From the NCBI GenBank assembly GCA_035273795.1, contig DATEOT010000052.1, positions 471-64,470 of the forward strand: a DNA stretch of 64,000 bases, written 5' to 3'. Of the stretch, positions 1-64,000 are shown in pieces (position 1 is the first letter of the stretch; every line of letters begins with the position of its first letter). The notes beneath the pieces are model-generated. The model did no database searches. It was given only the letters and a program-made list of their open reading frames with translations, and had not been told where the DNA came from. Source of the DNA: Solirubrobacterales bacterium. Its GTDB lineage: Bacteria > Actinomycetota > Thermoleophilia > Solirubrobacterales > 70-9. The position numbers and the translations under genes are program-made.

Positions 1-238
1 TGGCCTTCGACTCGACGCGGCTGAGGACGCCGTTGCCCTTCTGCTTGAGGACGACGATCCGTTCCCCGATGCAATTCGCGTTGGCCGATTTGACCTTGCC
101 CTGGTAGCCGGCGGCGCCGATCGTGATCGTCGACTTCACCTTCACCGTCTCACCGGGCTGCGGTGCCGCCACCGCCGTCGCCGCCAGTGCCAGCGCTGCC
201 GCCGACGCCAGCGCCGCAACCTGATTCCTCTTGCCCAT
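1..238 (-). CDS. Secreted hypothetical protein, partial (C-terminus runs off the window)
   Basis: Reverse-strand ATG at 238..236 gives MGKRNQVAALASAAALALAATAVAAPQPGETVKVKSTITIG..., a clear Sec-type signal peptide. The frame stays open to the window edge. It is not in the ORF track because it has no stop codon here. Confidence 0.5.
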   Translation of the reverse strand, partial: MGKRNQVAALASAAALALAATAVAAPQPGETVKVKSTITIGAAGYQGKVKSANANCIGERIVVLKQKGNGVLSRVESKA

Positions 239-324
239 CCATCCCTCCTTTGTCTTGACCGATTGCGCCCCTTGGAGGGCGGCGGCAGCCTAGAGGACCC
301 GGCAGCCATCAGAATCCGCCGCAG

Positions 325-993
325 ATGCCGCCCGCGCAGGAGAAGGCCGCGCCCGCGATCCGAGTCGCGGGGCTGCGGCGCGATTACGGCGACCGCCCGG
401 CGCTCGAGGGCGTCGGCTTCGAGCTGCCAGCCGGCGCCTCCCTGGTGGTCCTCGGCCCCAACGGCGCCGGCAAGACGACGCTGCTGCGGATCCTGGCGAC
501 GCTGCTGCGCCCGAGCGGCGGCGAGGTGCGGGTGCTCGGCTGCTCGCTGCCGGACGAGGCCTGGAAGCTGCGCGGCAAGATCGGCTACCTCGGCCACGAG
601 CCGCTGCTCTACCGCGACCTCAGCGGCCGCGAGAACCTCCGCTTCCAGGCACGGCTGCACGGGATCGGGCGCGGGGCCGCCGAGGCGCGGATCGAGGAGG
701 TGCTGCGCGCGGTCGGGATGCAGCGGCGCGCCGACGAGCGGGTCGCCGAGCTCTCGGCCGGGATGCGCCAGCGGCTCTCGATCTGCCGCTGCGTCCTGCA
801 CCAGCCGGAGCTGTTGCTGCTCGACGAGCCCGACTCCAACCTCGACGTCGAGGGCCGCGAGCTGGCCCGGGGGCTGATCGGCGCCGGCGCCGGCAGCACC
901 CGCGTCGTCGTCACCCACGACCCCGACCGGCACCTGCCCGAGGCCGACCAGGTGCTGCGGCTGGGGATCGGCGAGACGGCGGTGCTCTCATGA
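325..993 (+). CDS. ccmA: Heme exporter ABC transporter ATP-binding protein CcmA
   Basis: Walker A GPNGAGKTT, ABC signature LSAGMRQR and Walker B LLLLDEP. It overlaps the next gene (ATGA) and is followed by ccmB/ccmC. Confidence 0.8.
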   Translation: MPPAQEKAAPAIRVAGLRRDYGDRPALEGVGFELPAGASLVVLGPNGAGKTTLLRILATLLRPSGGEVRVLGCSLPDEAWKLRGKIGYLGHEPLLYRDLSGRENLRFQARLHGIGRGAAEARIEEVLRAVGMQRRADERVAELSAGMRQRLSICRCVLHQPELLLLDEPDSNLDVEGRELARGLIGAGAGSTRVVVTHDPDRHLPEADQVLRLGIGETAVLS

Positions 994-1670
994 CCCCCTC
1001 CCGCACCGCCTTCGCCGCGATCCTCGCGAAGGATTTGCGCGCCGAGCTGCGCACCCTGCAGTCGCTGCCGGCGATGGCGCTCTTCGCCGTCACCACCTTC
1101 GTCATCTTCCGCTTCGGGTTGGACCGGACCGCCCTCTCCGGCAGCCTGGCCTCCGGGGTCCTCTGGGCGACCCTGCTCTTCGCCGCCGTGCTCGGGATCA
1201 ACCGCCTCTTCGTGTCCGAGCGCGAGGAGGGGGGCTTCGACGCGATCCGGCTGGCGCCGATCGACCGCAGCGTCCTCTTCGGCGCCAAGGTCGCGGCGCT
1301 CCTCGTCTACCTGGTCGCGCTGGAGCTGGTCACGGTGCCGATCTTCGCGATCTTCTTCCTCGACGACGCCGGCGGCCTCGGGCCGCTGGTCGCCGTCCTC
1401 CTGCTCGCCGACCTCGGCCTCGCCGCCACCGGCACCCTGATCTCCTCGATGGCGGTCAACTCGCGCGCCCGCGACCTGCTCGTGCCGCTGGTCCTCCTGC
1501 CCCTGGCGGTGCCGCTGATGATCGCCGCAACCGGCGCCACCGAGCCGCTGCTGCAGGCAGGCGGTCCGTCATACGACCGCTTCGGCACCTGGCTGATGGT
1601 CCTCGGCCTATACGATTTGATCTTCGGCCTGGTCGGCTACGCGGTTTTCGACTTCCTGCTCGAGGACTGA
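990..1670 (+). CDS. ccmB: Heme exporter membrane protein CcmB
   Basis: 226-aa polytopic membrane protein, translationally coupled to ccmA. Its position and size fit CcmB. Confidence 0.75.
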   Translation: MTPSRTAFAAILAKDLRAELRTLQSLPAMALFAVTTFVIFRFGLDRTALSGSLASGVLWATLLFAAVLGINRLFVSEREEGGFDAIRLAPIDRSVLFGAKVAALLVYLVALELVTVPIFAIFFLDDAGGLGPLVAVLLLADLGLAATGTLISSMAVNSRARDLLVPLVLLPLAVPLMIAATGATEPLLQAGGPSYDRFGTWLMVLGLYDLIFGLVGYAVFDFLLED

Positions 1671-1701
1671 CCAGGCGCCACCGGCCCCGACCCTCCGGAG
1701 C

Positions 1702-2424
1702 ATGTACGGCAAAGGACTAAAGCCCCTCTCGATCGCGACCGTCCTGATGTTGGCGGTTTCCTTGTCGCTGGTCTTCTTCTATGCGCCGCTCGACGCCGAC
1801 CAGGGCTTCGTCCAGAAGATCTTCTACGTCCACGTGCCGCTGGCGGTGGTGGCGCTGTTCGGCTTCATGGCCGGCGGCGTCTTCGCGGTCCTCCACCTGC
1901 GCTCGAACGACCGCAAGTGGGACGCCTACTCCTACGTCGCGATCCACATCTCGGTCATCTTCGGCGTCGCCGTGCTGATCACCGGCGCGATCTGGGCCAA
2001 GGCCTCCTGGGGCCACTGGTGGGTCTGGGACGAGCCGACCCTGGTCAGCTTCCTGATCGTCTTCCTCCTCTACGCGACCTACTACCCCTTCCGCTACGCG
2101 ATCGAGGACCGCGACCGCCAGGCGCGTTACGCCTCGGTCTTCGCCGTCACCGCCGGCGCCTTCGTCCCGCTCAACTTCATGGCGGTGCGGATGGCCGAGA
2201 GCCTCGTCCACCCCCGCACCTTCGCCACCGCCGAAGGCGGGATGCCGGGAGAGATGATGCTCACCTTCCTCGTCTCGCTGGCGACGATGGCGCTGCTCTA
2301 CACGACGCTGGTCAAGTTCGAGCTGACCGCGAAGAGCGCCTCCGGCCAGGTCAAGCGCCTGCGCCGCGCCCTCGACGCACCCGTCTCGGGCGGCGGTTCC
2401 CGGATCGCCCCGGAGGTGAGCTGA
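1702..2424 (+). CDS. ccmC: Heme exporter / heme lyase protein CcmC
   Basis: Tryptophan-rich WWD motif (WGHWWVWDEPTL) and conserved His residues in a multi-TM protein. Confidence 0.88.
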   Translation: MYGKGLKPLSIATVLMLAVSLSLVFFYAPLDADQGFVQKIFYVHVPLAVVALFGFMAGGVFAVLHLRSNDRKWDAYSYVAIHISVIFGVAVLITGAIWAKASWGHWWVWDEPTLVSFLIVFLLYATYYPFRYAIEDRDRQARYASVFAVTAGAFVPLNFMAVRMAESLVHPRTFATAEGGMPGEMMLTFLVSLATMALLYTTLVKFELTAKSASGQVKRLRRALDAPVSGGGSRIAPEVS

Positions 2425-2654
2425 TGGAGTTCCTGTTCGCCGCTCCGGCGCTGCCGCTCGACGAGGCCGGCAAGTACGTGGCCGGCGCCTACGTCGTCTT
2501 CATGATCCTGCTCGTCGTCTACGTCGCGATCATGGCGGCGAAAGTGCAGCGGATCGAGCGCGAATTGCGCGAGGTCGCCGCGATCGCCGAGGAGCGCAAA
2601 GAGGGAAGCGCCGCCCCCGGAAGAGCAGCCGAGGAGGCGGCGCCCAGTGCCTGA
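2424..2654 (+). CDS. ccmD: CcmD-like small single-TM protein
   Basis: 76-aa ORF whose ATG shares the A of the ccmC TGA. It has one TM helix (YVVFMILLVVYVAIMAA) followed by a charged tail. The call rests on position and architecture only. Confidence 0.5.
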   Translation: MEFLFAAPALPLDEAGKYVAGAYVVFMILLVVYVAIMAAKVQRIERELREVAAIAEERKEGSAAPGRAAEEAAPSA

Positions 2655-3975
2655 GCTGCTCGCGCTCGGCGTCTCCCACAAGACCGCGCCGCTCGACCTG
2701 CGCGAGCGCCTCTCGCTGACCGAGGGGCGCGCCGTCAGCGCCCTCGCCGAGCTGACGGCCGCGAGCGGCATCCACGAGGCGGCGGCGATCTCGACCTGCA
2801 ACCGCACCGAGCTCTACCTGATCGTCTCCGACCCGGTCGAGGCCGAGTCGACCGCGCTCGGCGTCCTCACCCGCCAGGCGGACATCCGCCCGACCGAGCT
2901 GCTCAGCCACCTCTACTCGCTGCGCGCGACCGAGGCCGCCCGCCACCTGCTGCAGGTGACCGCCGGGCTCGACTCGATGATCCTCGGCGAGGCCGAGATC
3001 CAGGGCCAGGTCAAACGCGCCTACGAGCTGGCGATGGTCGAGGGCGCGACCGGGCCGATCCTCAACCGCCTCTTCCGCGACGCCCTCACCGCCGGCGGCC
3101 GCGCCCGCGACGAGACCGGGATCAGCCAGAAGGGCGTCTCGATCCCGTCCGTGGCGGTGGAGCTGGCGCGGCGGGCGGTCGGGGACCTCTCCGACCGCCG
3201 GGTGCTGATCGTCGGCGCCGGTGAGACTTCCGAGCTGGTCGCCAGGGCGATGGTCGCCCGCGGCGTCGCCACCGTCTTCGTCGCCAACCGCCACTACGAC
3301 CGCGCGATCGGCCTCGCCCAGCGCTTCCAGGGCACCGCGGTCCGCATCGAAGAGCTGCCCGAGCAGCTCGAGGAGGCCGACATCGTCGTCTCGGCGACCA
3401 ACTCGCCCCACCACATCGTCGAGCGCGACGGGCTCGAGCACGTGATGGAGGCGCGGTCGGAGCGGCCGCTGCTGGCGATCGACCTGGCGGTCCCGCGCGA
3501 CATCGACCCGGCCTGCCGCGAGATCCCCGGCGTCACCGTCCACGACATCGACGACGTCCAGCAGATCGTCGAACGCAACGAGAGCGGCCGCGAGGCCGAG
3601 TCGCGGCGGGCGGAGCAGATCGTCGAGGCCGAGCTCGACCGCTTCGAGCGCTGGCTCGGCTTGCAGGAGGTGGTGCCGACGATCAGCGCCCTGCGCGAGC
3701 GCGGCGACGAGGTCGTGCGCCGCGTCCTGGCCGAGAACGAGGGCCGCTGGGAGGCTCTCAGCGAGACCGACCGCGAGCGGGTCGAGAAGCTGGCGCAGGC
3801 GATCGCCTCGCGGCTGCTCCACGATCCGACCCTGCGGATCCGCCGCTCGGCCTGCTCCGGCGAGGCCTACTTCTTCGTCAACGCCCTGCGCGAGCTCTAC
3901 GGCCTCGAAGTCGAGGCCGCGCCCGAAGCCGAGACTCGTAGCAATGTGACTGAGTTGCGACGGAAATCGCCCTAG
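2647..3975 (+). CDS. hemA: Glutamyl-tRNA reductase
   Basis: N-terminus LLALGVSHKTAPLDLRERLSL, catalytic Cys in ISTCNRTELY, and NAD-binding VLIVGAGETS. Confidence 0.92.
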   Translation: MPELLALGVSHKTAPLDLRERLSLTEGRAVSALAELTAASGIHEAAAISTCNRTELYLIVSDPVEAESTALGVLTRQADIRPTELLSHLYSLRATEAARHLLQVTAGLDSMILGEAEIQGQVKRAYELAMVEGATGPILNRLFRDALTAGGRARDETGISQKGVSIPSVAVELARRAVGDLSDRRVLIVGAGETSELVARAMVARGVATVFVANRHYDRAIGLAQRFQGTAVRIEELPEQLEEADIVVSATNSPHHIVERDGLEHVMEARSERPLLAIDLAVPRDIDPACREIPGVTVHDIDDVQQIVERNESGREAESRRAEQIVEAELDRFERWLGLQEVVPTISALRERGDEVVRRVLAENEGRWEALSETDRERVEKLAQAIASRLLHDPTLRIRRSACSGEAYFFVNALRELYGLEVEAAPEAETRSNVTELRRKSP

Positions 3976-3989
3976 GGGCAGCGTGGTCG

Positions 3990-4048
3990 AGCAGATCAAG
4001 GACGCAGGGAACGAAGCGTGCTCTGCACGTGAGCGACCGAGGACGCAG
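3990..4048. repeat. About 59-bp intergenic repeat, copy 1 (family also at 12793..12850, inverted)
   Basis: agcagatcaaggacgcagggaacgaagcgtgctctgcacgtgagcgaccgaggacgcag nearly matches the reverse complement of 12793..12850. It lies between hemA and hemC. Confidence 0.7.
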
Positions 4049-4050
4049 AG

Positions 4051-4935
4051 ATGCGAAGCGCCACGCTGCGCCTAGCGACCCGGGGCAGTGCGCTGGCGCT
4101 GACGCAGTCGCGCTGGGTCGCCGACCGTCTCGGCGGCGCAGAACTGGTGGAGGCGAGCTCGGACGGGGAGCCGGGCGACAAGTCGCGCTTCGTCCGCGGA
4201 GTCGAGCGGGCGCTGCTGGCCGGCGAGGCCGAGCTCGGCGTCCACTCGGCCAAGGACCTGCCGGGCGCGATGCCCGAGGGGCTGGAGATCGCCGCCGTGC
4301 CGGCGCGCGAGGACCCGCTCGACGTCTGGATCGGCGTCGGCGACTCGCTTGACGACGTTCCCGAGGGGGCGCGGGTCGGGACTGCAAGCCTGCGCCGCCG
4401 CGCCCAGCTGCTGGCGGCGCGCCCTGACCTGCGGGTGGAGGAGCTGCACGGCAACGTCGACACCCGCCTGCGCAAGCTGGAGGAGGGCGAACTGGACGCG
4501 ATCGTGCTCGCCGCCGCCGGCCTGCGCCGGCTCGGCCGCGAGGCGGAGATCGGGTTCGCGCTCCCGGTCGAGCAGATGGTGCCGGCGGCGGGCCAGGGCG
4601 CTCTGGCGCTGCAGGTACGATCGGATGACGGAGCGACGAGCAACGCCGTGACGGCGATCAACGACCTGCGGGCGATGCGCGAGCTGACCGCGGAGCGCAC
4701 CGTCGTCGCCCTGCTAGAAGCGACCTGCGCCAGCCCCCTCGGCGCCCACTCCCGCGTCGAGGGCGCCCGGATCGAGATCGACGCCTTCGTCGGCCTCCCC
4801 GACGGCAGCGAGTGGCTGCGCGACCGCATCGAAGGCGAGGCCGAGCAGCCGGCCCTGGCCGGGGCGGAACTCGTCCAGCGCCTGCTCGGCTCCGGCGCGC
4901 GCGAACTTCTCGATCGCGCCGAGGAGATGGGATGA
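4051..4935 (+). CDS. hemC: Hydroxymethylbilane synthase (porphobilinogen deaminase)
   Basis: LRLATRGSALALTQS N-terminus, HGNVDTRLRKL motif, and heme-biosynthesis context. Confidence 0.92.
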   Translation: MRSATLRLATRGSALALTQSRWVADRLGGAELVEASSDGEPGDKSRFVRGVERALLAGEAELGVHSAKDLPGAMPEGLEIAAVPAREDPLDVWIGVGDSLDDVPEGARVGTASLRRRAQLLAARPDLRVEELHGNVDTRLRKLEEGELDAIVLAAAGLRRLGREAEIGFALPVEQMVPAAGQGALALQVRSDDGATSNAVTAINDLRAMRELTAERTVVALLEATCASPLGAHSRVEGARIEIDAFVGLPDGSEWLRDRIEGEAEQPALAGAELVQRLLGSGARELLDRAEEMG

Positions 4936-6434
4936 CGGCGCGCGCCGGAGTCGTCTACCTGGTCGGCGCCGGGCCTGGCGATCCGGGCCTGATGACGGCA
5001 CGCTCGCTGGAGCTGATCGCCGCCGCTGACACGGTCTTCTACGACCGCCTGATTCCGCCCGGCGCCCTCGACGGCGCCCGCACCGACGCCGAGCTGGTCT
5101 ACGTCGGCAAGCAGCCCGGGGTGCCGTCGCTTCCCCAGGAGGAGATCGGCGAGCGGATGATCGAGGCCGCGCGCGCCGGCCGCTCCGTCGTCCGCCTCAA
5201 GGGCGGCGACCCCTTCGTCTTCGGCCGCGGCGGCGAGGAGGGCGAAGCGCTGCGCGAGGCGGGGGTCGGGTTCGAGGTCGTCCCCGGCGTCACCGCGGGC
5301 GTCGCCGCCACCGCCTACGCCGGCATCCCCGTCACCCACCGCGACGATGCCTCCGCCGTCGCCTTCGTCACCGGCCACGAGGACCCGACCAAGGAGGAGA
5401 GCGCGCTCGACTGGGAGGCGCTGGCCCGCTTCCCGGGGACGCTGGTCTTCTACATGGGGGTCAAGCGCCTGGCGAACAACGCCACCGCGCTGATCGACGC
5501 CGGCCGCGACCCGGAGGAGCCTGCCGCCGCGATCGAACGTGGGACGTGGCCAGGGCAACGGACTGTGCGGGCAACCCTGGGAACCATCGCCGAGGCGGTC
5601 GAGCGCGAGGAGGTGAAGGCGCCGGCGCTGATCGTCGTCGGCGAGGTCGCGGCACGCCGCGAGCAGCTCGAATGGCTGGAGCGCCGGCCCCTGCACGGCC
5701 GCCGCGTCGTCGTCACCCGCGCCCGCGCCCAGGCCAGCGGCCTGGCGGCGACCCTGCGCGAGCTCGGGGCCGAGGTGGTCGAGCTGCCGGCGATCCGGAT
5801 CGAGCCGCGGATCGATGCCGAGGAGGTGCGGGCGGCCGCGGGTGCCCTCGGGATCTACGAGCTGATCTGCCTCACCAGCCCCAACGGCGTCCGCCTGCTC
5901 TTCGAGGCGATGGAAGCAGCCGGCGTCGACGCCCGCGCGCTGGCCGGGGTCACCGTGGCTGCGATCGGACCGGGAACGGCGCGGGCGCTGGCGGAGCGGG
6001 GCGTTATCGCCGACGTGGTCCCCGAGCGCTTCGTCGCCGAGGGGCTGATCGAGGCGCTGGCGGAAATGGAGCTCGCCGGCGCCCGCGTCCTCGTCGCCCG
6101 CGCCGCCGAGGCCCGCGACGTCCTCCCCGACGCGCTGCGCGAGCGCGGCGCCGAGGTCGACGTCCTCCCCCTCTACGAGACCGTCCGCGAGGAGCCGGGC
6201 GACGACGAGGTCGAGGCGGCCCAGAGCGCCGACTACCTCACCTTCACCTCCTCCTCGACCGTCACCAACCTCACTGCCGCCCTCGGCGACCGCTTCCCGC
6301 GCGACGCCCGCATCGTCTCGATCGGCCCGATCACCAGCGAGACGGTCCGCGAGGCCGGCCTCGAGGTGGACGTGGAGGCCGAGCGCCACGACGTCGACGG
6401 CCTCCTGACGGCCCTCCTGAACGATGTTCGGTAG
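4932..6434 (+). CDS. cobA/hemD: Bifunctional uroporphyrinogen-III C-methyltransferase / uroporphyrinogen-III synthase
   Basis: The internal ATG at 4932 overlaps the hemC stop. The N-terminal half has VYLVGAGPGDPGLMT and GGDPFVFGRGGEE (SUMT motifs). The C-terminal half (RRVVVTRARAQASGLA...) is HemD-like. The 40-codon upstream extension in the track was rejected. Confidence 0.88.
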   Translation: MTARAGVVYLVGAGPGDPGLMTARSLELIAAADTVFYDRLIPPGALDGARTDAELVYVGKQPGVPSLPQEEIGERMIEAARAGRSVVRLKGGDPFVFGRGGEEGEALREAGVGFEVVPGVTAGVAATAYAGIPVTHRDDASAVAFVTGHEDPTKEESALDWEALARFPGTLVFYMGVKRLANNATALIDAGRDPEEPAAAIERGTWPGQRTVRATLGTIAEAVEREEVKAPALIVVGEVAARREQLEWLERRPLHGRRVVVTRARAQASGLAATLRELGAEVVELPAIRIEPRIDAEEVRAAAGALGIYELICLTSPNGVRLLFEAMEAAGVDARALAGVTVAAIGPGTARALAERGVIADVVPERFVAEGLIEALAEMELAGARVLVARAAEARDVLPDALRERGAEVDVLPLYETVREEPGDDEVEAAQSADYLTFTSSSTVTNLTAALGDRFPRDARIVSIGPITSETVREAGLEVDVEAERHDVDGLLTALLNDVR

Positions 6435-7188
6435 TCCCCACCGCCACTACCGCTCAACCGACTCGACCAACACCCGCGCCCGCGAGCTCGCCGCCGCCGG
6501 CGCCCCCCACGGCACCGTCGTCACCGCCGCCGAGCAAACCTCCGGCCGCGGCCGCCAAGGCCGAACCTGGACCGCACCCCCCGGCAAAGCCCTCCTCTAC
6601 TCGGCCATCGTCCGGCCCCTGGAAGAGCACCACACGATGCTCCCCCTAGCCGTCCCTCTAGCGGTCTGCGAAGCAGCCGAGCAACTGAACCCCGACCTCG
6701 AGTGCAAGGTCAAGTGGCCGAACGACATCCACGCCGAAGGCCGCAAGCTGTCTGGCGTCTTAATAGAGGCGCGACCTCAAGACGGCTGGGCGGTAATCGG
6801 GGTAGGCCTGAACTTCTCCATCCAGGAAGACGAGTTCCCGCCAGACCTCCGCGCCACGGCCGTCTCGGTCTTCGGCACCCGTGGAGAGGAGCGAGGCAAG
6901 GGGTCCGCCGGACCCTCCCCGCTGTTGTCCGCCGGACCCCTTCCCTCGCTCCTCCTGCGCGCAACCGAAGTTCTCAACCAGCACCTCGACCGTTGGGTCC
7001 GCGCAGAACCGGCCGAAGTGCTTTCCGTTTGGCGCAAACGCGACGCGCTAAAAGGAAGAGGGGTCGCCTGGGAGGGTGGCTCAGGAATCGCCGACGGCGT
7101 CGACGACAAGGGTTACCTAGTCGTCGTCACCGCCGACGGCGACCGGATCGCCGTCGGAGCCGGAGAGGTCCACCTCACCCGCTTCTGA
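6424..7188 (+). CDS. birA: Biotin--[acetyl-CoA-carboxylase] ligase
   Basis: GRGRQGRTWTAPPGKALLYS biotin-binding loop and KWPNDI motif. It carries an in-frame palindromic insertion (see repeat 6883..6955). Confidence 0.85.
   Translation: MFGSPHRHYRSTDSTNTRARELAAAGAPHGTVVTAAEQTSGRGRQGRTWTAPPGKALLYSAIVRPLEEHHTMLPLAVPLAVCEAAEQLNPDLECKVKWPNDIHAEGRKLSGVLIEARPQDGWAVIGVGLNFSIQEDEFPPDLRATAVSVFGTRGEERGKGSAGPSPLLSAGPLPSLLLRATEVLNQHLDRWVRAEPAEVLSVWRKRDALKGRGVAWEGGSGIADGVDDKGYLVVVTADGDRIAVGAGEVHLTRF
6883..6955. repeat. About 73-bp imperfect palindrome (hairpin element) inside the birA coding sequence
   Basis: The left arm gaggagcgaggcaaggggtccgccggac and right arm gtccgccggaccccttccctcgctcctc are reverse complements at 26 of 28 positions, with a loop of about 13 nt. 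It is translated in frame as EERGKGSAGPSPLLSAGPLPSLLL. Confidence 0.75.
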
Positions 7189-9654
7189 CGCTTTCGGTCT
7201 ACGCCGCCGCCGCGAGCGTTTCGGCTTGTCCCCGTTGGCAGCCGCCTCCGGCGCGTTGCCGTTCTCCCCCTGCCCGTCTTTGCGTTTGCGCTTGCGCCGG
7301 CGCTTGCCTTTCGGGAAGTTCTTCAGCAGCTCGCGGGCGACGGCCGACGGTTTCCGCGCCATCCGCATCCGCGCCCCGCGCAGCACCTCCTCGCCCTCGG
7401 GAGTGTGGGAGACAGCCGCCGCCAGCAGCGCCACCGCGAGGCGACGGTCCTGTTTGCGCGCGGCGTGGACGAGCCGGCGCGCGTTGCGCCCGTGCGCCCG
7501 CCCCGAGGAATTGACCAACAGGCCCAGCAGCCGCTTCGTCTCCGGCCAGCGCTGCACCGCGTACTCCTCGTGCAGTTCGCGCGTGTAGCCGGCGAGCCGC
7601 CAGACCCAGGCCTGCGCCTGGTCGCGGCGGCCGATCCGTTTGTCGATCAGCGCCTGCAGCAGCGTCTTCGTCCCCGCTCGCTTGTCCTCCCGGCTCCAGG
7701 TGCCGACGATGTCGATCGCGTCGTCGAAGGCCTCGGCGTCGCCGAGGTCGGCGATCTCGCTCAGCGCTTTCAGACGCAGCTGCGAGTTGCGGTTGCGCTG
7801 CACGCAGGTGAGCAGGAAACGGCGGCGCAGCTCCTTGGTGCGGTCGTTCTGCAGCATCGCCCGCGCCCGCCGCCACCCCTGCGTGTTGACCCGCGCCCCG
7901 GCCAGCGCCGCCCAGGCGTGCTGCTCTGGATAGTCGAGGTTCTCGACGGCGATCCGCCAGATCTCCCGTTCCAGCACCTCCATCCGCTTCTCCTCAACCT
8001 CGGAGACGGGGACGATCCGCCGCTCGACCCGTATTTTGCGCCCGCGGCCGCGGCGCACCGGGCCGACGACGATCGCGCCGCCGCGGTAGACGTCGCGGTC
8101 GAGCAGGCTGTGCAGGGTGACGATCGTCTCGTCGTGGGTCGTCGCCGGGTGGACGAAGTCGAGCACGATTCCGGACTCCTTCCCCGGCGCCCGCCTGGTG
8201 ACGCGGCCCACCCGCTGCTGGTAGATCCGCCGCGAAGCGGTCGGCGCCAGGTGCATGCAGATCGTCGCCCGCGGGCTGTTCCACCCCTCGGCCAGCAGCA
8301 TCGCGTTGCAGAGCACGTCGACGGTACCGCGCTCGAAGCCGGCGAGGATCTCAGCCAGCTCGCGCTTCGGCGTCTCCCCGGAGACCGCCTGGGCGTTGAT
8401 GCCGGCGTCGCGGAAGGCTTTGGCGACGTTCTTCGCGTGCTGGACGCCGGCGGTGTAGACGACGCCCGGGATCTTGCGGAAGCGCGAGCGGTAGAGGTCG
8501 GCGATCGCGACGTTGAAGGGCTCCTGGTCGAGCAGCGCGGCCAGCTCCTCCTGGTCGAAGTCCTGGTCGACCTCGCCTTTGCGCAGCGGCACTTTGGCGA
8601 TCGTCCGCACCCCGGGGCCGGGCGGGATCCGCAGGCAGCGCAGCGGCGCGATCACACCGCGGCGGGCGGCCTGGGCGAGGTCGAAGCGCGAGGTCTGGGT
8701 CGGGAAGAGGTCGGTGACGTGGCGGGCGATCAGCGCCCCGGTCGCGGTCATGCCGATGTAGACGGGCCCGTTCCACTGGCGGATGCAGGCGCTGGTTTTC
8801 TCGCCCAGAGCGGTGTGGGCCTCGTCGCAGATCACGACCGAGTAGGCGTCGGAGACCTTCTTGTGGTTGCGGACGAACCACTGGTAGGTCTCGACCGTCA
8901 CCGGCCCTTCGGCGTCGTCGCGACCGTCGAGCAGCGGCGGTCGCAGCCGCTCCTTGTAGCCGCGATCGGAGATCTCGCCGATGAACTGGTCGACGAGGTT
9001 GCGGCGGTGGGTGAGGATCAGCACCCCGCCGGTGCGGGTCGCCTCGATGAAGCCGACGGCGGCGACGGTCTTGCCGGCCCCGGTCGCGTGCTCGAACCAG
9101 AAGCGGCGGTCGGCGCCCGGATCCTCGGGGGCCTCCTCGACCACCTCCTCGTCCTCGTCGGCCGGCCCTTCCTCCCAGTCCTGTGGCTCCTCGTCGGGAG
9201 CCACCTCCTCGTCCTCGTCGAGCTCACCGGCGGCATCCAGGTCGCCGTCGACGGCCGAGCCGTTGCCTGCCTCGCTCCCGTTCTCCGTCGCTTCGCCGGC
9301 ACCGCCCACCTGCTGCTGGCCCATCAGCTCGGCCAGGGTCCCGGAGAGCGCGTCCACCTGGTGCGGGTTGAGTTCGGCGCCGTCGCGGAGCTTCGGCGGC
9401 TCCTCGGCGAGGAAGCGCTCCAGCCCCAGCAGCAGGGAGAAGTCGCGGCGCCACTCGATCGAGGGGTTCTCGGCCCCCTCGTCGAGCTCCTTCAGCGCTG
9501 CGTCGAGCGCGCGGCGTCGGGCGGTCCCCGGCGCCAGCGCCTCCGGCCCCTCGCCGTCGAGCAGGAAGGGCTCGTGGACGAACGCCGCCGCACGCTCGAT
9601 GTCGGCGCCTGAGGGAACTGCCGCGTCAGCGGCAACGTCGCTGGTCTTGGCCAT
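7117..9654 (-). CDS. DEAH-box SF2 helicase (type III restriction Res-subunit-like core) with acidic insert and long helical C-terminal domain
   Basis: Walker A TGAGKTV, DEAH box VICDEAH, motif III MTAT, and motif VI QQRVGRVTRR. The start is set at MAKTSD (9654) rather than the track's 9840. It has a basic KR-rich C-terminal tail. Confidence 0.85.
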   Translation of the reverse strand: MAKTSDVAADAAVPSGADIERAAAFVHEPFLLDGEGPEALAPGTARRRALDAALKELDEGAENPSIEWRRDFSLLLGLERFLAEEPPKLRDGAELNPHQVDALSGTLAELMGQQQVGGAGEATENGSEAGNGSAVDGDLDAAGELDEDEEVAPDEEPQDWEEGPADEDEEVVEEAPEDPGADRRFWFEHATGAGKTVAAVGFIEATRTGGVLILTHRRNLVDQFIGEISDRGYKERLRPPLLDGRDDAEGPVTVETYQWFVRNHKKVSDAYSVVICDEAHTALGEKTSACIRQWNGPVYIGMTATGALIARHVTDLFPTQTSRFDLAQAARRGVIAPLRCLRIPPGPGVRTIAKVPLRKGEVDQDFDQEELAALLDQEPFNVAIADLYRSRFRKIPGVVYTAGVQHAKNVAKAFRDAGINAQAVSGETPKRELAEILAGFERGTVDVLCNAMLLAEGWNSPRATICMHLAPTASRRIYQQRVGRVTRRAPGKESGIVLDFVHPATTHDETIVTLHSLLDRDVYRGGAIVVGPVRRGRGRKIRVERRIVPVSEVEEKRMEVLEREIWRIAVENLDYPEQHAWAALAGARVNTQGWRRARAMLQNDRTKELRRRFLLTCVQRNRNSQLRLKALSEIADLGDAEAFDDAIDIVGTWSREDKRAGTKTLLQALIDKRIGRRDQAQAWVWRLAGYTRELHEEYAVQRWPETKRLLGLLVNSSGRAHGRNARRLVHAARKQDRRLAVALLAAAVSHTPEGEEVLRGARMRMARKPSAVARELLKNFPKGKRRRKRKRKDGQGENGNAPEAAANGDKPKRSRRRRRPKASEAGEVDLSGSDGDPVAVGGDDD

Positions 9655-9800
9655 AGAAGGCTTCCGGGTGTCCGTCACACCGAGAGACGGCTGACGGCTG
9701 GGACAAAAGAACGAGGCTGGGGGTTCGACTGACTCCCCCCGAGGACTCCGAGCGATCCGCGAACCGCGAATCGAACACCCGTATTGTACCCATCGACCGG

Positions 9801-10379
9801 ATGGGTGCGCGAATTCGACCAATCTTGGCGCTGGCCGCATTGCTGCTCGCCGCGCTTCTCTACGGCGGCTGTGGCGGCTCCGGCGGCGAGGGCTCAGGCG
9901 GTTCCCACCCGAACTACGCGAAGGCCCTGACGGGCGCGCCGGCGCCGCTCGCCTCTCTCTACAAGCAGGCGAACGAGCTGCTCCCCGGGGGCGTCGAGGC
10001 TTACGAGAAGCGAATCACCGAGCTGCGCGGCTACCCCGTGGTGGTCAACGTCTGGGCCTCCTGGTGCGGGCCTTGCCGAGAGGAGTTCCCGGTCCTGCAA
10101 AAGCTCTCCGCCCGCTACGGAAAGGAGGTCGCGTTCCTCGGCGTCAACTCGGAAGACTCCGACGACCTCGCGGCGAATTTCCTGCGTGAAGAACCGGTTC
10201 CCTATCCGAGCTACACCGACCCCGACAAAGACATCCTCGACGCGCTCGGCGGGTACGGCGGCGTGCCCGACACCGCCTTCTACGACCGCTCCGGCGAGCT
10301 CGTCTTCCTCAAACAGGGGCCCTACGAGGAGAGCTCCGAACTGGAAGCCGACGTGCGTCGCTACGCCGTAAGCGGATAA
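9801..10379 (+). CDS. TlpA/ResA-family thiol:disulfide oxidoreductase lipoprotein
   Basis: Lipobox LLYGGC followed by the thioredoxin motif WASWCGPCREEFP. Confidence 0.8.
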   Translation: MGARIRPILALAALLLAALLYGGCGGSGGEGSGGSHPNYAKALTGAPAPLASLYKQANELLPGGVEAYEKRITELRGYPVVVNVWASWCGPCREEFPVLQKLSARYGKEVAFLGVNSEDSDDLAANFLREEPVPYPSYTDPDKDILDALGGYGGVPDTAFYDRSGELVFLKQGPYEESSELEADVRRYAVSG

Positions 10380-10386
10380 TCGACCG

Positions 10387-10866
10387 ATGGAACTGTTCGT
10401 CCTGATCGCGATCGTCGGGATCGGCCTGCTGCTGGCCGAGCTGCTGCTGCCGACGGGCGGCGTGCTCGCCGTCCTGGGGGTGGCGGGGCTGACCGTGGCG
10501 GGCGTCGTCGCCTTCGGTTCCGACAACGACGTCGCCGACTACGCCGGCGGCGGCCTGATCGCCCTCGGCATCCTCTCCGGCGCCACCTTCTACTTCGTCA
10601 GCCGCAAGGTCTGGGAGGCGCACCGCAACGACCGCGTCCGCACCGGTACCGAGGAGATGATCGGCTCCACCGCCGAGGCGCGCAGCTCGATCGACCCGGA
10701 CGGCCAGGCTTGGCTTGGAGGAACGACCTGGAGCGCCCGTCTCGCCGACGGGGCGACCCCGGCCCGGCTGGGGGATAAAGTCAGAGTGGAGGCGGTCGAG
10801 GGGCTGACGCTGGTCGTTCGCCCGGAGCCGCAGACCGCAGCGCACACGAATGAAGGAGCCGGTTGA
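10387..10866 (+). CDS. NfeD-family membrane protein
   Basis: N-terminal TM helices and a C-terminal OB-like domain ([16 protein letters not shown]). It overlaps the downstream SPFH gene, which is the classical NfeD/stomatin pairing. Confidence 0.72.
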
Positions 10867-11726
10867 TGGAGGCTGTCGCAGGAATTTTCATCGTCCTCGC
10901 GTTCTTCGCGTTGATCGCGGTGGGAGCCTCGGTCCGGATCCTGCGCGAGTACGAGCGCGGCGTGATCTTCCGCCTCGGCCGACTGATCGCCCAGAAGGGG
11001 CCGGGCCTGATCCTGCTGATCCCGGTGGTCGACCGGATGGTCAAGGTCGACCTGCGCACGGTCACGATGAACATCCCGCCGCAGGAGGTGATCACCCGCG
11101 ACAACGTCCCCTGCCGCGTCAACGCCGTCGCCTACTTCCGCGTCATCGACTCCAACCGGGCCGTGGTCGAGGTCGAGAACTATCTGATCGCCACCTCGCA
11201 GATCTCGCAGACGGCGCTGCGCTCCGTGCTCGGCAAGGCCGAGCTCGACCAGCTGCTGGCCGACCGCGAGCGCCTCAACGAAGAGCTGCAGAAGATCATC
11301 GACGAGTCGACCGAGCCCTGGGGCATCAAGGTCACCGCGGTCGAGATCAAGGACGTCGAGATCCCCGAGCAGATGCAGCGGGCGATGGCGCGCCAGGCCG
11401 AGGCCGAGCGCGAGCGGCGGGCGAAGATCATCAACTCCGAGGGGGAGTTCCAGGCCGCGCAGAAGCTCACCGACGCCGCCGACATCATCAGCACCAACCC
11501 CGCCTCGCTGCAGCTGCGCTACCTGCAGACGCTGCTGGAAATCGGCAGCAACCAGAACACCACCGTCGTCTTCCCGCTGCCGATGGACGTGCTCGAGCCG
11601 TTCATCGGCAAAGGCTCGGCGGAGCGGGCCAGGGGCACCGAGCGGCCGCCTCGTCCACAGGCCCCGCCGGAGCCGCCGCCTATCGACGAGCCCGACCCGA
11701 ACGACCTTCCCCCCTCCCGCTCCTGA
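10863..11726 (+). CDS. SPFH/band-7 (stomatin-like) protein
   Basis: [18 protein letters not shown] and [18 protein letters not shown] are typical of the stomatin/SPFH domain. A coiled-coil follows ([15 protein letters not shown]). Confidence 0.9.
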
Positions 11727-12769
11727 GCTCGCCGGAGACCCGCATCGACCAGCTGACCGGGCTGAGGACGATCCTCGCCCCGGGCCGGGCCGCGCGCCCG
11801 GACAGCTTCTCGGCGCGGGCGACCGAGCCGAAGGGGCCGGACAACTGCCCTTTCTGCGAGGGCCGCGAGGAGCGGACGCCGCCGGAGCTCTACGCGCTGC
11901 GGCCCGGCGGAGGCGATCCCGACACCCCCGGCTGGACCACCCGGGTCGTGCCGAACCTCTACCCGGCGCTCGGCGGCGAGGCGGCCGTCGGGGAGGGGGA
12001 ACCAGCAGCGGAAGCCGGATCGTTCGCCAGCAGCGGCGACCCGCTGCTGGCCTCCAAACGAGCCGGGGAACCCGACCTCTTCTCCTCGCGTCCGGCCGAG
12101 GGGGCGCACGAGGTGCTGATCAACTCACCCGCGCACCTGACGGCGATGGCCGAGCTCGACGACAGCCAGTTCGCGGCCGCCGTCGCCACCTGGCGCGAGC
12201 GGATGCGCGTCCACTCCGAGGCCTCCTACCTGCAGCTGATCGTCAACGAGGGCGGCGGTGCCGGCGCCTCCCTCGAGCACACCCACGCCCAGCTCTACGC
12301 GCTGCCCTTCGTCCCCGCGGCGGTCGCCCGCGAGCGCGAGCGGGTCGGTGCCTACGGCGAACGCACCGCCGGCGGCGGGCTGCTCAGCGACGTCCTCGTC
12401 GAGGAGGTGCGCCGGCGCGACCGCCTCGTCGCGATCGACGACGAGGCGGCGCTGATCTGCCCCTGGGCCTCGCGCTCTCCGTTCGAGCTGCGGGTGATCC
12501 CCCGGCGCGAAACCGCCCGCTTCGAGGAGGACGAGGGCGGCGCGGCGATGATCCGCACCGCGATGCGGGCGCTCGCCCAGCTCTTCGGCGGGCCGCCGGA
12601 GCTGAACCTCTGGGTCCGCACCGCCCCGCGCGGCGCCGACCAGTTCCACTGGCACGTCGACATCGCCCCCCGGCTGACGATCAAGGCTGGCTTCGAGCTC
12701 GGCACCGGCGTCGACATCAACGTCTACCCGCCGGAGCAAGCGGCGTCGGACCTGCGCGAGTGCCTCTGA
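11723..12769 (+). CDS. galT: Galactose-1-phosphate uridylyltransferase-like HIT-superfamily nucleotidyltransferase
   Basis: Zn motif CPFCEGRE and active-site HTHAQLYA (HxH). No in-frame ATG lies near the conserved N-terminus, so a non-ATG start around 11723 (CTG) is assumed. The 5' end is uncertain. Confidence 0.72.
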
Positions 12770-12792
12770 GGCCCCAGGGCGCCGCGCAGTAC

Positions 12793-12850
12793 TGCGTCCT
12801 CGGTCGCTCGCGTGCAGAGCACGCCACGCTCCCTGCGTCCTTGTCCTGCT
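12793..12850. repeat. About 58-bp intergenic repeat, copy 2 (inverted relative to 3990..4048)
   Basis: The reverse complement reads agcaggacaaggacgcagggagcgtggcgtgctctgcacgcgagcgaccgaggacgcag, which differs from copy 1 by only a few substitutions. Confidence 0.7.
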
Positions 12851-12879
12851 TGGCCCTGGACCCTCAGTAGGGTGAGCGC

Positions 12880-13506
12880 GTGACGCCGAACCCGCGGCCG
12901 ATTCCTCGCTTCATCGCCGACACCACGCAGGAGGGGATCCCGCACGGTCGCTTCACCGAGCGCCTGCGCGGGGAGTTCGCGAAAGCGTGCGGCGCCGTCG
13001 AGGAGCTGCCGGCAGGCGTCGAGGTGCCCGCCGAGGTCGATTGGTTTCCCGAGCGCGCCTGGGGCGGCCGGGTCTGGATTCCCTGCTCAGCCCAGACGGA
13101 GAGCGAGGAGGGGCGACTGGAGCTGTTCGGCCACGTCTCCTACGTCCAGCCGCCACAAGGAGAGCCACGGGACTTCGCCGCCAAGGCAGACTTCACCGAC
13201 GTCCTCGCCGCCGACAACCCGGAGTGGCGGATCGACCTCAACGACGACGTGATCGGCCGCTGGCGGGGCGAGAACGGGCGCGCCGGCGCCGTCACCCTCG
13301 TCTGGGGGCGCCCCCTGGTCCGCGACGCCGTCGCCGCCACCGCCGAGCTCGACGGCGAGACCGTCGACCAGGAGGTCGTCTCCCAGGATCGCTTCACCTT
13401 GATCGCCCTCGACGCGCTCGAGGGCTACGGAGACGACGTGTTCATGGAAGTGAAGCTCTGGAGCCGCCGGGCGACGGAGCTGGCTTCCGAGACGCTCTAC
13501 GCCTGA
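12880..13506 (+). CDS. Hypothetical protein
   Basis: 208-aa ORF with protein-like composition. I recognise no family. Confidence 0.45.
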   Translation: MTPNPRPIPRFIADTTQEGIPHGRFTERLRGEFAKACGAVEELPAGVEVPAEVDWFPERAWGGRVWIPCSAQTESEEGRLELFGHVSYVQPPQGEPRDFAAKADFTDVLAADNPEWRIDLNDDVIGRWRGENGRAGAVTLVWGRPLVRDAVAATAELDGETVDQEVVSQDRFTLIALDALEGYGDDVFMEVKLWSRRATELASETLYA

Positions 13507-13895
13507 CCGAGCACCTCGACCGGGACGTTCACGCCCGTCCTCGCCAGCCGCGCGTCGAAGGTGAGCAGGGGCTCGCCGAGCATCAAGGCCAGGGCGATGT
13601 AGAGCCCGTCGTAGAAGCTGAAGTTGTCACGCAGGTCCCAGGCCACGTGCACCAGCAGTTCGTGCTTCACCCGTTCGATCGGCAGCTTGTCGACCTCCCA
13701 CAGCGCTTCGCCCGCGGCTTCGGGGTCCATCCACCCTCGCTGAACGTGGCGCCGCAGCGCGTGGCCGATCTCGGCGTCTATGAGGTGCGGGGCCCAGAGC
13801 GTGTGTTCTTCGGCCTCCAGCCGCTCGTCGACCAGTTCCGCGTGCTCGCGTTCAGCGAGGGACTCGATCAAGACCGAGGCATCGACGACCGGCAT
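13497..13895 (-). CDS. vapC: PIN-domain toxin VapC
   Basis: N-terminal VVDASVLIE with acidic residues spaced as in PIN domains. It overlaps the upstream antitoxin gene by 1 nt. Confidence 0.82.
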   Translation of the reverse strand: MPVVDASVLIESLAEREHAELVDERLEAEEHTLWAPHLIDAEIGHALRRHVQRGWMDPEAAGEALWEVDKLPIERVKHELLVHVAWDLRDNFSFYDGLYIALALMLGEPLLTFDARLARTGVNVPVEVLGQA

Positions 13896-14128
13896 CAGTC
13901 ACCGCGCATTTCGCGAATCGTGTCGACGTTCTGCTGCGTGGTGAAGGTTGCTTTGGCCCCCCGCCCATTACGTCTGGCCGCGATCTCGGCGATGGTTGAC
14001 TTACGGCTGCGCCGGCTGAGCTCTCGCTTGATGTAGTCGGACATGCTCATCCCGGCCGCCGCCGCCCGCATCTTCAATTCCCGGTGCAGGTCGTCGGGCA
14101 CGTTTCTGATCTGAATCATCTTCGACAT
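13895..14128 (-). CDS. vapB: Ribbon-helix-helix antitoxin (VapB/FitA-like)
   Basis: MSKMIQIRNVPDDLHRELKMRAAAAGMSMSDYIKREL is a typical RHH antitoxin N-terminus. The track's longer 5' extension (to 14254) was not used. Confidence 0.7.
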   Translation of the reverse strand: MSKMIQIRNVPDDLHRELKMRAAAAGMSMSDYIKRELSRRSRKSTIAEIAARRNGRGAKATFTTQQNVDTIREMRGD

Positions 14129-14275
14129 GTGCACCACATTAGACCGTGCGGCGGACATGTTCACTACCTCTGCAGTTCTCATGCAAGCGATCCTGCCGCC
14201 TCGGGTCTCGCCCGTGGCGCGCATTCCGTGCCAACTTCGACAACCTTTTGCCAACTAAGCGAGAATTCAGTCCCG

Positions 14276-14349
14276 GCCCCGATAGCTCAGCTGGATAGAG
14301 CGATCCCCTCCTAAGGGATAGGCCGCTGGTTCGAATCCAGCTCGGGGCA
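14276..14349 (+). tRNA. tRNA-Arg (anticodon CCT)
   Basis: Manual cloverleaf fold: acceptor GCCCCGA/TCGGGGC, D arm GCTC..GAGC, anticodon stem ATCCC/GGGAT with loop CTCCTAA, T arm GCTGG TTCGAAT CCAGC, discriminator A. No CCA is encoded. Confidence 0.9.
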
Positions 14350-14422
14350 TCTCGCTGCAGGCTTTCGTCCGCCGACCTGCAACTTTTGACCTCCAGCCTT
14401 GCTTGTACCGAAAGTGCAGACC

Positions 14423-16171
14423 GTGACCGATCGCCGCCGCAGCTCGATGCCGCTCCTCCTGGCCCTCGTGGCAGCGCTGCTCGTCTTCAGCGGCCTCGCC
14501 TCGTCCGCCAGCGCCGCAACCCGATCGGTCCATTTCGACGGCCACACCTTGCAGGTGCCGGCAGCCTGGCCGGTCTTCCGGCTGAGCGAGCATCCCCGGA
14601 TGTGCGCGCGCCTCGACCGGCGGGCGGTCTACCTCGGCTCCCCCTCCTCGCAGCAGCGCTGCCCGGCCGGGGCGATGGGGCGCCGGCGGGCGATCCTGGT
14701 CGAACCCGACCGCGGTGCCGCCGCCTCTGCCCTCCGCGCCGCGCCGCGCCGCGCCACCAGCTCGGCCGGAGGCACCATTTTCACGGGCCTTGGCTTCGAC
14801 GCCTGCACCGCGCCCTCGTCGCGATCGATGGCGGCGTGGGGAAGCTCTCCCTACCGGACGGTCGGCGTCTACATCGGCGGCCTCAACCGCGCCTGCTCGC
14901 AGCCGAACCTGACGGCGACCTGGGTCGCGGCGCAGACCGAAGCCGGCTGGCACCTGATTCCGACCTACGTCGGCCTCCAGGCACCGACCAGCGTCTGCTC
15001 CAGCTGCGCGAAGCTGAGCGCCAGCCAGGCCACCGCCCAGGGGGCCGCGGAGGCCGAAGACGCGGTCGAGGAAGCGGCGGTCCTCGGCATGGGGCCGGGC
15101 AGCCCGATCTACAACGACATGGAGGCCTACACGCAGACCTCCAGTGCCACCGGCGCCACGCTCGCCTACCTCGAGGCCTGGACGCAGAAGCTGCACGAGC
15201 TCGGCTATCTCTCCGGCGTCTACAGCAGCAGCGCCTCCGGGATCGAGGATCTCGCCCGCCAGATCGGCAGCGGCTACGAACTTCCCGACGCGCTCTGGAT
15301 CGCCAACTGGAACGGGCAGCAGAACACCGCCGACCCGGCCGTGCCCGCCAGCGCCTGGGCGCAGCACCAGCGCATCCATCAGTACCGGGGCGGCCACAAC
15401 GAGACCTGGGGCGGTGTCGCGATCAACATCGACAACAACTACGTCGACGGACCGACGGTGGGGTCGGCCACCCTCGTCAGCGGCGACAACCCCGTCGGCT
15501 ACCTGGACCTCGCCACCTCACCGACGCCAGGGCAGGTGCGGGTCAAAGGCTGGGCCTTCGACCCCAACGCTCCGACCGCGCCGCTGGCGGTCCGCCTCAC
15601 CGTCGGCGGCAAGAGCGGCGACCCCGGCGCCTCCACCCACGAGCTCGGCGCCGTCGCGACGCGCTCGCGCCTGGACGTCGCTCAGCAGTTCCCCGAAGCT
15701 GGCGCCCGCCACGGCTTCGACCACACCGTGGCGGTCGTCAAGTCCGGCCGGCAGCGGATCTGCGCCTACGCCGTCGACCTCGATCCGGGGGAAGACCGCC
15801 TGCTCGGGTGCAAGATGACGACCGTCGCCGTCCCCCTCAGGCTCTCCCTGCTGAAGGCCGCCGGCAAGCAGGTTCGCGTGCGCGTCGCCTGCCTCTGGCC
15901 GGCGGGAGTCGAGTGCCCGGGGCAGATCGTCCTGCGGAGCCGCTTCCGAGTGCCCATCGCCAGCCGCGGCCGCGGGCCGCGGACCCGGCCGGTCAGCCGC
16001 GTGGTGGGACGCAGCGCCTTCCGCCTCACCGGCGGTGGCGCCCAGACCTTCCGCGTCCCGCTCAGCGGCACCGGACGCAAGCTGCTGCGCCAGCGTGGCC
16101 CGCTGAAGACGCACGTGGTGGTGGCGATCCCCGGCGGCCGGCGCATCGCCGTGCTCGAGATCCGCGGCTGA
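14423..16171 (+). CDS. Secreted DUF1906 (Rv2525c-like glycoside-hydrolase-like) domain protein with C-terminal beta-rich domains
   Basis: A GTG start at 14423 gives MTDRRRSSMPLLLALVAALLVFSGLASSASA. The segment GLGFDACTAPS...VGVYIGG...GWHLIPTYVG resembles the DUF1906 family. The exact start is uncertain (the track gives 14399). Confidence 0.7.
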   Translation: MTDRRRSSMPLLLALVAALLVFSGLASSASAATRSVHFDGHTLQVPAAWPVFRLSEHPRMCARLDRRAVYLGSPSSQQRCPAGAMGRRRAILVEPDRGAAASALRAAPRRATSSAGGTIFTGLGFDACTAPSSRSMAAWGSSPYRTVGVYIGGLNRACSQPNLTATWVAAQTEAGWHLIPTYVGLQAPTSVCSSCAKLSASQATAQGAAEAEDAVEEAAVLGMGPGSPIYNDMEAYTQTSSATGATLAYLEAWTQKLHELGYLSGVYSSSASGIEDLARQIGSGYELPDALWIANWNGQQNTADPAVPASAWAQHQRIHQYRGGHNETWGGVAINIDNNYVDGPTVGSATLVSGDNPVGYLDLATSPTPGQVRVKGWAFDPNAPTAPLAVRLTVGGKSGDPGASTHELGAVATRSRLDVAQQFPEAGARHGFDHTVAVVKSGRQRICAYAVDLDPGEDRLLGCKMTTVAVPLRLSLLKAAGKQVRVRVACLWPAGVECPGQIVLRSRFRVPIASRGRGPRTRPVSRVVGRSAFRLTGGGAQTFRVPLSGTGRKLLRQRGPLKTHVVVAIPGGRRIAVLEIRG

Positions 16172-16174
16172 GGG

Positions 16175-16822
16175 TCACTCCTCTCCCAGCGACTCGCGCA
16201 ACCGGGCGAGCTCCGCCCGCAGGTCGGATAGCTCCCGCTCGATCCGATCCAGCCGGTCCTCATCGGGCGAACTGGGTGGCGTCGCCGCAGCGACCGGGCT
16301 CGCCTCCTCGGCGGCGGCCGCAAGTTCCTCGTGCTCGCCGGCCCCACCCAGCAACTGCTCGTAGCGATCCTCCTTCTGGCCCGGCCGTCGCGAGTGGCGG
16401 ACGACCAGCTCCCGTTCGAGCAGACGCCCGAGCGTCTCCTGCACCGCCCCCAGGTCCGGGAAGGAGCACAGCCGCTCGGCACGCTGCTTCAGCTCGCCCG
16501 GCGTCTGCGGCCCTCGCAGCATCAGCACGGTCAGCAGCGCCAGCTCTCCGTCGGAGACGCCAAGCGCCTCCGGGAGGAGGTGCCTGTACTTGCGGGCGCG
16601 GCTGCCCGCTCCGCTCGTGAGCCTGGTCCAGCCGCGGAGCGCGAGGCGGCGCAGGGCATCGCTGACCGTCGCCTCGTCATATTCGACGACCGGATCGCGG
16701 TTGGTCGACTGGTTGCAGGCGAGGCGGAGGGCGTTGAGCGAGAGCGGGTAGGCGTCCGGCGTCGTCCGCTGCTTCTCGACCAGACAGCCGACCACCCGGA
16801 TCTCGACCGCGTCCGGCTCCAT
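16175..16822 (-). CDS. YceH-like (DUF480/UPF0502) protein
   Basis: MEPDAVEIRVVGCLVEKQRTTPDAYPLSLNALRLACNQSTNRDPV matches the YceH family N-terminus. It has a C-terminal coiled coil. The start is trimmed to 16822. Confidence 0.75.
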   Translation of the reverse strand: MEPDAVEIRVVGCLVEKQRTTPDAYPLSLNALRLACNQSTNRDPVVEYDEATVSDALRRLALRGWTRLTSGAGSRARKYRHLLPEALGVSDGELALLTVLMLRGPQTPGELKQRAERLCSFPDLGAVQETLGRLLERELVVRHSRRPGQKEDRYEQLLGGAGEHEELAAAAEEASPVAAATPPSSPDEDRLDRIERELSDLRAELARLRESLGEE

Positions 16823-16826
16823 CGGC

Positions 16827-17402
16827 TCAGTCGCGGTCGGGACGGTCCGGGTAGATCTCGTCGATCGTGACCAGCGCCCGGTAGGGCGCGGCGGCGGCGG
16901 CTTCGATCTTCTCGCCACCGCCGGCCAGACGGTCGACGACGGCGACGACGCCTGCTACCTCCAGGCCCTCCTCGCGGACCCGCCCGATCGCCTGCGCGGT
17001 GGAGCCGCCGGTGGTGACCGTGTCCTCGACGACCAGGCAGCGCACGCCCGGCTCAACCGGGCCCTCCACCCAGCGCTGCAGCCCGTGCTCCTTGCGCTGG
17101 CCGCGGACGAAGAAGGCGACGAGGTCGGCCCCGGCAGCAACTGCGATCGCGGCACAGGCGGGGGGGATCGCCGCGGTGGCAGGCCCGCCGACCGCCCCCG
17201 CCCGAAGCTTTTTCGCGGCGGCGGCAATCAGCTCACCCGCCGCCCGAAAGCCCTCCGGCCGCATCAACGTCCGCCGCGCGTCGACGTAGTACTGCGCTAT
17301 CGCCCCGCTGGCCAGCGTGACCTCCCCCAGGATCAACGAGTGCTCCCGCAACTCCGCGAGGAGCGTCTGCTTGGCGGCGTCGAGGTCGGTCACGGCCGGC
17401 AT
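16827..17402 (-). CDS. pyrE: Orotate phosphoribosyltransferase
   Basis: PRPP-binding motif CLVVEDTVTTGGS, with size and N-terminus typical of PyrE. Confidence 0.9.
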   Translation of the reverse strand: MPAVTDLDAAKQTLLAELREHSLILGEVTLASGAIAQYYVDARRTLMRPEGFRAAGELIAAAAKKLRAGAVGGPATAAIPPACAAIAVAAGADLVAFFVRGQRKEHGLQRWVEGPVEPGVRCLVVEDTVTTGGSTAQAIGRVREEGLEVAGVVAVVDRLAGGGEKIEAAAAAPYRALVTIDEIYPDRPDRD

Positions 17403-17420
17403 CCTAAGCGGCGAGCGCCG

Positions 17421-18392
17421 CTACCAGATGAAGATGTCTTGGCCGTAGAAGATGCGCTCGTAGATCTCGGGCTGGTCGGAGATGAACGTCCGCAGGCAGC
17501 CGTGGCTGGCGGGGTAGTCCGGAACCGAGTTGTAGCCGTGGACCGCGTAGCCGCCGTAGAAGTACCAGGAGTAGTACATCCCGTGCGAGTTGTAGCCCGG
17601 TTCGGTGCGGATCATCTCGAAGTGACCGGTGACGGTCGGGGTCGACGACTTGCCGGATGAGATCGGGTAGATCGCGTACGGCTTGTCGCCTTTGGTGAAG
17701 ACCAGAACCTGCTTGGAAAGCGGCGCCTCGAGGTGGTCGCCGGCGCCCGGGTGACGGACCTCGTAGCCACCCTTGCCGGAGAAGACTTTCTTCACCAGGC
17801 CGGCGCCCGCCTTCATGCTGCGGTTCATCTCGTTGACTTTGCGGTAGGCGAGAACGCCGCGCGCGGTCTTGCCGCCGAAGCAGCGACCGTCGTTGGCGAT
17901 GTAGCCCATCTTCCGCATCCCCTTCTTGAAGCCGACGACGACGTCGCCGCACTGGCCGCGGCGCAGAGCGGGGAAGCTCACCTTCCAGCTCTTGCGGACG
18001 GTCTCGTCGGCGCCGAGCTGCGGCGTCGCGACATGCTTGGCGGCGACCGCGTACCTGCCGTTCTCACGCACCTCGACGTTGGTCCGGAAAGTCCCCTTGC
18101 CGCCGGCCTTGCTGACCGGCAGGTTGCGGCTGAAGAGGATCTTGCCGTCGAGGTAGAAGGTGACTTTGACCTGCTCGCCGGCGACGAACGGCGCCAGCGT
18201 CCCGGTTACGGGAACCTTCTGCATGATCTCCGCGCGGCCCTTCTTCAGGTTGCCGACCTTGATCTTCACCGTTGCCTCCTGCACCGGCGTCGGAACGGGT
18301 TTCGGCGCCGGTTTCGCGGTCGCGGCACCCGCGGTGGCGGGCAGAGCGAGAAGGGCGGCAGCGGCGAGGAGGGACGGCAGGCGGCGATTCAC
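17421..18392 (-). CDS. L,D-transpeptidase (YkuD domain) with peptidoglycan-binding domain
   Basis: Signal peptide, a PG-binding-like segment (VVGFKKGMRKMGY...FGGKTARGVLAYRK), and the catalytic motif HGYNSVPDYPASHGCLR. Confidence 0.9.
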   Translation of the reverse strand: MNRRLPSLLAAAALLALPATAGAATAKPAPKPVPTPVQEATVKIKVGNLKKGRAEIMQKVPVTGTLAPFVAGEQVKVTFYLDGKILFSRNLPVSKAGGKGTFRTNVEVRENGRYAVAAKHVATPQLGADETVRKSWKVSFPALRRGQCGDVVVGFKKGMRKMGYIANDGRCFGGKTARGVLAYRKVNEMNRSMKAGAGLVKKVFSGKGGYEVRHPGAGDHLEAPLSKQVLVFTKGDKPYAIYPISSGKSSTPTVTGHFEMIRTEPGYNSHGMYYSWYFYGGYAVHGYNSVPDYPASHGCLRTFISDQPEIYERIFYGQDIFIW

Positions 18393-18402
18393 GCGCGAAA
18401 TC

Positions 18403-19110
18403 CTACTGAGCCGCCAGGGCGACGGAGTTGTTCAGCATGTGCAGCAGGATTCCCGGCACGATCGAGCCGGTCTTCTCGTAGAGCAGGCAGAAGACGAAGC
18501 CGAGGGCTATCAACGGCGGCACGGCGCTGAGGCCGGTGAAGGCATGGAGCAGGCCGAAGACCGCGCCGGCCACGAGAGCCGCGGGCAGGCGCGGCAGGCG
18601 CTCGCGCAGGCCGCCGAAGAGCAGGCCGCGGAAACAGACCTCCTCGGCGATCGCGGCGCCGAAGACGATCAGCGCGATCTGCACTGGGACCGGGCCGAAG
18701 CTCTCGGCGATGTCCTCCTGTTCGGGTTCGAGGATCAGCGTCGAGTAGAGAAGGGCGAAGAACAGGTAGGCGCCGACGGCCGCGGCCATCCACTTGAAAG
18801 CGGACGGCCGGAAGGCGCGCACGCCCAGCCGCCACAGGCTCTCCCTCAAGGATCGCGAGCCACTTGACCGCGCGACGGCGAGCGGGACCAGCAGCAGGCC
18901 GAGGACGAGGCCGATCTGGGCGACGACGTTGCCGGTCGTCGTCAGCTCGTCGTTCGCTTCGGTGAAAGCGATCGCCGGAAGGCCGAGGACGAGCCCGACG
19001 AAGATCGCCAGCACCGCTCCCAGCAACGCCCCCTTCGGCCCCCAGTTCGACGGCGGAAAGTCGCGGCCGGCCGGCTCGGCGACAGGCGGGGTGGCTAGGT
19101 TGCTCTCCAT
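18403..19110 (-). CDS. CPBP-family intramembrane glutamic endopeptidase (CAAX protease-like)
   Basis: Motifs EEVCFRGLLFGG, FGLLH and HMLNNS. The start is taken at MESNL (19110). The longer track version would overlap the divergent gene more heavily. Confidence 0.78.
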   Translation of the reverse strand: MESNLATPPVAEPAGRDFPPSNWGPKGALLGAVLAIFVGLVLGLPAIAFTEANDELTTTGNVVAQIGLVLGLLLVPLAVARSSGSRSLRESLWRLGVRAFRPSAFKWMAAAVGAYLFFALLYSTLILEPEQEDIAESFGPVPVQIALIVFGAAIAEEVCFRGLLFGGLRERLPRLPAALVAGAVFGLLHAFTGLSAVPPLIALGFVFCLLYEKTGSIVPGILLHMLNNSVALAAQ

Positions 19111-19525
19111 GTCGCCCGCAGTCAAACAGGTCTCGCGCACGACCCGCACGCGGCTGCGCATCCTCCGCCGCCTCGCCTTCGTCATCGTTTTCCTGGTCGT
19201 GGCGATGCTGGTGCTCGGTCAGTTCACCGAGCTGAAGGAGCTGGCGACCGGGGTGCTCGCCTCGACCGCGCTCGTCGTCGCGGTCGTCGGCTTCGCCGCC
19301 CAGCGAACGCTCGCCAACGTGATCGCCGGCATTCAGATCGCGGTCTCGCAGCCGATCCGGATCGGCGATCGCCTCACCTTCGAAGAATGCGAGGGCCGGG
19401 TCACCGACATCACCCTCTCCTACACCTACCTCGACCCCGGCGACGGCAGCTCGGTCGTGATCCCCAACCAGCTCCTGGTCGAAGGGATCGTCCACAACAG
19501 GTCGACCGAAGACACCATGGCCTGA
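19109..19525 (+). CDS. Short MscS-like mechanosensitive channel fragment or mini-protein
   Basis: The pore-helix region VGFAAQRTLANVIAGIQIAVSQPIRIGDRL and beta-domain start GRVTDITLSYTYL are present. At 138 aa it has only about 2 TM helices and lacks the usual C-terminal alpha/beta domain. Confidence 0.5.
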   Translation: MSPAVKQVSRTTRTRLRILRRLAFVIVFLVVAMLVLGQFTELKELATGVLASTALVVAVVGFAAQRTLANVIAGIQIAVSQPIRIGDRLTFEECEGRVTDITLSYTYLDPGDGSSVVIPNQLLVEGIVHNRSTEDTMA

Positions 19526-19568
19526 CCGCCGGCCGGCGCGGGGACAATCCCTGGGTACCCTCTCCTGG

Positions 19569-21701
19569 ATGACGCAGCGCAACCGGCGACGTCAGCGCCA
19601 CCGGGGGGGAATCGGCGCCAAGCTCCTGCTCGTCTTCGGCGGCGTCGCGGCCCTGCTCGGAATCGCCGCCATCGCGATCACCTCCTGGGTCCTCGACGTC
19701 GCCGCCGAGGCGCCCTCGCTCAGCTCCTGCAAGCGGATCGACCGCGGCGGCAACACCGTTCTCTACGCCGCCGACGGCTCGAAGCTCGGAACCGTCGCCT
19801 CACCCGAAGTGCGCTCGCTGGTGGCCATCGACCGGATTCCGAGGAGCGTCCAGCTGGCGACGGTGGCGATCGAGGACCAGCGCTTCTACCAGCACGACGC
19901 GCTCGACTACCAGGGGATCGTGCGCGCGATCGCGAAGAACCTGGAGGAAGGCGAAGTCGTCGAGGGCGGCTCGACGATCGCCCAGCAGCTGGTCCGCAAC
20001 CTCTGCATTCCCAACCCGGAGCGCACGATCGAGCGCAAGATCGAAGAGGCGGAGCTCGCGGGCGAGTACGTCGAGCGCCACAGCCGCCGCGAGATCCTCG
20101 GCGCCTACCTCAACGTCGCCTCCTACGGGACGGTCGAAGGCAGCACCGCCGTGGGGGTCGCGGCCGCCGCGAAGATCTTCTTCTCGAAACCGGTCTGGGA
20201 GCTGAAGCTGCCGGAAGCGGCGCTGCTGGCGGGGCTGCCGCAGGCCCCCTCCGAATACAACCCGCTGCTGAACCCCGGCGCCGCCAGGGCGCGCCGCAAC
20301 CAGGTGCTGCAGCAGATGGAGAAGCTCGGCTACGTCAGCGAGTCCCGAGCCCGCCAGGCGATGGCGAGCGGCCTTCGGGTCGACCTCGACGAGAGCTACT
20401 TCGAGCACCGGGAACCGTTCTTCTTCGACTACGTCGAAAACCGGTTGATCGAGAAGTACGGCGCCCAGAAAGTGCGCCGCGGCGGCCTCGAGGTGCAGAC
20501 GACGATCGATCCGGAGCTGCAGCGAGTGGGCTTGGAGGCGATGCGCTCCGCGCTGCCCTACTCGACCGACCCCTCTGCCGCCCTCGTCTCGGTCGATCCC
20601 CGCAACGGCCAGATCAGAGCGATGGTCTCCAGCTCCGACTACGACAGCAGCCAGTTCAACCTCGCCGCGCAGGGACACCGGCAGCCGGGCTCCACCTTCA
20701 AGACCTTCGTCCTCACCACCGCGATCAAGCAGGGGATCGATCCCTACTCGACCTACTACGCGTCGAAGCCGCTGGACCTCTCCCTGCCCCAGTGGGGGCA
20801 CTGGACCGTCCACACCGCCGACGAAGGATATTTGGGCACCGTCAACCTGCAGCAGGCGACGATCGCCTCCGACAACACCGTCTTCGCCCAGCTCGACCTC
20901 GACGTGGGACCGAAGGCGGTCGCCAACACGGCGAAGTCGATGGGCATCGCGACGGAACTGGACGGGATCCCGGCCGAGGGCCTGGGCGGCCTGCGGATCG
21001 GCGTCTCGCCTTTGGAGATGGCCTCCGCCTACGGCACCCTCGCCGCCGGGGGCGTCCACCGCAAACCGATCGCGGTCGAGAAGGTCGTCTTCCCGAACGG
21101 TCACGTCGATCGGCCCGAACGACCGCGGCCGCAGCGAGTCCTCTCCGAGCCCGCCGCCTGGGAGGTGACCCGGCTGCTGCAGGACAACATCACCGAAGGA
21201 ACCGGCACCGCCGCCTACACGGGCTGCGCCGGGCAGGCCGGCAAGACCGGCACCACCGACGAATACACGGACGCCTGGTTCGCCGGCTACCAGCCGAACC
21301 TCTCGACCACGGTCTGGGTCGGCTACCCCGAGTCGAACGATGTCTCGATGACGAGCGTGCACGGCCTCACCGTCTTCGGCGGCACCTTCCCGGCCGACAT
21401 CTGGCACTCGCTCTACGCCGGGGCGGAAGTCCCCTGCGAAGAGTTCGCCGAACCCGAGGGTGAGATCAGCTGGGCCCCCTACTACGGGCGCTACGCGCGC
21501 TCGGGCTCGGAGGACGACACCGACTTCGGCGGCAGCGGGGGTGAGGGCGGCAGCCATGAACCGACGCCGGGGTCGGCCGCCGTCGGCGGCTATGACCCGA
21601 ACGCCTATGCGCCGGGGGCCGGACAGGAACCGCTGCCGCCGCCTCCCCCTCCGCCCGCCCCGCCCCAGAGCGGCGTCGAGGCGGGCGACTCGCCGGGGTA
21701 G
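19569..21701 (+). CDS. ponA: Class A penicillin-binding protein (transglycosylase/transpeptidase)
   Basis: GT51 motifs EDQRFYQH and GGSTIAQQL, plus transpeptidase motifs STFK, SDN and KTGTT. It has a Pro-rich C-terminal tail. Confidence 0.92.
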   Translation: MTQRNRRRQRHRGGIGAKLLLVFGGVAALLGIAAIAITSWVLDVAAEAPSLSSCKRIDRGGNTVLYAADGSKLGTVASPEVRSLVAIDRIPRSVQLATVAIEDQRFYQHDALDYQGIVRAIAKNLEEGEVVEGGSTIAQQLVRNLCIPNPERTIERKIEEAELAGEYVERHSRREILGAYLNVASYGTVEGSTAVGVAAAAKIFFSKPVWELKLPEAALLAGLPQAPSEYNPLLNPGAARARRNQVLQQMEKLGYVSESRARQAMASGLRVDLDESYFEHREPFFFDYVENRLIEKYGAQKVRRGGLEVQTTIDPELQRVGLEAMRSALPYSTDPSAALVSVDPRNGQIRAMVSSSDYDSSQFNLAAQGHRQPGSTFKTFVLTTAIKQGIDPYSTYYASKPLDLSLPQWGHWTVHTADEGYLGTVNLQQATIASDNTVFAQLDLDVGPKAVANTAKSMGIATELDGIPAEGLGGLRIGVSPLEMASAYGTLAAGGVHRKPIAVEKVVFPNGHVDRPERPRPQRVLSEPAAWEVTRLLQDNITEGTGTAAYTGCAGQAGKTGTTDEYTDAWFAGYQPNLSTTVWVGYPESNDVSMTSVHGLTVFGGTFPADIWHSLYAGAEVPCEEFAEPEGEISWAPYYGRYARSGSEDDTDFGGSGGEGGSHEPTPGSAAVGGYDPNAYAPGAGQEPLPPPPPPPAPPQSGVEAGDSPG

Positions 21702-21733
21702 CGACGATCGACCCGGGGCTCGCCTATGGCCTG

Positions 21734-22792
21734 ATGTGGGTCGGCTTCCTCGCGTACCTCGGGGCGCTGGCGGTGGCGCCGAGGCTGGGGGGGCGAATCG
21801 TCTGGGGGGCGATCGTCTTGTTCGTCGCCGGCTTCGCCGCCGCGCCGGTGCTCCTCTCCCACGACGTCTACAGCTACGTCGACTACGCCCGGCTCGGCGT
21901 CCAGCACGGCCTCGACCCGTACGTACATCCGCCGCTAACCGCGCCCGAGGACCCGGCCTACGCCGAGGTCGCCTGGACCGAAGCGACCAGCGCCTACGGC
22001 CCGCTCTTCACCCTCGCCACCTATCCCCTCGCCTGGCTACCCGTCGCTTCCGCGGTGGCGGTCCTGAAGGCGGTGGCGGCCCTGGCGGTGCTGGGGATCG
22101 CGCTGATCGCCAGCCGCCTCGCCGCGGCGCGCGGCATCGACCCCCTGCGAGCGGCCGCCTTCCTCGCCCTCAACCCCCTGGTCCTCGTCCACGTCGTCGG
22201 CGGCGCCCACAACGACGGCCTCACGATGCTCCTGGCGATGCTCGCCGTCGCCGCCCTCCTCAGCGGCCGCGAGCGCTCAGGCGGCGCGGCACTCGTCGCC
22301 GCCGTCGCCACCAAGGCCTCAGCCGCCTTCCTCATCCCCTTCGCCCTGCTCGGCAGCACGAAGCGACTGCGACTCGTCACTGGTGCGCTGGCAGCAGCCG
22401 TGGCGATTGCGGTTGCCGCCTACCTCGCCTTCGGCTGGGACTGGCTGAACGGCCTCGGCCTCGCCGGCGAGAACCAGGACCGGACCAGCTACATGAGCAT
22501 CCCGATCACGGCCGCGCGGCTCACCGGCCTCGACCCCGACGCGGTCCGCCTCGCAGCCGCGATCCTCTTCGCCGCCACCGTCGCCTACCTCCTCGCCTGG
22601 ACCTGGCGCGGCGGCGACTGGATCCGCGCCGCCGCCTGGACCGCCCTCGCGCTCCTCCTGGCCACGTCCTGGCTCCTCCCCTGGTACCTGATCTGGGTCC
22701 TGCCTTTGGCAGCCATCTCCAGAGACCGCCCCCTCCAACTCCTAACCCTTGCTCTCACGGCGTACCAACTAGGCGCCCGCATCCCCCTCTGA
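21734..22792 (+). CDS. GT-C-fold integral membrane glycosyltransferase-like protein (DUF2029/GT87-like)
   Basis: Polytopic membrane protein with an acidic first loop (SHDVYSYVDYARLG...DPY) and an HNDG motif, as in PimE-like mannosyltransferases. The family assignment is from memory. Confidence 0.6.
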   Translation: MWVGFLAYLGALAVAPRLGGRIVWGAIVLFVAGFAAAPVLLSHDVYSYVDYARLGVQHGLDPYVHPPLTAPEDPAYAEVAWTEATSAYGPLFTLATYPLAWLPVASAVAVLKAVAALAVLGIALIASRLAAARGIDPLRAAAFLALNPLVLVHVVGGAHNDGLTMLLAMLAVAALLSGRERSGGAALVAAVATKASAAFLIPFALLGSTKRLRLVTGALAAAVAIAVAAYLAFGWDWLNGLGLAGENQDRTSYMSIPITAARLTGLDPDAVRLAAAILFAATVAYLLAWTWRGGDWIRAAAWTALALLLATSWLLPWYLIWVLPLAAISRDRPLQLLTLALTAYQLGARIPL

Positions 22793-22829
22793 CCTGAAGC
22801 TGGGAAAACTGTCGAAAGGGAGACCCCGA

Positions 22830-23933
22830 TCAACTGGAGGAAGTGCCAGCCCCTTCTTCAGCCGCGGCCTGCAACTCCACCTCTTCCTCCTCAGGCGAAG
22901 GATGCAAGATCCCGGTGTGGATGCTCCACCCCTCTTTGCGCCCCAACGCGGTCACCGCGCCGACGTAGATCAGTTCCGCCGCCGTCATCACCCCGCGGAC
23001 GGCGATTGCGATCAGCGACCCGAGCGCGAAGCTCTTGCCGGGCAGCGCCGCCTTGACCCCCCAGGCGAAAGCGGCGTCTTTGACGCCGAGGCCGGCCGGG
23101 GCGACGATCGTCACCAGCGCCGCGAAGTAGCCGATCGCCTGCGCGGCACCGACCAGGAGGACGTCCTCGAAGGGGATGAAGGTGACCGAGCGAGCGACGC
23201 AGTAGAGGCCGAGGGAGACGACGATCCAGTTCATCGAGAAGAAGGCGATCAAGGAGATGACACCTCGCAGCGAGATCACCGCCGGCAGTGGTTCGCGCCC
23301 GAATTTCTTCAACACCCTGTTGCAGAGCGGCCCGAAGACCTTCGGGTGCAGCAGCGCGAACGCCGCCGGGATCAGCAGCAGCACCGCCCAGCGGTAGACG
23401 TCCCCCTCCAGGTCCGGGTGCTGGATGATGAAGTAGGAAGCGACGATCACCGCCGAGGTGGCGGAGATCGCCTGTTCGTAGACGATGCTGGCGATCGTCA
23501 TCCGGCGCGGGATCCCCGCCCGTTCGGAGAGCAGGACCCGCCCCAGCACGTAGAGGATGCTGCCGGGAACGTAGCGGGCCAGCATCGGCTGCCCCCAAGC
23601 GACCTGAGCCCGCCCGAACCCGATCCGGTAGCCGAGGAAGCGCAGGATCAGATCCCAGCCAAAGGCGCTGAGAACGAAGAAGGCCGGGAGGATGACGATC
23701 GCCGGGATCAGCCAACCGACGTGGAAGTGGACCCCTTCGTCCTGGATCTCCGCCCACTGGTCGATGACCGTGAGCACCAGGAACCCGAAGATGAGCACGA
23801 CCAGTGCGATCTGGAGGGCGAGACGGACTTTGCGACTGCGGGGCGGCTTCTTTCCGATCCGCGATCCGGCCTCGCCCACCCGGTGCAGGAATGGTTGGCG
23901 GCTCTCCACGTCCGACCGCACCTTAGTGGCCAC
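22830..23933 (-). CDS. UPF0104 / lysylphosphatidylglycerol-synthase-TM-region-like flippase-type membrane protein
   Basis: About 8 TM helices with a charged N-terminus. The overall pattern resembles the MprF-flippase-like UPF0104 family. Confidence 0.55.
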   Translation of the reverse strand: MATKVRSDVESRQPFLHRVGEAGSRIGKKPPRSRKVRLALQIALVVLIFGFLVLTVIDQWAEIQDEGVHFHVGWLIPAIVILPAFFVLSAFGWDLILRFLGYRIGFGRAQVAWGQPMLARYVPGSILYVLGRVLLSERAGIPRRMTIASIVYEQAISATSAVIVASYFIIQHPDLEGDVYRWAVLLLIPAAFALLHPKVFGPLCNRVLKKFGREPLPAVISLRGVISLIAFFSMNWIVVSLGLYCVARSVTFIPFEDVLLVGAAQAIGYFAALVTIVAPAGLGVKDAAFAWGVKAALPGKSFALGSLIAIAVRGVMTAAELIYVGAVTALGRKEGWSIHTGILHPSPEEEEVELQAAAEEGAGTSSS

Positions 23934-23950
23934 TTCTCTGGAATAGTCGG

Positions 23951-24943
23951 GTGATGGGCGAGTTCGAGTTGCTCGCGAGGCTCCGCGAGCGTCTTCCGCC
24001 GAATGGGCACCGCGTCGAGCTGGGCAGTGGCGACGATGCCGCGATCACCGTTCCCGGCGGCGCCACCGCGACTTCGGTCGACGCGATCGTCGAGGGGGTC
24101 CACTTTCGCCGCGAGGAGACGGGACTGGAAACGGTCGGCCGCAAGGCCCTCTCCACCGCCCTCTCCGACCTGGCGGCGATGGGGGCGGAAGCGGGCGAGG
24201 CGTACGTCGTGCTCGGCGCTCCCGCCGAGCTTGGCGAGGACGATTTCGACGCCCTGCTCGCCGGCCTGCTGGAAGTGGCGTCGGCGACCGGCACGACCAT
24301 CGCCGGGGGGGACCTCAGCCGCGCGCCCGTTCTCTCCCTGGCGATCACCGTCGTCGGACATGCGGCCAGCCCGGAGAGGTTCGTCACCAGGAGGGCCGCC
24401 GAGCCGGGTGACCTCCTGGTGCTCACCGGAGAGATCGGCGGGGCCGCGGCTGGACGGCTCCTGCTCGACGACACCTCCCTGAACGCGGTCGTCTCCGAGC
24501 CAGTCGCCGAGAACCTGCGCGCTCGTCAGCTGGATCCGATCGCCCGCCTGCGTTCCGGCCAGGCCCTCGCGGCTGCCGGAGCGCGGGCGATGATCGACCT
24601 CAGCGACGGGCTCGCCGGAGACGCGGGCCACCTCTGCCGCGCCAGCGCCGTCGCCCTGCGGATCGACGCCGGCGCCCTTCCCGTCGCCAAAGGAGTCGCC
24701 GAGGTCGCGGTCGCCGCGGATCTGGACCACCTGCAGCTGGCCGTCTCAGGAGGCGAGGACTACGAGCTGCTGGCCGCGATACCGCCGGAGAGGCTCGACG
24801 AGGCTTCGGCCGGGATCCGCGAGACCGCGGAGACGACCCTCACTCCGATCGGGGAAGTGGAGGCGGGGGAAGGAGTGGAGATCAGGCTGCCCGGGGGTGG
24901 ACTGCTGGAGGTTCGGGGCCACGACCATTTTGCGGACTCGTAG
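23951..24943 (+). CDS. thiL: Thiamine-monophosphate kinase
   Basis: GEFELLARLRERL N-terminus and GDDAAI, the AIR-synthase-like fold signature typical of ThiL. Confidence 0.88.
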   Translation: MMGEFELLARLRERLPPNGHRVELGSGDDAAITVPGGATATSVDAIVEGVHFRREETGLETVGRKALSTALSDLAAMGAEAGEAYVVLGAPAELGEDDFDALLAGLLEVASATGTTIAGGDLSRAPVLSLAITVVGHAASPERFVTRRAAEPGDLLVLTGEIGGAAAGRLLLDDTSLNAVVSEPVAENLRARQLDPIARLRSGQALAAAGARAMIDLSDGLAGDAGHLCRASAVALRIDAGALPVAKGVAEVAVAADLDHLQLAVSGGEDYELLAAIPPERLDEASAGIRETAETTLTPIGEVEAGEGVEIRLPGGGLLEVRGHDHFADS

Positions 24944-25064
24944 CGTGGATCCCCGTCAGCAGCTCGCGAACTCCGCGGCGGCTGAGCATCGCCGACGCGA
25001 TCTGAGCGGGGTCCGGCTTGTAGGTACCGGCTTCAACCAAAGTTTTCAGTTCCTGGGCTTGCAT
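24882..25064 (-). CDS. Possible small FlgM-like (anti-sigma-28 C-terminal motif) protein
   Basis: 60-aa ORF. LKTLVEAGTYKPDPAQIASAMLS resembles the conserved FlgM C-terminal motif (GxYxxDxxxIAxxML). Its 3' part overlaps the thiL 3' end by 62 nt, so it may be spurious. Confidence 0.3.
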   Translation of the reverse strand: MQAQELKTLVEAGTYKPDPAQIASAMLSRRGVRELLTGIHATSPQNGRGPEPPAVHPRAA

Positions 25065-25159
25065 TGCCTTCGCCGTCTTTATCGACCCCGTGACCCAGTT
25101 CCTTAGTTCTTAGTACTCGCACATGCGTCCAAAGTGCGGCGATTACTACCCTTGAAGCT

Positions 25160-25858
25160 GTGGCCAACGGATCAACCCGCATTCTTCTCGTCGACGACGA
25201 GCAGTCGATCCAGACCCTGCTCAGCTATCCGCTGCGCAAGGACGGGTACCACGTCACCTCGGCCCTGGACGGAACCGAAGCCCTGCGCCGCTTCGAGGAA
25301 GGGCGCTTCGACCTGGTCATCCTCGACCTGATGCTGCCCCAGATGGGCGGGGTCGAAGTCTGTCGCCAGCTGCGCTCGCGCAGCCAGGTCCCGATCATCA
25401 TGCTGACCGCGAAAGGCAGCGAGACGGACAAGGTCGCAGGGCTCGAGGTAGGCGCCGACGACTACATCACCAAGCCGTTCTCGATGCGCGAGTTCCGCAG
25501 CCGGGTCAAAGCCGCTCTGCGCCGCTCCCGCATGGGAGGCGAGGCAAAGGAGACCGGGGCGCCGATCGAGTGCGAGGACCTGAAGATCGACTTCGACCGC
25601 CGCATGGTCACCCTGGCCGAGGAGGAGGTCAAAGTCACCTACGTCGAGTTCGAGATCCTCGGCGCCCTCGCTCGATCGCCTGGCCGCGTCCTCACCCGCG
25701 AGACGCTGCTGGAGCACGTCTGGGGGGACTCCGACTACCGCGACCCGCGCACCGTGGACGTCCACATCCGCCACCTGCGGGAGAAGCTGGAGCGGGATCC
25801 AAAGGAGCCGGAGTATCTCTTCACCGTGCGCGGGGTCGGCTACCGGTTCCGCGAGTAA
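25160..25858 (+). CDS. OmpR/PhoB-family response regulator (MprA/MtrA-like)
   Basis: Receiver domain (ILLVDDE, DLVILDLMLP, MLTAK) and winged-helix output domain (VYVEFEIL..., TVRGVGYRF). Confidence 0.92.
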   Translation: MANGSTRILLVDDEQSIQTLLSYPLRKDGYHVTSALDGTEALRRFEEGRFDLVILDLMLPQMGGVEVCRQLRSRSQVPIIMLTAKGSETDKVAGLEVGADDYITKPFSMREFRSRVKAALRRSRMGGEAKETGAPIECEDLKIDFDRRMVTLAEEEVKVTYVEFEILGALARSPGRVLTRETLLEHVWGDSDYRDPRTVDVHIRHLREKLERDPKEPEYLFTVRGVGYRFRE

Positions 25859-25861
25859 CCC

Positions 25862-26935
25862 ATGTGGAGGCTCCGGCTCAGCGACCTCGCCAGCCGCATC
25901 ACCCTGATCGCGGTCTCGATCGCGGTCGGAGCGACCGCGGTCGTCTACGTCTACGTCGTCGCCATCGGGGGCTCCGGCAGCGGTGACGAGAGCGTCAAGC
26001 TGGAGATCCTCGTCGGCGGTTTGATCGCGGTCGCGATCGCCGCCGTGATCGGCCTCTACTACACCCGCGCCGCCGCCAGCAACATCCAGCGCCTGCAGGA
26101 AGCCGCCCGCAAAGTCGCCGACGGCAACTTCGAAACGACGATCCCAGTCGCCTCGGTCGGGCAACTCGGGCAACTCGCCCGCACCTTCAACGAGATGCAG
26201 CGTCGGCTCGCCGAGCTCGACAGCGCCCGCAAGCAGTTCATCGCCAACGCCTCGCACGAGCTGCGCACGCCGATCTTCAGCCTCGGCGGCTTCGTCGAGC
26301 TGCTCGAAGAGGAGGACCCGAGCCCGGAGGAGCGGGAGGAGTTCGTGCGCACGATGCGTCAGCAGATCGAGCGCCTGACGAAGCTGACCACGGACCTGCT
26401 CGACCTCTCACAGCTCGACGCGGGGGCGGTGGTGATGAGGGCCAGTGCCGTGGACCTCACCGTTCTGGCCCGCGAGGTGACGAGGGAGTTCGGGGCCCGT
26501 GCGGATCTGCGCGGATCGCGTCTGCAACTGCGCACCCCCCAGCAGCCCACGATCGCCCTCGGCGACCCTGATCGAGTGCGGCAGATCATCCGTATTCTCC
26601 TCGACAACGCCCTCACCCACACCCCCGAGGGCACCGATGTCACCGTGACCACCTATTCCGCCAACCGCCGCGCCGAGCTGACCGTCTCCGACGATGGTCC
26701 GGGAATCCCGCAGCGCGCCCAGAAGCGGATCTTCGAGCGTTTCTACACGGCGGACAAAGCCGGCGGCTCCGGCCTCGGCCTGGCAATCGCAACCGAGCTG
26801 GCGCAGCGGATGAAGGGTGAGATCACGATCAGCTCAAGCCGCCGTTTCACCGCGTTCACCCTCGATTTGCCGCCCGGTATCCGGCAGACGAGCGCTCCCC
26901 GTCCCTCCCGCGCTCCGATCAAGGCCGGCACGTGA
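25862..26935 (+). CDS. Sensor histidine kinase (HAMP-HisKA-HATPase)
   Basis: TM plus HAMP, H-box FIANASHELRTP, N-box LLDNALTH, and G-boxes DDGPGI and GGSGLGLAI. Confidence 0.9.
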   Translation: MWRLRLSDLASRITLIAVSIAVGATAVVYVYVVAIGGSGSGDESVKLEILVGGLIAVAIAAVIGLYYTRAAASNIQRLQEAARKVADGNFETTIPVASVGQLGQLARTFNEMQRRLAELDSARKQFIANASHELRTPIFSLGGFVELLEEEDPSPEEREEFVRTMRQQIERLTKLTTDLLDLSQLDAGAVVMRASAVDLTVLAREVTREFGARADLRGSRLQLRTPQQPTIALGDPDRVRQIIRILLDNALTHTPEGTDVTVTTYSANRRAELTVSDDGPGIPQRAQKRIFERFYTADKAGGSGLGLAIATELAQRMKGEITISSSRRFTAFTLDLPPGIRQTSAPRPSRAPIKAGT

Positions 26936-28089
26936 GGCGCCTCGCGTTTCTCGCGCTTCTGCTCTGCCTGGGGCTGGTCGCCGGCTGTGGATCGGGCAGC
27001 GAAGACGAGTCAAGCTCGACCGCCCGACCGGAGACGGTGGCCGCCGACGAGACCGACGCCCAGCCGGAAGTCGTGATCGAGACCGCCAGCCCCGGCTTCG
27101 ACGCGGCTCGGGTCTTCGAGGAGGCGGCGCCGGGCGTGGTCACGATCCGGTCGGTCTTCGAGTCGGCGGGCGCCGCCGAGGGCTCCGGCTTCGTCCTCAA
27201 CGCCGACGGGGAGATCGTCACCAACGCCCACGTCGTCACCGACGAATCGGGCGGTGACCGCAAGGCCGCCGACCAGGTCTACGTCGAGTTTTCCGACCGC
27301 AACGTCGTTCCCGCCGAGATCGTCGGCTTCGACCCCTTCGTCGACGTCGCCCTGCTGCGCATCGAGCCCAACGGCTTCGAGCTGCAACCGCTCGGGCTCG
27401 GGAACGACGAGGAGCTCCACGTCGGGCAGCCCGTGGCCGCGATCGGCAGCCCCTTCGGCGAGCAGCAATCGCTCTCGGTCGGGGTCGTCTCGGCCACCGA
27501 TCGCTCGGTGCGATCGCTGACTCAGTTCGAGATCGCCGGCTCGATTCAGACCGACGCCTCGATCAATCCCGGCAACTCCGGCGGGCCCCTGCTCGACGCC
27601 GGCGCCCGCGTGATCGGCATCAACCAGCAGATCGAGACCAGCTCGGGGGCCAACGACGGCGTCGGCTTCGCGGTGCCCATCTCCTCGGTGAAGCGCTCGA
27701 TCGCGCAACTGCGGGAGGACGGCGAGGCCGAATACGCCTACATCGGTGTCTCCAGCCAGGCTCTCTACCCGCAGCTCGCCCGCAAGCTTGGGCTTGACAC
27801 CACCTTCGGCGGGCTGGTCTCAGAAGTGGTCAGCGGCGGCCCGGCGGAGGAGGCCGGGCTCGAGGGCGGCGGCGACAAACTCCGCTTCCAGGCTGCGCAG
27901 TACCGCACCGGTGGAGACGTGATCCTGCAGGTCGACGGACGCGACATCGTCGGTCCCGACGACCTGGCCGAAGTGATCGCCGCCCACCAGCCCGGCGACG
28001 AGGTGACGCTGACCATCCTCCGCGAGGGGGAGCGGGAGCAGATCGAGCTCACCCTCGGCAAGCGGCCGGACAGCCCGTCCCCCGAATAG
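26932..28089 (+). CDS. HtrA/DegP-family S1C serine protease with PDZ domain, lipoprotein (PepD-like)
   Basis: Lipobox LVAGC, catalytic triad context (TNAHVV, DVALLRI, GNSGGPLLD), and a C-terminal PDZ domain. GTGA overlap with the kinase gene. Confidence 0.9.
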   Translation: MRRLAFLALLLCLGLVAGCGSGSEDESSSTARPETVAADETDAQPEVVIETASPGFDAARVFEEAAPGVVTIRSVFESAGAAEGSGFVLNADGEIVTNAHVVTDESGGDRKAADQVYVEFSDRNVVPAEIVGFDPFVDVALLRIEPNGFELQPLGLGNDEELHVGQPVAAIGSPFGEQQSLSVGVVSATDRSVRSLTQFEIAGSIQTDASINPGNSGGPLLDAGARVIGINQQIETSSGANDGVGFAVPISSVKRSIAQLREDGEAEYAYIGVSSQALYPQLARKLGLDTTFGGLVSEVVSGGPAEEAGLEGGGDKLRFQAAQYRTGGDVILQVDGRDIVGPDDLAEVIAAHQPGDEVTLTILREGEREQIELTLGKRPDSPSPE

Positions 28090-28144
28090 ACCCGGCGCGG
28101 CGGCTGGACAGCATGTCGCCGCCCTTCGGTGTAGAACTCCAGCC

Positions 28145-29386
28145 TTGCTTCAGGAAGTCGCCCTCGGCCACAAGACCCTCACCGACTACACCCACATCGT
28201 CGGCAAAGAGCTGACGGAGCAGATCCGCCAGCTCGCGGAGCCGCTTAAAGGGAAGCGGGTGCTGCACGTCAGCGCCACCGCCTTCGGCGGCGGCGTCTCG
28301 GAGATCCTCTACACCCTGGTGCCGCTGATGCGCGACGTCGGCATCGACGCGCACTGGCACGTGATCTTCGGCAAGGAAGAGTTCTACAACGCGACCAAGC
28401 TCCTGCACAACTCCCTCCAGGGGGCCGAGGAGACGCTGAGCGACGAGCAGTGGGAGATCTTCGACGAGATCAACCAGATCAACGCCGACGGCCTGCAGGG
28501 AGAGTGGGACGTCGTCATCGTCCACGACCCACAGCCGATCGGCCTCCTGCGTGGGGCCAGGGCGCAGGGAAAGCACTGGATCTGGCGCTGCCACATCGAC
28601 CTCTCGACGCCGAACCCGGCGCCGATCGCCCGCCTGCTGCCGATGATCGAAGAGTACGACGCGAGCGTCTGGCACATGGAGAAGTACGTCCCCAACGGAA
28701 TGGGCAAGCACCGCGACGAGGTGCGGATCGTGCCCCCGGCGATCGACCCGCTCTCGCCGAAGAACATGGCCTTCTCGCCCGAGGACGCGGCCTTCGTCTG
28801 CCGCCAGTTCGGGATCGACGTCGACCGCCCGCTGATCACCCAGGTCTCGCGCTTCGACCCGTGGAAGGACCCGATCGGCGTCATCGACGCCTACCGCGAG
28901 GTGACCGCGCAGGTGCCCGAGGCGCAACTGGCGATGGTCGGCTCGATGGCCACGGACGACCCCGAGGGGATGGAGTACTTCCAGAAGACCTTCGAATACG
29001 CCGACGGCGACGAGGACATCAAAATCCTCAGCAACCTGAACAACGTCGGTGCGATCGAGGTCAACGCCTTCCAGTCGCAGTCGGACATCTGCCTGCAGAA
29101 GTCGATCCGCGAGGGCTTCGGCCTAACCGTCACCGAGGCCCTCTGGAAGGGGCGGCCGACCATCGCCGGCAACGTCGGCGGCATCCCGCTGCAAATCGAG
29201 GACGGGGTCAGCGGCTTCCTCGTCAACTCCCCCTCCGAGTGCGCCCAGCGCTGCCTGGAGATCCTCGGCGACCCGGAGCTCGGCAAGAAGCTGGGACGAG
29301 AGGGCAAGGAGCACGCCCGTCGCCGTTTCCTCACCCCGCGCCTGCTGCGGGACTGGCTCGACCTGTTCACCGATCTCGACGGCTAG
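28145..29386 (+). CDS. treT: Trehalose glycosyltransferring synthase TreT-like GT4 glycosyltransferase
   Basis: Strong resemblance to archaeal/bacterial TreT as I remember it: HVSATAFGGGVSEIL, WIWRCHIDLS, ITQVSRFDPWKD, NAFQSQSDICLQKSIREGFGLTVTEALWKG. TTG start. Confidence 0.75.
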   Translation: MLQEVALGHKTLTDYTHIVGKELTEQIRQLAEPLKGKRVLHVSATAFGGGVSEILYTLVPLMRDVGIDAHWHVIFGKEEFYNATKLLHNSLQGAEETLSDEQWEIFDEINQINADGLQGEWDVVIVHDPQPIGLLRGARAQGKHWIWRCHIDLSTPNPAPIARLLPMIEEYDASVWHMEKYVPNGMGKHRDEVRIVPPAIDPLSPKNMAFSPEDAAFVCRQFGIDVDRPLITQVSRFDPWKDPIGVIDAYREVTAQVPEAQLAMVGSMATDDPEGMEYFQKTFEYADGDEDIKILSNLNNVGAIEVNAFQSQSDICLQKSIREGFGLTVTEALWKGRPTIAGNVGGIPLQIEDGVSGFLVNSPSECAQRCLEILGDPELGKKLGREGKEHARRRFLTPRLLRDWLDLFTDLDG

Positions 29387-29417
29387 CCGCCGCCCGCGAC
29401 CCCTTAGTCTCTCCGGC

Positions 29418-30899
29418 GTGAGCTCCTCGCCGCTGATCATCGTCTCGAACCGGGGACCGCTCCAGTTCGAGCGCGACGAGAACGGCGAGCGCACGGTCCG
29501 CCGCGGTGGCGGCGGCCTGGTCACCGCGCTCTCCGGGCTCGTCTCCCACCGCGACGCGCTCTGGATCGCCTCGGCGATGACCGACGAGGACGTCGCCGCC
29601 TCCGAAGAAGCCAGCGGCCCGATCGAACAGGAGCTCGACGGGATCGACTACCGCGTCCGCCTCGTCGGCAGCGATCCCGACGCCTACGACCGCTTCTACA
29701 ACGTGATCGCGAACCCGATTCTCTGGTTCATCCAGCACTACCTCTGGGACATCTCCAACGCTCCCGACATCCGCCAGCAGGAGATCGACGCCTGGGACCA
29801 CGGCTACCAGACGGTCAACCAGGACATCGCACGAGCCGTCCTCGCGGAGATCGAGGGACAGGAAGACCCACTGGTGATGCTGCACGACTACCACCTCTAC
29901 ACCGCCCCGGGAATGATCAAGGCCGAGCGCCCGGACGCCTTCCTCCACCACTTCGTCCACATCCCCTGGTCGCAGCCGGACAGCTGGCGGATCCTGCCGA
30001 CGCGGGTCCGCAACGCGATCTTCGAGGGGATGCTGGCCAACGACATCATCGGCTTCCACACCCACGCTTATTGCATCAACTTCCTCCGCTGCTGCGACGA
30101 ACTCCTCGACGGGGTCGAGGTCGACTACCACGCCGCAGAGGTGCGCCACGCCGGCGGCAAGACGGCCGCCCGGGCGTATCCGCTTGGAATCGACGCCGGG
30201 CGACTGCAGCGGGCAGCGTCCTCGCCTGAGGTGGCCGAGGCCGAGCGCGAGGTGCTCGAGCGCCGGCGCCAGCACCTGATCATCCGCGTCGACCGCGCCG
30301 ACCTCTCGAAGAACGTGCTGCGCGGCTTCACCGCCTTCGACACCTTTCTCACCCAGCACCCGGAGTTCCGCGAAAAGGTCACCTTCATCGCCCACCTGCA
30401 GCCTTCGCGGCAGGACGTGCCCGAGTACGCCGAGTACCTGGAGCGGATCGAGGCGCTGGTCGCCGTCGTCAACCATCGCCACGGCACCACCGACTGGATG
30501 CCGATCGACCTGAAGATCTACGAGAACTTCTACGACGCCGTCGCCCGCTACAAGCACTTCGACCTGCTGATGGTCAACTCGCTCTTCGACGGGATGAACC
30601 TGGTCGCAAAGGAGGCACCGGCGGTGAACACCCGTGACGGCGTCCTGATGCTCTCCGAGAACACCGGCTCCCACGAGGAGCTCACCGACTACGTGATCTC
30701 GGTCAACCCCTTCGACATCCAGGAGCAGGCCGACGCGATCCACCGGGCGCTGACGATGGACCCCGACCAGAAGCGCCGGTGGGCCGGGGAGCTGAAGGAG
30801 ATCATCTTCTCCCGTAACCCGGGCGACTGGGTGGACGATCAGCTGAAGGACATCGCGGCAGCTCGACAGGGGGAAGAATCTGCCTCCGCCTCCTCTTAA
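29418..30899 (+). CDS. otsA: Alpha,alpha-trehalose-phosphate synthase (GT20)
   Basis: LIIVSNRGP, GGLVTAL, DYHL and DGMNLVAKE are canonical OtsA motifs. Confidence 0.88.
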   Translation: MSSSPLIIVSNRGPLQFERDENGERTVRRGGGGLVTALSGLVSHRDALWIASAMTDEDVAASEEASGPIEQELDGIDYRVRLVGSDPDAYDRFYNVIANPILWFIQHYLWDISNAPDIRQQEIDAWDHGYQTVNQDIARAVLAEIEGQEDPLVMLHDYHLYTAPGMIKAERPDAFLHHFVHIPWSQPDSWRILPTRVRNAIFEGMLANDIIGFHTHAYCINFLRCCDELLDGVEVDYHAAEVRHAGGKTAARAYPLGIDAGRLQRAASSPEVAEAEREVLERRRQHLIIRVDRADLSKNVLRGFTAFDTFLTQHPEFREKVTFIAHLQPSRQDVPEYAEYLERIEALVAVVNHRHGTTDWMPIDLKIYENFYDAVARYKHFDLLMVNSLFDGMNLVAKEAPAVNTRDGVLMLSENTGSHEELTDYVISVNPFDIQEQADAIHRALTMDPDQKRRWAGELKEIIFSRNPGDWVDDQLKDIAAARQGEESASASS

Positions 30900-30905
30900 A
30901 GAGGA

Positions 30906-31385
30906 GTGCGAGGCATTCGAATTCGGTGGGCGGGGGCGGCGAAGGCGGCGCTGGTCGTCGTCGGCGCGCTGGCTGGGCTGCAGGCGCTGCCCGGGCTCCT
31001 GAAGCCGCCTCAGCCGCCGCCGCTGGATGCGGACGTGGGATTGCCGCAGGTGGCTCCGGCCGTTCAGCCGTCTTCGACGCAGGCGCCTAGGGCGGCCGGT
31101 CCTGTCTCCGATCGGGGGCTCTCCCGATCGGGAGAGTCCTCCCGATCGTCGCCACCCGCCGCAGGAGCGCAGGTGATTGACGGCGAGGGACGGAGGGCCC
31201 CGATGAACCGACGAAAGAAGAAGCGCCTCCCTACGCCTGCCCCGCTTCCGAAGCCGCGGACGGAACCTGTGCCCGCACCGGCTCCGACTCCTCCGGCGCC
31301 GCCGGAACCCGTGGTGGCGCCTGCGCCGGCTCCGGCCCCTCCTGCTCCGGCCGGCGACGGTTCCGAAGAGTTCGCGCCGCGCTAG
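30906..31385 (+). CDS. Hypothetical Pro/Ala-rich membrane-anchored protein
   Basis: GTG start, one N-terminal hydrophobic helix, then low-complexity P/A-rich sequence. It contains a copy of the 64-bp repeat (31098..31161). Coding status is uncertain. Confidence 0.4.
   Translation: MRGIRIRWAGAAKAALVVVGALAGLQALPGLLKPPQPPPLDADVGLPQVAPAVQPSSTQAPRAAGPVSDRGLSRSGESSRSSPPAAGAQVIDGEGRRAPMNRRKKKRLPTPAPLPKPRTEPVPAPAPTPPAPPEPVVAPAPAPAPPAPAGDGSEEFAPR
31098..31161. repeat. About 64-bp palindrome-containing repeat, copy A (family also at 60677..60740)
   Basis: ggtcctgtctccgatcgggggctctcccgatcgggagagtcctcccgatcgtcgccacccgcc is near-identical to the reverse complement of 60677..60740. Its internal arms are gatcgggggctctccc / gggagagtcctcccgatc. 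Confidence 0.8.
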
Positions 31386-31439
31386 GGAGCGGAGCGGGCG
31401 GCCTTCGGCGCCACCTCGCCGCTATAGTCCTTCGCCGTT

Positions 31440-31844
31440 TTGCCCGCACCCCGTGAATACGAGCTGGTCCTGATGCTGGACCCCCAACTGGATGCGCCCG
31501 CGCGCGATGCGCTGGCGCAGGAGGCGCGTGGTCAAATCGAGGCCTCCGGCAGCGTCAAGCACGAGAACGCCTGGGGCCTGCGGAAGATGGCCTACGAGAT
31601 CAACCATCGCACTGAGGCGGATTACCGCTGGCTGCGGTTCGAGGCCCCCAGCGAGCTGCTGGACACGCTGGATCACAACCTGAAGATCGCCGACGGCGTC
31701 CTCCGCTTCCGCATCTTCAAAGTCGATCCCGGCGCGCCGGTGATCGTCCCGCCCGCCGTGACCGCCGCCCCCGGGCCGCGCGAGCGCAGCGCCCAGGGTC
31801 CCCGCGAGGACCGCGGCGACTCCGGCGACGACGCGGACGAGTAG
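31440..31844 (+). CDS. rpsF: 30S ribosomal protein S6
   Basis: REYELVLMLDP N-terminus, WGLRKMAYEI motif, and an acidic C-terminal tail. A TATAGT -10-like hexamer sits just upstream (31423..31428). Confidence 0.9.
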   Translation: MPAPREYELVLMLDPQLDAPARDALAQEARGQIEASGSVKHENAWGLRKMAYEINHRTEADYRWLRFEAPSELLDTLDHNLKIADGVLRFRIFKVDPGAPVIVPPAVTAAPGPRERSAQGPREDRGDSGDDADE

Positions 31845-31952
31845 CGCTCCCGCGGCCCAGCCCCGCTGTTTGCGGAAACCCCCCGTCCGAGGGGGGCGAG
31901 TCGAGCCGGTCGTCTCCTTAGACTGGGACCAGATAAGCGAATCCGCAAGGGA

Positions 31953-32441
31953 GTGAGTGCATTGGCAGCTTCGAACGTAAACGTGGTGGTCGTCACCGGG
32001 AACCTGACCCGGGATCCGGAGCTGCGTCATACCGGCGGTGGCACCGCGGTCTGTGATCTGCGCGTCGCGGTCAACAGTCGCCGCAAGGACCAGAGCGGCA
32101 ACTGGGTCGACAAGCCCAACTACTTCGACGTCACCGTCTGGGGGGCGCAGGGCGAGAACTGCGCCAACTACCTCTCGAAGGGGAGGCCGGTCGCGATCGA
32201 AGGACGGCTGGACTGGCGCGAGTGGGAAGCCAAAGACGGAGGCAAACGCCAAGCGGTTCAGATCGTCGCCAACACGGTGCAGTTCCTCGGCTCGCGCGAC
32301 GGTGGCGGTGGCGGTGGGGCCGGCAACGGCAACGGCGGTGGATTCACTCCGCAGAGCGACGTTCCCGCCGACATGTCGGACTTCAACAGCGCCCCTGCCG
32401 GTGGCGGTGGCGGCGCCTCCGAAGACGACATCCCGTTCTAA
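31953..32441 (+). CDS. ssb: Single-stranded DNA-binding protein
   Basis: OB-fold N-terminus NVVVVTGNLTRDPELRHT, a Gly-rich linker, and the acidic tip DDIPF. Confidence 0.93.
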   Translation: MSALAASNVNVVVVTGNLTRDPELRHTGGGTAVCDLRVAVNSRRKDQSGNWVDKPNYFDVTVWGAQGENCANYLSKGRPVAIEGRLDWREWEAKDGGKRQAVQIVANTVQFLGSRDGGGGGGAGNGNGGGFTPQSDVPADMSDFNSAPAGGGGGASEDDIPF

Positions 32442-32497
32442 GAACCCGTGGGCCTGACAGAGCGCCGCGATGCGGCGCTCTGTAGCATGCGGCGCCG

Positions 32498-32770
32498 ATG
32501 GCTAGAGCAACTGAGTCTTCATCTCGAGGCGGAGCGCGACGCGGCGGCAGGCGTGGCGCCGAGCGTGCGCGTCCGCGCAAATACACCCGGGTCAACTCCG
32601 AGGTCGTCGACTACAAGGACCTGAACCTGCTGCGGCGCTTCCTCTCCGACAAGGGGAAGACTCGCGGGCGCCGGGTCACCGGGCTTTCACGCGCCCACCA
32701 GCGTCAGCTTTCGGTGGCGGTGAAGCGGGCGCGCGAAATCGCCCTGCTTCCCTACGTCGGAGAGCGCTGA
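32498..32770 (+). CDS. rpsR: 30S ribosomal protein S18
   Basis: [18 protein letters not shown]...TG and [11 protein letters not shown] motifs. Confidence 0.92.
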
Positions 32771-33222
32771 TGGCGCAGGCAATCCTGCTGCAAGACGTCG
32801 AGTCCCTCGGCGAGCGCGGTCACGTCGTCGACGTCGCCCCCGGCTACCTGCGCAACTTCCTGATCCCGCGCAAGCTGGCCCAGCCGGCCACCGCCGCCGC
32901 CCTCGTCGAAGCGAAACGGCGGATGGAGGCGGCGGAGCGAGCGGAGAAACTGCGGACGGAAAGGGAAACGCAAGCCGCCGGGTTGCTCTCCAAGACCGTG
33001 CTGACGATCCACCAGCGGGCGGGCGAGGACGGCAAGCTGTTCGGCTCGGTCGGCCCGAAGGAGATCACCGACGCCCTGCGCGAGGCCCGCGACCTGCGGA
33101 TCGACAAAAAACAGGTCCTGCTCGAGCAGCCGCTGCGCGAACTCGGCACCTTCATGGTCGAGATCCAGCTCAAAGACGGCACCAACGCCGCCGTCAAGAC
33201 GATCATCAGCGAGGAGAAGTAG
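32770..33222 (+). CDS. rplI: 50S ribosomal protein L9
   Basis: ILLQDVESLGERGHVVDVAPGYLRNFLIPRKLA N-terminal domain. Its ATG overlaps the rpsR stop. Confidence 0.92.
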   Translation: MAQAILLQDVESLGERGHVVDVAPGYLRNFLIPRKLAQPATAAALVEAKRRMEAAERAEKLRTERETQAAGLLSKTVLTIHQRAGEDGKLFGSVGPKEITDALREARDLRIDKKQVLLEQPLRELGTFMVEIQLKDGTNAAVKTIISEEK

Positions 33223-33311
33223 TCCTTCTTCGCCGTCGCAGCTCCGGCTGGGTTCGCTCCGAGCGAGCGACGGTTGGGCTGGCCGCTGTTTCCCTGGCTG
33301 CCGCCGGCACC

Positions 33312-33914
33312 GTGATCACGGGACAGTTCAGCCGCATGCTCGCTCGCCGTGCGGCCGAGGCGCACGATCCGGAAGAGCTGCTCGAATCCGCTCCGGCCGC
33401 CGCCGCCGACACCGTCGGAGTGGCGGTCCGCGGCTACAGCGAGGCGCCGCGCTACGAAACCGTCCTCTTCAACCTCCTGGCGGGCTTCCTCGGCTCCTTT
33501 GCTCTTGTCCGTCTCTCGACCTGGGCGATCCGCGAGGAACGCGGTCCCTTCCGCAACGTCAAGATCCGGGGCCGCCACATCCACCATTTCGTCCCGGGGA
33601 TCCTGCTCGCCTTCACTTCTGGCACCGCCGGCCTGCTCACCGACGACGACAAGCTCGAGCAGCAGCTGGCGGTTCCGATGGGCGCCGGCATCGGCCTCAC
33701 CTTCGACGAGGCCGCCCTCCTCCTCGACCTCCGCGACGTCTACTGGAGCCGCGAAGGCCTTCTCAGCATCCAGCTCTCCCTCGGCGCCACCGCGATCCTC
33801 AGCATCGCCATCCTCACGCTCCGCATGCTCCGCCGCGGCGAGCGCCGCCAGGAGCAGGAGGGCCTGATCCCACCCTCCCAGCACCACCAGCTCTCCTTCG
33901 GAACTGCCGCATAA
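33312..33914 (+). CDS. Hypothetical integral membrane protein
   Basis: 200-aa ORF with about 4 predicted TM helices and a HIHHFVPG motif. It sits between rplI and dnaB, as membrane proteins often do in actinobacterial versions of this locus. Confidence 0.5.
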   Translation: MITGQFSRMLARRAAEAHDPEELLESAPAAAADTVGVAVRGYSEAPRYETVLFNLLAGFLGSFALVRLSTWAIREERGPFRNVKIRGRHIHHFVPGILLAFTSGTAGLLTDDDKLEQQLAVPMGAGIGLTFDEAALLLDLRDVYWSREGLLSIQLSLGATAILSIAILTLRMLRRGERRQEQEGLIPPSQHHQLSFGTAA

Positions 33915-34050
33915 ACGTCACGGACGTGTGAATTCTTTTTGACGGCTTTTGCACGGAAGCGACGCATGGTCGCTTGCCGCCTCTGGTTTGCTTGCAGAGC
34001 CTCCCGTCCCGTCCCAAGTTCCGCCGCCCCGGCGCCTTTACTGAGACCTG

Positions 34051-35475
34051 ATGCCGCAGCCTCCCACTAGCCACGTCCCGCCGCAGAACATCGAGGCCGA
34101 GGAGTCGGTGCTGGGAGCGATGCTGGTCGCCGAGCCGACGCTGACCCGGGTGATCGACGAGGTGAAGCTGAACGCGGCCGACTTCTACCTCGACAAGCAC
34201 CGGCTGATCTTCGAAGTGGTCCACGACCTCTACGCAGCGTCGCAGCCGGTCGACGAGCTCACCGTCAGCGAGGCGCTGACCCAGCGCAACAAGATCGACG
34301 AAGCGGGCGGCAGGCACTACGTCTCGGAGCTGGCGGCGAAAGTCCCCGCCGCCGCCAACGCCAAGCACTACGCGGAGATCGTCCAGCAGAACTCGCTGTT
34401 GCGGCGCCTGCTAGGCGCCGGGCAGGAGATCCAGGGCTGGGTCAACGAGCGCGACGGAGAGCCGCGGGAGCTCTCGGAGCGGGCCGAGAAGCTGCTCTTC
34501 GAGGTCGCCCACAAAGAGCAGGCGAGCGACTTCAAAATGCTGGGGGAGATTCTCCACGACGAGGTCGACCGGCTGGAGAAGCTCTCCACCGGCGAGACCG
34601 AACTGACCGGCACTCCCTCCGGCTTCCGCGACGTCGACGCGGTCACCGGCGGCTTCCAGCCCGGCAACCTGATCATCGTCGCCGCCCGCCCGGCGATGGG
34701 GAAGAGCGCGCTCGTCGCCAACATCGCCGAAAACGTCGCGGTGAAGAAGGGGCAGGCGGTCGCCTTCTTCTCGCTCGAGATGTCCGAGGTCGAGCTGGCG
34801 CAACGGTTCATCGCCTGCCGCGCCCGTATCGGCGGCGACAAGCTGCGCAAGGGACAGGTCTCCAAACGCGACTGGCCGAAGGTCCTGCGCGCCTGCAACG
34901 AGCTGGAAGAGGCGCCCCTGTGGTTCGACGACTCCTCCGACCTCGGGATCCTCGACCTGCGGGCGAAGGCGCGGCGGCTGCACGCCCAGGAACAGGACCG
35001 CGGCGGCCTCGGCCTGATCATCCTCGACTACATCCAGCTGATGCGCTCCGACGACCACCGCGCCAACCGGGTCGAGCAGGTCGGCCAGATCAGCCGCGGG
35101 CTGAAGATCCTCGCCCGTGAGCTGGAGGTGCCGGTGGTTGCGATCTCGCAGCTCTCGCGCGCGCCCGAGCAACGAACGCCGCCGAAGCCGCAGCTCTCCG
35201 ACCTGCGCGAGTCGGGCCAGATCGAGCAGGACGCCGACGTCGTCGCCTTCCTCTATCGCGAGGACTACTACCGCGATCCCGACGAGGAGCCCGACGGCCT
35301 TGCCGACCTGATCATCGCCAAGCATAGGAACGGCCCGATCGGGACCAGAAAGCTGGTCTTCCTCGACCGGTATCCCAAATTCGCCGACCAGGCTCACCAG
35401 GAGGCGCCGATCGAACAGCCCGCCGGCGAAGCTCCTCCCTACGAGGACGCGGCGGCGGCGGGGCCTGACTTCTGA
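34051..35475 (+). CDS. dnaB: Replicative DNA helicase DnaB
   Basis: PPQNIEAEESVLGAML N-terminus, Walker A ARPAMGKSA, Walker B LIILDYIQLM, and SQLSRAPEQR. There is no intein. Confidence 0.95.
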   Translation: MPQPPTSHVPPQNIEAEESVLGAMLVAEPTLTRVIDEVKLNAADFYLDKHRLIFEVVHDLYAASQPVDELTVSEALTQRNKIDEAGGRHYVSELAAKVPAAANAKHYAEIVQQNSLLRRLLGAGQEIQGWVNERDGEPRELSERAEKLLFEVAHKEQASDFKMLGEILHDEVDRLEKLSTGETELTGTPSGFRDVDAVTGGFQPGNLIIVAARPAMGKSALVANIAENVAVKKGQAVAFFSLEMSEVELAQRFIACRARIGGDKLRKGQVSKRDWPKVLRACNELEEAPLWFDDSSDLGILDLRAKARRLHAQEQDRGGLGLIILDYIQLMRSDDHRANRVEQVGQISRGLKILARELEVPVVAISQLSRAPEQRTPPKPQLSDLRESGQIEQDADVVAFLYREDYYRDPDEEPDGLADLIIAKHRNGPIGTRKLVFLDRYPKFADQAHQEAPIEQPAGEAPPYEDAAAAGPDF

Positions 35476-36275
35476 TGCCCGCGATCGCCCGCTCCGAGCC
35501 CTTCCGCGAACAGGCCTGCCCGCTCGGCGTCTGCGACGGCTCCGGCTGGATCCTCGGCCCCGAAGACGTGGCCCGCTCATGCGAGTGCCGGGCCGAGCGG
35601 CTCAACCGCGGCCGCAGCCGCGGAGTCGCCTCGGCGATCCCGGCCCGCTACCGCGGCGTTTCCTTCGACCGCCCTCCCGTCTCCGACATGGCGCGGGACA
35701 TGACCACCCGGCACGTGGTGCAGGCGGCGCGCACCTACGTCGAAAACCTCGACGAAAACCTAGATCGAGGTAGGGGCCTGTGGTTCATGGGCGACACCGG
35801 CACCGGCAAGACCACCCTCGGGATGCTGATCGCGAGCGAGGCGTTGAAGGCGGGCAAGTCGGTCGGCGTCTACTTCACCCCGAAGCTCCTGACCCGGATC
35901 CGTCAGACCTACCAGGAAGCCGACACCGAGAATGCCTACAGCCAGTTCTTCGACCGCGTCACTTCGGTCGATCTCCTCTACATCGACGATCTCGGCTCCG
36001 AGCGCCACACCGACTGGGTAGTCGAGCAGCTGTATGCGGTGATCAACGAGCGCTACGAGAACCAGCGGCCGATGCTGGTCACGAGCAATGCTGCGGGCGA
36101 CGTCGACAAAGGCCAAAAGCAGCTCGAGGACCAGATCGGCCGGCGCACGGTCTCCCGGCTGATCGAGATCTGCGGCGATCCCCAGCCGCTATTCGGTCCT
36201 GATCACCGGGAAAAAACCGAGCACAAATTCGATCCGGAGAAATTCGAAGCCCAAAGCTCTCCGCACCGGCTCTAG
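35475..36275 (+). CDS. DnaC/DnaI/IstB-like AAA+ helicase-loader ATPase with N-terminal Cys cluster
   Basis: Walker A GDTGTGKTTLG, Walker B LLYIDDLG, sensor TSN, and an N-terminal CPLGVCDGSGW...CEC zinc-ribbon-like motif. Its ATG overlaps the dnaB TGA. Confidence 0.78.
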   Translation: MPAIARSEPFREQACPLGVCDGSGWILGPEDVARSCECRAERLNRGRSRGVASAIPARYRGVSFDRPPVSDMARDMTTRHVVQAARTYVENLDENLDRGRGLWFMGDTGTGKTTLGMLIASEALKAGKSVGVYFTPKLLTRIRQTYQEADTENAYSQFFDRVTSVDLLYIDDLGSERHTDWVVEQLYAVINERYENQRPMLVTSNAAGDVDKGQKQLEDQIGRRTVSRLIEICGDPQPLFGPDHREKTEHKFDPEKFEAQSSPHRL

Positions 36276-37649
<1,374 letters not shown>

Positions 37650-37713
37650 CTGCACCCGGCGCAGTTAGACAAAGACCTCCTACCGGTCTCCCCTCTGCTC
37701 TACAGTCTGTGAG

Positions 37714-38403
37714 GTGCCTTCCAGTCGACGCTCGGCAAAGTTGAACGAGCGGCTGCCCCGGGGAAGACACGGTTTGCCGAGGGAGGCGGTGACCGAATCC
37801 CAGCGCAACCGCATCCACCAGGCGATGATCGAGGTCGTCTCCAAACGCGGCTATCCGGAGACGCGCGTCGTCGACGTGATCGGGGCCGCCGGCGTCTCCC
37901 GCAAAACCTTCTACGAGCTCTTCGACAGCAAGGAGGACTGCTTCCTCGCGGCCTACGACGTGCTGCTCGAGAACCTGCTCGGAGAGGCGGTCGACGAGTT
38001 CGAGTCGCTGAGCGGGGCGCCTTGGGCCGAGCGGGTCTCCGCCGCGCTCGGCGCCCTGCTCGACCACCTCGCCGAGCACCCGAGCGAGGCCCGGTTCGCG
38101 ATCGTCGAGGTGCTGGCCGCGGGCCCGAAGGCCCTGGCACGTCGCGACGCCGCCCTGCGCCAGTTCACCGGCTTCCTCGAGGCCGGCCGCTCGGAGACGT
38201 CGGTCGAACTCCCGGGGATCACCTCGCTCGCTGTCGCGGGTGGAATCAACGAGCTGCTCTACAGCGAGATTCTCCACGGCGCGGCCGGCCGTCTCCCCGG
38301 TCGCCTCCCCGACCTGATGTTTTGGGTGACGCTGCCGTTCCTGGGGGCCGAGGGCGCTGCCGCCGAGCGCGAGCGGACCAGGCTCGCGAATCTTCGCTCG
38401 TAG
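37714..38403 (+). CDS. TetR-family transcriptional regulator
   Basis: HTH region GYPETRVVDVIGAAGVSRKTFYELFDSKEDCF. It belongs to the same subfamily as the TetRs at 50290, 62428 and 63193. Confidence 0.88.
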   Translation: MPSSRRSAKLNERLPRGRHGLPREAVTESQRNRIHQAMIEVVSKRGYPETRVVDVIGAAGVSRKTFYELFDSKEDCFLAAYDVLLENLLGEAVDEFESLSGAPWAERVSAALGALLDHLAEHPSEARFAIVEVLAAGPKALARRDAALRQFTGFLEAGRSETSVELPGITSLAVAGGINELLYSEILHGAAGRLPGRLPDLMFWVTLPFLGAEGAAAERERTRLANLRS

Positions 38404-38550
38404 AGGTTGGTCGAGCGCTCCTTTTGCCGCCCCCGCGGGTTTAGGAACAAGAGCGGGGTGGTAGTTTGACCCGCTGGAGAGACGTTCCAAGAAAGTTCTG
38501 ACGGCATCGGACCCGGAGACGGGCAGGCCGCAAAGGAGAGATATAGGGAT

Positions 38551-39300
38551 ATGCGCAAGTACCTGATGTTGACGACGGCCATTGCGGCCCTGATCGCCGT
38601 CAGCGTGGCGGGCATCGCCACCGGCGCCAAACCGGTGACGGTCGAAGCCGGCAACCTCGTCGTGACCGTCAACGGCGAATTCAAACCGGCGAAGCTGCCG
38701 AAGAACAAGCTGGCTCCGATCAAGCTCTTTGCCTCGGGCAAAATCGCGACCAAAGACGGCACCCATCCGCCGGCGTTGAAAGAAGTCATTCTCAAAACCG
38801 ACAAGAACGGCGCCATCAACGTCAAGGGTCTGCCCAAGTGCAAATCGGGCCAGCTGCAGTCCCGCGACACGAAAGCGGCTGAAAAAGCCTGCAAGAGCGC
38901 GATCATCGGCACCGGCCAGACCACGGTCGAGGTCGAATTCCCCGAACAGCGGCCGATCGACGTCAACAGTAAGTTGCTCGTCTTCAACGGCGGCTTCAGC
39001 GGCGGCACGACGACCCTCTTCATCCACGCCTACTTCTCGGCGCCGGTAACCGGGGCGATCGTCACCACCGTGAAAGTGAAGAAGAAGAAGGAGGGCCGCT
39101 ACGGCCTGAATTCGGTCGCGACGATCCCGAAAATCGCCGGCGGCAGCGGCTCTGTGAAGAGCTTCAACCTGGCGATCACCAAAAAGGGCGTCCTCACCGC
39201 CAAATGCCCTGACGGCAAGCTCCAGGCCCATGCAACCTCTGTCTTCGCCGACGGCACCAAAGCCGCTGCGACGATCATCAGGACCTGCACCGGAACCTGA
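38551..39300 (+). CDS. Secreted hypothetical protein with one Cys-pair module
   Basis: Good SD (aaggagag) and signal peptide MRKYLMLTTAIAALIAVSVAGIATGA. The segment LPKCKSGQLQ...ACKSAIIGTGQTTVEV resembles the module repeated in the 1028-aa protein at 41984..45070. Confidence 0.65.
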   Translation: MRKYLMLTTAIAALIAVSVAGIATGAKPVTVEAGNLVVTVNGEFKPAKLPKNKLAPIKLFASGKIATKDGTHPPALKEVILKTDKNGAINVKGLPKCKSGQLQSRDTKAAEKACKSAIIGTGQTTVEVEFPEQRPIDVNSKLLVFNGGFSGGTTTLFIHAYFSAPVTGAIVTTVKVKKKKEGRYGLNSVATIPKIAGGSGSVKSFNLAITKKGVLTAKCPDGKLQAHATSVFADGTKAAATIIRTCTGT

Positions 39301-39443
39301 GGAACGCATATCCAAAGCCTGTCCTCGGACAGGCAAGGTTCAGAAGGGCGGCCTCCGGGCCGCCCTTCTCTTTGGTCCCTGGTTGCGCTGGCGGCAACTC
39401 CGACCTACGAGTGAGCGCACTCGATTAAAGAGATCTGTCTAAA

Positions 39444-39881
39444 TTGGCAGCCATGTTCCCGGACGGCGACAGCTTGTCGACCGCGGTTGAAAGCGCGAAG
39501 GAACAAGACCTGACGCCTCTGGTCGAGGAGTGCGCGGAGGCTTTGGACCTCGAGCAGGAACAGCTGACGACGCTGGTGGCCTATCTTCACGATGCCTGGT
39601 TCTTCGGCATCCGCACCGGTCACGCGGTGATGGTCGAGACGAAGATGGGACAGGCGAATCCCGGACCAGCCATCCTCGGCGCGCAGGACGATTTCCAGGA
39701 TCTGATGGAACGCTGCGCTGACGCTCTCGACACCACCCTCGGCAGGACGATCGCCGCCTGGAACTACCTCGGCCGGGCTTGGATCGCCGGTGCCAGGTTT
39801 TGGGAGGTCGAGGTCGCCGCGCGCTTGATCGAAGAGAGCTCCGAAGGCTTCGCCGAGGTGCTCAGATGGCTCGAAGAGTAG
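39444..39881 (+). CDS. Hypothetical acidic cytoplasmic protein
   Basis: 145-aa helical-looking acidic ORF with no signal peptide, lying between two secreted-protein genes. Confidence 0.45.
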   Translation: MAAMFPDGDSLSTAVESAKEQDLTPLVEECAEALDLEQEQLTTLVAYLHDAWFFGIRTGHAVMVETKMGQANPGPAILGAQDDFQDLMERCADALDTTLGRTIAAWNYLGRAWIAGARFWEVEVAARLIEESSEGFAEVLRWLEE

Positions 39882-40073
39882 GGGCGTCGGGGTGTCCAAG
39901 GCGATCTGCGGAAGGACGCGTACCGCCGCCAGCGCCCGGTACCCCCATTGCTCGACACACGCTGTCCGAAACGAATTGCCCTGCCTCATTAGTTGACATC
40001 GCTCTTTTACCTCGATAGAACCTGTCCAACTGGTCGGGCTGGAGGGATCTGGCGCGCCAGTTTGGGAACATCC

Positions 40074-40901
40074 ATGACTATCAGGAAGGCGATGATGAAG
40101 CCTAGAAACCAGTTCAGGCTGCTGGCAGTTCTTGCAGCAGCCATCGCAGCGTTCGCTGCGGCAGCACCCACTGCCGGAGCCGCAACGCCCGCCCCGGGTT
40201 ACACGCAGTTCGCGGGTTGCCCGAGCCCGGCGGAAAATCCGAACATCACCTCGTGCCAGCGGACCATCATCACAAGCGGTTACATCAAGCTCGGCAACAA
40301 AAAAGTGCCGATCAACAAACCGCTGGTCCTCAGTGGGGGGACGGGAGTCGAAGGAGCGGGCTTCTCTTACAACTCCCAGGGCGGACTCTCCAAAACCCAA
40401 CTCCAGGTTCCGGGGGGCGTAATCGGGCTGACCGGCCTCGACTGGCTTGTCAATTTCCTCGACATCGACTCTCTGCAGCTGTTCTCGGAAGCTCAGCTTG
40501 CAGGGACGCCGTCGTTCAACGGCCCTGAAAACGTGACCCTGCCGCTCAAATTCCGGTTGATCAACCCGGTATTGGGCAGCAGCTGCTACATCGGATCGAA
40601 CACCAATCCGGTCGTGCTGAACCTGACCACCGGCACCTCCGGAAAACTCACCGGGAAATCGCCGGAATATGTGTTCCACCCGTCGACGATCATCCTTACA
40701 GGGCTGAATGGCACCTTCGTCGACAACACGTTCACGGCGCCCGGGGCAACCGGCTGCAAACTAACTCTGTTCGGTTTCATCCCGATCAGCCTCAACAGCG
40801 TCGTCAACTCCTCCTCGGGTTTGCCCGCAGGTCCGGGAGTCAACGAAGCGGTTCAGAACTACGACCTCGAAGTCGTCGAGTCGGCCTTGGTTTATCCGTA
40901 A
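40074..40901 (+). CDS. Secreted hypothetical Gly/Thr/Asn-rich beta protein
   Basis: The internal ATG at 40074 gives MTIRKAMMKPRNQFRLLAVLAAAIAAFAAAAPTAGA, a signal peptide. The 27-codon upstream extension was rejected. Confidence 0.65.
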   Translation: MTIRKAMMKPRNQFRLLAVLAAAIAAFAAAAPTAGAATPAPGYTQFAGCPSPAENPNITSCQRTIITSGYIKLGNKKVPINKPLVLSGGTGVEGAGFSYNSQGGLSKTQLQVPGGVIGLTGLDWLVNFLDIDSLQLFSEAQLAGTPSFNGPENVTLPLKFRLINPVLGSSCYIGSNTNPVVLNLTTGTSGKLTGKSPEYVFHPSTIILTGLNGTFVDNTFTAPGATGCKLTLFGFIPISLNSVVNSSSGLPAGPGVNEAVQNYDLEVVESALVYP

Positions 40902-41075
40902 GGCCTAACTCTCTCGACAAGCGAGGGTTTCACAGCCCGCGGCGGACACCCGCCGCGGGCTTTTCTTGGCCACCATGGGCAGCGAGGAGATGGGCTCCCA
41001 GTGTCCCCTTAGACGCCGGTCAGGCCTCTTCGGGCGAGGTGTCCCTCCCTCATTGACCCAACTATTGCCTCGACA

Positions 41076-41432
41076 GTGGCTGTGTCCCGGCAGGCGGTCC
41101 CTCCCTTGGGTACTGAGTCAGTTCGAAACGGTTGCCCCGCGCTACCGTTTGCGTTGGGATGGTTCCGAGCTTGCTGCTGGCTTCGTACTTGGAATAGTTG
41201 GTCCCTCGTCGCGGATGGCCTCCGGGCGGCCTGGAGTAGACGGTCTCCAGGGGGAAAGCTTCCTCTACATCCTCCGATCGGCGTTTCGCTGACCCCACGC
41301 CAAAAGCAGGTTCTTGACCTCCGGCGCTACGGCCATTCCGTCGAGGAAATCGCTGGCCTCCTGGACCTCTCGGTAGAGACCGTTGAGATGCACCAAATGT
41401 GCGCCCGCCGGCGACTCGACGCGGCCAGCTAG
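41076..41432 (+). CDS. Possible small HTH protein (sigma-70 region 4 / LuxR-type C-terminus), possibly a gene remnant
   Basis: Only the last 50 aa or so look genuine (LTPRQKQVLDLRRYGHSVEEIAGLLDLSVETVEMHQMCARRRL). The upstream part is W/C/R-rich and looks non-coding. No convincing start codon lies near the HTH. Confidence 0.3.
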   Translation: MAVSRQAVPPLGTESVRNGCPALPFALGWFRACCWLRTWNSWSLVADGLRAAWSRRSPGGKLPLHPPIGVSLTPRQKQVLDLRRYGHSVEEIAGLLDLSVETVEMHQMCARRRLDAAS

Positions 41433-41450
41433 TCCTGGCGGGCTTTTTTC
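41403..41450 (+). terminator. Putative intrinsic terminator after the HTH ORF
   Basis: gcccgcc ... ggcgggc stem followed by tttttt. Confidence 0.45.
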
Positions 41451-41929
41451 AAACTGACCCAGTGCCCTCCCTTGCTTGGCGACGCCTCGGCATCCAAATT
41501 CGGCTCGTCATGCCATGATCGCCGGAGGGCATCGTCCCCTCAACTGCAGGCAGCTGCAGGCGGAGCCTATGGGGCCTGTCCCAGAACTCCTGGGGACGGC
41601 AGAAGGTCATCCTCGGCTTCCAATCCCGGGTCCGTCCATACCTTGCCCGTCCAGGAGGAGGCCCTGCCCGGCCCCCGCCTACCGGGCGAAGACTCAGGAG
41701 AGCGCGATAGGGGGCGCTGAGTGGCCGGCTGAGGACAGCTGGCCCTCGGAGTCGTGGCTCACGCGCCCGTTACCGGTCCTTGCTCGTTGTGAACGAAGTC
41801 CTAGTGGCCGAACTGAAAGGGGCAGATACGCGTCCTCATCACATCCGTACTCACCCGGGCTGAGGAGCCTCGATCCAACTTCAGGCTCCCGAAGTCGCCC
41901 GCTCCGATCGAAACCGAGTTGCGAGCCCG

Positions 41930-41964
41930 GAAAGAGGGATCAATGCCCTCGGCTTGATCCCTCT
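41930..41964 (-). terminator. Putative terminator hairpin downstream of the 1028-aa gene
   Basis: 11-bp stem agagggatcaa / ttgatccctct about 20 nt beyond the stop codon at 41984. Only a weak U-tract follows (ctttcc). Confidence 0.4.
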
Positions 41965-41983
41965 CCGACTCGCCTCAGCTAGG

Positions 41984-44900
41984 TCAGCGTTTACCGCGTC
42001 GCTTACCGGGCTGGGCCTTCTTACAGTCGTTCCCGACAACTGGACGGAGGGTTACCCGGCGCCCATTGTGAGCGACAAAACGTGCATTCGCGCGCTGAGT
42101 TTTCCTGCACAGGTTTTCCGAGTTAACCAAAAGGCCCTTCTTCCCGCCCTTCATTTCGAGCACGAATCGGGATACCGGTGCATCGGGCACGAATTCGAAG
42201 GTAGAGCGCAGGCCCTTCTGTTTCGTGGTGTCGATGCGAGCGTGGACGAGGACACGTATCTGCCCTTTCAGTTCGGCCACGAGATCCGGCAGGGTGTGGC
42301 CGAACCCGACGCCTAGGTAAACCGGGCCCTCGAGCGGTTTGTCGAGCAGGGGGGACCATGCCTTGACGCGACCGTAGATGGAGCCGGGAGGACATTGCGC
42401 GGCGGCCAGCTGCGGACGGGTGCAAACGACGGCCCCAATGTGTCCCTGTTCCAGGAACATCGAGGGCGGGAGCCCGACCTGCGCCCGCGCGATGTTGGCG
42501 TACTTGCCTTTCTTGGGGTACGTCAACACTGCCTTCAGAGCCGGGAAGCGGTTCCGCTTGGTACCTCCCTTGAGCCCGATCTTCAACCGGGGTTGGAAGC
42601 CGAGGTTCTTGCACCCTCCCACCTGGAAGCGATTGACAAGCGCCGTGGTCTGTCCCAGCGTGGTGGTCAGGCTGCCTCCAACGCTCATCGCTTCGCAGTT
42701 GGTGGGGTTGACGGTGAACTGGGAGCGACTCATCTTCACCGCGATCGACCGGACGTCGAGCGGGATCCCTTTGAGCTCGGTGGGGATCGGGTCGCTCTTG
42801 ACGGTGATCTGGGCGGTGAAAGGGTCGACCTCGAGAGCCGAGCGCACGACGACGGTTCCGAGGTCATAAGGACCGGCCACGGCCGGGGTGATGATCGCCA
42901 AGCTGAGCGGAGCGCCCTTGTAGGGACCTGCCAGATAGGCACGGCCCTGAACGTAGTAGGGCGAGGGACCGGCGCCGGCGCCGACGTTGACGACGCCGAC
43001 TTCCGAGGCAGCAGGGCAACTGGCAGTGGCTTTCTCCGCGAGCCCGGTCTTGCCGGCGGCGGCGGTCAGCGCAGAGTCGGGGCAGTAGGGGATGCCGGCG
43101 AGCTTGCCGAGCAGACCGGGGGGCGGAGTGACGGTCAGCGAGGAGAACTGCTGGGAGCCGTCATTCCGCCTGAGGTTCAGCACGAAGGGGCTGAACGCAC
43201 CGGCAAGCGGGGACTCGGTTCCCGCTTCGAAGGCGGGGTTATTCGGTAGCTGATCGACTGAGGTGGGGCAGCTGCCTCCACCCGGCGCGGTGGAGATCTG
43301 GTAGTTGTCGGACGGCGTGGCAGGCGGACCCGATTCGGGGGCGGACCACGGCGTCAGGGTCGAGGTCGTGGTGTACGTGCCGCACACCGAGGGCGTCTTC
43401 AACGCTGCCCGGGGACCACCGAAGAAATCAAGCTTGAAGTCGTCGAAGGGCATCTGGGGGTTTTCCGAGAAGGTCGTGGTGAGCTGGCCTCCAGCCCCGA
43501 TCTCGACATGGCCCGCGAGCTTGATCACCACACCCGACTCCGGGTCGTTGACCGCTAGATAAATCGCCAGCAGGCTCTGGAACGGGTTGTCATAAGGGGT
43601 GGCGACGTAGATGCTCCCGGGCAGAGGGTGGTCGAGCAGCGGGGTGTCGACTTCCAGCGTGCCGATTTTGGCTGCGTCGGGACAGGCCGCCGGAGCGGCG
43701 GTGGTCCGGATCGGGGTAGTGCCGACCGGGGAGGTGAGACCGATCTGCGCGGGCGTGCAGCTCTCCAGACCGGCAGCCGAGGAAGGATTGAGGGTGAGGC
43801 CGGCCGGCAACTTCACGACCGCGTCTTTCAGGTCGGGCGTCGCGGGTTCGTTCGGAACTTCGTTCTGGGGGACGTGGAGGTCGACGTGGAGGCCCGTGGG
43901 GGAATCGGAGGTCGTGTTGGTCGGCTGCAGCTGCAGAGTCGGCTCGAACTCGAGCTGGTCGCAGCCGGTGATCGCCGGCATCGAGAACTCCCGGCTGAAG
44001 ACCGCTCCTGGCAGGTTGTAGCTGCTGACGTTGATGCGGGCCGCCAGGGGACCGCCGCAACTGGTCGGGTTGCGGAGAAACGGGGTTTCAGGGGTTCCCG
44101 GAGTCACAGAACACGGGCTTTCCCGTTCATCGTTCCCCAAGTAGCAGGACCGCAGTGCGTCATGACGTGGGTCCGCCGGCACTCCCCACAGCCGGATTTC
44201 GAAGGCATAGGGATTCGAGATGGTCGGGAGATTGAAGCTGCCGGCGTTGATCCCGTAGTCCGCCCCGGTTCGCACACTGGCCGAGATGTATGCGTTCGTG
44301 GATACATTGACCTCCCCGGCGAATCGAGCGGGGCTGCCTTTGGCGGGAGTCACGTTGTAGATGTTGGAGCTGTGCTGACTCGGGCCCGCAGACTGGACTT
44401 TGAGAAAACCTATCTGACTGTTCCCGGAGCATTTTCCTTCTTCGGCCAGGCGGACGGGACAGGCTTCGACCGCAGTCGGATTCCCGACCAAGCCGGGGGG
44501 AAGTTCGGCCACTATGTCCTTTGCCAGCGCAGCCGCGCCGACCGCTCCCAATACTTCGCCATGAGGCAGGGTGATGCGGGTGACTAGTTCGTAGGGGTGA
44601 GAGCCAGCGGTGCTGTCGGTGGTGCTGTCGTCTTTGATCGCTTCGAAGGTGAAGGCTTCGACACCGAAGGTATGGAAGGTGCCGCCGGATCCTTGAACTG
44701 CTCCCGCCGTCGTGGTTGCGACGAACCGGTAGCGGTACTCGGTGTCGCTGTCGAGCCCGGAAAGCTCAGCGGCCACCCGCTGCGCGGGGTCCGCCCCGGC
44801 GATCACCTCGGGAGAGCAGGGCGCGGTTTCAGCTCCCGCCCATTCGCTCACGGCGAACGCCGCTGCGGTCGTGTATTCGACCTCGCAAGAGGTCTCTTCC

Positions 44901-45070
44901 CCTTGCGGGTCGACGTGGGCTTCAAGGTCGGCTCCGAAGATGTAGGGCTGAGCTGCTTCTTCCTGTATTTGAGCTGCATTGGCCCCGGCTGCCGTCGAGA
45001 GCATGGCGACAAAAGCCAGCGCGAAGACCGTCAGAAGGGCCCGCATCCAGGCGGGTCTCGAGATCGCCAT
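41984..45070 (-). CDS. Large secreted protein (1028 aa) with an FN3-like N-terminal domain and four copies of a Cys-pair module
   Basis: The start at MAISRPAWMRALLTVFALAFVAMLSTAAGANA (45070) overlaps the upstream stop (TGATG). The module LPxGL...C...C(P)..S.IG...PL.G.vY is repeated. The tail is basic (CKKAQPGKRRGKR). I recognise no enzymatic motif. Confidence 0.8.
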   Translation of the reverse strand: MAISRPAWMRALLTVFALAFVAMLSTAAGANAAQIQEEAAQPYIFGADLEAHVDPQGEETSCEVEYTTAAAFAVSEWAGAETAPCSPEVIAGADPAQRVAAELSGLDSDTEYRYRFVATTTAGAVQGSGGTFHTFGVEAFTFEAIKDDSTTDSTAGSHPYELVTRITLPHGEVLGAVGAAALAKDIVAELPPGLVGNPTAVEACPVRLAEEGKCSGNSQIGFLKVQSAGPSQHSSNIYNVTPAKGSPARFAGEVNVSTNAYISASVRTGADYGINAGSFNLPTISNPYAFEIRLWGVPADPRHDALRSCYLGNDERESPCSVTPGTPETPFLRNPTSCGGPLAARINVSSYNLPGAVFSREFSMPAITGCDQLEFEPTLQLQPTNTTSDSPTGLHVDLHVPQNEVPNEPATPDLKDAVVKLPAGLTLNPSSAAGLESCTPAQIGLTSPVGTTPIRTTAAPAACPDAAKIGTLEVDTPLLDHPLPGSIYVATPYDNPFQSLLAIYLAVNDPESGVVIKLAGHVEIGAGGQLTTTFSENPQMPFDDFKLDFFGGPRAALKTPSVCGTYTTTSTLTPWSAPESGPPATPSDNYQISTAPGGGSCPTSVDQLPNNPAFEAGTESPLAGAFSPFVLNLRRNDGSQQFSSLTVTPPPGLLGKLAGIPYCPDSALTAAAGKTGLAEKATASCPAASEVGVVNVGAGAGPSPYYVQGRAYLAGPYKGAPLSLAIITPAVAGPYDLGTVVVRSALEVDPFTAQITVKSDPIPTELKGIPLDVRSIAVKMSRSQFTVNPTNCEAMSVGGSLTTTLGQTTALVNRFQVGGCKNLGFQPRLKIGLKGGTKRNRFPALKAVLTYPKKGKYANIARAQVGLPPSMFLEQGHIGAVVCTRPQLAAAQCPPGSIYGRVKAWSPLLDKPLEGPVYLGVGFGHTLPDLVAELKGQIRVLVHARIDTTKQKGLRSTFEFVPDAPVSRFVLEMKGGKKGLLVNSENLCRKTQRANARFVAHNGRRVTLRPVVGNDCKKAQPGKRRGKR

Positions 45071-47373
45071 CAGTTCTTCCTCCCAGTCTGGCGCTGCATT
45101 CGGGCATCCTGCACTTTGCCGCGTTTGCCGCATTTCGTCTTCCCCTTGGCGGCAGACCGGCGACCGCAGGCCTTACCGGCCCGTTTTTTGACGCAACGAT
45201 TTCCGCGGCGGACCTGGTTGCGTTTGCAGGCCTTCGGGCGCACATTGCCGGGGCCGGCGAAGGTGGCGGTGGACGGCGGTGCGCCGGACGGTGGCGCCGG
45301 ACCCGGAGGTCGACAGGCTTCGCCAACGCACGGAACAGGAAGCGGTGGTTCGGCAAAGCCGCCCCCCACTCGCGCATCGTAGATGCTCGGCAGGCCATCG
45401 GTGTCGGAGCGGACGAGCGCCTCAGAGGTGACGAAGAAGACATCGCCTCCGTCTGCGCTGGCGTCGACGAAGGCCGACCCGCCTATGGCGGTACCGCTGG
45501 AGATCAGGCTGAGGCTGCCGGAGCGGTACTCGTACACGTCTTGGAAGCCGTTTACATCTCGCGAAGACAGTGGGTTCACGGTTTCGAAGAAGACCTGCCC
45601 ACTATCGTGAACTGCCCGCGGCATGTAGCGAGGTCCCGGCGAGAAGCGTTGGAACTCCTGTCTCTCGACCAACCGCGTGTTCCCCGCCGGACCGCCTCCG
45701 CCGGGAACGCAGGAAACGCAGGACAATTCGTCCGCGCCAGCATCGTAGAGATAAAGTGCCTCACAAGTTCCTCCACAGCCCGAATTGTCAAGACCGGCCA
45801 CGAGCGATTTGAAGGAAGAAAACAGCAGATACCTTCCGGAAGGGCTCCAAGCCGTCTTCAGGCGTCCACTCTCAGAGGAACGAACTCGGACGTATTCCCA
45901 CCAGTTACCCCAATCTTTCCCCCCCAGGGTCGTACTGCCCTCCCCGTTTTCCCAGAGGGAGAACGTAGTCACGTAGGTGAGTGCACCTTCGTGGGCCAGA
46001 TAGAGGTTAGGTTGCCCGGCCTGGGCAACTTCGCCTTGGCTGTTCTGCTGGGACCCGGTGAGAGCGCCCCGGGCCACGAAGTAGATTTGGGAGCCGTCAT
46101 CGGAGCCGCCGCTGATGCCGCGCACGTTCGCCGTTTCGCCGGAAGCCACGGTGAGGTTGACCAACTGTTTAGCACTGACATCGTATTCGTACAGATCAGG
46201 CCTACCAGCCTGAGCGCTGGCGGGGAAGGTAAGGGCGTGGTCGCTGATGAAGAACACCTTGTCGCCATCGCGAGAGGCGAACTGGAAAACGCCACCCCCA
46301 CTGGCCCCGGCGCCTTTCGAGAGGTCGATCTGACGCGTGCAGGCGAGACCGGGTTCACTCGCCTGGCAGTTGGCGGTAGCCGCCGGGGCCTGGCCGGCAT
46401 TTTCCCGGAGGTAAAGGTTCCCATTGGCTTCGAAGAAGACCCGTTCACCGTCAGCCGATACGGCGTGGCTGACCGGAGCCAATCCCTGGACAACACCGCC
46501 TTCGGTGCCCCAGTCCTTGGTGCCCGCGCTCAGCTTTGCGGCGACCGGGTCACCATTTGGAAGTACCCCGATCAGGCGAACAACCCCATCGGCCCACAAG
46601 AACAGGTTGGAGGTGGGCGTTGATTCCGGAGTCAGTTCCGCTTCCTCGCTGAAGACGATGCGACTGAGGTCAGAGGAGGCGGCTTGATAAGTCGCGTTCC
46701 CTGGACTCACCCCGGCAGGAACAGGGTTCGCTAAGGAAAAGGGTCCTTCTCCCTGCCGGAGGTAGAGGTTCGAGTAGCCCCGCGGTTCTCCCGGCACCAA
46801 TTCCTCTTCTGGCGTCCCACATTCACCTTCTGGGTCGTCGGGGTCCAACAAATAAAGTTCCCCCCCACCGGAAAGCACGTACGAGCTGAGATCTTCCGAG
46901 AAGGCCACCCCCGGTTGACACAAGGCCACGAGGGTGGGGGCCGGAGTGAACTGTGGGTCGAGACTTTTTACGGTCCACCCGCTCGCAGTGCGTCTGGTGA
47001 GCCAGGTTTCGCTGCTCGTCAGAGATCCTTTGGCCGGATAACGGCTGAAATAAGAGAGAGCATCCCCGTCGGGAGAGGCCTTGCCGCCGCCGAATTCAAT
47101 TCGGCTGTCTTTCGTAAGTGACGGGCTGCTACCGGGGCTGGCGAGCTCATAGGCGCGGCAGTCGGGCAGGGCGAGAGCGGCGGGACCCTGTTCCGCTCGG
47201 ATCGCTTCGTTGGCGCAAGTCGCCGCGGCCCGCGCGGACGGCGCCAGGAAGAGAGCGGCGCACGAGACACAAAGCGCGATCAGCAACGCCCTTGCGGACC
47301 AGGCCCTGACGGAGTCCTGGATGTCGACGTGGCCGCCGAGCGACGTTCCTATGGATCGATTTTCTGCTCGCAT
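45070..47373 (-). CDS. Secreted PD40/TolB-like beta-propeller repeat protein (767 aa) with Cys/Lys/Arg-rich C-terminal tail
   Basis: The start at MRAENRS (47373) has SD aggagag. It has a signal/TM segment ALLIALCVSCAALFLAPSARA. Recurrent SxDGxxvxF repeats are present (SPDGDALSYFS, SADGERVFFE, SRDGDKVFFI, SDDGSQIYFV, SPSGRYLLFS, ADGGDVFFVT). Confidence 0.8.
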   Translation of the reverse strand: MRAENRSIGTSLGGHVDIQDSVRAWSARALLIALCVSCAALFLAPSARAAATCANEAIRAEQGPAALALPDCRAYELASPGSSPSLTKDSRIEFGGGKASPDGDALSYFSRYPAKGSLTSSETWLTRRTASGWTVKSLDPQFTPAPTLVALCQPGVAFSEDLSSYVLSGGGELYLLDPDDPEGECGTPEEELVPGEPRGYSNLYLRQGEGPFSLANPVPAGVSPGNATYQAASSDLSRIVFSEEAELTPESTPTSNLFLWADGVVRLIGVLPNGDPVAAKLSAGTKDWGTEGGVVQGLAPVSHAVSADGERVFFEANGNLYLRENAGQAPAATANCQASEPGLACTRQIDLSKGAGASGGGVFQFASRDGDKVFFISDHALTFPASAQAGRPDLYEYDVSAKQLVNLTVASGETANVRGISGGSDDGSQIYFVARGALTGSQQNSQGEVAQAGQPNLYLAHEGALTYVTTFSLWENGEGSTTLGGKDWGNWWEYVRVRSSESGRLKTAWSPSGRYLLFSSFKSLVAGLDNSGCGGTCEALYLYDAGADELSCVSCVPGGGGPAGNTRLVERQEFQRFSPGPRYMPRAVHDSGQVFFETVNPLSSRDVNGFQDVYEYRSGSLSLISSGTAIGGSAFVDASADGGDVFFVTSEALVRSDTDGLPSIYDARVGGGFAEPPLPVPCVGEACRPPGPAPPSGAPPSTATFAGPGNVRPKACKRNQVRRGNRCVKKRAGKACGRRSAAKGKTKCGKRGKVQDARMQRQTGRKN

Positions 47374-47503
47374 TGCTCTCTCCTGACGCTTCCCTTGCTG
47401 GTCCGGCGACTGTTTGTGAATACCCATGGTCCGCTACAGCGGAGGGTAACTACTGCTCCCGCACCGCTGAAGAACTTCAGCGGGCGAGAGCAGTAGCGGT
47501 CAA

Positions 47504-48286
47504 TTACTCCGCAGCCTCAGCGGGCATCACTGCCCAAGAGCCGAAGCTCGCGCCTTTGGTTTTGTCGAAGTACACGATCGCCCCGAACTGCTGAGGCAGG
47601 GGTACTTTGACTTCCGGTTCCCCATTGATCAGGTACAGGCAGAGGACGCCGGGAGTCGCTTTCGGTTCAAAGCCGCCTCCGGGACATTTCAGTTCCTCTT
47701 CCTCGGTGTGATCGGAGGGATCGAAGAAGACGACCTCCGCGGGCGCGGTTTCCAGCGGGAGCGGGAAGGAGATCGTGGTGACCGAGAATTCGCCAAGCGT
47801 GAAGCCCGATTCTGCTTGGTTTTCCCAGAGGCCGGTCGCGGTCCGACCCTCAGGAAGGAACTCTGGGTAGCTCCCCTCGCTGCCGCCGCTGCACGCAAAC
47901 CCCTCGCCGGTCCCATTGATGAATTTGGAGCCGCCCCCGGGGCAGTTGGTGTCGCCGGGGTCAAGCGGGATGATGGTTACATCTTCACCGTCGGTGCCGT
48001 TGGTTCCGTTGGTTCCGTCGGTGCCATCTTCGCCGTCTGCACCCGGCGCGCCATTTGCGCCGGCGGCTCCGGTGTCCCCCTTCGCCCCGGGGGGGCCGTT
48101 CTGGCCGGCCGGTCCCTGGGCGCCGTCCTTGCCGGCGAATTTCTTGGCGATTTTCTTGACTTCCTTCTTCTGCTTGCCGGTCAGGCCATTGGCGGCGTAT
48201 GCGCCACCGACCAAGGCGGCGACCAAGGCGACAACGGCCACGATCAGGCCAGCTTTGCCGAAGGGCTCGCGGATTCTATGAAACAT
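47504..48286 (-). CDS. Membrane-anchored collagen-like (Gly-X-Y repeat) protein with C-terminal globular domain
   Basis: N-terminal TM helix GLIVAVVALVAALVGGAYA, a Lys-rich spacer, and 17 uninterrupted GXY triplets (GKDGAQGPAGQNGPPGAKGDTGAAGANGAPGADGEDGTDGTNGTNGTDGED). A Cys-containing domain of about 155 aa follows. SD aaggagag. Confidence 0.85.
   Translation of the reverse strand: MFHRIREPFGKAGLIVAVVALVAALVGGAYAANGLTGKQKKEVKKIAKKFAGKDGAQGPAGQNGPPGAKGDTGAAGANGAPGADGEDGTDGTNGTNGTDGEDVTIIPLDPGDTNCPGGGSKFINGTGEGFACSGGSEGSYPEFLPEGRTATGLWENQAESGFTLGEFSVTTISFPLPLETAPAEVVFFDPSDHTEEEELKCPGGGFEPKATPGVLCLYLINGEPEVKVPLPQQFGAIVYFDKTKGASFGSWAVMPAEAAE
47981..48133 (-). repeat. Coding Gly-X-Y triplet repeat (17 units) within the collagen-like gene
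   Basis: Every third codon is GGN across 51 codons. Confidence 0.9.
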
Positions 48287-48607
48287 AGCTAGACGTCTCT
48301 CCTTTGTGTAGTACCTGCCGGCATCCCAACCGGCGGAATCGACTCGACCTGCTCGATAGAACCAGCGCCGGTGGGCGGCGCGCTCGCCAATCGGCGGTTA
48401 TCGCCTGCCGGGCTCCCGCTGTAGTCGCTGCCATCCGGTGACTCCCCCGCCTTCACATCCCAAGCCAAAGGCATTGCTAGTTCCCTGTTGCGACGTCCCA
48501 TACGCCGCATTGCCTAGTGAAGTTAGACAGAAACCTCTTCCGCTGTCAAGGGTACTCGAGCGGTGGCCGAGGATCTCCTTTCTTCCTTGGCTCGGGCCCC
48601 GACCGCA

Positions 48608-48643
48608 GAGAAAAAGAAAGGCGGGCGCCATGTGGCGCCCGCC
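48608..48643 (-). terminator. Rho-independent terminator after paralog 1
   Basis: On the minus strand, a GC-rich stem ggcgggcgcca/tggcgcccgcc is followed by tttctttttct. Confidence 0.7.
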
Positions 48644-48669
48644 TCTCGAGGCATCAGCTGCCCGATGGA

Positions 48670-49245
48670 TCAAGGATGGAAGGAAAGGGTTCCTCCGCCT
48701 ACGCGTGTGACTGTGCTGTCCCCTGTGTAGGTCCCGTTGTTGCCGGCAGCGCCGCAGAGGCCGCCCGTCGATGTATAAGCGATGGTTTTCACGTGAGGTG
48801 TAACGCGCATATGGCCGTTAGCCTCGGTGATGAAGGTGACCGTGCCAACTGTCTGCGGATGGACGGTCTGCGAGCAGCCGGCCCCTGTCACGGTGATCAC
48901 AATGGATTTCTCGATGTGAACCAGCCCGTTAGCTGTAAAGTTGTAGAAAGCGGGCGTGATGTGCACGGTGGCGAAGCCGAAAGCCGTGCAGCCGCTGTAT
49001 TTGACTTCTACTGTCTGTTCTTCGGACGCGACGCTTTTGATTTCGCCCGTCGTAGCAGCGGCGGTGCATTTGACCTGGCCGCCGGAGGTCGTGAAGACCT
49101 GGACTCCTTCGGCACCAGCAACGACTGAACCGGTCAGCGAACCGGTCGCGCTGGCTGTGAACTGAGCTGCTGAGGCGTTGGCGGCGCCGATCGCGCAGAG
49201 CGCGAAAACGGCGACGAGCACGCCGAGCTTCTTCATGTTACGCAT
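48670..49245 (-). CDS. Small secreted protein, paralog 1 (191 aa)
   Basis: SD aaggagaaacgcaat-ATG, signal peptide MRNMKKLGVLVAVFALCAIGAANASA, and 4 conserved Cys. It is about 80% identical to the next gene. Confidence 0.78.
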   Translation of the reverse strand: MRNMKKLGVLVAVFALCAIGAANASAAQFTASATGSLTGSVVAGAEGVQVFTTSGGQVKCTAAATTGEIKSVASEEQTVEVKYSGCTAFGFATVHITPAFYNFTANGLVHIEKSIVITVTGAGCSQTVHPQTVGTVTFITEANGHMRVTPHVKTIAYTSTGGLCGAAGNNGTYTGDSTVTRVGGGTLSFHP

Positions 49246-49530
49246 ATTGCGTTTCTCCTTGATTGCTAGTCATGTCTGTCTTCCGGCCCGGCGTCCTTTC
49301 CCAACGGAGCCCGGGTAGAAGAGATCGAGTCACTCGGTGGCTCGATCCCGGCAAGCTTCCCTGATCACTCAGGACTTGTCAAGTACCTAGGGGGTCATTG
49401 ACCCGTTTCAAGCCACAGACCGGCTTGTTCCCGGGGCGGGACACTGGGTTAGATCTCCGGGGCAAATGCCTGCAGATGGGCAATGTGGAGTCCTCGGACT
49501 TCATGGGTGGGTCCCGCGGATCGATCCGGC

Positions 49531-49565
49531 GCAAAAAAAGGGCGGGCGCCACGTGGCGCCCGCCC
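49531..49565 (-). terminator. Rho-independent terminator after paralog 2
   Basis: On the minus strand, a stem gggcgggcgcca/tggcgcccgccc is followed by tttttttgc. It is a near copy of the terminator at 48608..48643. Confidence 0.7.
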
Positions 49566-49590
49566 AGTAGGCATCAGCTGCCCGAATGGA

Positions 49591-50148
49591 TCAGTCGAAG
49601 GCGAGAGATCCTCCGCCGACCCTTTCAACTTCGTTGGTGCCGGTGTAGGTACCGTTGGCGCCGCCGGCGCCGCAGAGACCGCCGGTCGAGGTGTAGGTGA
49701 TCCCACTGACGTTCGGGGTCACTTTCACTTTGGTGCCGTTGGTAGCAAAGCTAACCGTGCCAACTGTCTGCGGAGCGACGCTCTGCGAGCAGCCGGCCCC
49801 TGTCACGGTGATCGTGATGGTTTTCTCGATGTGAACCTGTCCGCTAGCTGTAAAGTTGTAGAAAGCGGGCGTGATGTGCACGGTGGCGAAGCCGAAAGCC
49901 GTGCAGCTGCTGTATTTGACTTCTACTGTCTGTTCTTCGGACGCGACGCTTTTGATTTCGCCCGAGGTAGCAGCGGCGGTGCATTTGACCTGGCCGCCGT
50001 TGGTCGTGAAGACCTGGGTAGCCGTGGCTTTACCGGTCAGCGAACCGGTCGCGCTGGCTGTGAACTGAGCTGCTGAGGCGTTGGCGGCGCCGATCGCGCA
50101 GAGCGCGAAAACGGCGACGAGCACGCCGAGCTTCTTCATGCTACGCAT
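49591..50148 (-). CDS. Small secreted protein, paralog 2 (185 aa)
   Basis: It has the same SD, signal peptide and first 130 aa or so as paralog 1. The C-terminal third has diverged. Confidence 0.78.
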   Translation of the reverse strand: MRSMKKLGVLVAVFALCAIGAANASAAQFTASATGSLTGKATATQVFTTNGGQVKCTAAATSGEIKSVASEEQTVEVKYSSCTAFGFATVHITPAFYNFTASGQVHIEKTITITVTGAGCSQSVAPQTVGTVSFATNGTKVKVTPNVSGITYTSTGGLCGAGGANGTYTGTNEVERVGGGSLAFD

Positions 50149-50289
50149 ATTGCGTTTCTCCTTGATCGCTAGTCATTTGTCTCCAACCCGGCGCCCTTCC
50201 CGACAGGCGTCCGAGTCGGCGAGGTCGAGTCCCCTTTGGTCACTCGATCCGGCGCAAGCTTGTCATTTGGTCAGGAGAATACGTAGTAC

Positions 50290-51735
50290 TTAAACATTTC
50301 GTTTTTTAATTCGCTCCTGCCCGCCGCGGCTGGCCGTAATCGCGCGTAGCGCTGCCGGGGAACCGACGGCGGGGGCGAGCGCCAGAAACGCGAGAAGAGG
50401 GAGGAGGGAGGCCGTCGCCGCCGAGCTCTGCTCCGATGCCCGCCGGCGCAAGATGGCCCAGGCCGCAGCGGTCGATGCCTCTGCAGCGAGCTCAGATGGT
50501 TCGCGGCCCACGGGGGCCGTGGCTTGCAGGGCCCGGGCGATCCGAGCGATCTGGCGCTCACGGCTGTCGATGCCCGCTGTTCCTGCCGCCGATACTTCGA
50601 CGAGGAGCACCCGCGCGCTGTCGACGTCGGCTTCGATCGCATCGCAGAGTTCCTCAAGCGCCTCGCAGACAGCGGTGCTCCAGGGCGCCGACGGAGTCCG
50701 CCTGCGCAGCGAAGCCTCCACGGCGCTGGCCACACGCTCCTCCAGAGCCGCGGAGAAGCAGTCCTCGAGTCCCTCGAAATGGCGGTTGAAGCTTCGCCGC
50801 GAGACACCTGCCTCCCGGCAGATCATGGGAATCGACAGCTGGTGATATCCGGTGCACTGTGCGATCCGGAACGCGGCGGCGAGGATCATCACCCGCTCGT
50901 CGCCGAGGGTCCCCTGCCAATTGCCGTCGCGCAGTCGGCGCGCCGCGGTCGAGCCGTCCCGACGGCCGGGCGGGACTGGGGCGACCAGAAGCTCCGCCCC
51001 CTGCGCCGATGGGAAGCTGAGGCTCATGATCCACTCCGCGGCTTCAGCTGCGATTTCTCCGATCTCCGCCTCCGTGGCCGCCGGCAACCAGAGCCGCCCG
51101 ATCCTGGCCAGACCGGCCACGACTCCTTCGAGCAGGTGCGGCGGCAGATGGGGACCGCCGCCGGTGCGGAGGCAGAACTCCAGGGCAAGGCCGATCCGCA
51201 TCGCGGAGTTCCGAAGCCTGCTGGTGAAAGCCGGGCCGGCGGCCGGCGCCCCCCGGAGCATGAAGGTCGCTGCCTGCCGATTTGCGGCCATGTCCCGAAA
51301 GAGGCAGCCGATGGCCAGGGCGAGGCGCCGCCGCGGGTCAGGCTCCTCCTGGCCAGCTTGCAGCAAGCGCTCAGAAGTGCTCCGGCAGATCAGATCGAAG
51401 GTGGAGAGGAGGCAGTCGTCGGTGCTCCGATAGTGGTTGTAGAAGGTGCCGCTGGAGACCCGCGCCCGCTTCGTGAGACCTCGGACGGTGACAGCCTCAT
51501 AGCCATGAGTGGCGACGAGCTCGACCATCGCCCGCTGCAGACGCGATCGCTGATGAGCCGCCACCTTCTCCCTGCTGAGGCCCGGGCCGGGCCGGAGCCG
51601 CCGGTAGTCCCACGGTGAAGTCGAGGACTCTGTGGCGCGGGGGCAGCTCTCCACGGCAGCCTGTCTCTCCCGGGGCGCTTCTCCGGGTACCGTCAAGCGT
51701 CCCTCCTTACTCGCGGTCATCGGATCTGGGTTCAC
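50290..51735 (-). CDS. Tandem-domain (double) TetR-family regulator
   Basis: One 481-aa chain carries two complete TetR HTH regions: GYEAVTVRGLTKRARVSSGTFYNHYRSTDDC and GYHQLSIPMICREAGVSRRSFNRHFEGLEDC. Each is followed by a helical ligand-domain-like segment. The exact start is uncertain. Confidence 0.78.
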   Translation of the reverse strand: MNPDPMTASKEGRLTVPGEAPRERQAAVESCPRATESSTSPWDYRRLRPGPGLSREKVAAHQRSRLQRAMVELVATHGYEAVTVRGLTKRARVSSGTFYNHYRSTDDCLLSTFDLICRSTSERLLQAGQEEPDPRRRLALAIGCLFRDMAANRQAATFMLRGAPAAGPAFTSRLRNSAMRIGLALEFCLRTGGGPHLPPHLLEGVVAGLARIGRLWLPAATEAEIGEIAAEAAEWIMSLSFPSAQGAELLVAPVPPGRRDGSTAARRLRDGNWQGTLGDERVMILAAAFRIAQCTGYHQLSIPMICREAGVSRRSFNRHFEGLEDCFSAALEERVASAVEASLRRRTPSAPWSTAVCEALEELCDAIEADVDSARVLLVEVSAAGTAGIDSRERQIARIARALQATAPVGREPSELAAEASTAAAWAILRRRASEQSSAATASLLPLLAFLALAPAVGSPAALRAITASRGGQERIKKRNV

Positions 51736-51818
51736 CCCGGTCAGTGGTGCCCAGCAGCTCCAATTGAGTAACTATCTTCTACTGCTCAACGATATATGAT
51801 CGCCGAGGTGAAGCAGCT

Positions 51819-52409
51819 TTGAAGGTGACCCTTGTAACGCTGGGCCCGACGGGGACGTGCCATGAGCGTGCCGTCAGGCGGTACATGGACTTCCAGGGCG
51901 TCGAGGACTTCGAAATCGAGTTCATCTCGGACTTCTTTGACGGCCTCGAACTGATCCGGGGGCGCGAGGACGCCTTCCTGATCCAGTGCAGCGCGCATCC
52001 CAAGGTGCACGAGGTGACGGAGCGTTACTGGTCGGAGGTATTCGTGGTCGACACGTTCATCTACCCGACCAAGGCCCTGGCTGTGCTGACCCGCCGCGAG
52101 GTTGAGCGGCCTCGCTCGCTGGGCCTGGTTCCAGCGACCGCCGGATACATCGACCGAAGCGATTGGGAGGAGATCATCGACGTGGTCTCCAAGCCGGTCG
52201 TGGCCCAAGAGCTGCTCGAAGGAAGATACGACTCGGGGCTGACCCACGCCGAGCATCTGCACCTGCACCCGGAGGAGCTCCGCCTCGATCTCGAGATCGG
52301 CGAAATCGACACCACCTGGGTGGTCTACGGGACGAAGAAGCGATTCGACGGCGAGGTGATCGGCATCCCCTCCCGTGAGCTTTTCGACCGGTCGTCAGAC
52401 CGACCCTGA
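51819..52409 (+). CDS. Prephenate dehydratase-fold (PDT/PBP2-like) protein without ACT domain, possibly BacA-like prephenate decarboxylase
   Basis: The N-terminal TLGPTGTCHERAV resembles the (Y/T)LGPxGT(F/S)S motif of PDT domains. It is 196 aa, has no regulatory domain, and ends in TTWVVYG. The family assignment is tentative. Confidence 0.45.
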   Translation: MKVTLVTLGPTGTCHERAVRRYMDFQGVEDFEIEFISDFFDGLELIRGREDAFLIQCSAHPKVHEVTERYWSEVFVVDTFIYPTKALAVLTRREVERPRSLGLVPATAGYIDRSDWEEIIDVVSKPVVAQELLEGRYDSGLTHAEHLHLHPEELRLDLEIGEIDTTWVVYGTKKRFDGEVIGIPSRELFDRSSDRP

Positions 52410-52414
52410 GAGAC

Positions 52415-52894
52415 CTACGGCCGCCCGCAGATCTCGAGGCCGAGTTTTTCCGCCTGCCGTTCCACCGGAGTGAACGGCTCGATTTTCGCTTCGGAGAACT
52501 CGACCGGCTCTGCCTCGATTTCGTCGAGGGCTTTTTCGAGAGCATCGATGAAGGCTTCGGCTTTCTCCTCTTCTCCAGCGGGGGCGCCCAGTTCCTCCAG
52601 GGATGCGGCCGCTTCCCTCAGCGGCGGGACGCCGGCGTTGACGACGAAGTCCGCCTGGTCGGATTTAGAGGGTGAGCCCGTCACGTCTTGCGCTGCTTTC
52701 TGGAGAAGGGCTTCCTGCCGATCGTTCGCCTTCGTGCAGATCGCGTCAGCTTGTTTGACCCACTCAGCCTTGCTCAGGGCCTCCTGCTCCCCACCTGAGG
52801 TCTCGGAGTCGTCGGAGCCTCCGCAGCCCGCGATCGCCATGGCGACGAGACAAAGGGACAAAACTGCGGCGAGAACTCCTCGATTGATCAGCAT
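52415..52894 (-). CDS. Hypothetical lipoprotein
   Basis: Lipobox AIAGCGGSDD after a hydrophobic signal, followed by an acidic helical mature part. Confidence 0.6.
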   Translation of the reverse strand: MLINRGVLAAVLSLCLVAMAIAGCGGSDDSETSGGEQEALSKAEWVKQADAICTKANDRQEALLQKAAQDVTGSPSKSDQADFVVNAGVPPLREAAASLEELGAPAGEEEKAEAFIDALEKALDEIEAEPVEFSEAKIEPFTPVERQAEKLGLEICGRP

Positions 52895-52952
52895 TAATCA
52901 ATGGTATCTAAGCAGACGACACGATGCGTTCATCCCAGCGGGAGGGTGCAGG

Positions 52953-53729
52953 TCAGCCAGCCTTACGGGCGGAGACGAAGATCTCGAACTGGGTCTCGTT
53001 CGGCTCCTTGGGCCGGCCGTTGCCGTGAAAGACGCGCTCGAAGGTCATCCCGACCGAGGCGTAGATCTCGCGCAGCTCGTCGACGTCGTAGAGGCGCTGG
53101 CGGAATTCGATCCGTTTGTCGAGGTTCTCGAGGACCTCGCCGAAGCGGAGCGGGATCATCGCCCCTTCCATGTAGCGCTCCTTCTTGTTCCACCGGTGCT
53201 CGACGAGTTCGACCATGCCGGAGCTGGGGATCCAGGAGCGCTGGGGAAGGCGGGCACGAGCGTAGAGAACATTGGGAACCTGGATCAGGTTCTGGCCTCC
53301 CTGCTTGAGAGCGCGGGAGATCACCTCGAAGGTGCGGTGGTTCTCCTCGTCGGTCTCGAAGTAGCCGACGGCACCGTCGTTGAGGTTGAGGACGACGTCG
53401 AACTCGTCCTCGAAGTCGAGCTTGCGCAGGTCGCCCTCGAGGAAGGTCGCCTCGAGGCCCTGTTCGTCGGCGTCCTTCTTCGCGATCGCGACCAGTTCGG
53501 GGGAGATCTCGACGCCGACGACCGAGAAGCCCTGCCGCACGAGCTCGAGCGAGTGGCGGCCGGTACCGCAGGCGAGGTCGAGGATCCGCTCCCCTCCCTG
53601 AGGGCGGAGCATGGTCAGGGCGCGCCTGATTTCGGACTCGGTGCGCTCCGTCCACGCCATGTCGGCCGACATGCCGGTGAACGCGGTCGCGTACCAGTCC
53701 TGCGGAATCTCCTCCTGAAGAACGCTCAT
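52953..53729 (-). CDS. Class I SAM-dependent methyltransferase
   Basis: Motif I ILDLACGTGRHS, followed by VVGVEISPE and FDVVLNL. Confidence 0.85.
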   Translation of the reverse strand: MSVLQEEIPQDWYATAFTGMSADMAWTERTESEIRRALTMLRPQGGERILDLACGTGRHSLELVRQGFSVVGVEISPELVAIAKKDADEQGLEATFLEGDLRKLDFEDEFDVVLNLNDGAVGYFETDEENHRTFEVISRALKQGGQNLIQVPNVLYARARLPQRSWIPSSGMVELVEHRWNKKERYMEGAMIPLRFGEVLENLDKRIEFRQRLYDVDELREIYASVGMTFERVFHGNGRPKEPNETQFEIFVSARKAG

Positions 53730-53772
53730 CTCTCTCCCTCACTGCGCCGATTGCACAGGAAAGCTTAAAAGA

Positions 53773-54012
53773 TCAAGCGTTGTGCTGCCTCTCCTCGCGC
53801 CGGTGCCTGCGCACCAGGGGTGCAACGTAGCCGATCAAAGCGCCGATACCGGCGGCGAGGAGGATGATGACGATCAGCGGCGCCTGGAAGCTGGCGGTGA
53901 GGAGCTCGAAGCTGACCTCCTGAGAGTTCTGCAGGGCAACGATCAGGACGAGGGCGCTGAGGATGCCGACGAGCCAGGCGCGCCAGTTGACGGGCTTCTT
54001 CTCCGCTTGCAT
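53773..54012 (-). CDS. Small two-TM membrane protein (LapA/DUF1049-like)
   Basis: 79 aa, two hydrophobic helices and a basic C-terminus RRHRREERQ. Confidence 0.5.
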   Translation of the reverse strand: MQAEKKPVNWRAWLVGILSALVLIVALQNSQEVSFELLTASFQAPLIVIILLAAGIGALIGYVAPLVRRHRREERQHNA

Positions 54013-54051
54013 TTCCTGATCCTAGTTCCCAGATGCGGCAGACTTAGGCCT

Positions 54052-54405
54052 GTGGGCACCGCGCAACGACCCGATCCGACCGAGTCGGTCCGCCATAAGC
54101 TGCGGCCGCTGTTCGACCAGATCGTGATCAAGGAGCTGGATCAGGACCGGGTGCGGCGATCGGGGCTCGTGGTGCCGCCGGGAACGCACGAGCCGCCCCC
54201 GGAGCAGGGAATCGTCCTCGCCGTCGGGCCCGGGTTGGACTGGTGGGCAGGAGCCGGCGTGGAGATGCCGGTGCAGCCGGGTGACCACGTCGTCTTCCCG
54301 TCCAGCGCCGGCGCCTGGGTGGAAGTGGACGAGGAGCGCCTGCTCGTCTGCCGAGTCACGCAGATCCTCGGCGTGCTCGAGTCGACTTCGCTGGAACAGG
54401 GCTAA
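54052..54405 (+). CDS. GroES/Cpn10-family protein (orphan, atypical)
   Basis: LRPLFDQIVIKELD...SGLVVPP...EQGIVLAVGPG...GDHVVFPS...LLVCRVTQILGVLE follows the GroES fold pattern. A GTG start at 54052 is assumed. No groEL is adjacent. Confidence 0.65.
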   Translation: MGTAQRPDPTESVRHKLRPLFDQIVIKELDQDRVRRSGLVVPPGTHEPPPEQGIVLAVGPGLDWWAGAGVEMPVQPGDHVVFPSSAGAWVEVDEERLLVCRVTQILGVLESTSLEQG

Positions 54406-55487
54406 CGGACCGCGGATACGGCTCGGCGCTCGCCCCCGCCGCGCTTGCGGCTGAGCATGCGCTCGTCGGCGGCGCGGATCAGAGCCTCGAAGTCCTTGGC
54501 GTCCTCAGGGCAGATCGCCCAGCCGACGGAGGCGCTTGGGGCCGGAATGCCGGAGTCGGAGTACTGGGTGCTGATCGCCCCGCAGATCGATTCGGCCATC
54601 AGGCGGGCGCCCTCGCCGTGGGCGCCGGGCGCGATCACCGCGAACTCGTCGCCGCCTATGCGGGCAAGCGTGTCGGTCGAGCGGAGAATCGACTCGATGC
54701 GAGCGGCCACCTGACAGAGGACGGCGTCGCCGACCGGATGGCCGTGGTTGTCGTTCACACCCTTGAAGTCGTCGATGTCGATGACGAGCAGGGCGAGCGG
54801 GCTGCGATCGACCTGGCGCCGCCCTTCCGGTCGAGTGCGGCCCGCCAGCTCCTGCTGCAGGACCAGGTCGAAGTGACGCCGGTTGGCGACGCCGGTCAGG
54901 GGGTCTCGGTTGGCGACGTCGCGGTGATGGAGCTCGGCCGCGAGCAGGCGCTTCTTGAGGCCGACCAGGACCCAGGTGGCGGAGAGGAAGCCGGCGACCA
55001 GGGCGACGTAGTTGGGCAGGAAGGCGACGTCGATCGCGCGCGAGTCGTAGAGGAGGGGGGTGCCGGCGACCAGGATCAGCTCGATCGAGAGCGGCCACGC
55101 CCACTCGGTTGGGAAGAAGAAGGCGGCGTAGATCAGCGTAGTGACCAGCATCGGCTGCACGAAGCTCATCGCCCCGCCGGTGACGTAGATGGCGAGGCCG
55201 ATGAACGGGATCGTGATCACCATCCCGATCGCCAGCACCTTCATCGAGACGCGGTCCCAGCGAAGCAGGCCCAGCGCTCCCACCAGGCCGTAGAAGAAGA
55301 AGGCCCCGCTGAGGGCATAGACCCAGACCATGTCGACGTGCTGGGCGCCGGGGAGGTAGCAGCTGCCGACGGCGATGAACGAGGCGAGGATCCAGAGGAC
55401 GCCGGAGATCCTCCCCATCCGCGCGCGCTCGTCAGGCGCTTCGGCGAAGGCCGGCATCGCGGAGGAGGTCAGGGATCCTTGCGGCAT
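54402..55487 (-). CDS. Membrane-bound diguanylate cyclase (GGDEF)
   Basis: About 6 N-terminal TM helices, then DPLTGVANRR, LLVIDIDDFKGVND and RIGGDEFAV (active site), with an RxxD-like I-site region. Confidence 0.88.
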   Translation of the reverse strand: MPQGSLTSSAMPAFAEAPDERARMGRISGVLWILASFIAVGSCYLPGAQHVDMVWVYALSGAFFFYGLVGALGLLRWDRVSMKVLAIGMVITIPFIGLAIYVTGGAMSFVQPMLVTTLIYAAFFFPTEWAWPLSIELILVAGTPLLYDSRAIDVAFLPNYVALVAGFLSATWVLVGLKKRLLAAELHHRDVANRDPLTGVANRRHFDLVLQQELAGRTRPEGRRQVDRSPLALLVIDIDDFKGVNDNHGHPVGDAVLCQVAARIESILRSTDTLARIGGDEFAVIAPGAHGEGARLMAESICGAISTQYSDSGIPAPSASVGWAICPEDAKDFEALIRAADERMLSRKRGGGERRAVSAVR

Positions 55488-55532
55488 ACCTTCTCATCGG
55501 CCGATGCCGGCCCGGGTTTGAGGACCGCCGTG

Positions 55533-57002
55533 TTAGCCGGCCTCGGAGAGGGCGGGCTCCGGTTCGCCCTCCGCGTGAGCAGGCGCTGCTTGCTGCTGCT
55601 CCGGTGCCCGCAGCACGAACACCGCGATCGCAACTGCGATCGCGGCAAAGGCGGCTCCGATCAGATACGCCACGTGGTACCCGGAGTTGAGCGCGGCTTT
55701 GACGGCCTCGCCCCCGGCTTCGAGCGATTTCGTCCGCTCGGCCGAGACGGTGGCCAGGACGGCCAAGCCGACCGCGCCGCCCACCTGCATGCTGGTGTTG
55801 ACGAGGCCGGAGGCGAGACCGGCGTCCTCAGGGGTTGCCCCCGACATCGCCAGGGTCATGATCGAGGGGAACGAGGTGCCGACGCCGATCGCGATCAGCA
55901 GGAACGGCGGCAGCAGGTCGGTCAGGTAGTTGCCGTCGACCGGCGTGCGGGCGAAGAGGAGCAGGGCGACGACGACCAGAGAGACGCCCGGGATCAAGGT
56001 GTTGCGCGGGCCGAAGCGCATGATCAGCTTTTCCGAGAGGCCGAGCGACAGCACCCCCATCAGCAGAGAGGTGGGGAGGAAGGCGAGGCCGACCTCGAGC
56101 GGGCTGTAGCCGAGCACCCGCTGCAGGTAGAGCGCGCCGAGGAAAAACATCCCGAACATCCCTGCGACGAGCAGCGCCTGGAGCACGTTGGAGCCGGCGA
56201 CGTTGCGGGAGCGGAAGAGCCGCAGCGGCATCAGCGGTTTCTCGATCGTCGCCTGGCGATGGATGAAGAGCGCCAGCAGCGCCAGCGAGATCAAACCGAG
56301 GATGAAGACACGGGTGTCGTCCCAACCCCAGGGCTCGATTCGCAGGATCGTGAAGACGCCGAGCATCAGCGAGCTGGTGATCAGGGCGGCGCCGGGATAG
56401 TCGGCGCCCTCGCTGAGGCCGATCCCCTTCGGGTCGGCAACCAGGCGCTTCGCCAGGTAGGCGACCGCGATCCCGATCGGCAGGTTGATGAAGAAGATCC
56501 AGTGCCAGCTGATCGCGTCGGTGAGGATGCCGCCGAGCAGCAGGCCAATCGAGCCGCCGGCCGAGGCGACGAAGCCGTAGACGCCGATCGCTTTCGCCTG
56601 CGCCGCCGGCTCCGGAAACATCGTCACGATCATCCCCAGGATCACTGCCGAGGCCAACGCCCCGCCGATCCCTTGGATGAAGCGAGCGCCGATCAGCATC
56701 TCCTGGTTCTGCGAGGCGGCGCAGAGGAGCGAGGCGGCGGTGAAGATCGTCAGCCCGAAGAGGAAGACGCGGCGCTGGCCGAGCAAGTCGCCCATCCGTC
56801 CCGCCAGCAGCAGCAGGCCGCCGAAGGGGATCATGTAGGCGTTGATCACCCAGGCGAGGTTGCTCTGGGAGAAGCCGAGATCGTCCTGGATCGAGGGCAG
56901 GGCGACGTTGACGATCGTCGCGTCGAGGACGATCATCAGCATCCCCGCGCAGAGGACGTAGAGGGCAAGCCAGCGGGTGCGGTCGTTCTCAGTCGTGTTC
57001 AT
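55533..57002 (-). CDS. MFS transporter, DHA2 (EmrB/QacA, 14-TMS) family
   Basis: LDATIVNVALPSI and LLLAGRMGDLLGQRR motifs. The length is consistent with 14 TM helices. Confidence 0.9.
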   Translation of the reverse strand: MNTTENDRTRWLALYVLCAGMLMIVLDATIVNVALPSIQDDLGFSQSNLAWVINAYMIPFGGLLLLAGRMGDLLGQRRVFLFGLTIFTAASLLCAASQNQEMLIGARFIQGIGGALASAVILGMIVTMFPEPAAQAKAIGVYGFVASAGGSIGLLLGGILTDAISWHWIFFINLPIGIAVAYLAKRLVADPKGIGLSEGADYPGAALITSSLMLGVFTILRIEPWGWDDTRVFILGLISLALLALFIHRQATIEKPLMPLRLFRSRNVAGSNVLQALLVAGMFGMFFLGALYLQRVLGYSPLEVGLAFLPTSLLMGVLSLGLSEKLIMRFGPRNTLIPGVSLVVVALLLFARTPVDGNYLTDLLPPFLLIAIGVGTSFPSIMTLAMSGATPEDAGLASGLVNTSMQVGGAVGLAVLATVSAERTKSLEAGGEAVKAALNSGYHVAYLIGAAFAAIAVAIAVFVLRAPEQQQAAPAHAEGEPEPALSEAG

Positions 57003-57088
57003 GCAAGTAGGACTCCTGGATTGGCGGAAACTAATCGCCGGACGGGCGGAGCGTTGTGAGATTCGTCAATCGACGGCAGTCGCGCTAG

Positions 57089-57562
57089 TCAGGACTCGCC
57101 GTCGAAGTAGTCGACCCTGCTCTCGCGGCGGACGATGACGTCGGCCTCGGGGTCGCCGGTCCAGATCCCGACCTTATCGCTGTCGGGGTAGACGGTGGCG
57201 GTGGGGACGACGACCGTCGAGAACATGAGGACGCGGACGGTCTCCTCCGTCTCGTTGGCGATGCCGTGGGCGCCTTCCGGGCCCTTGGGGAAGAAGACGA
57301 CGTCCCAAGGCTCGAGCCGTTCGCTGCCGTCGGGATGGCGCAGCGTCGGGTTCCCCTCCAACACCAGCAGCCACTCCTCCTCGCCGCACTCGTAGTGATA
57401 CGGGCAGACCGCCTGCCCGGGCGGCAGCTCGTAGACCGTGATGCCGGACTCTTTCGCGCTTCCGCCGAGGAGCTTGCCGAGTCGGGACATGCCGCTGCGG
57501 AAGCCTTCCGGGTCCTCGGTGTCGTACTCGAACCGGGGCGATCCGATGTTGATCCGCTGCAT
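57089..57562 (-). CDS. Cupin-domain protein
   Basis: Motif context PYHYECGEEEWLLVLEG and GAHG, a small beta-barrel protein. Confidence 0.7.
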   Translation of the reverse strand: MQRINIGSPRFEYDTEDPEGFRSGMSRLGKLLGGSAKESGITVYELPPGQAVCPYHYECGEEEWLLVLEGNPTLRHPDGSERLEPWDVVFFPKGPEGAHGIANETEETVRVLMFSTVVVPTATVYPDSDKVGIWTGDPEADVIVRRESRVDYFDGES

Positions 57563-57583
57563 GGGTCGAAGCTAGCAGCGGCC

Positions 57584-60500
57584 TCAGCGACCGCGCCGGC
57601 CGAAGGAGTGACCGACGGGGGTCACGGCGCGGAGCTCGGCGATGGCCAGCTCGCGCCCGTTGCGAGGCCTGGGTTTCGAGGGTTTGTCCCGCTCCAGCGG
57701 CGCCAGGTCGCTGACGAGGACGTTGACGACGCCTTCGCGGCGCTCGAGGCGGCCGCGGGCGCGGAGCAGGGGAACGGTGCGGACGAGGGGGCGGTGGCGC
57801 TCGTAGACGGCCGGGGGAACGACGAGGTTGACCGAGCCGCGCTCGTCCTCGAGCAGCACGAAGGTGACTCCGTTGGCGGTCTCGGGACGCTGGCGGGCGG
57901 TGACCATGCCGGCGATTTCGATCCTGGCGCCGTGGTCGAGGCGGGCGAGGTCGGAGCTGCGGACCAGGTTCGGGTCGAGGCCGGGGCGCAGCAGCTTCAA
58001 CGGGTGCTTCTCCACCGTCATCCCGGTCGAGCGGTAGTCGGCGATCAGCTTCCCCCACTCCCCCAGCGGTTCCAGCTCGGGCGGCGCCGGCGGCTCCATC
58101 GGCAGCGCCAGCTGGGTGTCGGCACCGGCGATGCGGCCGGCGGCGGTGACGCCGACCTGCCACAGGGCCTGGCGGCGATCGTCCTCCGAGCCGACCGGGA
58201 TGCCGTCGAGGGCACCGGCCCAGGCGAGGCGTTCGAGGCTCGGTAGGCCTACCCCCGCGCGGGAGGCGAGCTCGGCGATCCCCTCGTAGCGCCCGCCGCG
58301 CTCGCGCTCGGCCACCAGCGCCTCCATCTCCTCCTTCTTCACCCCCTTCACGTAGCCGAGGCCGACCCGCACCACGAGGCCGCCGCGCACGTCGCCTTCT
58401 TCCCGCGGCGTTTCGACGTGGCACAGCACCCGGCTGCGGTTGGCGCACGGCGCCGCCACGCGGATGCCGCGGCGCTGGGCCTCGTGGACCAGCGAGTCGG
58501 GCGGGTAGAAGCCCATCGGCTGCTCGTTCAGCAGCGAGCAGAGGAACTCGGGCCCGTAGTGGATCCGCAGCCAGGCCGACTGGTAGGAGAGCAGGCCGAA
58601 GGCGGCGGAGTGCGCCTTCGGGAAGCCGTAACCGGCGAATCCCTTGATCTGGTTCCAGACCTTTTCCGCGACCTCCTCGGAGGCGCCGTTGGCGGCGGCG
58701 CCGGCGAGGAAGCGGCGGTGGTGCTCGGCGATCGCCTCCTCGGAGCGCTTGCGGCTCATCGCCCGCCGCAGCCCCTCCGCCTCGGAGGAGCTGAAGCCGG
58801 CCAGCGCCATCGCCGACTCGATCACCTGCTCCTGGAAGACGATCGTCCCCAGCGTCTCCTCCAGCACCGGCTCCAGCGAGGGGTGCGGGTAGGGGACCTT
58901 GTACTCCGGGTCCTCGCGGAGGAGCTTGCGCCTCTCTATATAGGGGTGGATGGCGCCGCCCTGGATCGGCCCCGGCCGCACCAGCGCCACCTGCACGATC
59001 AAGTCGTCGAGATCGCGCGGCTGGGTTCGCGGCAGCATCTGCATCTGCGCCCGGCTCTCGATCTGGAAGACGCCGGTGGTCTCGGCGGCGCGGATCGATT
59101 CGAAGGTCTCCGCGTCGTCGAGCGGGATCCGCGAGAGGTCGAGCCGCTCGCCGCGGGTGCGGCCGATCTCCTCGACGCAGCGCTCGACCGCCGAGAGCAT
59201 CCCCAGCCCCAGCAGGTCGATCTTGAGGAAGCCCGCGTCGGCGCAGGAGTCCTTGTCCCACTGGACCGTCTGCCGACCCTTCATCGCCGCCGGGACGACC
59301 GGGCAGACGTCGATCAGCGGCCGGGTCGAGATCACCATCCCGCCCGGGTGCTGGGAGGAGTGGCGGGGCAGGCCCATGATCTCGTCGGCGAGCTCGAGCA
59401 GGACCCGCCAGCGCGGCTCCTTCGCCCGCTCGGGGCCGAGGGAGGCGACGAGATCGCGCTCGATCTCGGCCGCGGTCCGCTCGTGGAAGCCGACCGTCTT
59501 CGCCACCCGGTCGATCTCCCCCGGCGGCAGGCCCAGGGCCTTGCCGAGGTCGCGGACGGCACCCTTCGGGCGGTAGGTGGGGAAGGCGGCGACGAGAGCG
59601 GAGCGGTCGGCCCCCCAGCGCTCGTGCACGCGCGGGATCAGCACCTCGCGGATGTCCCGGGGGAAGTCGAGGTCGATGTCCGGCAGGGTGGTCGTTTCCT
59701 CGTTGAGGAAGCGGCCGGCGAAGAGGTCGGCCTCGACCGGGTCGACGTGGGAGAGGCCGGTCAGGTAGCAGACGATCGAGCTGACGCTGGAGCCCCTTCC
59801 GCGTCCCGGCGGCAGGACGTTGCGCGCCGACTCGGGACCGCGCACCTCGGCGGCGACCTCGCGCGCCAGCTCGAGCAGGTCGCGGTGGAGGAGGAAGAAG
59901 CCGGAGAGGCCGAGCTTGCGGATCGTCGCCAGCTCCTCCTCCAGCCGCCACTGGGCTTCGAGCAGACGGGCGCTGCCGGCGTAGCGCTCGCCGAGATGGT
60001 GGTTGCAGACGCGGGCCAGCTCGGCGTCGGCACCGGCGTCCTCGCTGCCGGGATACCGGTAGCCGAGCTGCTCGGTGAGATCGAAGCGCAGCCTCTCGGC
60101 GAGCCGCTCGGCCTCGGCGACCGCCTCCGGGTACTCGGCGAAGCGGGCCGCCATCGCCGCCGGCGAGGCGAGGGACGAGGTCGAGTTGCCGCGGCGGTGG
60201 GGCTCGGACTCCTCCAGCGTCTCGCAGCGGCCGATCGCGACCAGCGCGTCCTGCAGCGGCGCCCGGCGGCGGTCGTGGGAGTGGGCGTTGCCGGTGGCGA
60301 CGCAGGGGACATCGAGGCGTTCGGCGAGCAGCCCCAGCCAGCGGTTGCGGGCGCGATCGCGGCGCCAGTAGGGACGCTGCAGCTCGATCCGAAAGCGATC
60401 GCGGCCGAAGGCCGCGAGGAGGCGGCGGGCAACCCGTTCCCCACCGGCGGTGTCCCCGCGTTCAAAGGCCCCGGCCGCCGCCCCCTCCCGCGCACAGCCA

Positions 60501-60958
60501 GAGAGACAAACCAACCCCTCCGCATGCTCCTCCACCTGCTCCAACGTCGCCCACGGCTGCGTCTGACTACGCGTCGTGTTGTCCCGCGTATGCGAATGAG
60601 CGAGGGTCAGCAACCTGCACAAGTTCCGGTATCCGGTCTCGTCTTCGACCAGCAGAGTCAAGTGAGCGGTCCCTCCGGCGGGTGGCGACGATCGGGAGGA
60701 CTCTCCCGGCAGGGAGAGCCCCCGATCGGAGACAGGACCCGCCGGCCGGAGCTCCACCGTCAACTCCGTCCCGGTAATCGCCCGGATCCCGAACCCCCGG
60801 CAGGCATGGGCGAACTCCATCGACCCCCAGACCCCGTCGTGATCGGTGAGGGCGAAGGCGGGATACCCCTGCGCGGCCGCGGCCGCGGCCAGCTCCATCG
60901 GGGTCGAGGCGCCGTCGAGGAAGGAGAAGGCGGAGTGAGCGTGCAGCTCGACGTACAT
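57584..60958 (-). CDS. dnaE2: Error-prone DNA polymerase III alpha-like subunit DnaE2 (ImuC)
   Basis: PHP domain start YVELHAHSAFSFLDGAS, followed by the pol III alpha core. It lies in an operon with an ImuB-like gene behind a LexA box. It contains an in-frame copy of the 64-bp repeat. Confidence 0.85.
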   Translation of the reverse strand: MYVELHAHSAFSFLDGASTPMELAAAAAAQGYPAFALTDHDGVWGSMEFAHACRGFGIRAITGTELTVELRPAGPVSDRGLSLPGESSRSSPPAGGTAHLTLLVEDETGYRNLCRLLTLAHSHTRDNTTRSQTQPWATLEQVEEHAEGLVCLSGCAREGAAAGAFERGDTAGGERVARRLLAAFGRDRFRIELQRPYWRRDRARNRWLGLLAERLDVPCVATGNAHSHDRRRAPLQDALVAIGRCETLEESEPHRRGNSTSSLASPAAMAARFAEYPEAVAEAERLAERLRFDLTEQLGYRYPGSEDAGADAELARVCNHHLGERYAGSARLLEAQWRLEEELATIRKLGLSGFFLLHRDLLELAREVAAEVRGPESARNVLPPGRGRGSSVSSIVCYLTGLSHVDPVEADLFAGRFLNEETTTLPDIDLDFPRDIREVLIPRVHERWGADRSALVAAFPTYRPKGAVRDLGKALGLPPGEIDRVAKTVGFHERTAAEIERDLVASLGPERAKEPRWRVLLELADEIMGLPRHSSQHPGGMVISTRPLIDVCPVVPAAMKGRQTVQWDKDSCADAGFLKIDLLGLGMLSAVERCVEEIGRTRGERLDLSRIPLDDAETFESIRAAETTGVFQIESRAQMQMLPRTQPRDLDDLIVQVALVRPGPIQGGAIHPYIERRKLLREDPEYKVPYPHPSLEPVLEETLGTIVFQEQVIESAMALAGFSSSEAEGLRRAMSRKRSEEAIAEHHRRFLAGAAANGASEEVAEKVWNQIKGFAGYGFPKAHSAAFGLLSYQSAWLRIHYGPEFLCSLLNEQPMGFYPPDSLVHEAQRRGIRVAAPCANRSRVLCHVETPREEGDVRGGLVVRVGLGYVKGVKKEEMEALVAERERGGRYEGIAELASRAGVGLPSLERLAWAGALDGIPVGSEDDRRQALWQVGVTAAGRIAGADTQLALPMEPPAPPELEPLGEWGKLIADYRSTGMTVEKHPLKLLRPGLDPNLVRSSDLARLDHGARIEIAGMVTARQRPETANGVTFVLLEDERGSVNLVVPPAVYERHRPLVRTVPLLRARGRLERREGVVNVLVSDLAPLERDKPSKPRPRNGRELAIAELRAVTPVGHSFGRRGR
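60677..60740. repeat. About 64-bp palindrome-containing repeat, copy B (inside dnaE2)
   Basis: The reverse complement matches 31098..31161 except in the central loop. It is translated as GPVSDRGLSLPGESSRSSPPAGG inside the PHP domain region. Confidence 0.8.
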
Positions 60959-60978
60959 AAATGATCAACCCCTGAGCC

Positions 60979-61224
60979 TCAGGCCCGCTGCCGGTACCAG
61001 CGCTGGCCGCGGGCGGTGCGGAACACCGTCAGCGCCCGGCCGTCGCCCAGCGCCAGCTCGAAGTAGTGGCGGCGCAGCGGCTTCGACGTCCACCAGCGGT
61101 CCTCGACCAGCCACTCCTCGCGCACGGTCTCGACCTGGTGTCCCTCGACCGTTGTCGGGGCGCCGCGGGGATCGGTCCGCACCGCCACCCGCTGGGGGGC
61201 ATAGAGGCGACGAAGGCCGGGCAT
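60979..61224 (-). CDS. Small conserved-looking protein (81 aa) between imuB-like and dnaE2
   Basis: MPGLRRLYAPQRVAVRTD...EWLVEDRWWTSKPLRRHYFELAL. Its ATG overlaps the imuB-like stop (TGATG). Only the last 81 codons of the track's 416-aa ORF are used. Confidence 0.55.
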   Translation of the reverse strand: MPGLRRLYAPQRVAVRTDPRGAPTTVEGHQVETVREEWLVEDRWWTSKPLRRHYFELALGDGRALTVFRTARGQRWYRQRA

Positions 61225-62255
61225 CAGAGCTCCGGGTAGGGGGTCAGCATCGCCCAGCGCTCGGGCACCCGCGAAGCAGCGTCGACGGGGAGGATCTTCA
61301 GCAGCGACTCCGAGCCTTGCGCGGCGCGTACCTCCCGCACCGCCGCCCCGAGCCGGCGCCGTCGCGGCTCGCTGCCACCGACAGAGAGCTCGAGCTGGTC
61401 GCTGGCAGCCGGTCCGAGACCCACAGCCCGCAGGCGCAGCGCCGTCGCCGGCCCCGGCAGCTCCTCGAGGCGCGGGACGAGGACGTTGCGCAGAGCTCGG
61501 GGCGAGGCGCTGGGGCGGCCCAATCCCTGCTCGACGCTCCAGCTGCCGCCGGTCGCGAGCATCGCCCCCATACGGAGGCCGAGCAGGGTCCTCCCCTTCC
61601 GCTGCGGTGCCGCCAGGAGGCGGTCGACGAGCAGCTCGAGGGCACGATCGAGCTGGCGCCCGGCAGTCCCCTCCGGCAACTCGATCTCCTCGGCCAGCTC
61701 CTCGTGCGGAGCGCGGGGGCGCAACGGTCCCTCCTCGCCGCGGCAGAGGCGCAGCGCCCGCTGCCCAAGAGGGCCGAAGCGGTCGGCGACCTGATCGGTG
61801 GAAAGGCGCTCGAGCGCCGGCAGGGTCTCGATTCCGAGGCGCTCGAGCGCCTCGATCAGCCCGCCGGCCTCGCGCTCGGGAACGCCCAGCCGCGTCCGCA
61901 GAGCGGCGGTCGGGGTCGGACGGGGCCAGTCGGCGGCCGCGAGGAAGGCGGCGAAGCGGGTGGGGCCGGTGCCGATCGCCCTCTCCTCTCCGACCGCTTG
62001 CCGCACCGCGGCGAGGACTCCGGCCGAGGAGCCCCCGTAGAGGCCGCGAAGCCCGTCGATAGCGAAGAAGGCCTCTCCCGGCCTCTCCGACTCCGGCGCG
62101 ATGCCAAGCGCCTCCAGCGCCCGCAGCATCGTCTCGGTCCTCTCCGCGGCTTGGACGGGGTCGTGAAGAGCGACGCGCCCGGACCGAAGCCCCCCAGCAC
62201 GGTCCGGGCGCGACGGAGCCGCCAGGCATTCATCGATGACACAGGCGATCTCCAT
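61224..62255 (-). CDS. imuB: ImuB-like Y-family-polymerase-related protein (short form)
   Basis: The segments FFAIDGLRGLYGG, GTGPTRFAAFLAA, and the HhH-like LPALERLSTDQVADRFGPLGQRALRL follow the ImuB/DinB fold order. It lacks catalytic acidic motifs. Its position upstream of dnaE2 supports the call. Confidence 0.68.
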   Translation of the reverse strand: MEIACVIDECLAAPSRPDRAGGLRSGRVALHDPVQAAERTETMLRALEALGIAPESERPGEAFFAIDGLRGLYGGSSAGVLAAVRQAVGEERAIGTGPTRFAAFLAAADWPRPTPTAALRTRLGVPEREAGGLIEALERLGIETLPALERLSTDQVADRFGPLGQRALRLCRGEEGPLRPRAPHEELAEEIELPEGTAGRQLDRALELLVDRLLAAPQRKGRTLLGLRMGAMLATGGSWSVEQGLGRPSASPRALRNVLVPRLEELPGPATALRLRAVGLGPAASDQLELSVGGSEPRRRRLGAAVREVRAAQGSESLLKILPVDAASRVPERWAMLTPYPEL

Positions 62256-62256
62256 A

Positions 62257-62270
62257 CGAACATATGTTCG
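62257..62270 (-). promoter_or_regulatory. LexA (SOS/Cheo) box with adjacent -10 element
   Basis: Perfect palindrome CGAACATATGTTCG (extended to ACGAACATATGTTCGT), 1 nt upstream of the imuB-like ATG. A TATAGT -10 hexamer on the minus strand at 62277..62282 lies 6 nt upstream of the box. Confidence 0.78.
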
Positions 62271-62427
62271 TGTTTGACTATACCGATTTCCATAGAGATG
62301 GGCACAACTTCTTGGTCGCGCCTACAGGAGGAAGCGACAGGGAGGGCCCTCCGTCGCAAATTTGGGAGGCTCCTCCGGGCCCTCCCCAGTCGCTATTCCG
62401 GAAGGCGTCGCTGGTTCTGGTGGCCGG

Positions 62428-63189
62428 CTAGCTCTGGCGGGCTACCTTGGCAGCCTCGGTGCTGCCCAGGTACGGGGTGAGGGTGAACTCGACCAGGTCG
62501 GGAAGGAGGGATTCGAGCTCCTCGCGGCGATCGGCGAAGATGCGGCGGGAGATCAGCGAGACCATGCCGCCGACCAAAGCCTCCTCGGTCGTCGGCGAGA
62601 GACCCGCGAGCACCTCTTTGGATCGGCCCTCGCGGCCAGCCTGGAAGTAAGGGACCAGGCTCTGAATGGCGGCGTCGTAGCGCTCCACCACCACCGGGCC
62701 CGCCACCAGGGCCTCCACCATGCTGAGCCGGGCGAGATGAGGCTCGGCCGTCAGGAACTCGAGCATCGCCGCGATCCCGGCGCGGATCGCCTGCGGCCAT
62801 TCCTCCTCCTGCTCGAACGCCTCTCCCACCCGGCCGCGAAGCTCGGTCATCACCGTGTCGTAGGCGGCGACGAAGCACTCGTCCTTACTGCTGAAGTGCT
62901 CGTAGAAGGTGCGCCTGGAGACGGCGGCGTGGCGGGTGATGTGGGCAATCGTCGTGCCGGCGTATCCGTTTTCGGCGACGGCCTCGGCAAGGCCCGCGAT
63001 CAGTCGCTCGCGCTGGTTCCGCGCGACGAACTCGCGCGGCAAGCCGTGCCGTCCCGGCGGAAGTCGAGCCAGCTCGGGCGGGAACTCTGGAGACTCGATG
63101 GAGTTGACTGGATCGCGCAAGAGAACCGACGATACCGATCCAGACGAGCGGGGCCTAGGTTGGCCAACTGGCCAGTTTCTTGAACCCAT
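62428..63189 (-). CDS. TetR-family transcriptional regulator
   Basis: LPPGRHGLPREFVARNQRERL...GYAGTTIAHITRHAAVSRRTFYEHFSSKDECF. Confidence 0.85.
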   Translation of the reverse strand: MGSRNWPVGQPRPRSSGSVSSVLLRDPVNSIESPEFPPELARLPPGRHGLPREFVARNQRERLIAGLAEAVAENGYAGTTIAHITRHAAVSRRTFYEHFSSKDECFVAAYDTVMTELRGRVGEAFEQEEEWPQAIRAGIAAMLEFLTAEPHLARLSMVEALVAGPVVVERYDAAIQSLVPYFQAGREGRSKEVLAGLSPTTEEALVGGMVSLISRRIFADRREELESLLPDLVEFTLTPYLGSTEAAKVARQS

Positions 63190-63192
63190 GGC

Positions 63193-63960
63193 TCAATCCG
63201 GAGGCGCCGTCCGGGCGCCGTCCGTCTCATCGGCTCTGGCTGTCGCCCGTGCGGCCTCAGCTCCCAGGTAGGAAGTCAAGGCGAACTCGACCAGCTCCGG
63301 AAGCAAGGTGGGAATCGCGCCTTGCTCCCCATTGGCGAGGCGCTGGTAGACGATCCAGAAGACGCCGCCCACGATCGCCTCCTCCAGGGCCTCTGGAAGC
63401 TCGGCCCCATAGGGGGTGACATCGCGTCCAAGTCGCAGCAGGGAGACGAACGCCTGCTGGGACTCCTCGTGGTACTCCACCGCCGCCGGTCCGGCGGAGA
63501 GCGACTCCACCATGCAGGTCCGCGCCAACGCCGGCTCCGCCGCCACGTAGTCGAGGAAGGCGGTGAGCCCGGCGCGAATCCGCCGGGGCCAGTCGTCGTG
63601 GGTTCCCGCGGCCTCGACGACCCGTTCGAGGGCCGTCGACATCGCCAGCTCCTGCGTCGCCAGGAAGCATTCCTCCTTGGAGCCGAAGTTCTCGTAGAAG
63701 GTCTTGCGAGCGATTCCCGCCCGCTTGACGATGTCCGCCACTGTCACCGCCCGATAACCCTGCTCGGAGGTCTCCTCTGCGAGGGCGGCGATGATCCTGG
63801 CTCGCTGATGGCGAGCGATGAACTCGCGCGGTAGCCGTTGCCCTCCCGGAATTGGACGCGTTGTTGAATAAGAGGGCACGAACGAAACAGTACTGGAGTC
63901 GAACCGCTGCGTCGCCGGAAACGCCAAACGGATACCGTTTAGGTACCGATATACAGACAA
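63193..63960 (-). CDS. TetR-family transcriptional regulator
   Basis: GGQRLPREFIARHQRARI...GYRAVTVADIVKRAGIARKTFYENFGSKEECF. It lies 3 nt upstream of its paralog. Confidence 0.85.
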   Translation of the reverse strand: MSVYRYLNGIRLAFPATQRFDSSTVSFVPSYSTTRPIPGGQRLPREFIARHQRARIIAALAEETSEQGYRAVTVADIVKRAGIARKTFYENFGSKEECFLATQELAMSTALERVVEAAGTHDDWPRRIRAGLTAFLDYVAAEPALARTCMVESLSAGPAAVEYHEESQQAFVSLLRLGRDVTPYGAELPEALEEAIVGGVFWIVYQRLANGEQGAIPTLLPELVEFALTSYLGAEAARATARADETDGARTAPPD

Positions 63961-64000
63961 GATGTTTTATCGATCTTTAGACCGGGCGGGGAATTTGACC

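Follow-up and report, generated by a model that had tools for sequence, protein, structure and literature searches.

The locus considered here raises the question of what a block of genes for exported proteins of no recognised family, lying in DNA of lowered GC content between two TetR-type regulator genes, might build, and whether it is foreign to its chromosome. In the window, the whole 64,000-nucleotide stretch of Solirubrobacterales DNA that was analysed, the gene set listed by an initial annotation (p249, p269, p1028, p767, p260, p191 and p185) was recovered at the same positions, and domain matches were obtained for the regulators on both sides, TetR1 and a double TetR with two TetR_N domains. 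The features of the cassette are as follows:

37714..38403, + strand: TetR1, TetR-family regulator of 229 aa, left cassette border (TetR_N, 8e-9)
38551..39300, + strand: p249, exported protein of 249 aa, basic, four Cys, signal-like N-terminus
39453..39881, + strand: p142, acidic protein of 142 aa (D+E 27 vs K+R 9), N-terminus not hydrophobic
40092..40901, + strand: p269, exported protein of 269 aa (275 aa from the alternative start 40074), signal-like N-terminus
40934..40961, + strand: terminator 3' of p269, 12-bp stem hairpin, then T-run
41076..41432, + strand: possible small GerE/LuxR-type HTH ORF or remnant, start uncertain (GerE, 7e-9)
41984..45070, - strand: p1028, exported protein of 1028 aa, hydrophobic N-terminus, all-beta AF2 model
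45070..47373, - strand: p767, exported PD40-type beta-propeller protein (PD40 in relatives)
47504..48286, - strand: p260, collagen-like, N-terminally anchored protein (Pfam Collagen, 2e-9)
48287..48552, - strand: promoter-like site and ~230-nt 5' leader of the p260-p767-p1028 operon, conserved in five genomes
48616..48647, - strand: intrinsic terminator 3' of p191, 14-bp stem with 11 GC pairs, then T-run
48670..49245, - strand: p191, small exported p185-family paralogue (family HMM, 1e-83; SD AAGGAGA)
49322..49348, - strand: conserved dyad GGATCGAGCCAC-cga-GTGACTCGATCT upstream of p191, with invariant GATCGA
49540..49565, - strand: intrinsic terminator 3' of p185, perfect 13-nt arms, then T-run
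49591..50148, - strand: p185, small exported protein, signal-like N-terminus, AF2 model
50223..50250, - strand: imperfect copy of the p191 dyad, upstream of p185
50290..51735, - strand: double-TetR regulator, two TetR_N HTH domains in one chain (TetR_N, 3e-23, two stretches)

The GC content of the island (38404-50289) is indeed lower than that of its surroundings, at 62.5% against 68.3% in the left flank and 68.5% in the right, but the difference is smaller than the earlier estimate of about 60% versus about 72%. GC3 is 0.69-0.85 in the island genes and ~0.86-0.95 in correctly framed flank genes, and GC1 is also lowered (0.59 versus 0.73). Another low-GC stretch lies at ~51600-53800, beyond the borders drawn by the initial annotation. 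As to the long intergenic regions reported, the minus-strand gaps measure 345 and 383 bp, and the gap of about 550 bp holds conditionally: with the LuxR-like ORF taken as a gene, the gap beside p1028 is 552 bp, and without it 1082 bp. The GerE match of this ORF is confined to its last 48 residues, the ENA contig has no gene call there, and tblastn found no homologue among 84 loci.

All seven of the nine genes credited with an N-terminal export signal encode a hydrophobic segment preceded by K/R, as called by a heuristic (12-residue Kyte-Doolittle mean of at least 2.6, K/R before the segment) that found no such signal in p142 or the LuxR-like ORF. The explicit SD sites are likewise real (AAGGAGA at the small paralogues, and one upstream of p1028), and strong hairpins with T-runs follow p185, p191 and p269. 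The secreted proteins fall into no curated family: apart from the collagen tract and a single PD40 repeat, nothing in them matched Pfam, NCBIfam, PHROGs, PADLOC or PDB sequences; their database entries all read "hypothetical protein" from a Solirubrobacterales MAG, and a literature search returned no relevant paper on them or on characterised relatives. Neither Pfam nor NCBIfam revealed an enzyme, transporter, sortase or pilin peptidase in the island.

The coupled pair p767-p1028

The conserved core of the cassette is the coupled pair p767-p1028. Translational coupling, already suspected, is borne out by a 1-nt stop/start overlap (cTGATGg) with the SD sequence GGGAGGAAG upstream. A p767-family gene precedes 87 of the 95 p1028-family ORFs in related loci, and 78 of these pairs overlap at stop and start (72 by 4 nt, six by 1 nt); in one locus, L014, the two proteins are joined as an in-frame fusion. 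Because the genes are coupled and in this one case fused, a physical interaction is suggested. Coupled translation of one mRNA, followed by Sec export, yields p767 and p1028, which probably form a complex.

The p1028 protein comprises an fn3-like N-domain, four tandem modules of ~225 aa each, 20 Cys and a polybasic C-terminal tail; hhalign aligns module 2 with module 4 (97.9%, E 5e-13), and the Cys positions are invariant in the family alignment. Its family has more than 2393 homologues and, counted separately, at least 561 genome loci, and distant relatives align solely from about residue 135 on. The AF2 model (pLDDT 75) is an all-beta multidomain array, and its Foldseek matches include the MG domains of C3, CD109 and alpha-2-macroglobulin, Ig-like domains of PrgB, SspB C123 and adhesin extender repeats, all with low global TM-scores (0.08-0.15) that indicate domain type alone and no function. 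The partner p767 has 18 Cys, a conserved N-motif (CxNExxR...LPDCRAYE) and a strongly polybasic C-terminal tail with Cys. PD40 is matched by 37 of 45 p767-family members, long relatives carry extra N-terminal NHL-like and fn3-like domains, and a profile search of PDB sequences with p767 found nothing.

Polybasic tails mark both families: the median number of K/R/H among the last 30 residues is 16 for p767-family members and 10 for p1028-family members, against five in other ORFs. Since p767 and p1028 have neither an LPXTG motif nor a C-terminal membrane helix, we infer that these poly-Lys/Arg/His tails hold them on the envelope via anionic wall or membrane polymers. Alternatively, as many are His-rich, the tails could bind nucleic acid or metals instead, or they might be cleaved off once the proteins are exported. 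The N-terminal domains vary, being fn3-like here and including NHL-like propellers and additional fn3-like domains in paralogues; they would face outward and decide the bound target.

Among known systems, the Gram-positive Ig-array adhesins (PrgB, the antigen I/II SspB C-domains and large adhesin extender repeats) are among the best p1028 matches and share with it a Sec-exported, elongated beta-sandwich chain with a variable N-terminal and a conserved C-terminal end. Unlike them, p1028 has no sequence-family match, carries a polybasic tail in place of an LPXTG motif or C-terminal helix, has a propeller gene as its obligate partner and lies in an island without sortase. The top Foldseek E-values of p1028 (1e-10 to 1e-7) fall on alpha-2-macroglobulin and complement C3, including E. 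coli ECAM, and reflect tandem MG-like beta-sandwich domains; p1028 differs from this family in having no CxEQ thioester motif, no helical thioester domain in the model and no A2M Pfam domain, with global TM-scores of ~0.09. Integrin alpha chains, which also occur among the matches, combine a propeller with an Ig-like chain as do the two coupled genes here (fused in L014), but the propeller is of PD40 rather than FG-GAP type and no homology is detectable, so that the resemblance is analogy alone. Relatives of p767 match the PD40 blades of TolB-type propellers; unlike TolB, p767 lies outside a Tol-Pal context and has a Cys-containing N-motif and a polybasic tail.

Companion proteins and regulatory DNA

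Directly upstream of the core pair, p260 encodes a conserved N-terminal anchor (IREPFGKAGLIVAVVAL..GGAYAA), a basic segment, 17 GXY triplets (residues 52-102) and a C-terminal domain of ~158 aa that contains Cys and for which no known relative was found. This architecture recurs upstream of the propeller gene in about ten distinct loci. Like Scl1/Scl2 of Streptococcus and BclA of Bacillus, p260 is exported and sets a GXY triple-helix tract beside a globular domain; unlike them, it is anchored by the conserved N-terminal hydrophobic segment and not by LPXTG, and its NCBIfam scores against Scl (~31 bits versus cut-offs of 325-400) cover the repeat alone. It may form a trimeric stalk with its N-terminus in the membrane and a globular head on top.

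The two tandem small genes are paralogues, as initially described, with products that are 79% identical. The mature part of p185 is an all-beta domain of ~160 aa with four invariant Cys, modelled by AF2 as a compact fold of 13 beta-strands (pLDDT 90); the model has no PDB or BFVD match at E 1e-3 or better (top TM-score 0.39) and no pilin, TasA-like or Ena-like structural match. The family comprises 3360 clusters at 50% identity, in which some members have two to four tandem domains, and many diverged paralogues occur within the same MAG. An HMM built from close relatives, which gives a minimum count, found the family in 16 of 84 loci; members also occur as scattered single genes away from p767/p1028 pairs. 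With transcription and termination of their own, p185 and p191 would be made in quantity as beta-domain proteins that are secreted or associated with the wall.

On the plus strand, p249 has no family match in Pfam or NCBIfam. Its homologues lie in about 30 related loci, mostly 3' of the last p1028-family gene, and its 90%-identity cluster has 20 members. By profile comparison, the p249 family weakly resembles p1028 module 3 (hhalign 29%, E 6e-4, 133 columns), and p249 may represent one such module as a stand-alone protein. No family match was found for p142, PHROGs and PADLOC included; a homologue again adjoins a p249 homologue in L085, and L020 has two. For p269, without a family match in Pfam or NCBIfam, homologues occur in six loci downstream of p1028-family genes.

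The double-TetR gene lies directly upstream of the small-paralogue genes in the same direction, a position kept in L003, L004, L006 and L008, and in L085 a TetR gene adjoins the p249 and p142 homologues and purA. TetR-like genes were found in 43 of 80 loci, with a double-TetR-like gene no more than 10 kb away in 24 of the 80; the association is tentative, TetR genes being commonplace in Actinomycetota. Small molecules are typical signals for such regulators, and TetR1 and the double TetR may hold the transcription units off until a small-molecule ligand is present.

The start of the p260-p767-p1028 transcript is tentatively placed by a promoter-like sequence, TTGACA (48544-48549) and TAACTT (48520-48525) with 18-nt spacing; across five genomes TTGACA is invariant, TAnnnT follows it, and the leader hairpins at 48449-48472 and 48317-48334 are kept. 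Upstream of the small-paralogue genes, a promoter-like site and the dyad are both retained in five genomes. The GATCGA of the dyad is invariant in eight upstream regions from five genomes, and its pattern matches once in the window versus 0.12 expected. The dyad upstream of p191 is a candidate operator or leader hairpin, and the TetR proteins may work via these conserved GATCGA dyads.

Distribution and origin

Conservation of the gene set and its order in related genomes was confirmed. Four closely related genomes carry, on a single strand, a double TetR gene followed by two to four p185-family genes and then one gene each of the collagen-like, p767 and p1028 types. In species genomes, at least 561 relatives of the p767-p1028 pair were found, and 80 of them were inspected; their taxon labels are all Solirubrobacterales or broader Actinomycetota. 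Within this sampling, the cassette is so far known solely from Solirubrobacterales, a soil actinobacterial order. A genome may hold up to ten p1028-family genes, and where a single genome contains five copies of the block, these are 82-93% identical, with the long N-terminal propeller protein at just 53-71%. The core is repeatedly, though not always, accompanied by the small paralogues, the collagen-like protein, p249, p269 and the TetR genes. Since they are missing from most cassettes, these accessory genes and the core may not form one machine.

Could the cassette be a recently acquired island or prophage remnant, its low GC and collagen-like "tail-fibre" gene betraying foreign origin? GC lies ~6 points and GC3 ~0.15 below the flanks, and the collagen tract matches PHROG tail-fibre families. 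These PHROG matches are, however, limited to the GXY repeat, the other seven proteins having no PHROG or PADLOC match; IMG/VR yielded no relatives, and the borders lack an integrase or tRNA (the single tRNA is at 14276). Both flanks (dnaB, purA; methyltransferase, LapA, groES) are kept in L004 and L085, where p1028 is 64% and 58% identical, respectively, to that of the window, and this retained synteny argues against recent transfer. In 49 of 67 related loci, the core genes likewise fall slightly below their flanks in GC content; the GC bias therefore travels with the family. Low GC as a mark of a recent foreign island is contradicted by the position of the cassette between the same housekeeping genes in diverged genomes, and the island or prophage reading, largely refuted, is highly improbable. 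The cassette is chromosomal and vertically inherited.

Possible functions

The likeliest, if tentative, prediction is that the cassette builds a regulated cell-surface binding complex. A cell-surface character fits the all-beta array of p1028, the propeller of p767, the collagen-like p260 with its N-terminal anchor, and the polybasic tails. The cell-surface system of the initial annotation thus survives as a coherent exported cassette of uncharacterised families, but not with the small paralogues as major subunit. In that model p185 and p191 polymerise as a fibre, sheath or S-layer to which the collagen-like, propeller and large proteins are accessory. The small genes do have the strongest SD (AAGGAGA), promoter-like sites and strong terminators of their own, a layout that suits high, separate expression; the mature N-terminus of p185 (xFTASxTG) is nearly invariant, as are its four Cys, and some fibre subunits have conserved N-terminal connectors. 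S-layer proteins can also contain Ig-like domain arrays. Against this, the p185 family is optional (at least 16 of the 84 core-pair loci) and recurs in the same MAG as singletons among unrelated genes, and the compact p185 model is self-contained, its N-terminal strand lying within the domain. Tandem copies, as in some relatives, would be expected of a modular domain more than of a subunit that polymerises, and the Pfam search of the island genes gave no match to SLH, CWB2, a sortase or an assembly ATPase. The polymer model is thus unlikely.

Extracellular capture of a small or hydrophobic substrate, with p185 proteins as lipocalin- or haemophore-like carriers, the propeller/Ig pair as receptor and the TetR proteins sensing the same ligand, is quite doubtful. 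Each of the many paralogous cassettes would then serve a different substrate. Such a role accords with the typical triggering of TetR regulators by small molecules, with the several diverged cassettes per genome, often each with its own TetR genes, and with the folds that p185 weakly resembles, which are for the most part beta-barrels that bind ligands or sit in membranes (YwiB, the HtaA haem domain, nitrobindin, FABP6, OmpW). These structural matches are all insignificant, however, p185 genes are optional, and the cassette encodes no transporter or catabolic enzyme, here or in inspected relatives. It is very unlikely that p185 and p191 are secreted, bacteriocin-like antagonists, diversifying toxins for which the acidic cytoplasmic p142 would be the immunity protein. 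The wealth of diverged p185 paralogues in this MAG and the presence of a small acidic signal-less protein would suit such a role, but toxin and immunity families were unmatched, p142 has few homologues and lies beside p249 rather than p185, and the Cys framework and N-terminus of p185 are conserved, not hypervariable.

Composition and gene content of the island

The island (38404-50289) has a GC content of 62.5%, against 68.3% in the 18 kb to its left and 68.5% in the 14 kb to its right; the drop noted by eye in the initial annotation was right in direction and wrong in size, the actual drop being about half of the estimate. GC3 is 0.69-0.85 in the island genes versus about 0.86-0.95 in correctly framed flank genes, and GC is also lower at first codon positions and between the genes, where the DNA is unusually long and has 62% GC. 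An independent ENA assembly of this sequence carries gene calls that match the annotated gene set, with one extra gene, of 142 aa, between the first and the second gene of the plus strand. Named by length, the products are p249, p142 and p269 on the plus strand and p1028, p767, p260, p191 and p185 on the minus strand; identical proteins are on record for a Solirubrobacterales metagenome-assembled genome (MAG) as VJU14_05570 to VJU14_05605 (HKO37819-HKO37826), all deposited as "hypothetical protein". The ninth candidate is an open reading frame with a regulator-like C-terminus:

41076-41432, plus strand, ORF with a GerE/LuxR-type helix-turn-helix (HTH); its last 48 residues match at 7e-9

The upstream portion of this ORF appears non-coding and it was not called as a gene; it is either a stand-alone GerE-sized regulator with a later start or what is left of a gene of the LuxR family. 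Seven products, as many as the export signals counted initially, have an N-terminus in which a basic stretch is followed by a hydrophobic one; p142 and the LuxR-like ORF lack it. The regulators seen at the borders were likewise recovered with Pfam, as a TetR on the left (TetR_N, 8e-9) and a fused double TetR on the right (3e-23, in two separate TetR_N stretches).

Pfam and NCBIfam searches with all island proteins returned only PD40 (one repeat, in p767), Collagen (p260), TetR_N and the GerE-type HTH, in keeping with the initial view that no enzyme, sortase or secretion ATPase is recognisable. Profiles of the three main families gave no significant match among PDB sequences (the sole match listed for the family labelled A1 had an E-value of 0.26), none of the eight proteins matched any PADLOC model, no Rfam family reached its gathering score within the island, and a full-text literature search found nothing relevant to these proteins. 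The families are undescribed; exported multidomain proteins of obscure role are common in uncultured lineages.

The propeller/Ig-array pair

When each GTDB species was represented by one genome, a scan confirmed 561 relatives of p1028; the MAGs that carry the best 80 all bear the label Solirubrobacterales, Conexibacteraceae, Thermoleophilia or the broader Actinomycetes/Actinomycetota. Family HMMs were run against all ORFs of 84 loci, in which 95 p1028-family ORFs had enough upstream DNA; 87 of these 95 have a p767-family ORF directly upstream on the same strand, and the stop and start codons overlap by 4 nt in 72 of the pairs and by 1 nt in 6. In the window the stop codon of p767 and the start codon of p1028 overlap as TGATG, with a GGGAGGAAG site upstream, which bears out the translational coupling proposed initially. 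One locus (L014, 7040-13411) carries a p767-family propeller and a p1028-family protein in a single 2123-aa frame, with an Arg/Lys-rich linker of about 120 residues between the two; judged by its sequence, this frame is a natural fusion of otherwise separate, coupled genes, with a sequencing error as a possible alternative. The pairing, the overlaps and the fusion together indicate that p767 and p1028 are the core of the system, and the gene arrangement makes it very probable that the two are co-translated in fixed proportion.

The predicted model of p1028 (pLDDT 75) is all-beta with short helices only. Foldseek matched it to the MG domains of C3, CD109 and alpha-2-macroglobulin, the Ig-like domains of PrgB, SspB C123, adhesin extender repeats and integrin legs; global TM-scores were low, and the matches identify the domain type only. 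Model and matches indicate that p1028 is a chain of Ig-like sandwiches. Profile comparison divides it into four tandem modules of about 225 aa, with the strongest resemblance between modules 2 and 4 (97.9%, E 5e-13), weaker links between 1 and 3 and between 2 and 3, and a weak resemblance of module 3 to the p249 family; profile-profile tests among p185, p269, the C-terminal domain of the collagen-like protein, p249 and the p1028 modules gave no other links. The 20 Cys of p1028 lie at positions that are invariant across the family alignment. Assignment as an alpha-2-macroglobulin or thioester protein was ruled out, there being no C.EQ motif in the sequence and no helical thioester domain in the all-beta model. 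In p767, PD40 scores 23.7 bits against a Pfam cut-off of 20.9, and 37 of 45 relatives match (best 4.9e-9); the family also has a conserved N-terminal motif, CxNExxR...LPDCRAYE.

Both families end in polybasic tails. Of the last 30 residues, a median of 16 are K/R/H in p767-family members and 10 in p1028-family members versus 5 in other ORFs, and His-rich tails are frequent among these C-termini. A regular-expression and hydropathy scan of the eight island proteins detected neither an LPXTG-like motif nor a TM-like segment at the C-terminus, and no sortase was found among the island genes (Pfam, NCBIfam) or in the Pfam-annotated neighbourhoods of the window's own ENA sequence and three related loci (L003, L004 and L085). 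Alignment of distant relatives to p1028 begins only at about residue 135, and long p767 relatives have extra NHL-like and fn3-like domains at the N-terminus, indicating that the N-termini are variable while the C-termini and tails are kept.

Accessory proteins and transcription units

The small exported paralogs p185 and p191 belong to a family of 3360 clusters at 50% identity, some with 2-4 tandem domains; a Pfam search of the longer members for fusion partners gave sub-threshold noise only. The p185 model is compact (13 beta-strands, pLDDT 90), probably with two disulfides, and Foldseek against PDB and BFVD gave no significant neighbour, the best TM-score being 0.39 to assorted beta-barrels. 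Another contig of the same MAG (k141_626007) has four dispersed p185-family genes, whose neighbours are unrelated (Na/Ca exchanger, HD, AMP-binding, adenylate cyclase, M23 peptidases) and include no propeller/p1028 pair. The collagen-like p260 has 17 uninterrupted GXY triplets at residues 52-102 (PF01391, 2e-9, 37.5 bits against a cut-off of 27.2); it differs from the Scl1, Scl2 and Lcl adhesins in scoring 27-32 bits with their NCBIfam equivalogs, whose curated whole-protein cut-offs are 325-500, and a profile search of PDB sequences matched the collagen tract and nothing else.

Among the 84 loci, the p185 family is present in 16, collagen-like genes that share the conserved N-terminal anchor of p260 in about 10 distinct loci, the p249 family in about 30, mostly after the last p1028 gene, and the p269 family in 6; TetR-like genes occur in 43 of 80 loci and the double TetR in 24 of 80. 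These counts show that the components other than the core pair are recurrent but optional. The 90%-identity cluster of p249 has 20 members, two of them apparently on contigs where p1028 has a homologue of only 58-60% identity, and by this comparison conservation may be much stronger in p249 than in the core pair. The acidic p142 (39453-39881, plus strand) has no signal and is internally duplicated (CAEALDLEQEQL...AWFFGIRTGHAVMVE and CADALDTTLGRT...AWIAGARFWEVEVAA); its adjacency to p249 is kept in L085, where the 249-aa gene lies beside a 142-aa gene and a TetR.

Strong terminators, each a hairpin with a T-run, follow p185, p191 and p269, and both small genes have the Shine-Dalgarno (SD) sequence AAGGAGA upstream, which confirms the strong SD sites and separate terminators noted initially for the small genes. 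A sigma-70 promoter scan found no promoter; the promoter-like sites below are derived from cross-genome alignment. The upstream regions of p185-family genes in five genomes share CTTGA-N5-CTTGA, GCTTGC, an invariant GATCGA and the SD; TCGATC, about 12 nt from the GATCGA, is the other half of a dyad. Upstream of the collagen-like gene there is an invariant TTGACA followed after 18 nt by TAnnnT (TTGACA-N18-TAACTT in the window) and then by a leader of about 230 nt.

Upstream elements of the minus-strand genes
49322-49348 and 50223-50250, GATCGA dyads upstream of the p191 and p185 genes, from cross-genome alignment
48287-48552, minus strand, promoter-like site and 5' leader of p260, with two hairpins conserved across five genomes
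48449-48472, minus strand, leader hairpin GCCTT...AAGGC, with one compensatory change relative to GCCTC...GAGGC in relatives
48317-48334, minus strand, leader hairpin GCCGG...CCGGC, directly before GGTACTACACAAAGGAG

Terminators and upstream elements divide the minus strand into three units (p185; p191; p260-p767-p1028), which fits the graded set of genes described initially. The p260 leader, which has no Rfam match, may be a regulatory leader RNA, and binding of the TetR proteins to the dyads or other upstream elements can be conjectured.

Origin and interpretation of the cassette

Four close genomes, whose p1028 is 64-75% identical, have the same gene order on one strand (double TetR, 2-4 p185-family genes, collagen-like gene, p767 family, p1028 family), so the conservation of gene set and order that the initial annotation proposed to check was found. 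To the left of the window cassette, at 34051-37649, lie dnaB (replicative helicase), the gene of an IstB/DnaC-like ATPase and purA (adenylosuccinate synthetase); to its right lie a methyltransferase gene, LapA and groES. Both sets of neighbours recur around the cassette of L004 (p1028 64% identical) and around a rearranged cassette in L085 (58%). In L004 the left-flank genes adjoin rplI, ssb and rpsF, which places the cassette near a conserved housekeeping cluster.

This synteny bears on whether the island is foreign DNA or a prophage. No integrase or tRNA was found at its borders, IMG/VR yielded no relatives of the island families labelled A1 and A2 (the A1 scan being weak because a signal-peptide pattern served as query), PHROGs matches were restricted to the GXY tract of p260, and in 49 of 67 related loci the GC of the core genes is again slightly below that of the flanks. 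Low GC therefore travels with these genes and is no evidence of recent import, and the unlikely foreign-island model, together with the prophage idea, was rejected on the conserved synteny and the lack of viral relatives found.

The most economical reading, which we hold tentatively, is a regulated cell-surface complex so far seen only in Solirubrobacterales. The coupled propeller/Ig-array pair would be its core, probably tethered by its own polybasic tails and probably with the variable N-terminal domains facing outward, and the other exported proteins would be optional accessories. In kind the island resembles Gram-positive surface-protein loci; the pairing with polybasic tails is unusual. 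A bolder form of this reading, rather doubtful in our estimate, is a modular Solirubrobacterales surface apparatus: a sortase-free, obligate propeller/Ig-array heterocomplex tethered by K/R/H tails, diversified within each genome into many paralogous cassettes, each TetR-gated, for variable recognition of environmental ligands or surfaces, and with p185 as a new extracellular fold family. The fibre, sheath or S-layer with a small paralog as major subunit, which had been suggested initially, is weaker than the surface-complex reading and now seems improbable, because p185 is optional, occurs scattered singly and is modelled as a closed domain. The prepilin motif of type IV and Tad systems, G|F(T/S)L(I/V)E, is absent from the first 60 residues of every island protein, and Pfam searches gave no prepilin peptidase, secretion ATPase, SLH or CWB2 match. 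Ligand capture as the function of the locus looks more improbable again, and a toxin model is unlikely.

Solirubrobacterales is an order abundant in soil and, like other Thermoleophilia, is known mostly from metagenome-assembled genomes. All retrieved loci are from uncultured bacteria, and our literature search found nothing on the cell envelope of Solirubrobacterales or Thermoleophilia. The cassette shows that these bacteria give much coding capacity to a few exported families that are unnamed in curated databases. Useful beyond this genome would be the definition of the propeller/Ig-array pair as a family and of the p185 domain (more than 3000 sequence clusters), and the polybasic tail as a possible sortase-independent anchor. 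Together they would put names to thousands of "hypothetical proteins", supply hypotheses that can be tested on them, and could show how Solirubrobacterales attach to or sense their surroundings.

Expansion of the core genes is seen in the 2.68-Mb contig CAVUMC010000002.1, which has five dispersed copies (L052, L053, L055, L058 and L059) of a block of about 14 kb in the order long p767, p1028, p767, p1028, p249, giving at least ten p1028-family genes in one genome. Identity among the copies is 82-93%, except for the long N-terminal propeller protein with 53-71%, and the N-terminal region of the first gene is the most diverged. In the window itself, a second lower-GC stretch (51600-53800, 62-64%) lies beyond the double TetR and contains the genes below.

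Genes of the second lower-GC stretch
51819-52409, plus strand, 196-aa ORF with no family match
52415-52861, minus strand, putative acidic lipoprotein of 148 aa with an ...AIAGC lipobox
52953-53729, minus strand, SAM methyltransferase

Follow-up and report, generated by a model that had tools for sequence, protein, structure and literature searches.

The window analysed here, a 64-kb stretch of Solirubrobacterales DNA, carries the same palindromic sequence inside two unrelated genes, dnaE2 and a small conserved gene that we call ORF 30906. Both copies are probably non-autonomous, hairpin-forming dispersed repeats of Solirubrobacterales that behave like REPs, RPEs and MITEs. A multi-copy census, the location of copies in permissive loops and a rapid change of occupancy support the original prediction of a mobile miniature element family. 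The element is a dispersed palindromic repeat of soil Solirubrobacterales, of a type for which Rickettsia palindromic elements (RPEs) and the REP repeats of other bacteria are the known examples; RPEs and CGTC/TGTC-tagged REPs come closest.

Two copies of one hairpin in the window

The repeats at 31098-31161 (forward strand) and 60677-60740 (reverse strand) differ only at 3 nt of the 4-nt apical loop, which reads GATC at 31126-31129 in ORF 30906 and TGCC in dnaE2. This comparison confirmed the claim that the two are near-identical with differences only in the central loop. Each half of the 64-bp repeat matched these two places alone within the window, where no match was expected by chance (100 shuffles), and a repeat search returned the pair as the longest inverted repeat of the window. 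A covariance model run with filters off likewise found 2 copies only in the 64 kb. A covariance-model match at 47431-47520 (19 bits, E 0.12) was rejected as a third copy, being a hairpin with no relation to the family. Both copies fold into long, imperfect hairpins; for stretches of 91 nt the folding energies are -50.5 and -59 kcal/mol, and shuffled sequences never folded as well.

The element had been described as a 64-bp palindrome. The palindrome stands, while the length has to be revised, as the unit comprises 72 nt including a covarying outer stem (Table 1). We set the boundaries of the dnaE2 unit by comparing filled with empty DnaE2 alleles; the covariance model matched it at 60670-60750 with 103.9 bits, and its GGAGCTCCG extension pairs loosely with AGG... 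located 3' of the unit. The ORF 30906 unit has the outer stem GGCGGC/GCCGC and scored 97.2 bits (31087-31167) with one foot pair broken; at 31097, 1 base beyond the start of the 64-bp repeat, its conserved foot has C in place of G. Orthologous copies of this unit are present at four other loci (L035, L068, L080 and L108).

Table 1. Features of the window that bear on the repeat.
Feature	Position	Strand	Basis
dnaE2, error-prone DNA polymerase III alpha, 1124 aa	57584..60958	(-)	Pfam
Type-A palindromic unit in dnaE2, 72 nt (GCCGGC + 61-nt core + GCCGG)	60675..60746	(-)	
Translation of the dnaE2 unit, (P)AGPVSDRGLSLPGESSRSSPPAG	60675..60746	(-)	
61-nt core GGGTCCTGTC...GCCACCC: invariant foot and apical hairpin, loop TGCC at 60711-60708	60680..60740	(-)	
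Consensus-like 5' extension GGAGCTCCG of the dnaE2 unit	60747..60755	(-)	flank profile of 53 copies
ORF 30906, small conserved gene, 159 aa	30906..31385	(+)	kept in 5 species
Second type-A unit, in ORF 30906, 72 nt	31091..31162	(+)	sequence and covariance model

As originally claimed, both copies lie within ORFs and are read in one orientation and frame, giving GPVSDRGLSRSGESSRSSPPAAG in ORF 30906 and GPVSDRGLSLPGESSRSSPPAGG in DnaE2. The latter protein has the Pfam domains PHP, DNA_pol3_alpha, finger, HHH_6 and OB. Its insert occupies residues 73-96, in a loop between PHP-domain strands 59-69 and 97-104 as aligned to PDB 5lew. In an AlphaFold model (pTM 0.82), pLDDT was <50 at residues 77-94, and the insert of ~24 residues, hydrophilic and rich in Gly, Pro and Ser, is predicted to form a disordered loop between the two strands. 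The ancestral loop of DnaE2 is 5-9 residues long. In M. tuberculosis DnaE1 the loop at the equivalent position is naturally long.

ORF 30906 has no Pfam match. It consists of an N-terminal hydrophobic segment, a Pro-rich linker and the conserved C-terminus GDGSEEFAPR, and the second copy sits in the variable linker. Its termini are shared by 5 species and its indels are in frame, which indicates that it is a real gene.

One trivial possibility is that the similarity arose by chance or during assembly. Several contigs do break within the element (L018, L024, L066, L100, L104 and L105), with which assemblers evidently struggle. However, no matches were expected by chance, an independent ENA contig carries an identical dnaE2 copy, hundreds of copies occur in independent assemblies in conserved gene contexts, and copies are also found in the long-read complete chromosomes OY969925.1 and OY969703.1. 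We regard the probability of this explanation as negligible.

Anatomy and genomic placement of the family

The full family unit of ~72 nt has the form GCCGGC-GGGTCCTGTC...GCCACCC-GCCGG, and its ends are the short inverted termini CCGGCGGGT...ACCCGCCGG. Inside the termini lies an invariant foot, a GGGT/ACCC helix with the unpaired bases CC-TGTC (5' side) and G-CC(A) (3' side). Above it stands an apical hairpin whose sequence varies by subfamily while its pairing is always kept; the subfamilies A', B, C, D, E, F, G and H have the foot in common and differ in their hairpins. Compensating changes altered 10 base pairs on both sides, in 34 cells, a level reached by none of 500 shuffles and far above that of slid controls.

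The core is almost invariant among 109 copies and its GCCACCC is invariant, as are foot bases T17, G18, T19 and C20 in the family alignment. The final C of the TGTC tag can pair with G65, and the A of GCCACCC and T14 form a pair of the foot helix (UA in 18 of the 19 sequences). Subfamilies A to D have an apical loop of 4 nt, most often TACC (79 of the 109 copies); E, F and G have bigger or branched apices, and in F the tag is CGTC. Stems are 17-30 bp long and open with C-G followed by two mismatches. We considered whether the outer stem derives from a palindromic target and rejected this, since the outer stem is missing from the clean empty alleles L137 and L121 and therefore belongs to the unit. 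The flank profile of 53 copies is GGnGCTCCG before the unit and AGGAGC after it. A GGGAC motif is enriched 21-40 nt upstream (13/40 sites) and just downstream (6/40); it may belong to a longer form of the element or mark a preferred target.

To take the census that had been proposed for the element, we scanned for an exact 25-base centre pattern and obtained 108 stretches from ~31 Solirubrobacterales/Actinomycetota species-level MAGs, representing ~44 independent sites, some between genes and others in coding DNA in sense or antisense orientation; decayed copies are under-sampled in these numbers because the exact centre was required. For type A, one MAG reached 14 exact-centre matches and most had fewer. 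A covariance model (R1) gave 124 matches in 725 kb of loci versus 2 in the window. Type A was not found in IMG/VR, and the single match to the foot pattern there is not a hairpin.

Approximately half of the sites are intergenic and lie just past stop codons. The distance from stop to element varies from 7 to 38 nt, and we therefore rejected the idea that the element provides a stop codon at a fixed offset. Intergenic copies are mostly in sense orientation to the upstream gene (~15 site groups versus ~4), a same-strand gene end lies within 60 nt upstream in ~15 site groups, and convergent spacers hold the inverted pairs A+F, A+G, A+C and A+E.

The sense bias hints at a role in RNA. It could be speculated that the element is a structured nucleic acid selected by the host, either an RNA hairpin at the 3' end that terminates transcription without a U-tract or stabilises the mRNA, or a place in DNA or RNA to which a protein binds, with the coding copies as tolerated by-products; such a role is compatible with past mobility. 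The positions past stop codons are consistent with this idea, as is the finding that each gene of a convergent pair has its own sense-oriented hairpin. The folds are very stable, the stems change by compensation while the unpaired foot bases do not change, and the core is conserved far above its flanks; an invariant unpaired foot and a core identity of 98.4% would also fit a host-selected function. REPs are placed in the same way, and an action as RNA was proposed for them (PMC3733652). On the other hand, a terminator or binding site has no evident use at ~21 intragenic sites in both orientations, the hairpin is followed by AGGAGC and not by the T-run of a Rho-independent terminator, and the rapid change of occupancy and common empty alleles described below are unexpected for a required element. 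No Rfam family was matched either: a permissive search of the element region gave only chance-level matches (E >3, far under gathering scores), and the whole window at the gathering threshold gave tRNA only. We hold host selection as the main explanation to be rather improbable, and near-identity across species need not require a host function.

The ~21 sites inside genuine genes include sense and antisense copies. Hosts in which the element has Pfam domains on either side or interrupts one are DnaE2, Maf, NuoC, Lhr, DnaX, PyrK-PyrD, RibD, GT2, Wzy_C and an ABC ATPase. Units in genes are 72, 84 or 96 nt long; as multiples of three bases they keep the reading frame of the host. The F and G forms, with 63- and 69-nt cores, were between genes in 5 of 5 cases.

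In 20 of the 21 coding sites a single frame is used per orientation; the antisense reading gives PAGGDDREDSPGRESPRSETGPAG at ~11 sites, and a third frame is used once. Stop codons were rejected as the cause of this bias, five of the six frames of the element being stop-free. The original prediction that only in-frame, stop-free insertions survive in coding DNA agrees with the data on frame-keeping lengths and on the intergenic F and G forms; with most frames open anyway, stop codons are not what chiefly filters the insertions. The two frames in use encode the least basic peptides (net charge 0 and -2; the others, +1 to +5), although low peptide charge is only a partial explanation for the use of one frame per orientation, for which the mobilisation mechanism proposed below gives no reason.

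An alternative offered at the outset was a transferable peptide cassette, a protein-level module selected for a role in DnaE2 and in a small membrane protein. It would account for an identical peptide in two unrelated proteins of the window and for sense copies that always use one frame. This reading was not borne out, because an antisense peptide is encoded at ~11 sites, about half of the sites are outside genes, and other subfamilies encode unrelated peptides at the equivalent DnaE2 position. In addition, 33 of 75 orthologs have no insert, and the structure prediction gives a disordered peptide. We consider it highly improbable.

Occupancy of a site changes faster than the flanking gene diverges

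The suggested comparison of DnaE2 orthologs with and without the insert revealed both states. The loop is empty in 33 of 75 orthologs and bears a deletion scar in one; at least eight insert types are found in the others, with filled and empty alleles interleaved among close relatives. An empty allele (L110) is the nearest relative (90%) of a filled one (L095), the flanks of the closest filled/empty pairs are ~90-93% identical, and at 85-90% flank identity the state of the loop agrees in only 76 of 264 DnaE2 pairs. In Wzy_C orthologs, empty, sense and antisense states occur at one and the same pair of loops. Whether a site is filled, and by which subfamily, turns over more quickly than the adjacent gene accumulates differences. 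Unrelated lineages have no homologous peptide, a further result in favour of a mobile element family.

Subfamilies E, C and H share one DnaE2 junction, in which GG precedes GCCGGC...CCGG and CAG follows it; empty alleles read GG directly followed by CAG, and only GG is ambiguous. Target-site duplications, looked for as proposed, were not found, the mean longest shared flank word being 5.15 within a copy and 5.15 between copies.

Several subfamilies at one junction could also reflect gene conversion and not repeated transposition. Gene conversion or template switching, with the feet as homology, would replace the interior hairpin at occupied sites, and identical junctions and uniformity across species would then be products of concerted evolution. 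The exactly common junction of E, C and H is in line with this, and so is core identity of 98.4% against 77% for flanks across species (21 ortholog groups). Moreover, the outer stems of orthologous type-A copies differ by paired synonymous changes (CCG/GCC versus CCC/GCG), and the consensus 5' extension GGAGCTCCG is found in the window allele only. However, the homology arms would be just ~12-17 nt, and the opposite-orientation copies of Wzy_C would need inverted pairing over ~9 nt. Clean empty alleles and ~44 separate sites would still demand a primary process of insertion. Conversion as the full account is therefore possible, though we think it unlikely.

Relation to known repeats and proposed mobilisation

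In-frame RPEs of Rickettsia are a precedent for the coding copies (PMC10969869). Like RPEs, the Solirubrobacterales repeats are dispersed palindromes that lie between genes and in frame in many unrelated, apparently functional genes, here ~21 coding sites in genes that have Pfam domains on either side of the element; the peptide they add is short and lies at tolerated positions, and several families coexist (PMC10969869, PMC3733652). The two differ in several ways: the hosts are free-living, high-GC soil Actinomycetota and not an obligate intracellular alphaproteobacterium, the unit measures 72-96 nt versus ~100-150 bp, the family is modular with an invariant foot and an exchangeable hairpin, and its copies occur in both orientations with one frame each.

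The CGTC/TGTC-tagged REPs, which include RPE-4 and RPE-6, were described by Di Nocera, De Gregorio and Rocco in 2013 (PMC3733652). These REPs lie mostly directly downstream of ORFs, and their intragenic copies include dnaE2 and dnaE, with dnaE2 copies reported in other phyla (PMC3733652). Our family resembles them in the unpaired TGTC directly 5' of the hairpin (CGTC in subfamily F; known REPs have CGTC or the variants TGTC and CCTC). The likeness is partial for the 3' tail, which in known REPs is short, unpaired and close to CCA and here contains CCA (G-CCA-CCC) with its A paired, and for the loop, which has 4-5 nt in known REPs and 4 nt in our subfamilies A to D, against the bigger or branched apices of E, F and G. 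The resemblance extends to a position mostly just downstream of convergent or co-directional ORFs, convergent spacers that hold inverted pairs, the presence of copies within genes, above all those of replication and repair such as dnaE2, and no transposase seen in association. In contrast, the stems are 17-30 bp long versus 8-9 bp and their first two positions are not A/T, an extra clamp helix (GCNNGCGGGT/ACCCGCNNGC) includes the A of the CCA tail, and the type-A copy number per genome is modest. That paper places its dnaE2 insertions at residues 166-246 and 934-971, away from the position seen here, and the word 'Actinobacteria' is absent from its main text. Our literature search on Solirubrobacter or Thermoleophilia repeats found nothing relevant.

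Similar to GTAG REPs and REPINs, the elements are hairpins with compensating stem changes and without target-site duplication, found at 3' gene ends and as inverted doublets; mobilisation of a single-stranded hairpin, as we propose here, is a further likeness. They differ in that GTAG is absent from both unit ends and the unit is longer than typical REPs. With bacterial MITEs (Correia/NEMIS, ERIC, RUP), some of which produce in-frame fusions or change transcripts (PMC10969869), they share small size, non-autonomy and inverted termini (CCGGCGGGT/ACCCGCCGG). Unlike MITEs, they lack a target-site duplication, and a single hairpin makes up the entire element, whereas in MITEs terminal inverted repeats enclose an interior of unrelated sequence. 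No parent insertion sequence or other longer element with such ends was seen in ~0.9 Mb of loci, a weak test.

We propose that these repeats are mobile hairpins whose foot would be the recognition site of an enzyme acting on a folded single strand. Our best guess for this enzyme is an HUH/Y1 transposase of the IS200/IS605-RAYT type, because there are no target-site duplications, junctions are clean, empty alleles are precise, and the TGTC/CGTC tag and CCA tail resemble those of CGTC-type REPs. A tblastn search with IS200 and IS608 TnpA queries gave 0 matches in 0.9 Mb, again a weak test, and no RAYT gene flanked by copies was found in the ~8-kb genome pieces. Near-identity across species may come from selection on the ability to move together with rapid turnover or gene conversion, and coding copies may persist because they survive only in tolerant loops and in non-basic frames.

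A bolder variant is that the foot is a fixed docking site at which an enzyme or short-homology conversion swaps hairpin cassettes, repeatedly rewriting a protein loop. The at least eight states of DnaE2 in 75 orthologs and the sense, antisense and empty states of Wzy_C lie behind this idea, which we hold to be a long shot. If true, it would describe a system that diversifies loops or 3' ends and is kept uniform across an order by selection, as opposed to decaying selfish DNA.

For genomics of the lineage, the practical consequences of the repeats are that they break metagenome assemblies, lengthen proteins by ~24-32 residues, and can mislead gene calling and ortholog alignment. They also offer a clean natural series in which one protein loop is empty, filled by different subfamilies in either orientation, or scarred. 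This series fixes the unit ends within 2 nt, demonstrates the lack of a target-site duplication, and tells an invariant recognition foot apart from a hairpin that covaries freely; such facts leave fewer ways in which REP-like elements without an assigned transposase could be mobilised. In-frame palindromic repeats are usually seen as an oddity of Rickettsia and a few proteobacteria, and this family extends the behaviour to abundant, uncultured, high-GC soil Actinomycetota.

The window copies and their family

The two type-A copies in the window form its longest inverted repeat and differ at three bases only, all within the four-base apical loop, so the near-identity with central-loop differences described in the original prediction was borne out. 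Searches with half-sequences, allowing up to three mismatches, found matches in the window at these two places only (shuffled expectation, none), and a covariance model run on the 64-kb window recovered just these two copies. The 91-nt folds of both are long imperfect hairpins (-50.5 and -59 kcal/mol) that beat 200 of 200 shuffles. As predicted, both copies lie in ORFs and are read in the same orientation and frame. The minus-strand host was identified as DnaE2 because it contains PHP, DNA_pol3_alpha, finger, HHH_6, and OB domains. The plus-strand host, ORF 30906, had no Pfam match; it is nevertheless a real gene, since it is open in five species with in-frame indels, a conserved N-terminal hydrophobic segment, and a conserved C-terminus (GDGSEEFAPR).

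Coordinates of the features in the window and in other loci (L handles, MAG or metagenome pieces with element copies or DnaE2 homologs)
Feature	Location	Strand	Remark
ORF 30906	30906..31385	+	host of plus-strand copy
Type-A copy in ORF 30906	31098-31161	+	apical loop GATC, 31126-31129
dnaE2	57584..60958	-	1124 aa; host of minus-strand copy
Type-A copy in dnaE2	60677-60740	-	apical loop TGCC, 60711-60708
GGGAC flanks in the window	60770-60766; 60673-60669
Region upstream of dnaE2	60979-62229; L001:8346-9496	- (window)	genes of 301 aa and 81 aa as called in L001
Second palindromic repeat	3985-4062; 12778-12855	+; -	both copies intergenic
Tandem duplication, ~450 nt	48833-49280; 49748-50183		94-97% identical, spacing ~910 nt
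Intergenic hairpin CTACTGCTCTCGCCCGCTGAAGTTCTTCAGCGGTGCGGGAGCAGTAG	47431-47520	-	covariance-model match weak, 19 bits
DnaX gene	L012:4854-6755		two elements
Lhr gene	L027:1218-5882		two elements
Hairpin alleles TTGATGGGCCGAAAA...TTTTCGGCCCATCAA of DnaE2	L115:201-1190; L116:201-1025
Deletion-scar allele of DnaE2	L145:301-1056		loop TVRCWPAGGTA
Type-A copy with second partial 3' end	L016:1299-1400		second end CACCCGCCGGAGGAGC

We searched the GTDB representatives, one genome per species, for exact matches to the 25 central bases, with the loop left free. The 108 stretches returned come from ~31 assemblies; all are MAGs assigned to Solirubrobacterales or to unclassified Actinomycetota, and the richest MAG has 14 matches. 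Grouped on flank similarity, the copies represent ~44 independent sites. Bases outside the search pattern were near-invariant among 109 copies, and variation was found mainly in the loop (TACC 79, TATC 9, TGCC 7, TAGC 5, and others) and the outer stem.

Using nhmmer, pattern search, and the covariance model, we found more subfamilies (A', B, C, D, E, F, G, and H) in the same loci. All keep the foot GC-GGGTCC(T/C)GTC...GCCACCC-GC while their apical hairpins differ; core lengths are 61, 63, 69, 70, and 82 nt, and the differences between hairpin arms are compensating. We aligned 19 diverse copies of 81 nt without gaps; of the 29 pairs, 10 changed on both sides (34 cells), a level reached by none of 500 shuffles; slid controls were much lower. 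The covariance model gave 124 matches in 725 kb of loci.

Several other features were observed. GGGAC (often TAGGGAC or TGAGGGAC) is overrepresented near type-A copies: among 40 independent sites, 13 have it 21-40 nt upstream and 6 directly downstream. Examples are L002, L021, L041, L049, and L109; the enrichment could reflect either a longer form of the element or a target preference. The double 3' end in L016, where the partial end follows the type-A copy at once, suggests a truncated neighboring copy or a duplicated end. Several contigs end inside the element (L018, L024, L066, L100, L104, and L105), and partial entries are common among the DnaE2 homologs of the protein database; the element seems to break short-read assemblies. 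The second palindromic repeat of the window is unrelated. Its conserved interior, CAAGGACGCAGGGA.CG..GCGTGCTCTGCACG.GAGCGACCGAGGACGCAG, holds a small hairpin flanked by two AGGACGCAG boxes, and the enclosing outer stems are different in the two copies yet complementary (folds of -55.6 and -65.6 kcal/mol); it had no Rfam match and was absent from the 114 loci searched. The strong hairpin at 47431-47520, also unrelated to the family, looks like a terminator.

Allelic states of the DnaE2 loop

Homologs of the DnaE2 N-terminus show an ancestral loop of 5-9 residues, such as TLDDGS or TVREGERDL, flanked by G-x-E-L and H-L-T-L-L. In an AlphaFold model of residues 1-273 made with a 46-sequence alignment (mean pLDDT 82, pTM 0.82), residues 77-94, which connect strands 59-69 and 97-104, have pLDDT <50 and no secondary structure. 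By alignment, the loop at this position is naturally long in the solved structure of M. tuberculosis DnaE1 (PDB 5lew). The insert therefore sits in a variable loop of the PHP domain, as had been proposed.

A metagenome scan added 80 DnaE2 loci, and 75 orthologs were scorable for loop state. Orthologs with and without the insert both exist: the loop was empty in 33 and held type A in five, type E in five, a B/E2-like element with its 5' end in another frame in five, type H in three, type C in two, and a deletion scar in one. Three had an "ADGTK" type and ten had others. The remaining eight carried an unrelated hairpin family, TTGATGGGCCGAAAA...TTTTCGGCCCATCAA, with the peptide VDGPK...FSAHQ (L115, L116, L126, L156, L160, L173, L184, and L191). 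An "LPADGTK...RR" insert type was seen in L123, L125, and L135.

In DnaE2, subfamilies E, C, and H sit at one identical junction, ...GG/GCCGGCGGGTCC...CCACCCnCCGG/CAG..., and at that junction the empty alleles L137, L121, L129, and L139 read ...GG/CAG.... Comparison of filled and empty junctions therefore defines the unit as GCCGGC + core + GCCGG, 72 nt long in type A and 84 nt in the E copy of L111, with inverted termini (CCGGCGGGT/ACCCGCCGG). Target-site duplications, which were looked for, were absent at this junction beyond the ambiguous GG and likewise among copies generally. L145 corresponds to a type-A allele that has lost exactly 63 nt between two copies of the palindromic octamer CCCGCGGG; only the outer stem remains, and this allele is a secondary deletion scar.

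Loop states are interleaved among DnaE2 relatives. The nearest relative of the type-A allele L095 is the empty L110 (90%), and pairs with flanks 85-90% identical had the same loop state in 76 of 264 cases. Similarly, Wzy_C orthologs 75-84% identical vary at two loops, where the states are empty, A in sense, A in antisense, and B in antisense.

The 81-aa gene upstream of dnaE2 recurs in L110-L113 and L116. Neither it nor the 301-aa gene had a Pfam match, and thus no recognizable imuB/imuA partner was seen beside this dnaE2.

Host genes, reading frames, and conservation

Genes were called with a codon-position GC caller suited to high-GC DNA, with Pfam as a check. Roughly half of the sites fall between genes. 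In ~15 site groups a same-strand gene ends ≤60 nt upstream, mostly 7-38 nt before the core, while the mirror arrangement occurs ~4 times; convergent spacers often have one sense-oriented hairpin per gene, of different subfamilies. The ~21 sites within genes are divided between sense (10-11) and antisense (10-11). Their hosts are genuine genes: DnaE2 (PHP domain split), Maf, NuoC (domain in two stretches), Lhr helicase, the DnaX linker, PyrK-PyrD, RibD, a radical-SAM protein, a GT2 glycosyltransferase, four Wzy_C, and an ABC ATPase. DnaX and Lhr each contain two elements, one of subfamily E in sense (AAGPVTAGDPPPPAKQEGVPPTVPPAA) and one of type A in antisense. Replication or repair genes account for three of ~20 hosts (DnaE2, DnaX, and Lhr), which echoes the enrichment of intragenic REPs in such genes (PMC3733652).

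Sense copies in genes always encode (P)AGPVSDRGLSLPGESSRSSPPAG and antisense copies PAGGDDREDSPGRESPRSETGPAG; the sole frame exception is L039 (RRMATIGRTLPAGRAPDRRQDPPAG). Stop codons are not the cause of this bias, since five of the six frames lack them. The two frames used are the least basic (net charge 0 and -2, versus +1 to +5), and low basicity of the peptide probably accounts for the bias in part. The alternative offered in the original prediction, a transferable peptide cassette, is rejected.

Across 21 ortholog groups, flanks are on average 77% identical and the 33 core bases outside the search pattern 98.4%, in a sample that the exact-center requirement skews toward intact copies. 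DnaE2 orthologs have identical cores within flanks of 82-90% identity. Outer stems of orthologous type-A copies show paired synonymous changes (CCG...GCC versus CCC...GCG). Some copies are decayed or variant; among them are the peptides P0030 and P0053 and, in several loops, Pro-rich remnants. Conservation of the core fits selection on the element, rapid copy replacement, and conversion between copies.

Probable mobility and relationship to known repeats

The family is dispersed, has a hairpin with an invariant foot, clean junctions, and precise empty alleles, and turns over fast at tolerant sites. These data support the proposal of a mobile miniature element family. Mobilization may involve a folded single strand of the element and an enzyme recognizing the foot, most likely an HUH/Y1 transposase of the IS200/IS605-RAYT type. 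Approximate TnpA queries, a weak test, found no transposase in ~0.9 Mb of loci. Alternatively, hairpins could be replaced at already occupied sites through short-homology conversion. Unit lengths within genes are multiples of three, and survival in genes would be restricted to disordered loops and non-basic frames.

Lacking a target-site duplication, the element is not a classical MITE, and the hairpin has no T-run after it as a canonical terminator would. An Rfam family (no match in an Rfam search) and a GTAG REP were likewise rejected. RPEs (Rickettsia palindromic elements) insert in frame in many genes (PMC10969869), and the Solirubrobacterales family matches this behavior. For REP super-families, Di Nocera et al. 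2013 (PMC3733652) describe a tag, either GTAG or CGTC (variants TGTC and CCTC), a CCA tail, and a position that in most cases is shortly after the end of an ORF. The foot found here, CC-TGTC-stem...stem-G-CCA-CCC, agrees with CGTC REPs in both tag and tail, and subfamily F has CGTC itself. On the other hand, the stem is 17-30 bp here versus 8-9 bp in CGTC REPs, and our family lacks the A-T stem start and has an extra clamp helix. We therefore regard it as working like an RPE or a CGTC REP; membership in the CGTC-REP super-family is plausible but unproven.

We found no paper describing repeats of Solirubrobacterales or Thermoleophilia. The family is new, and the kind of element is already known. 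Its value lies in an unusually clear allelic series and a modular foot with an exchangeable hairpin, together with its near-identity across species and its frame bias.
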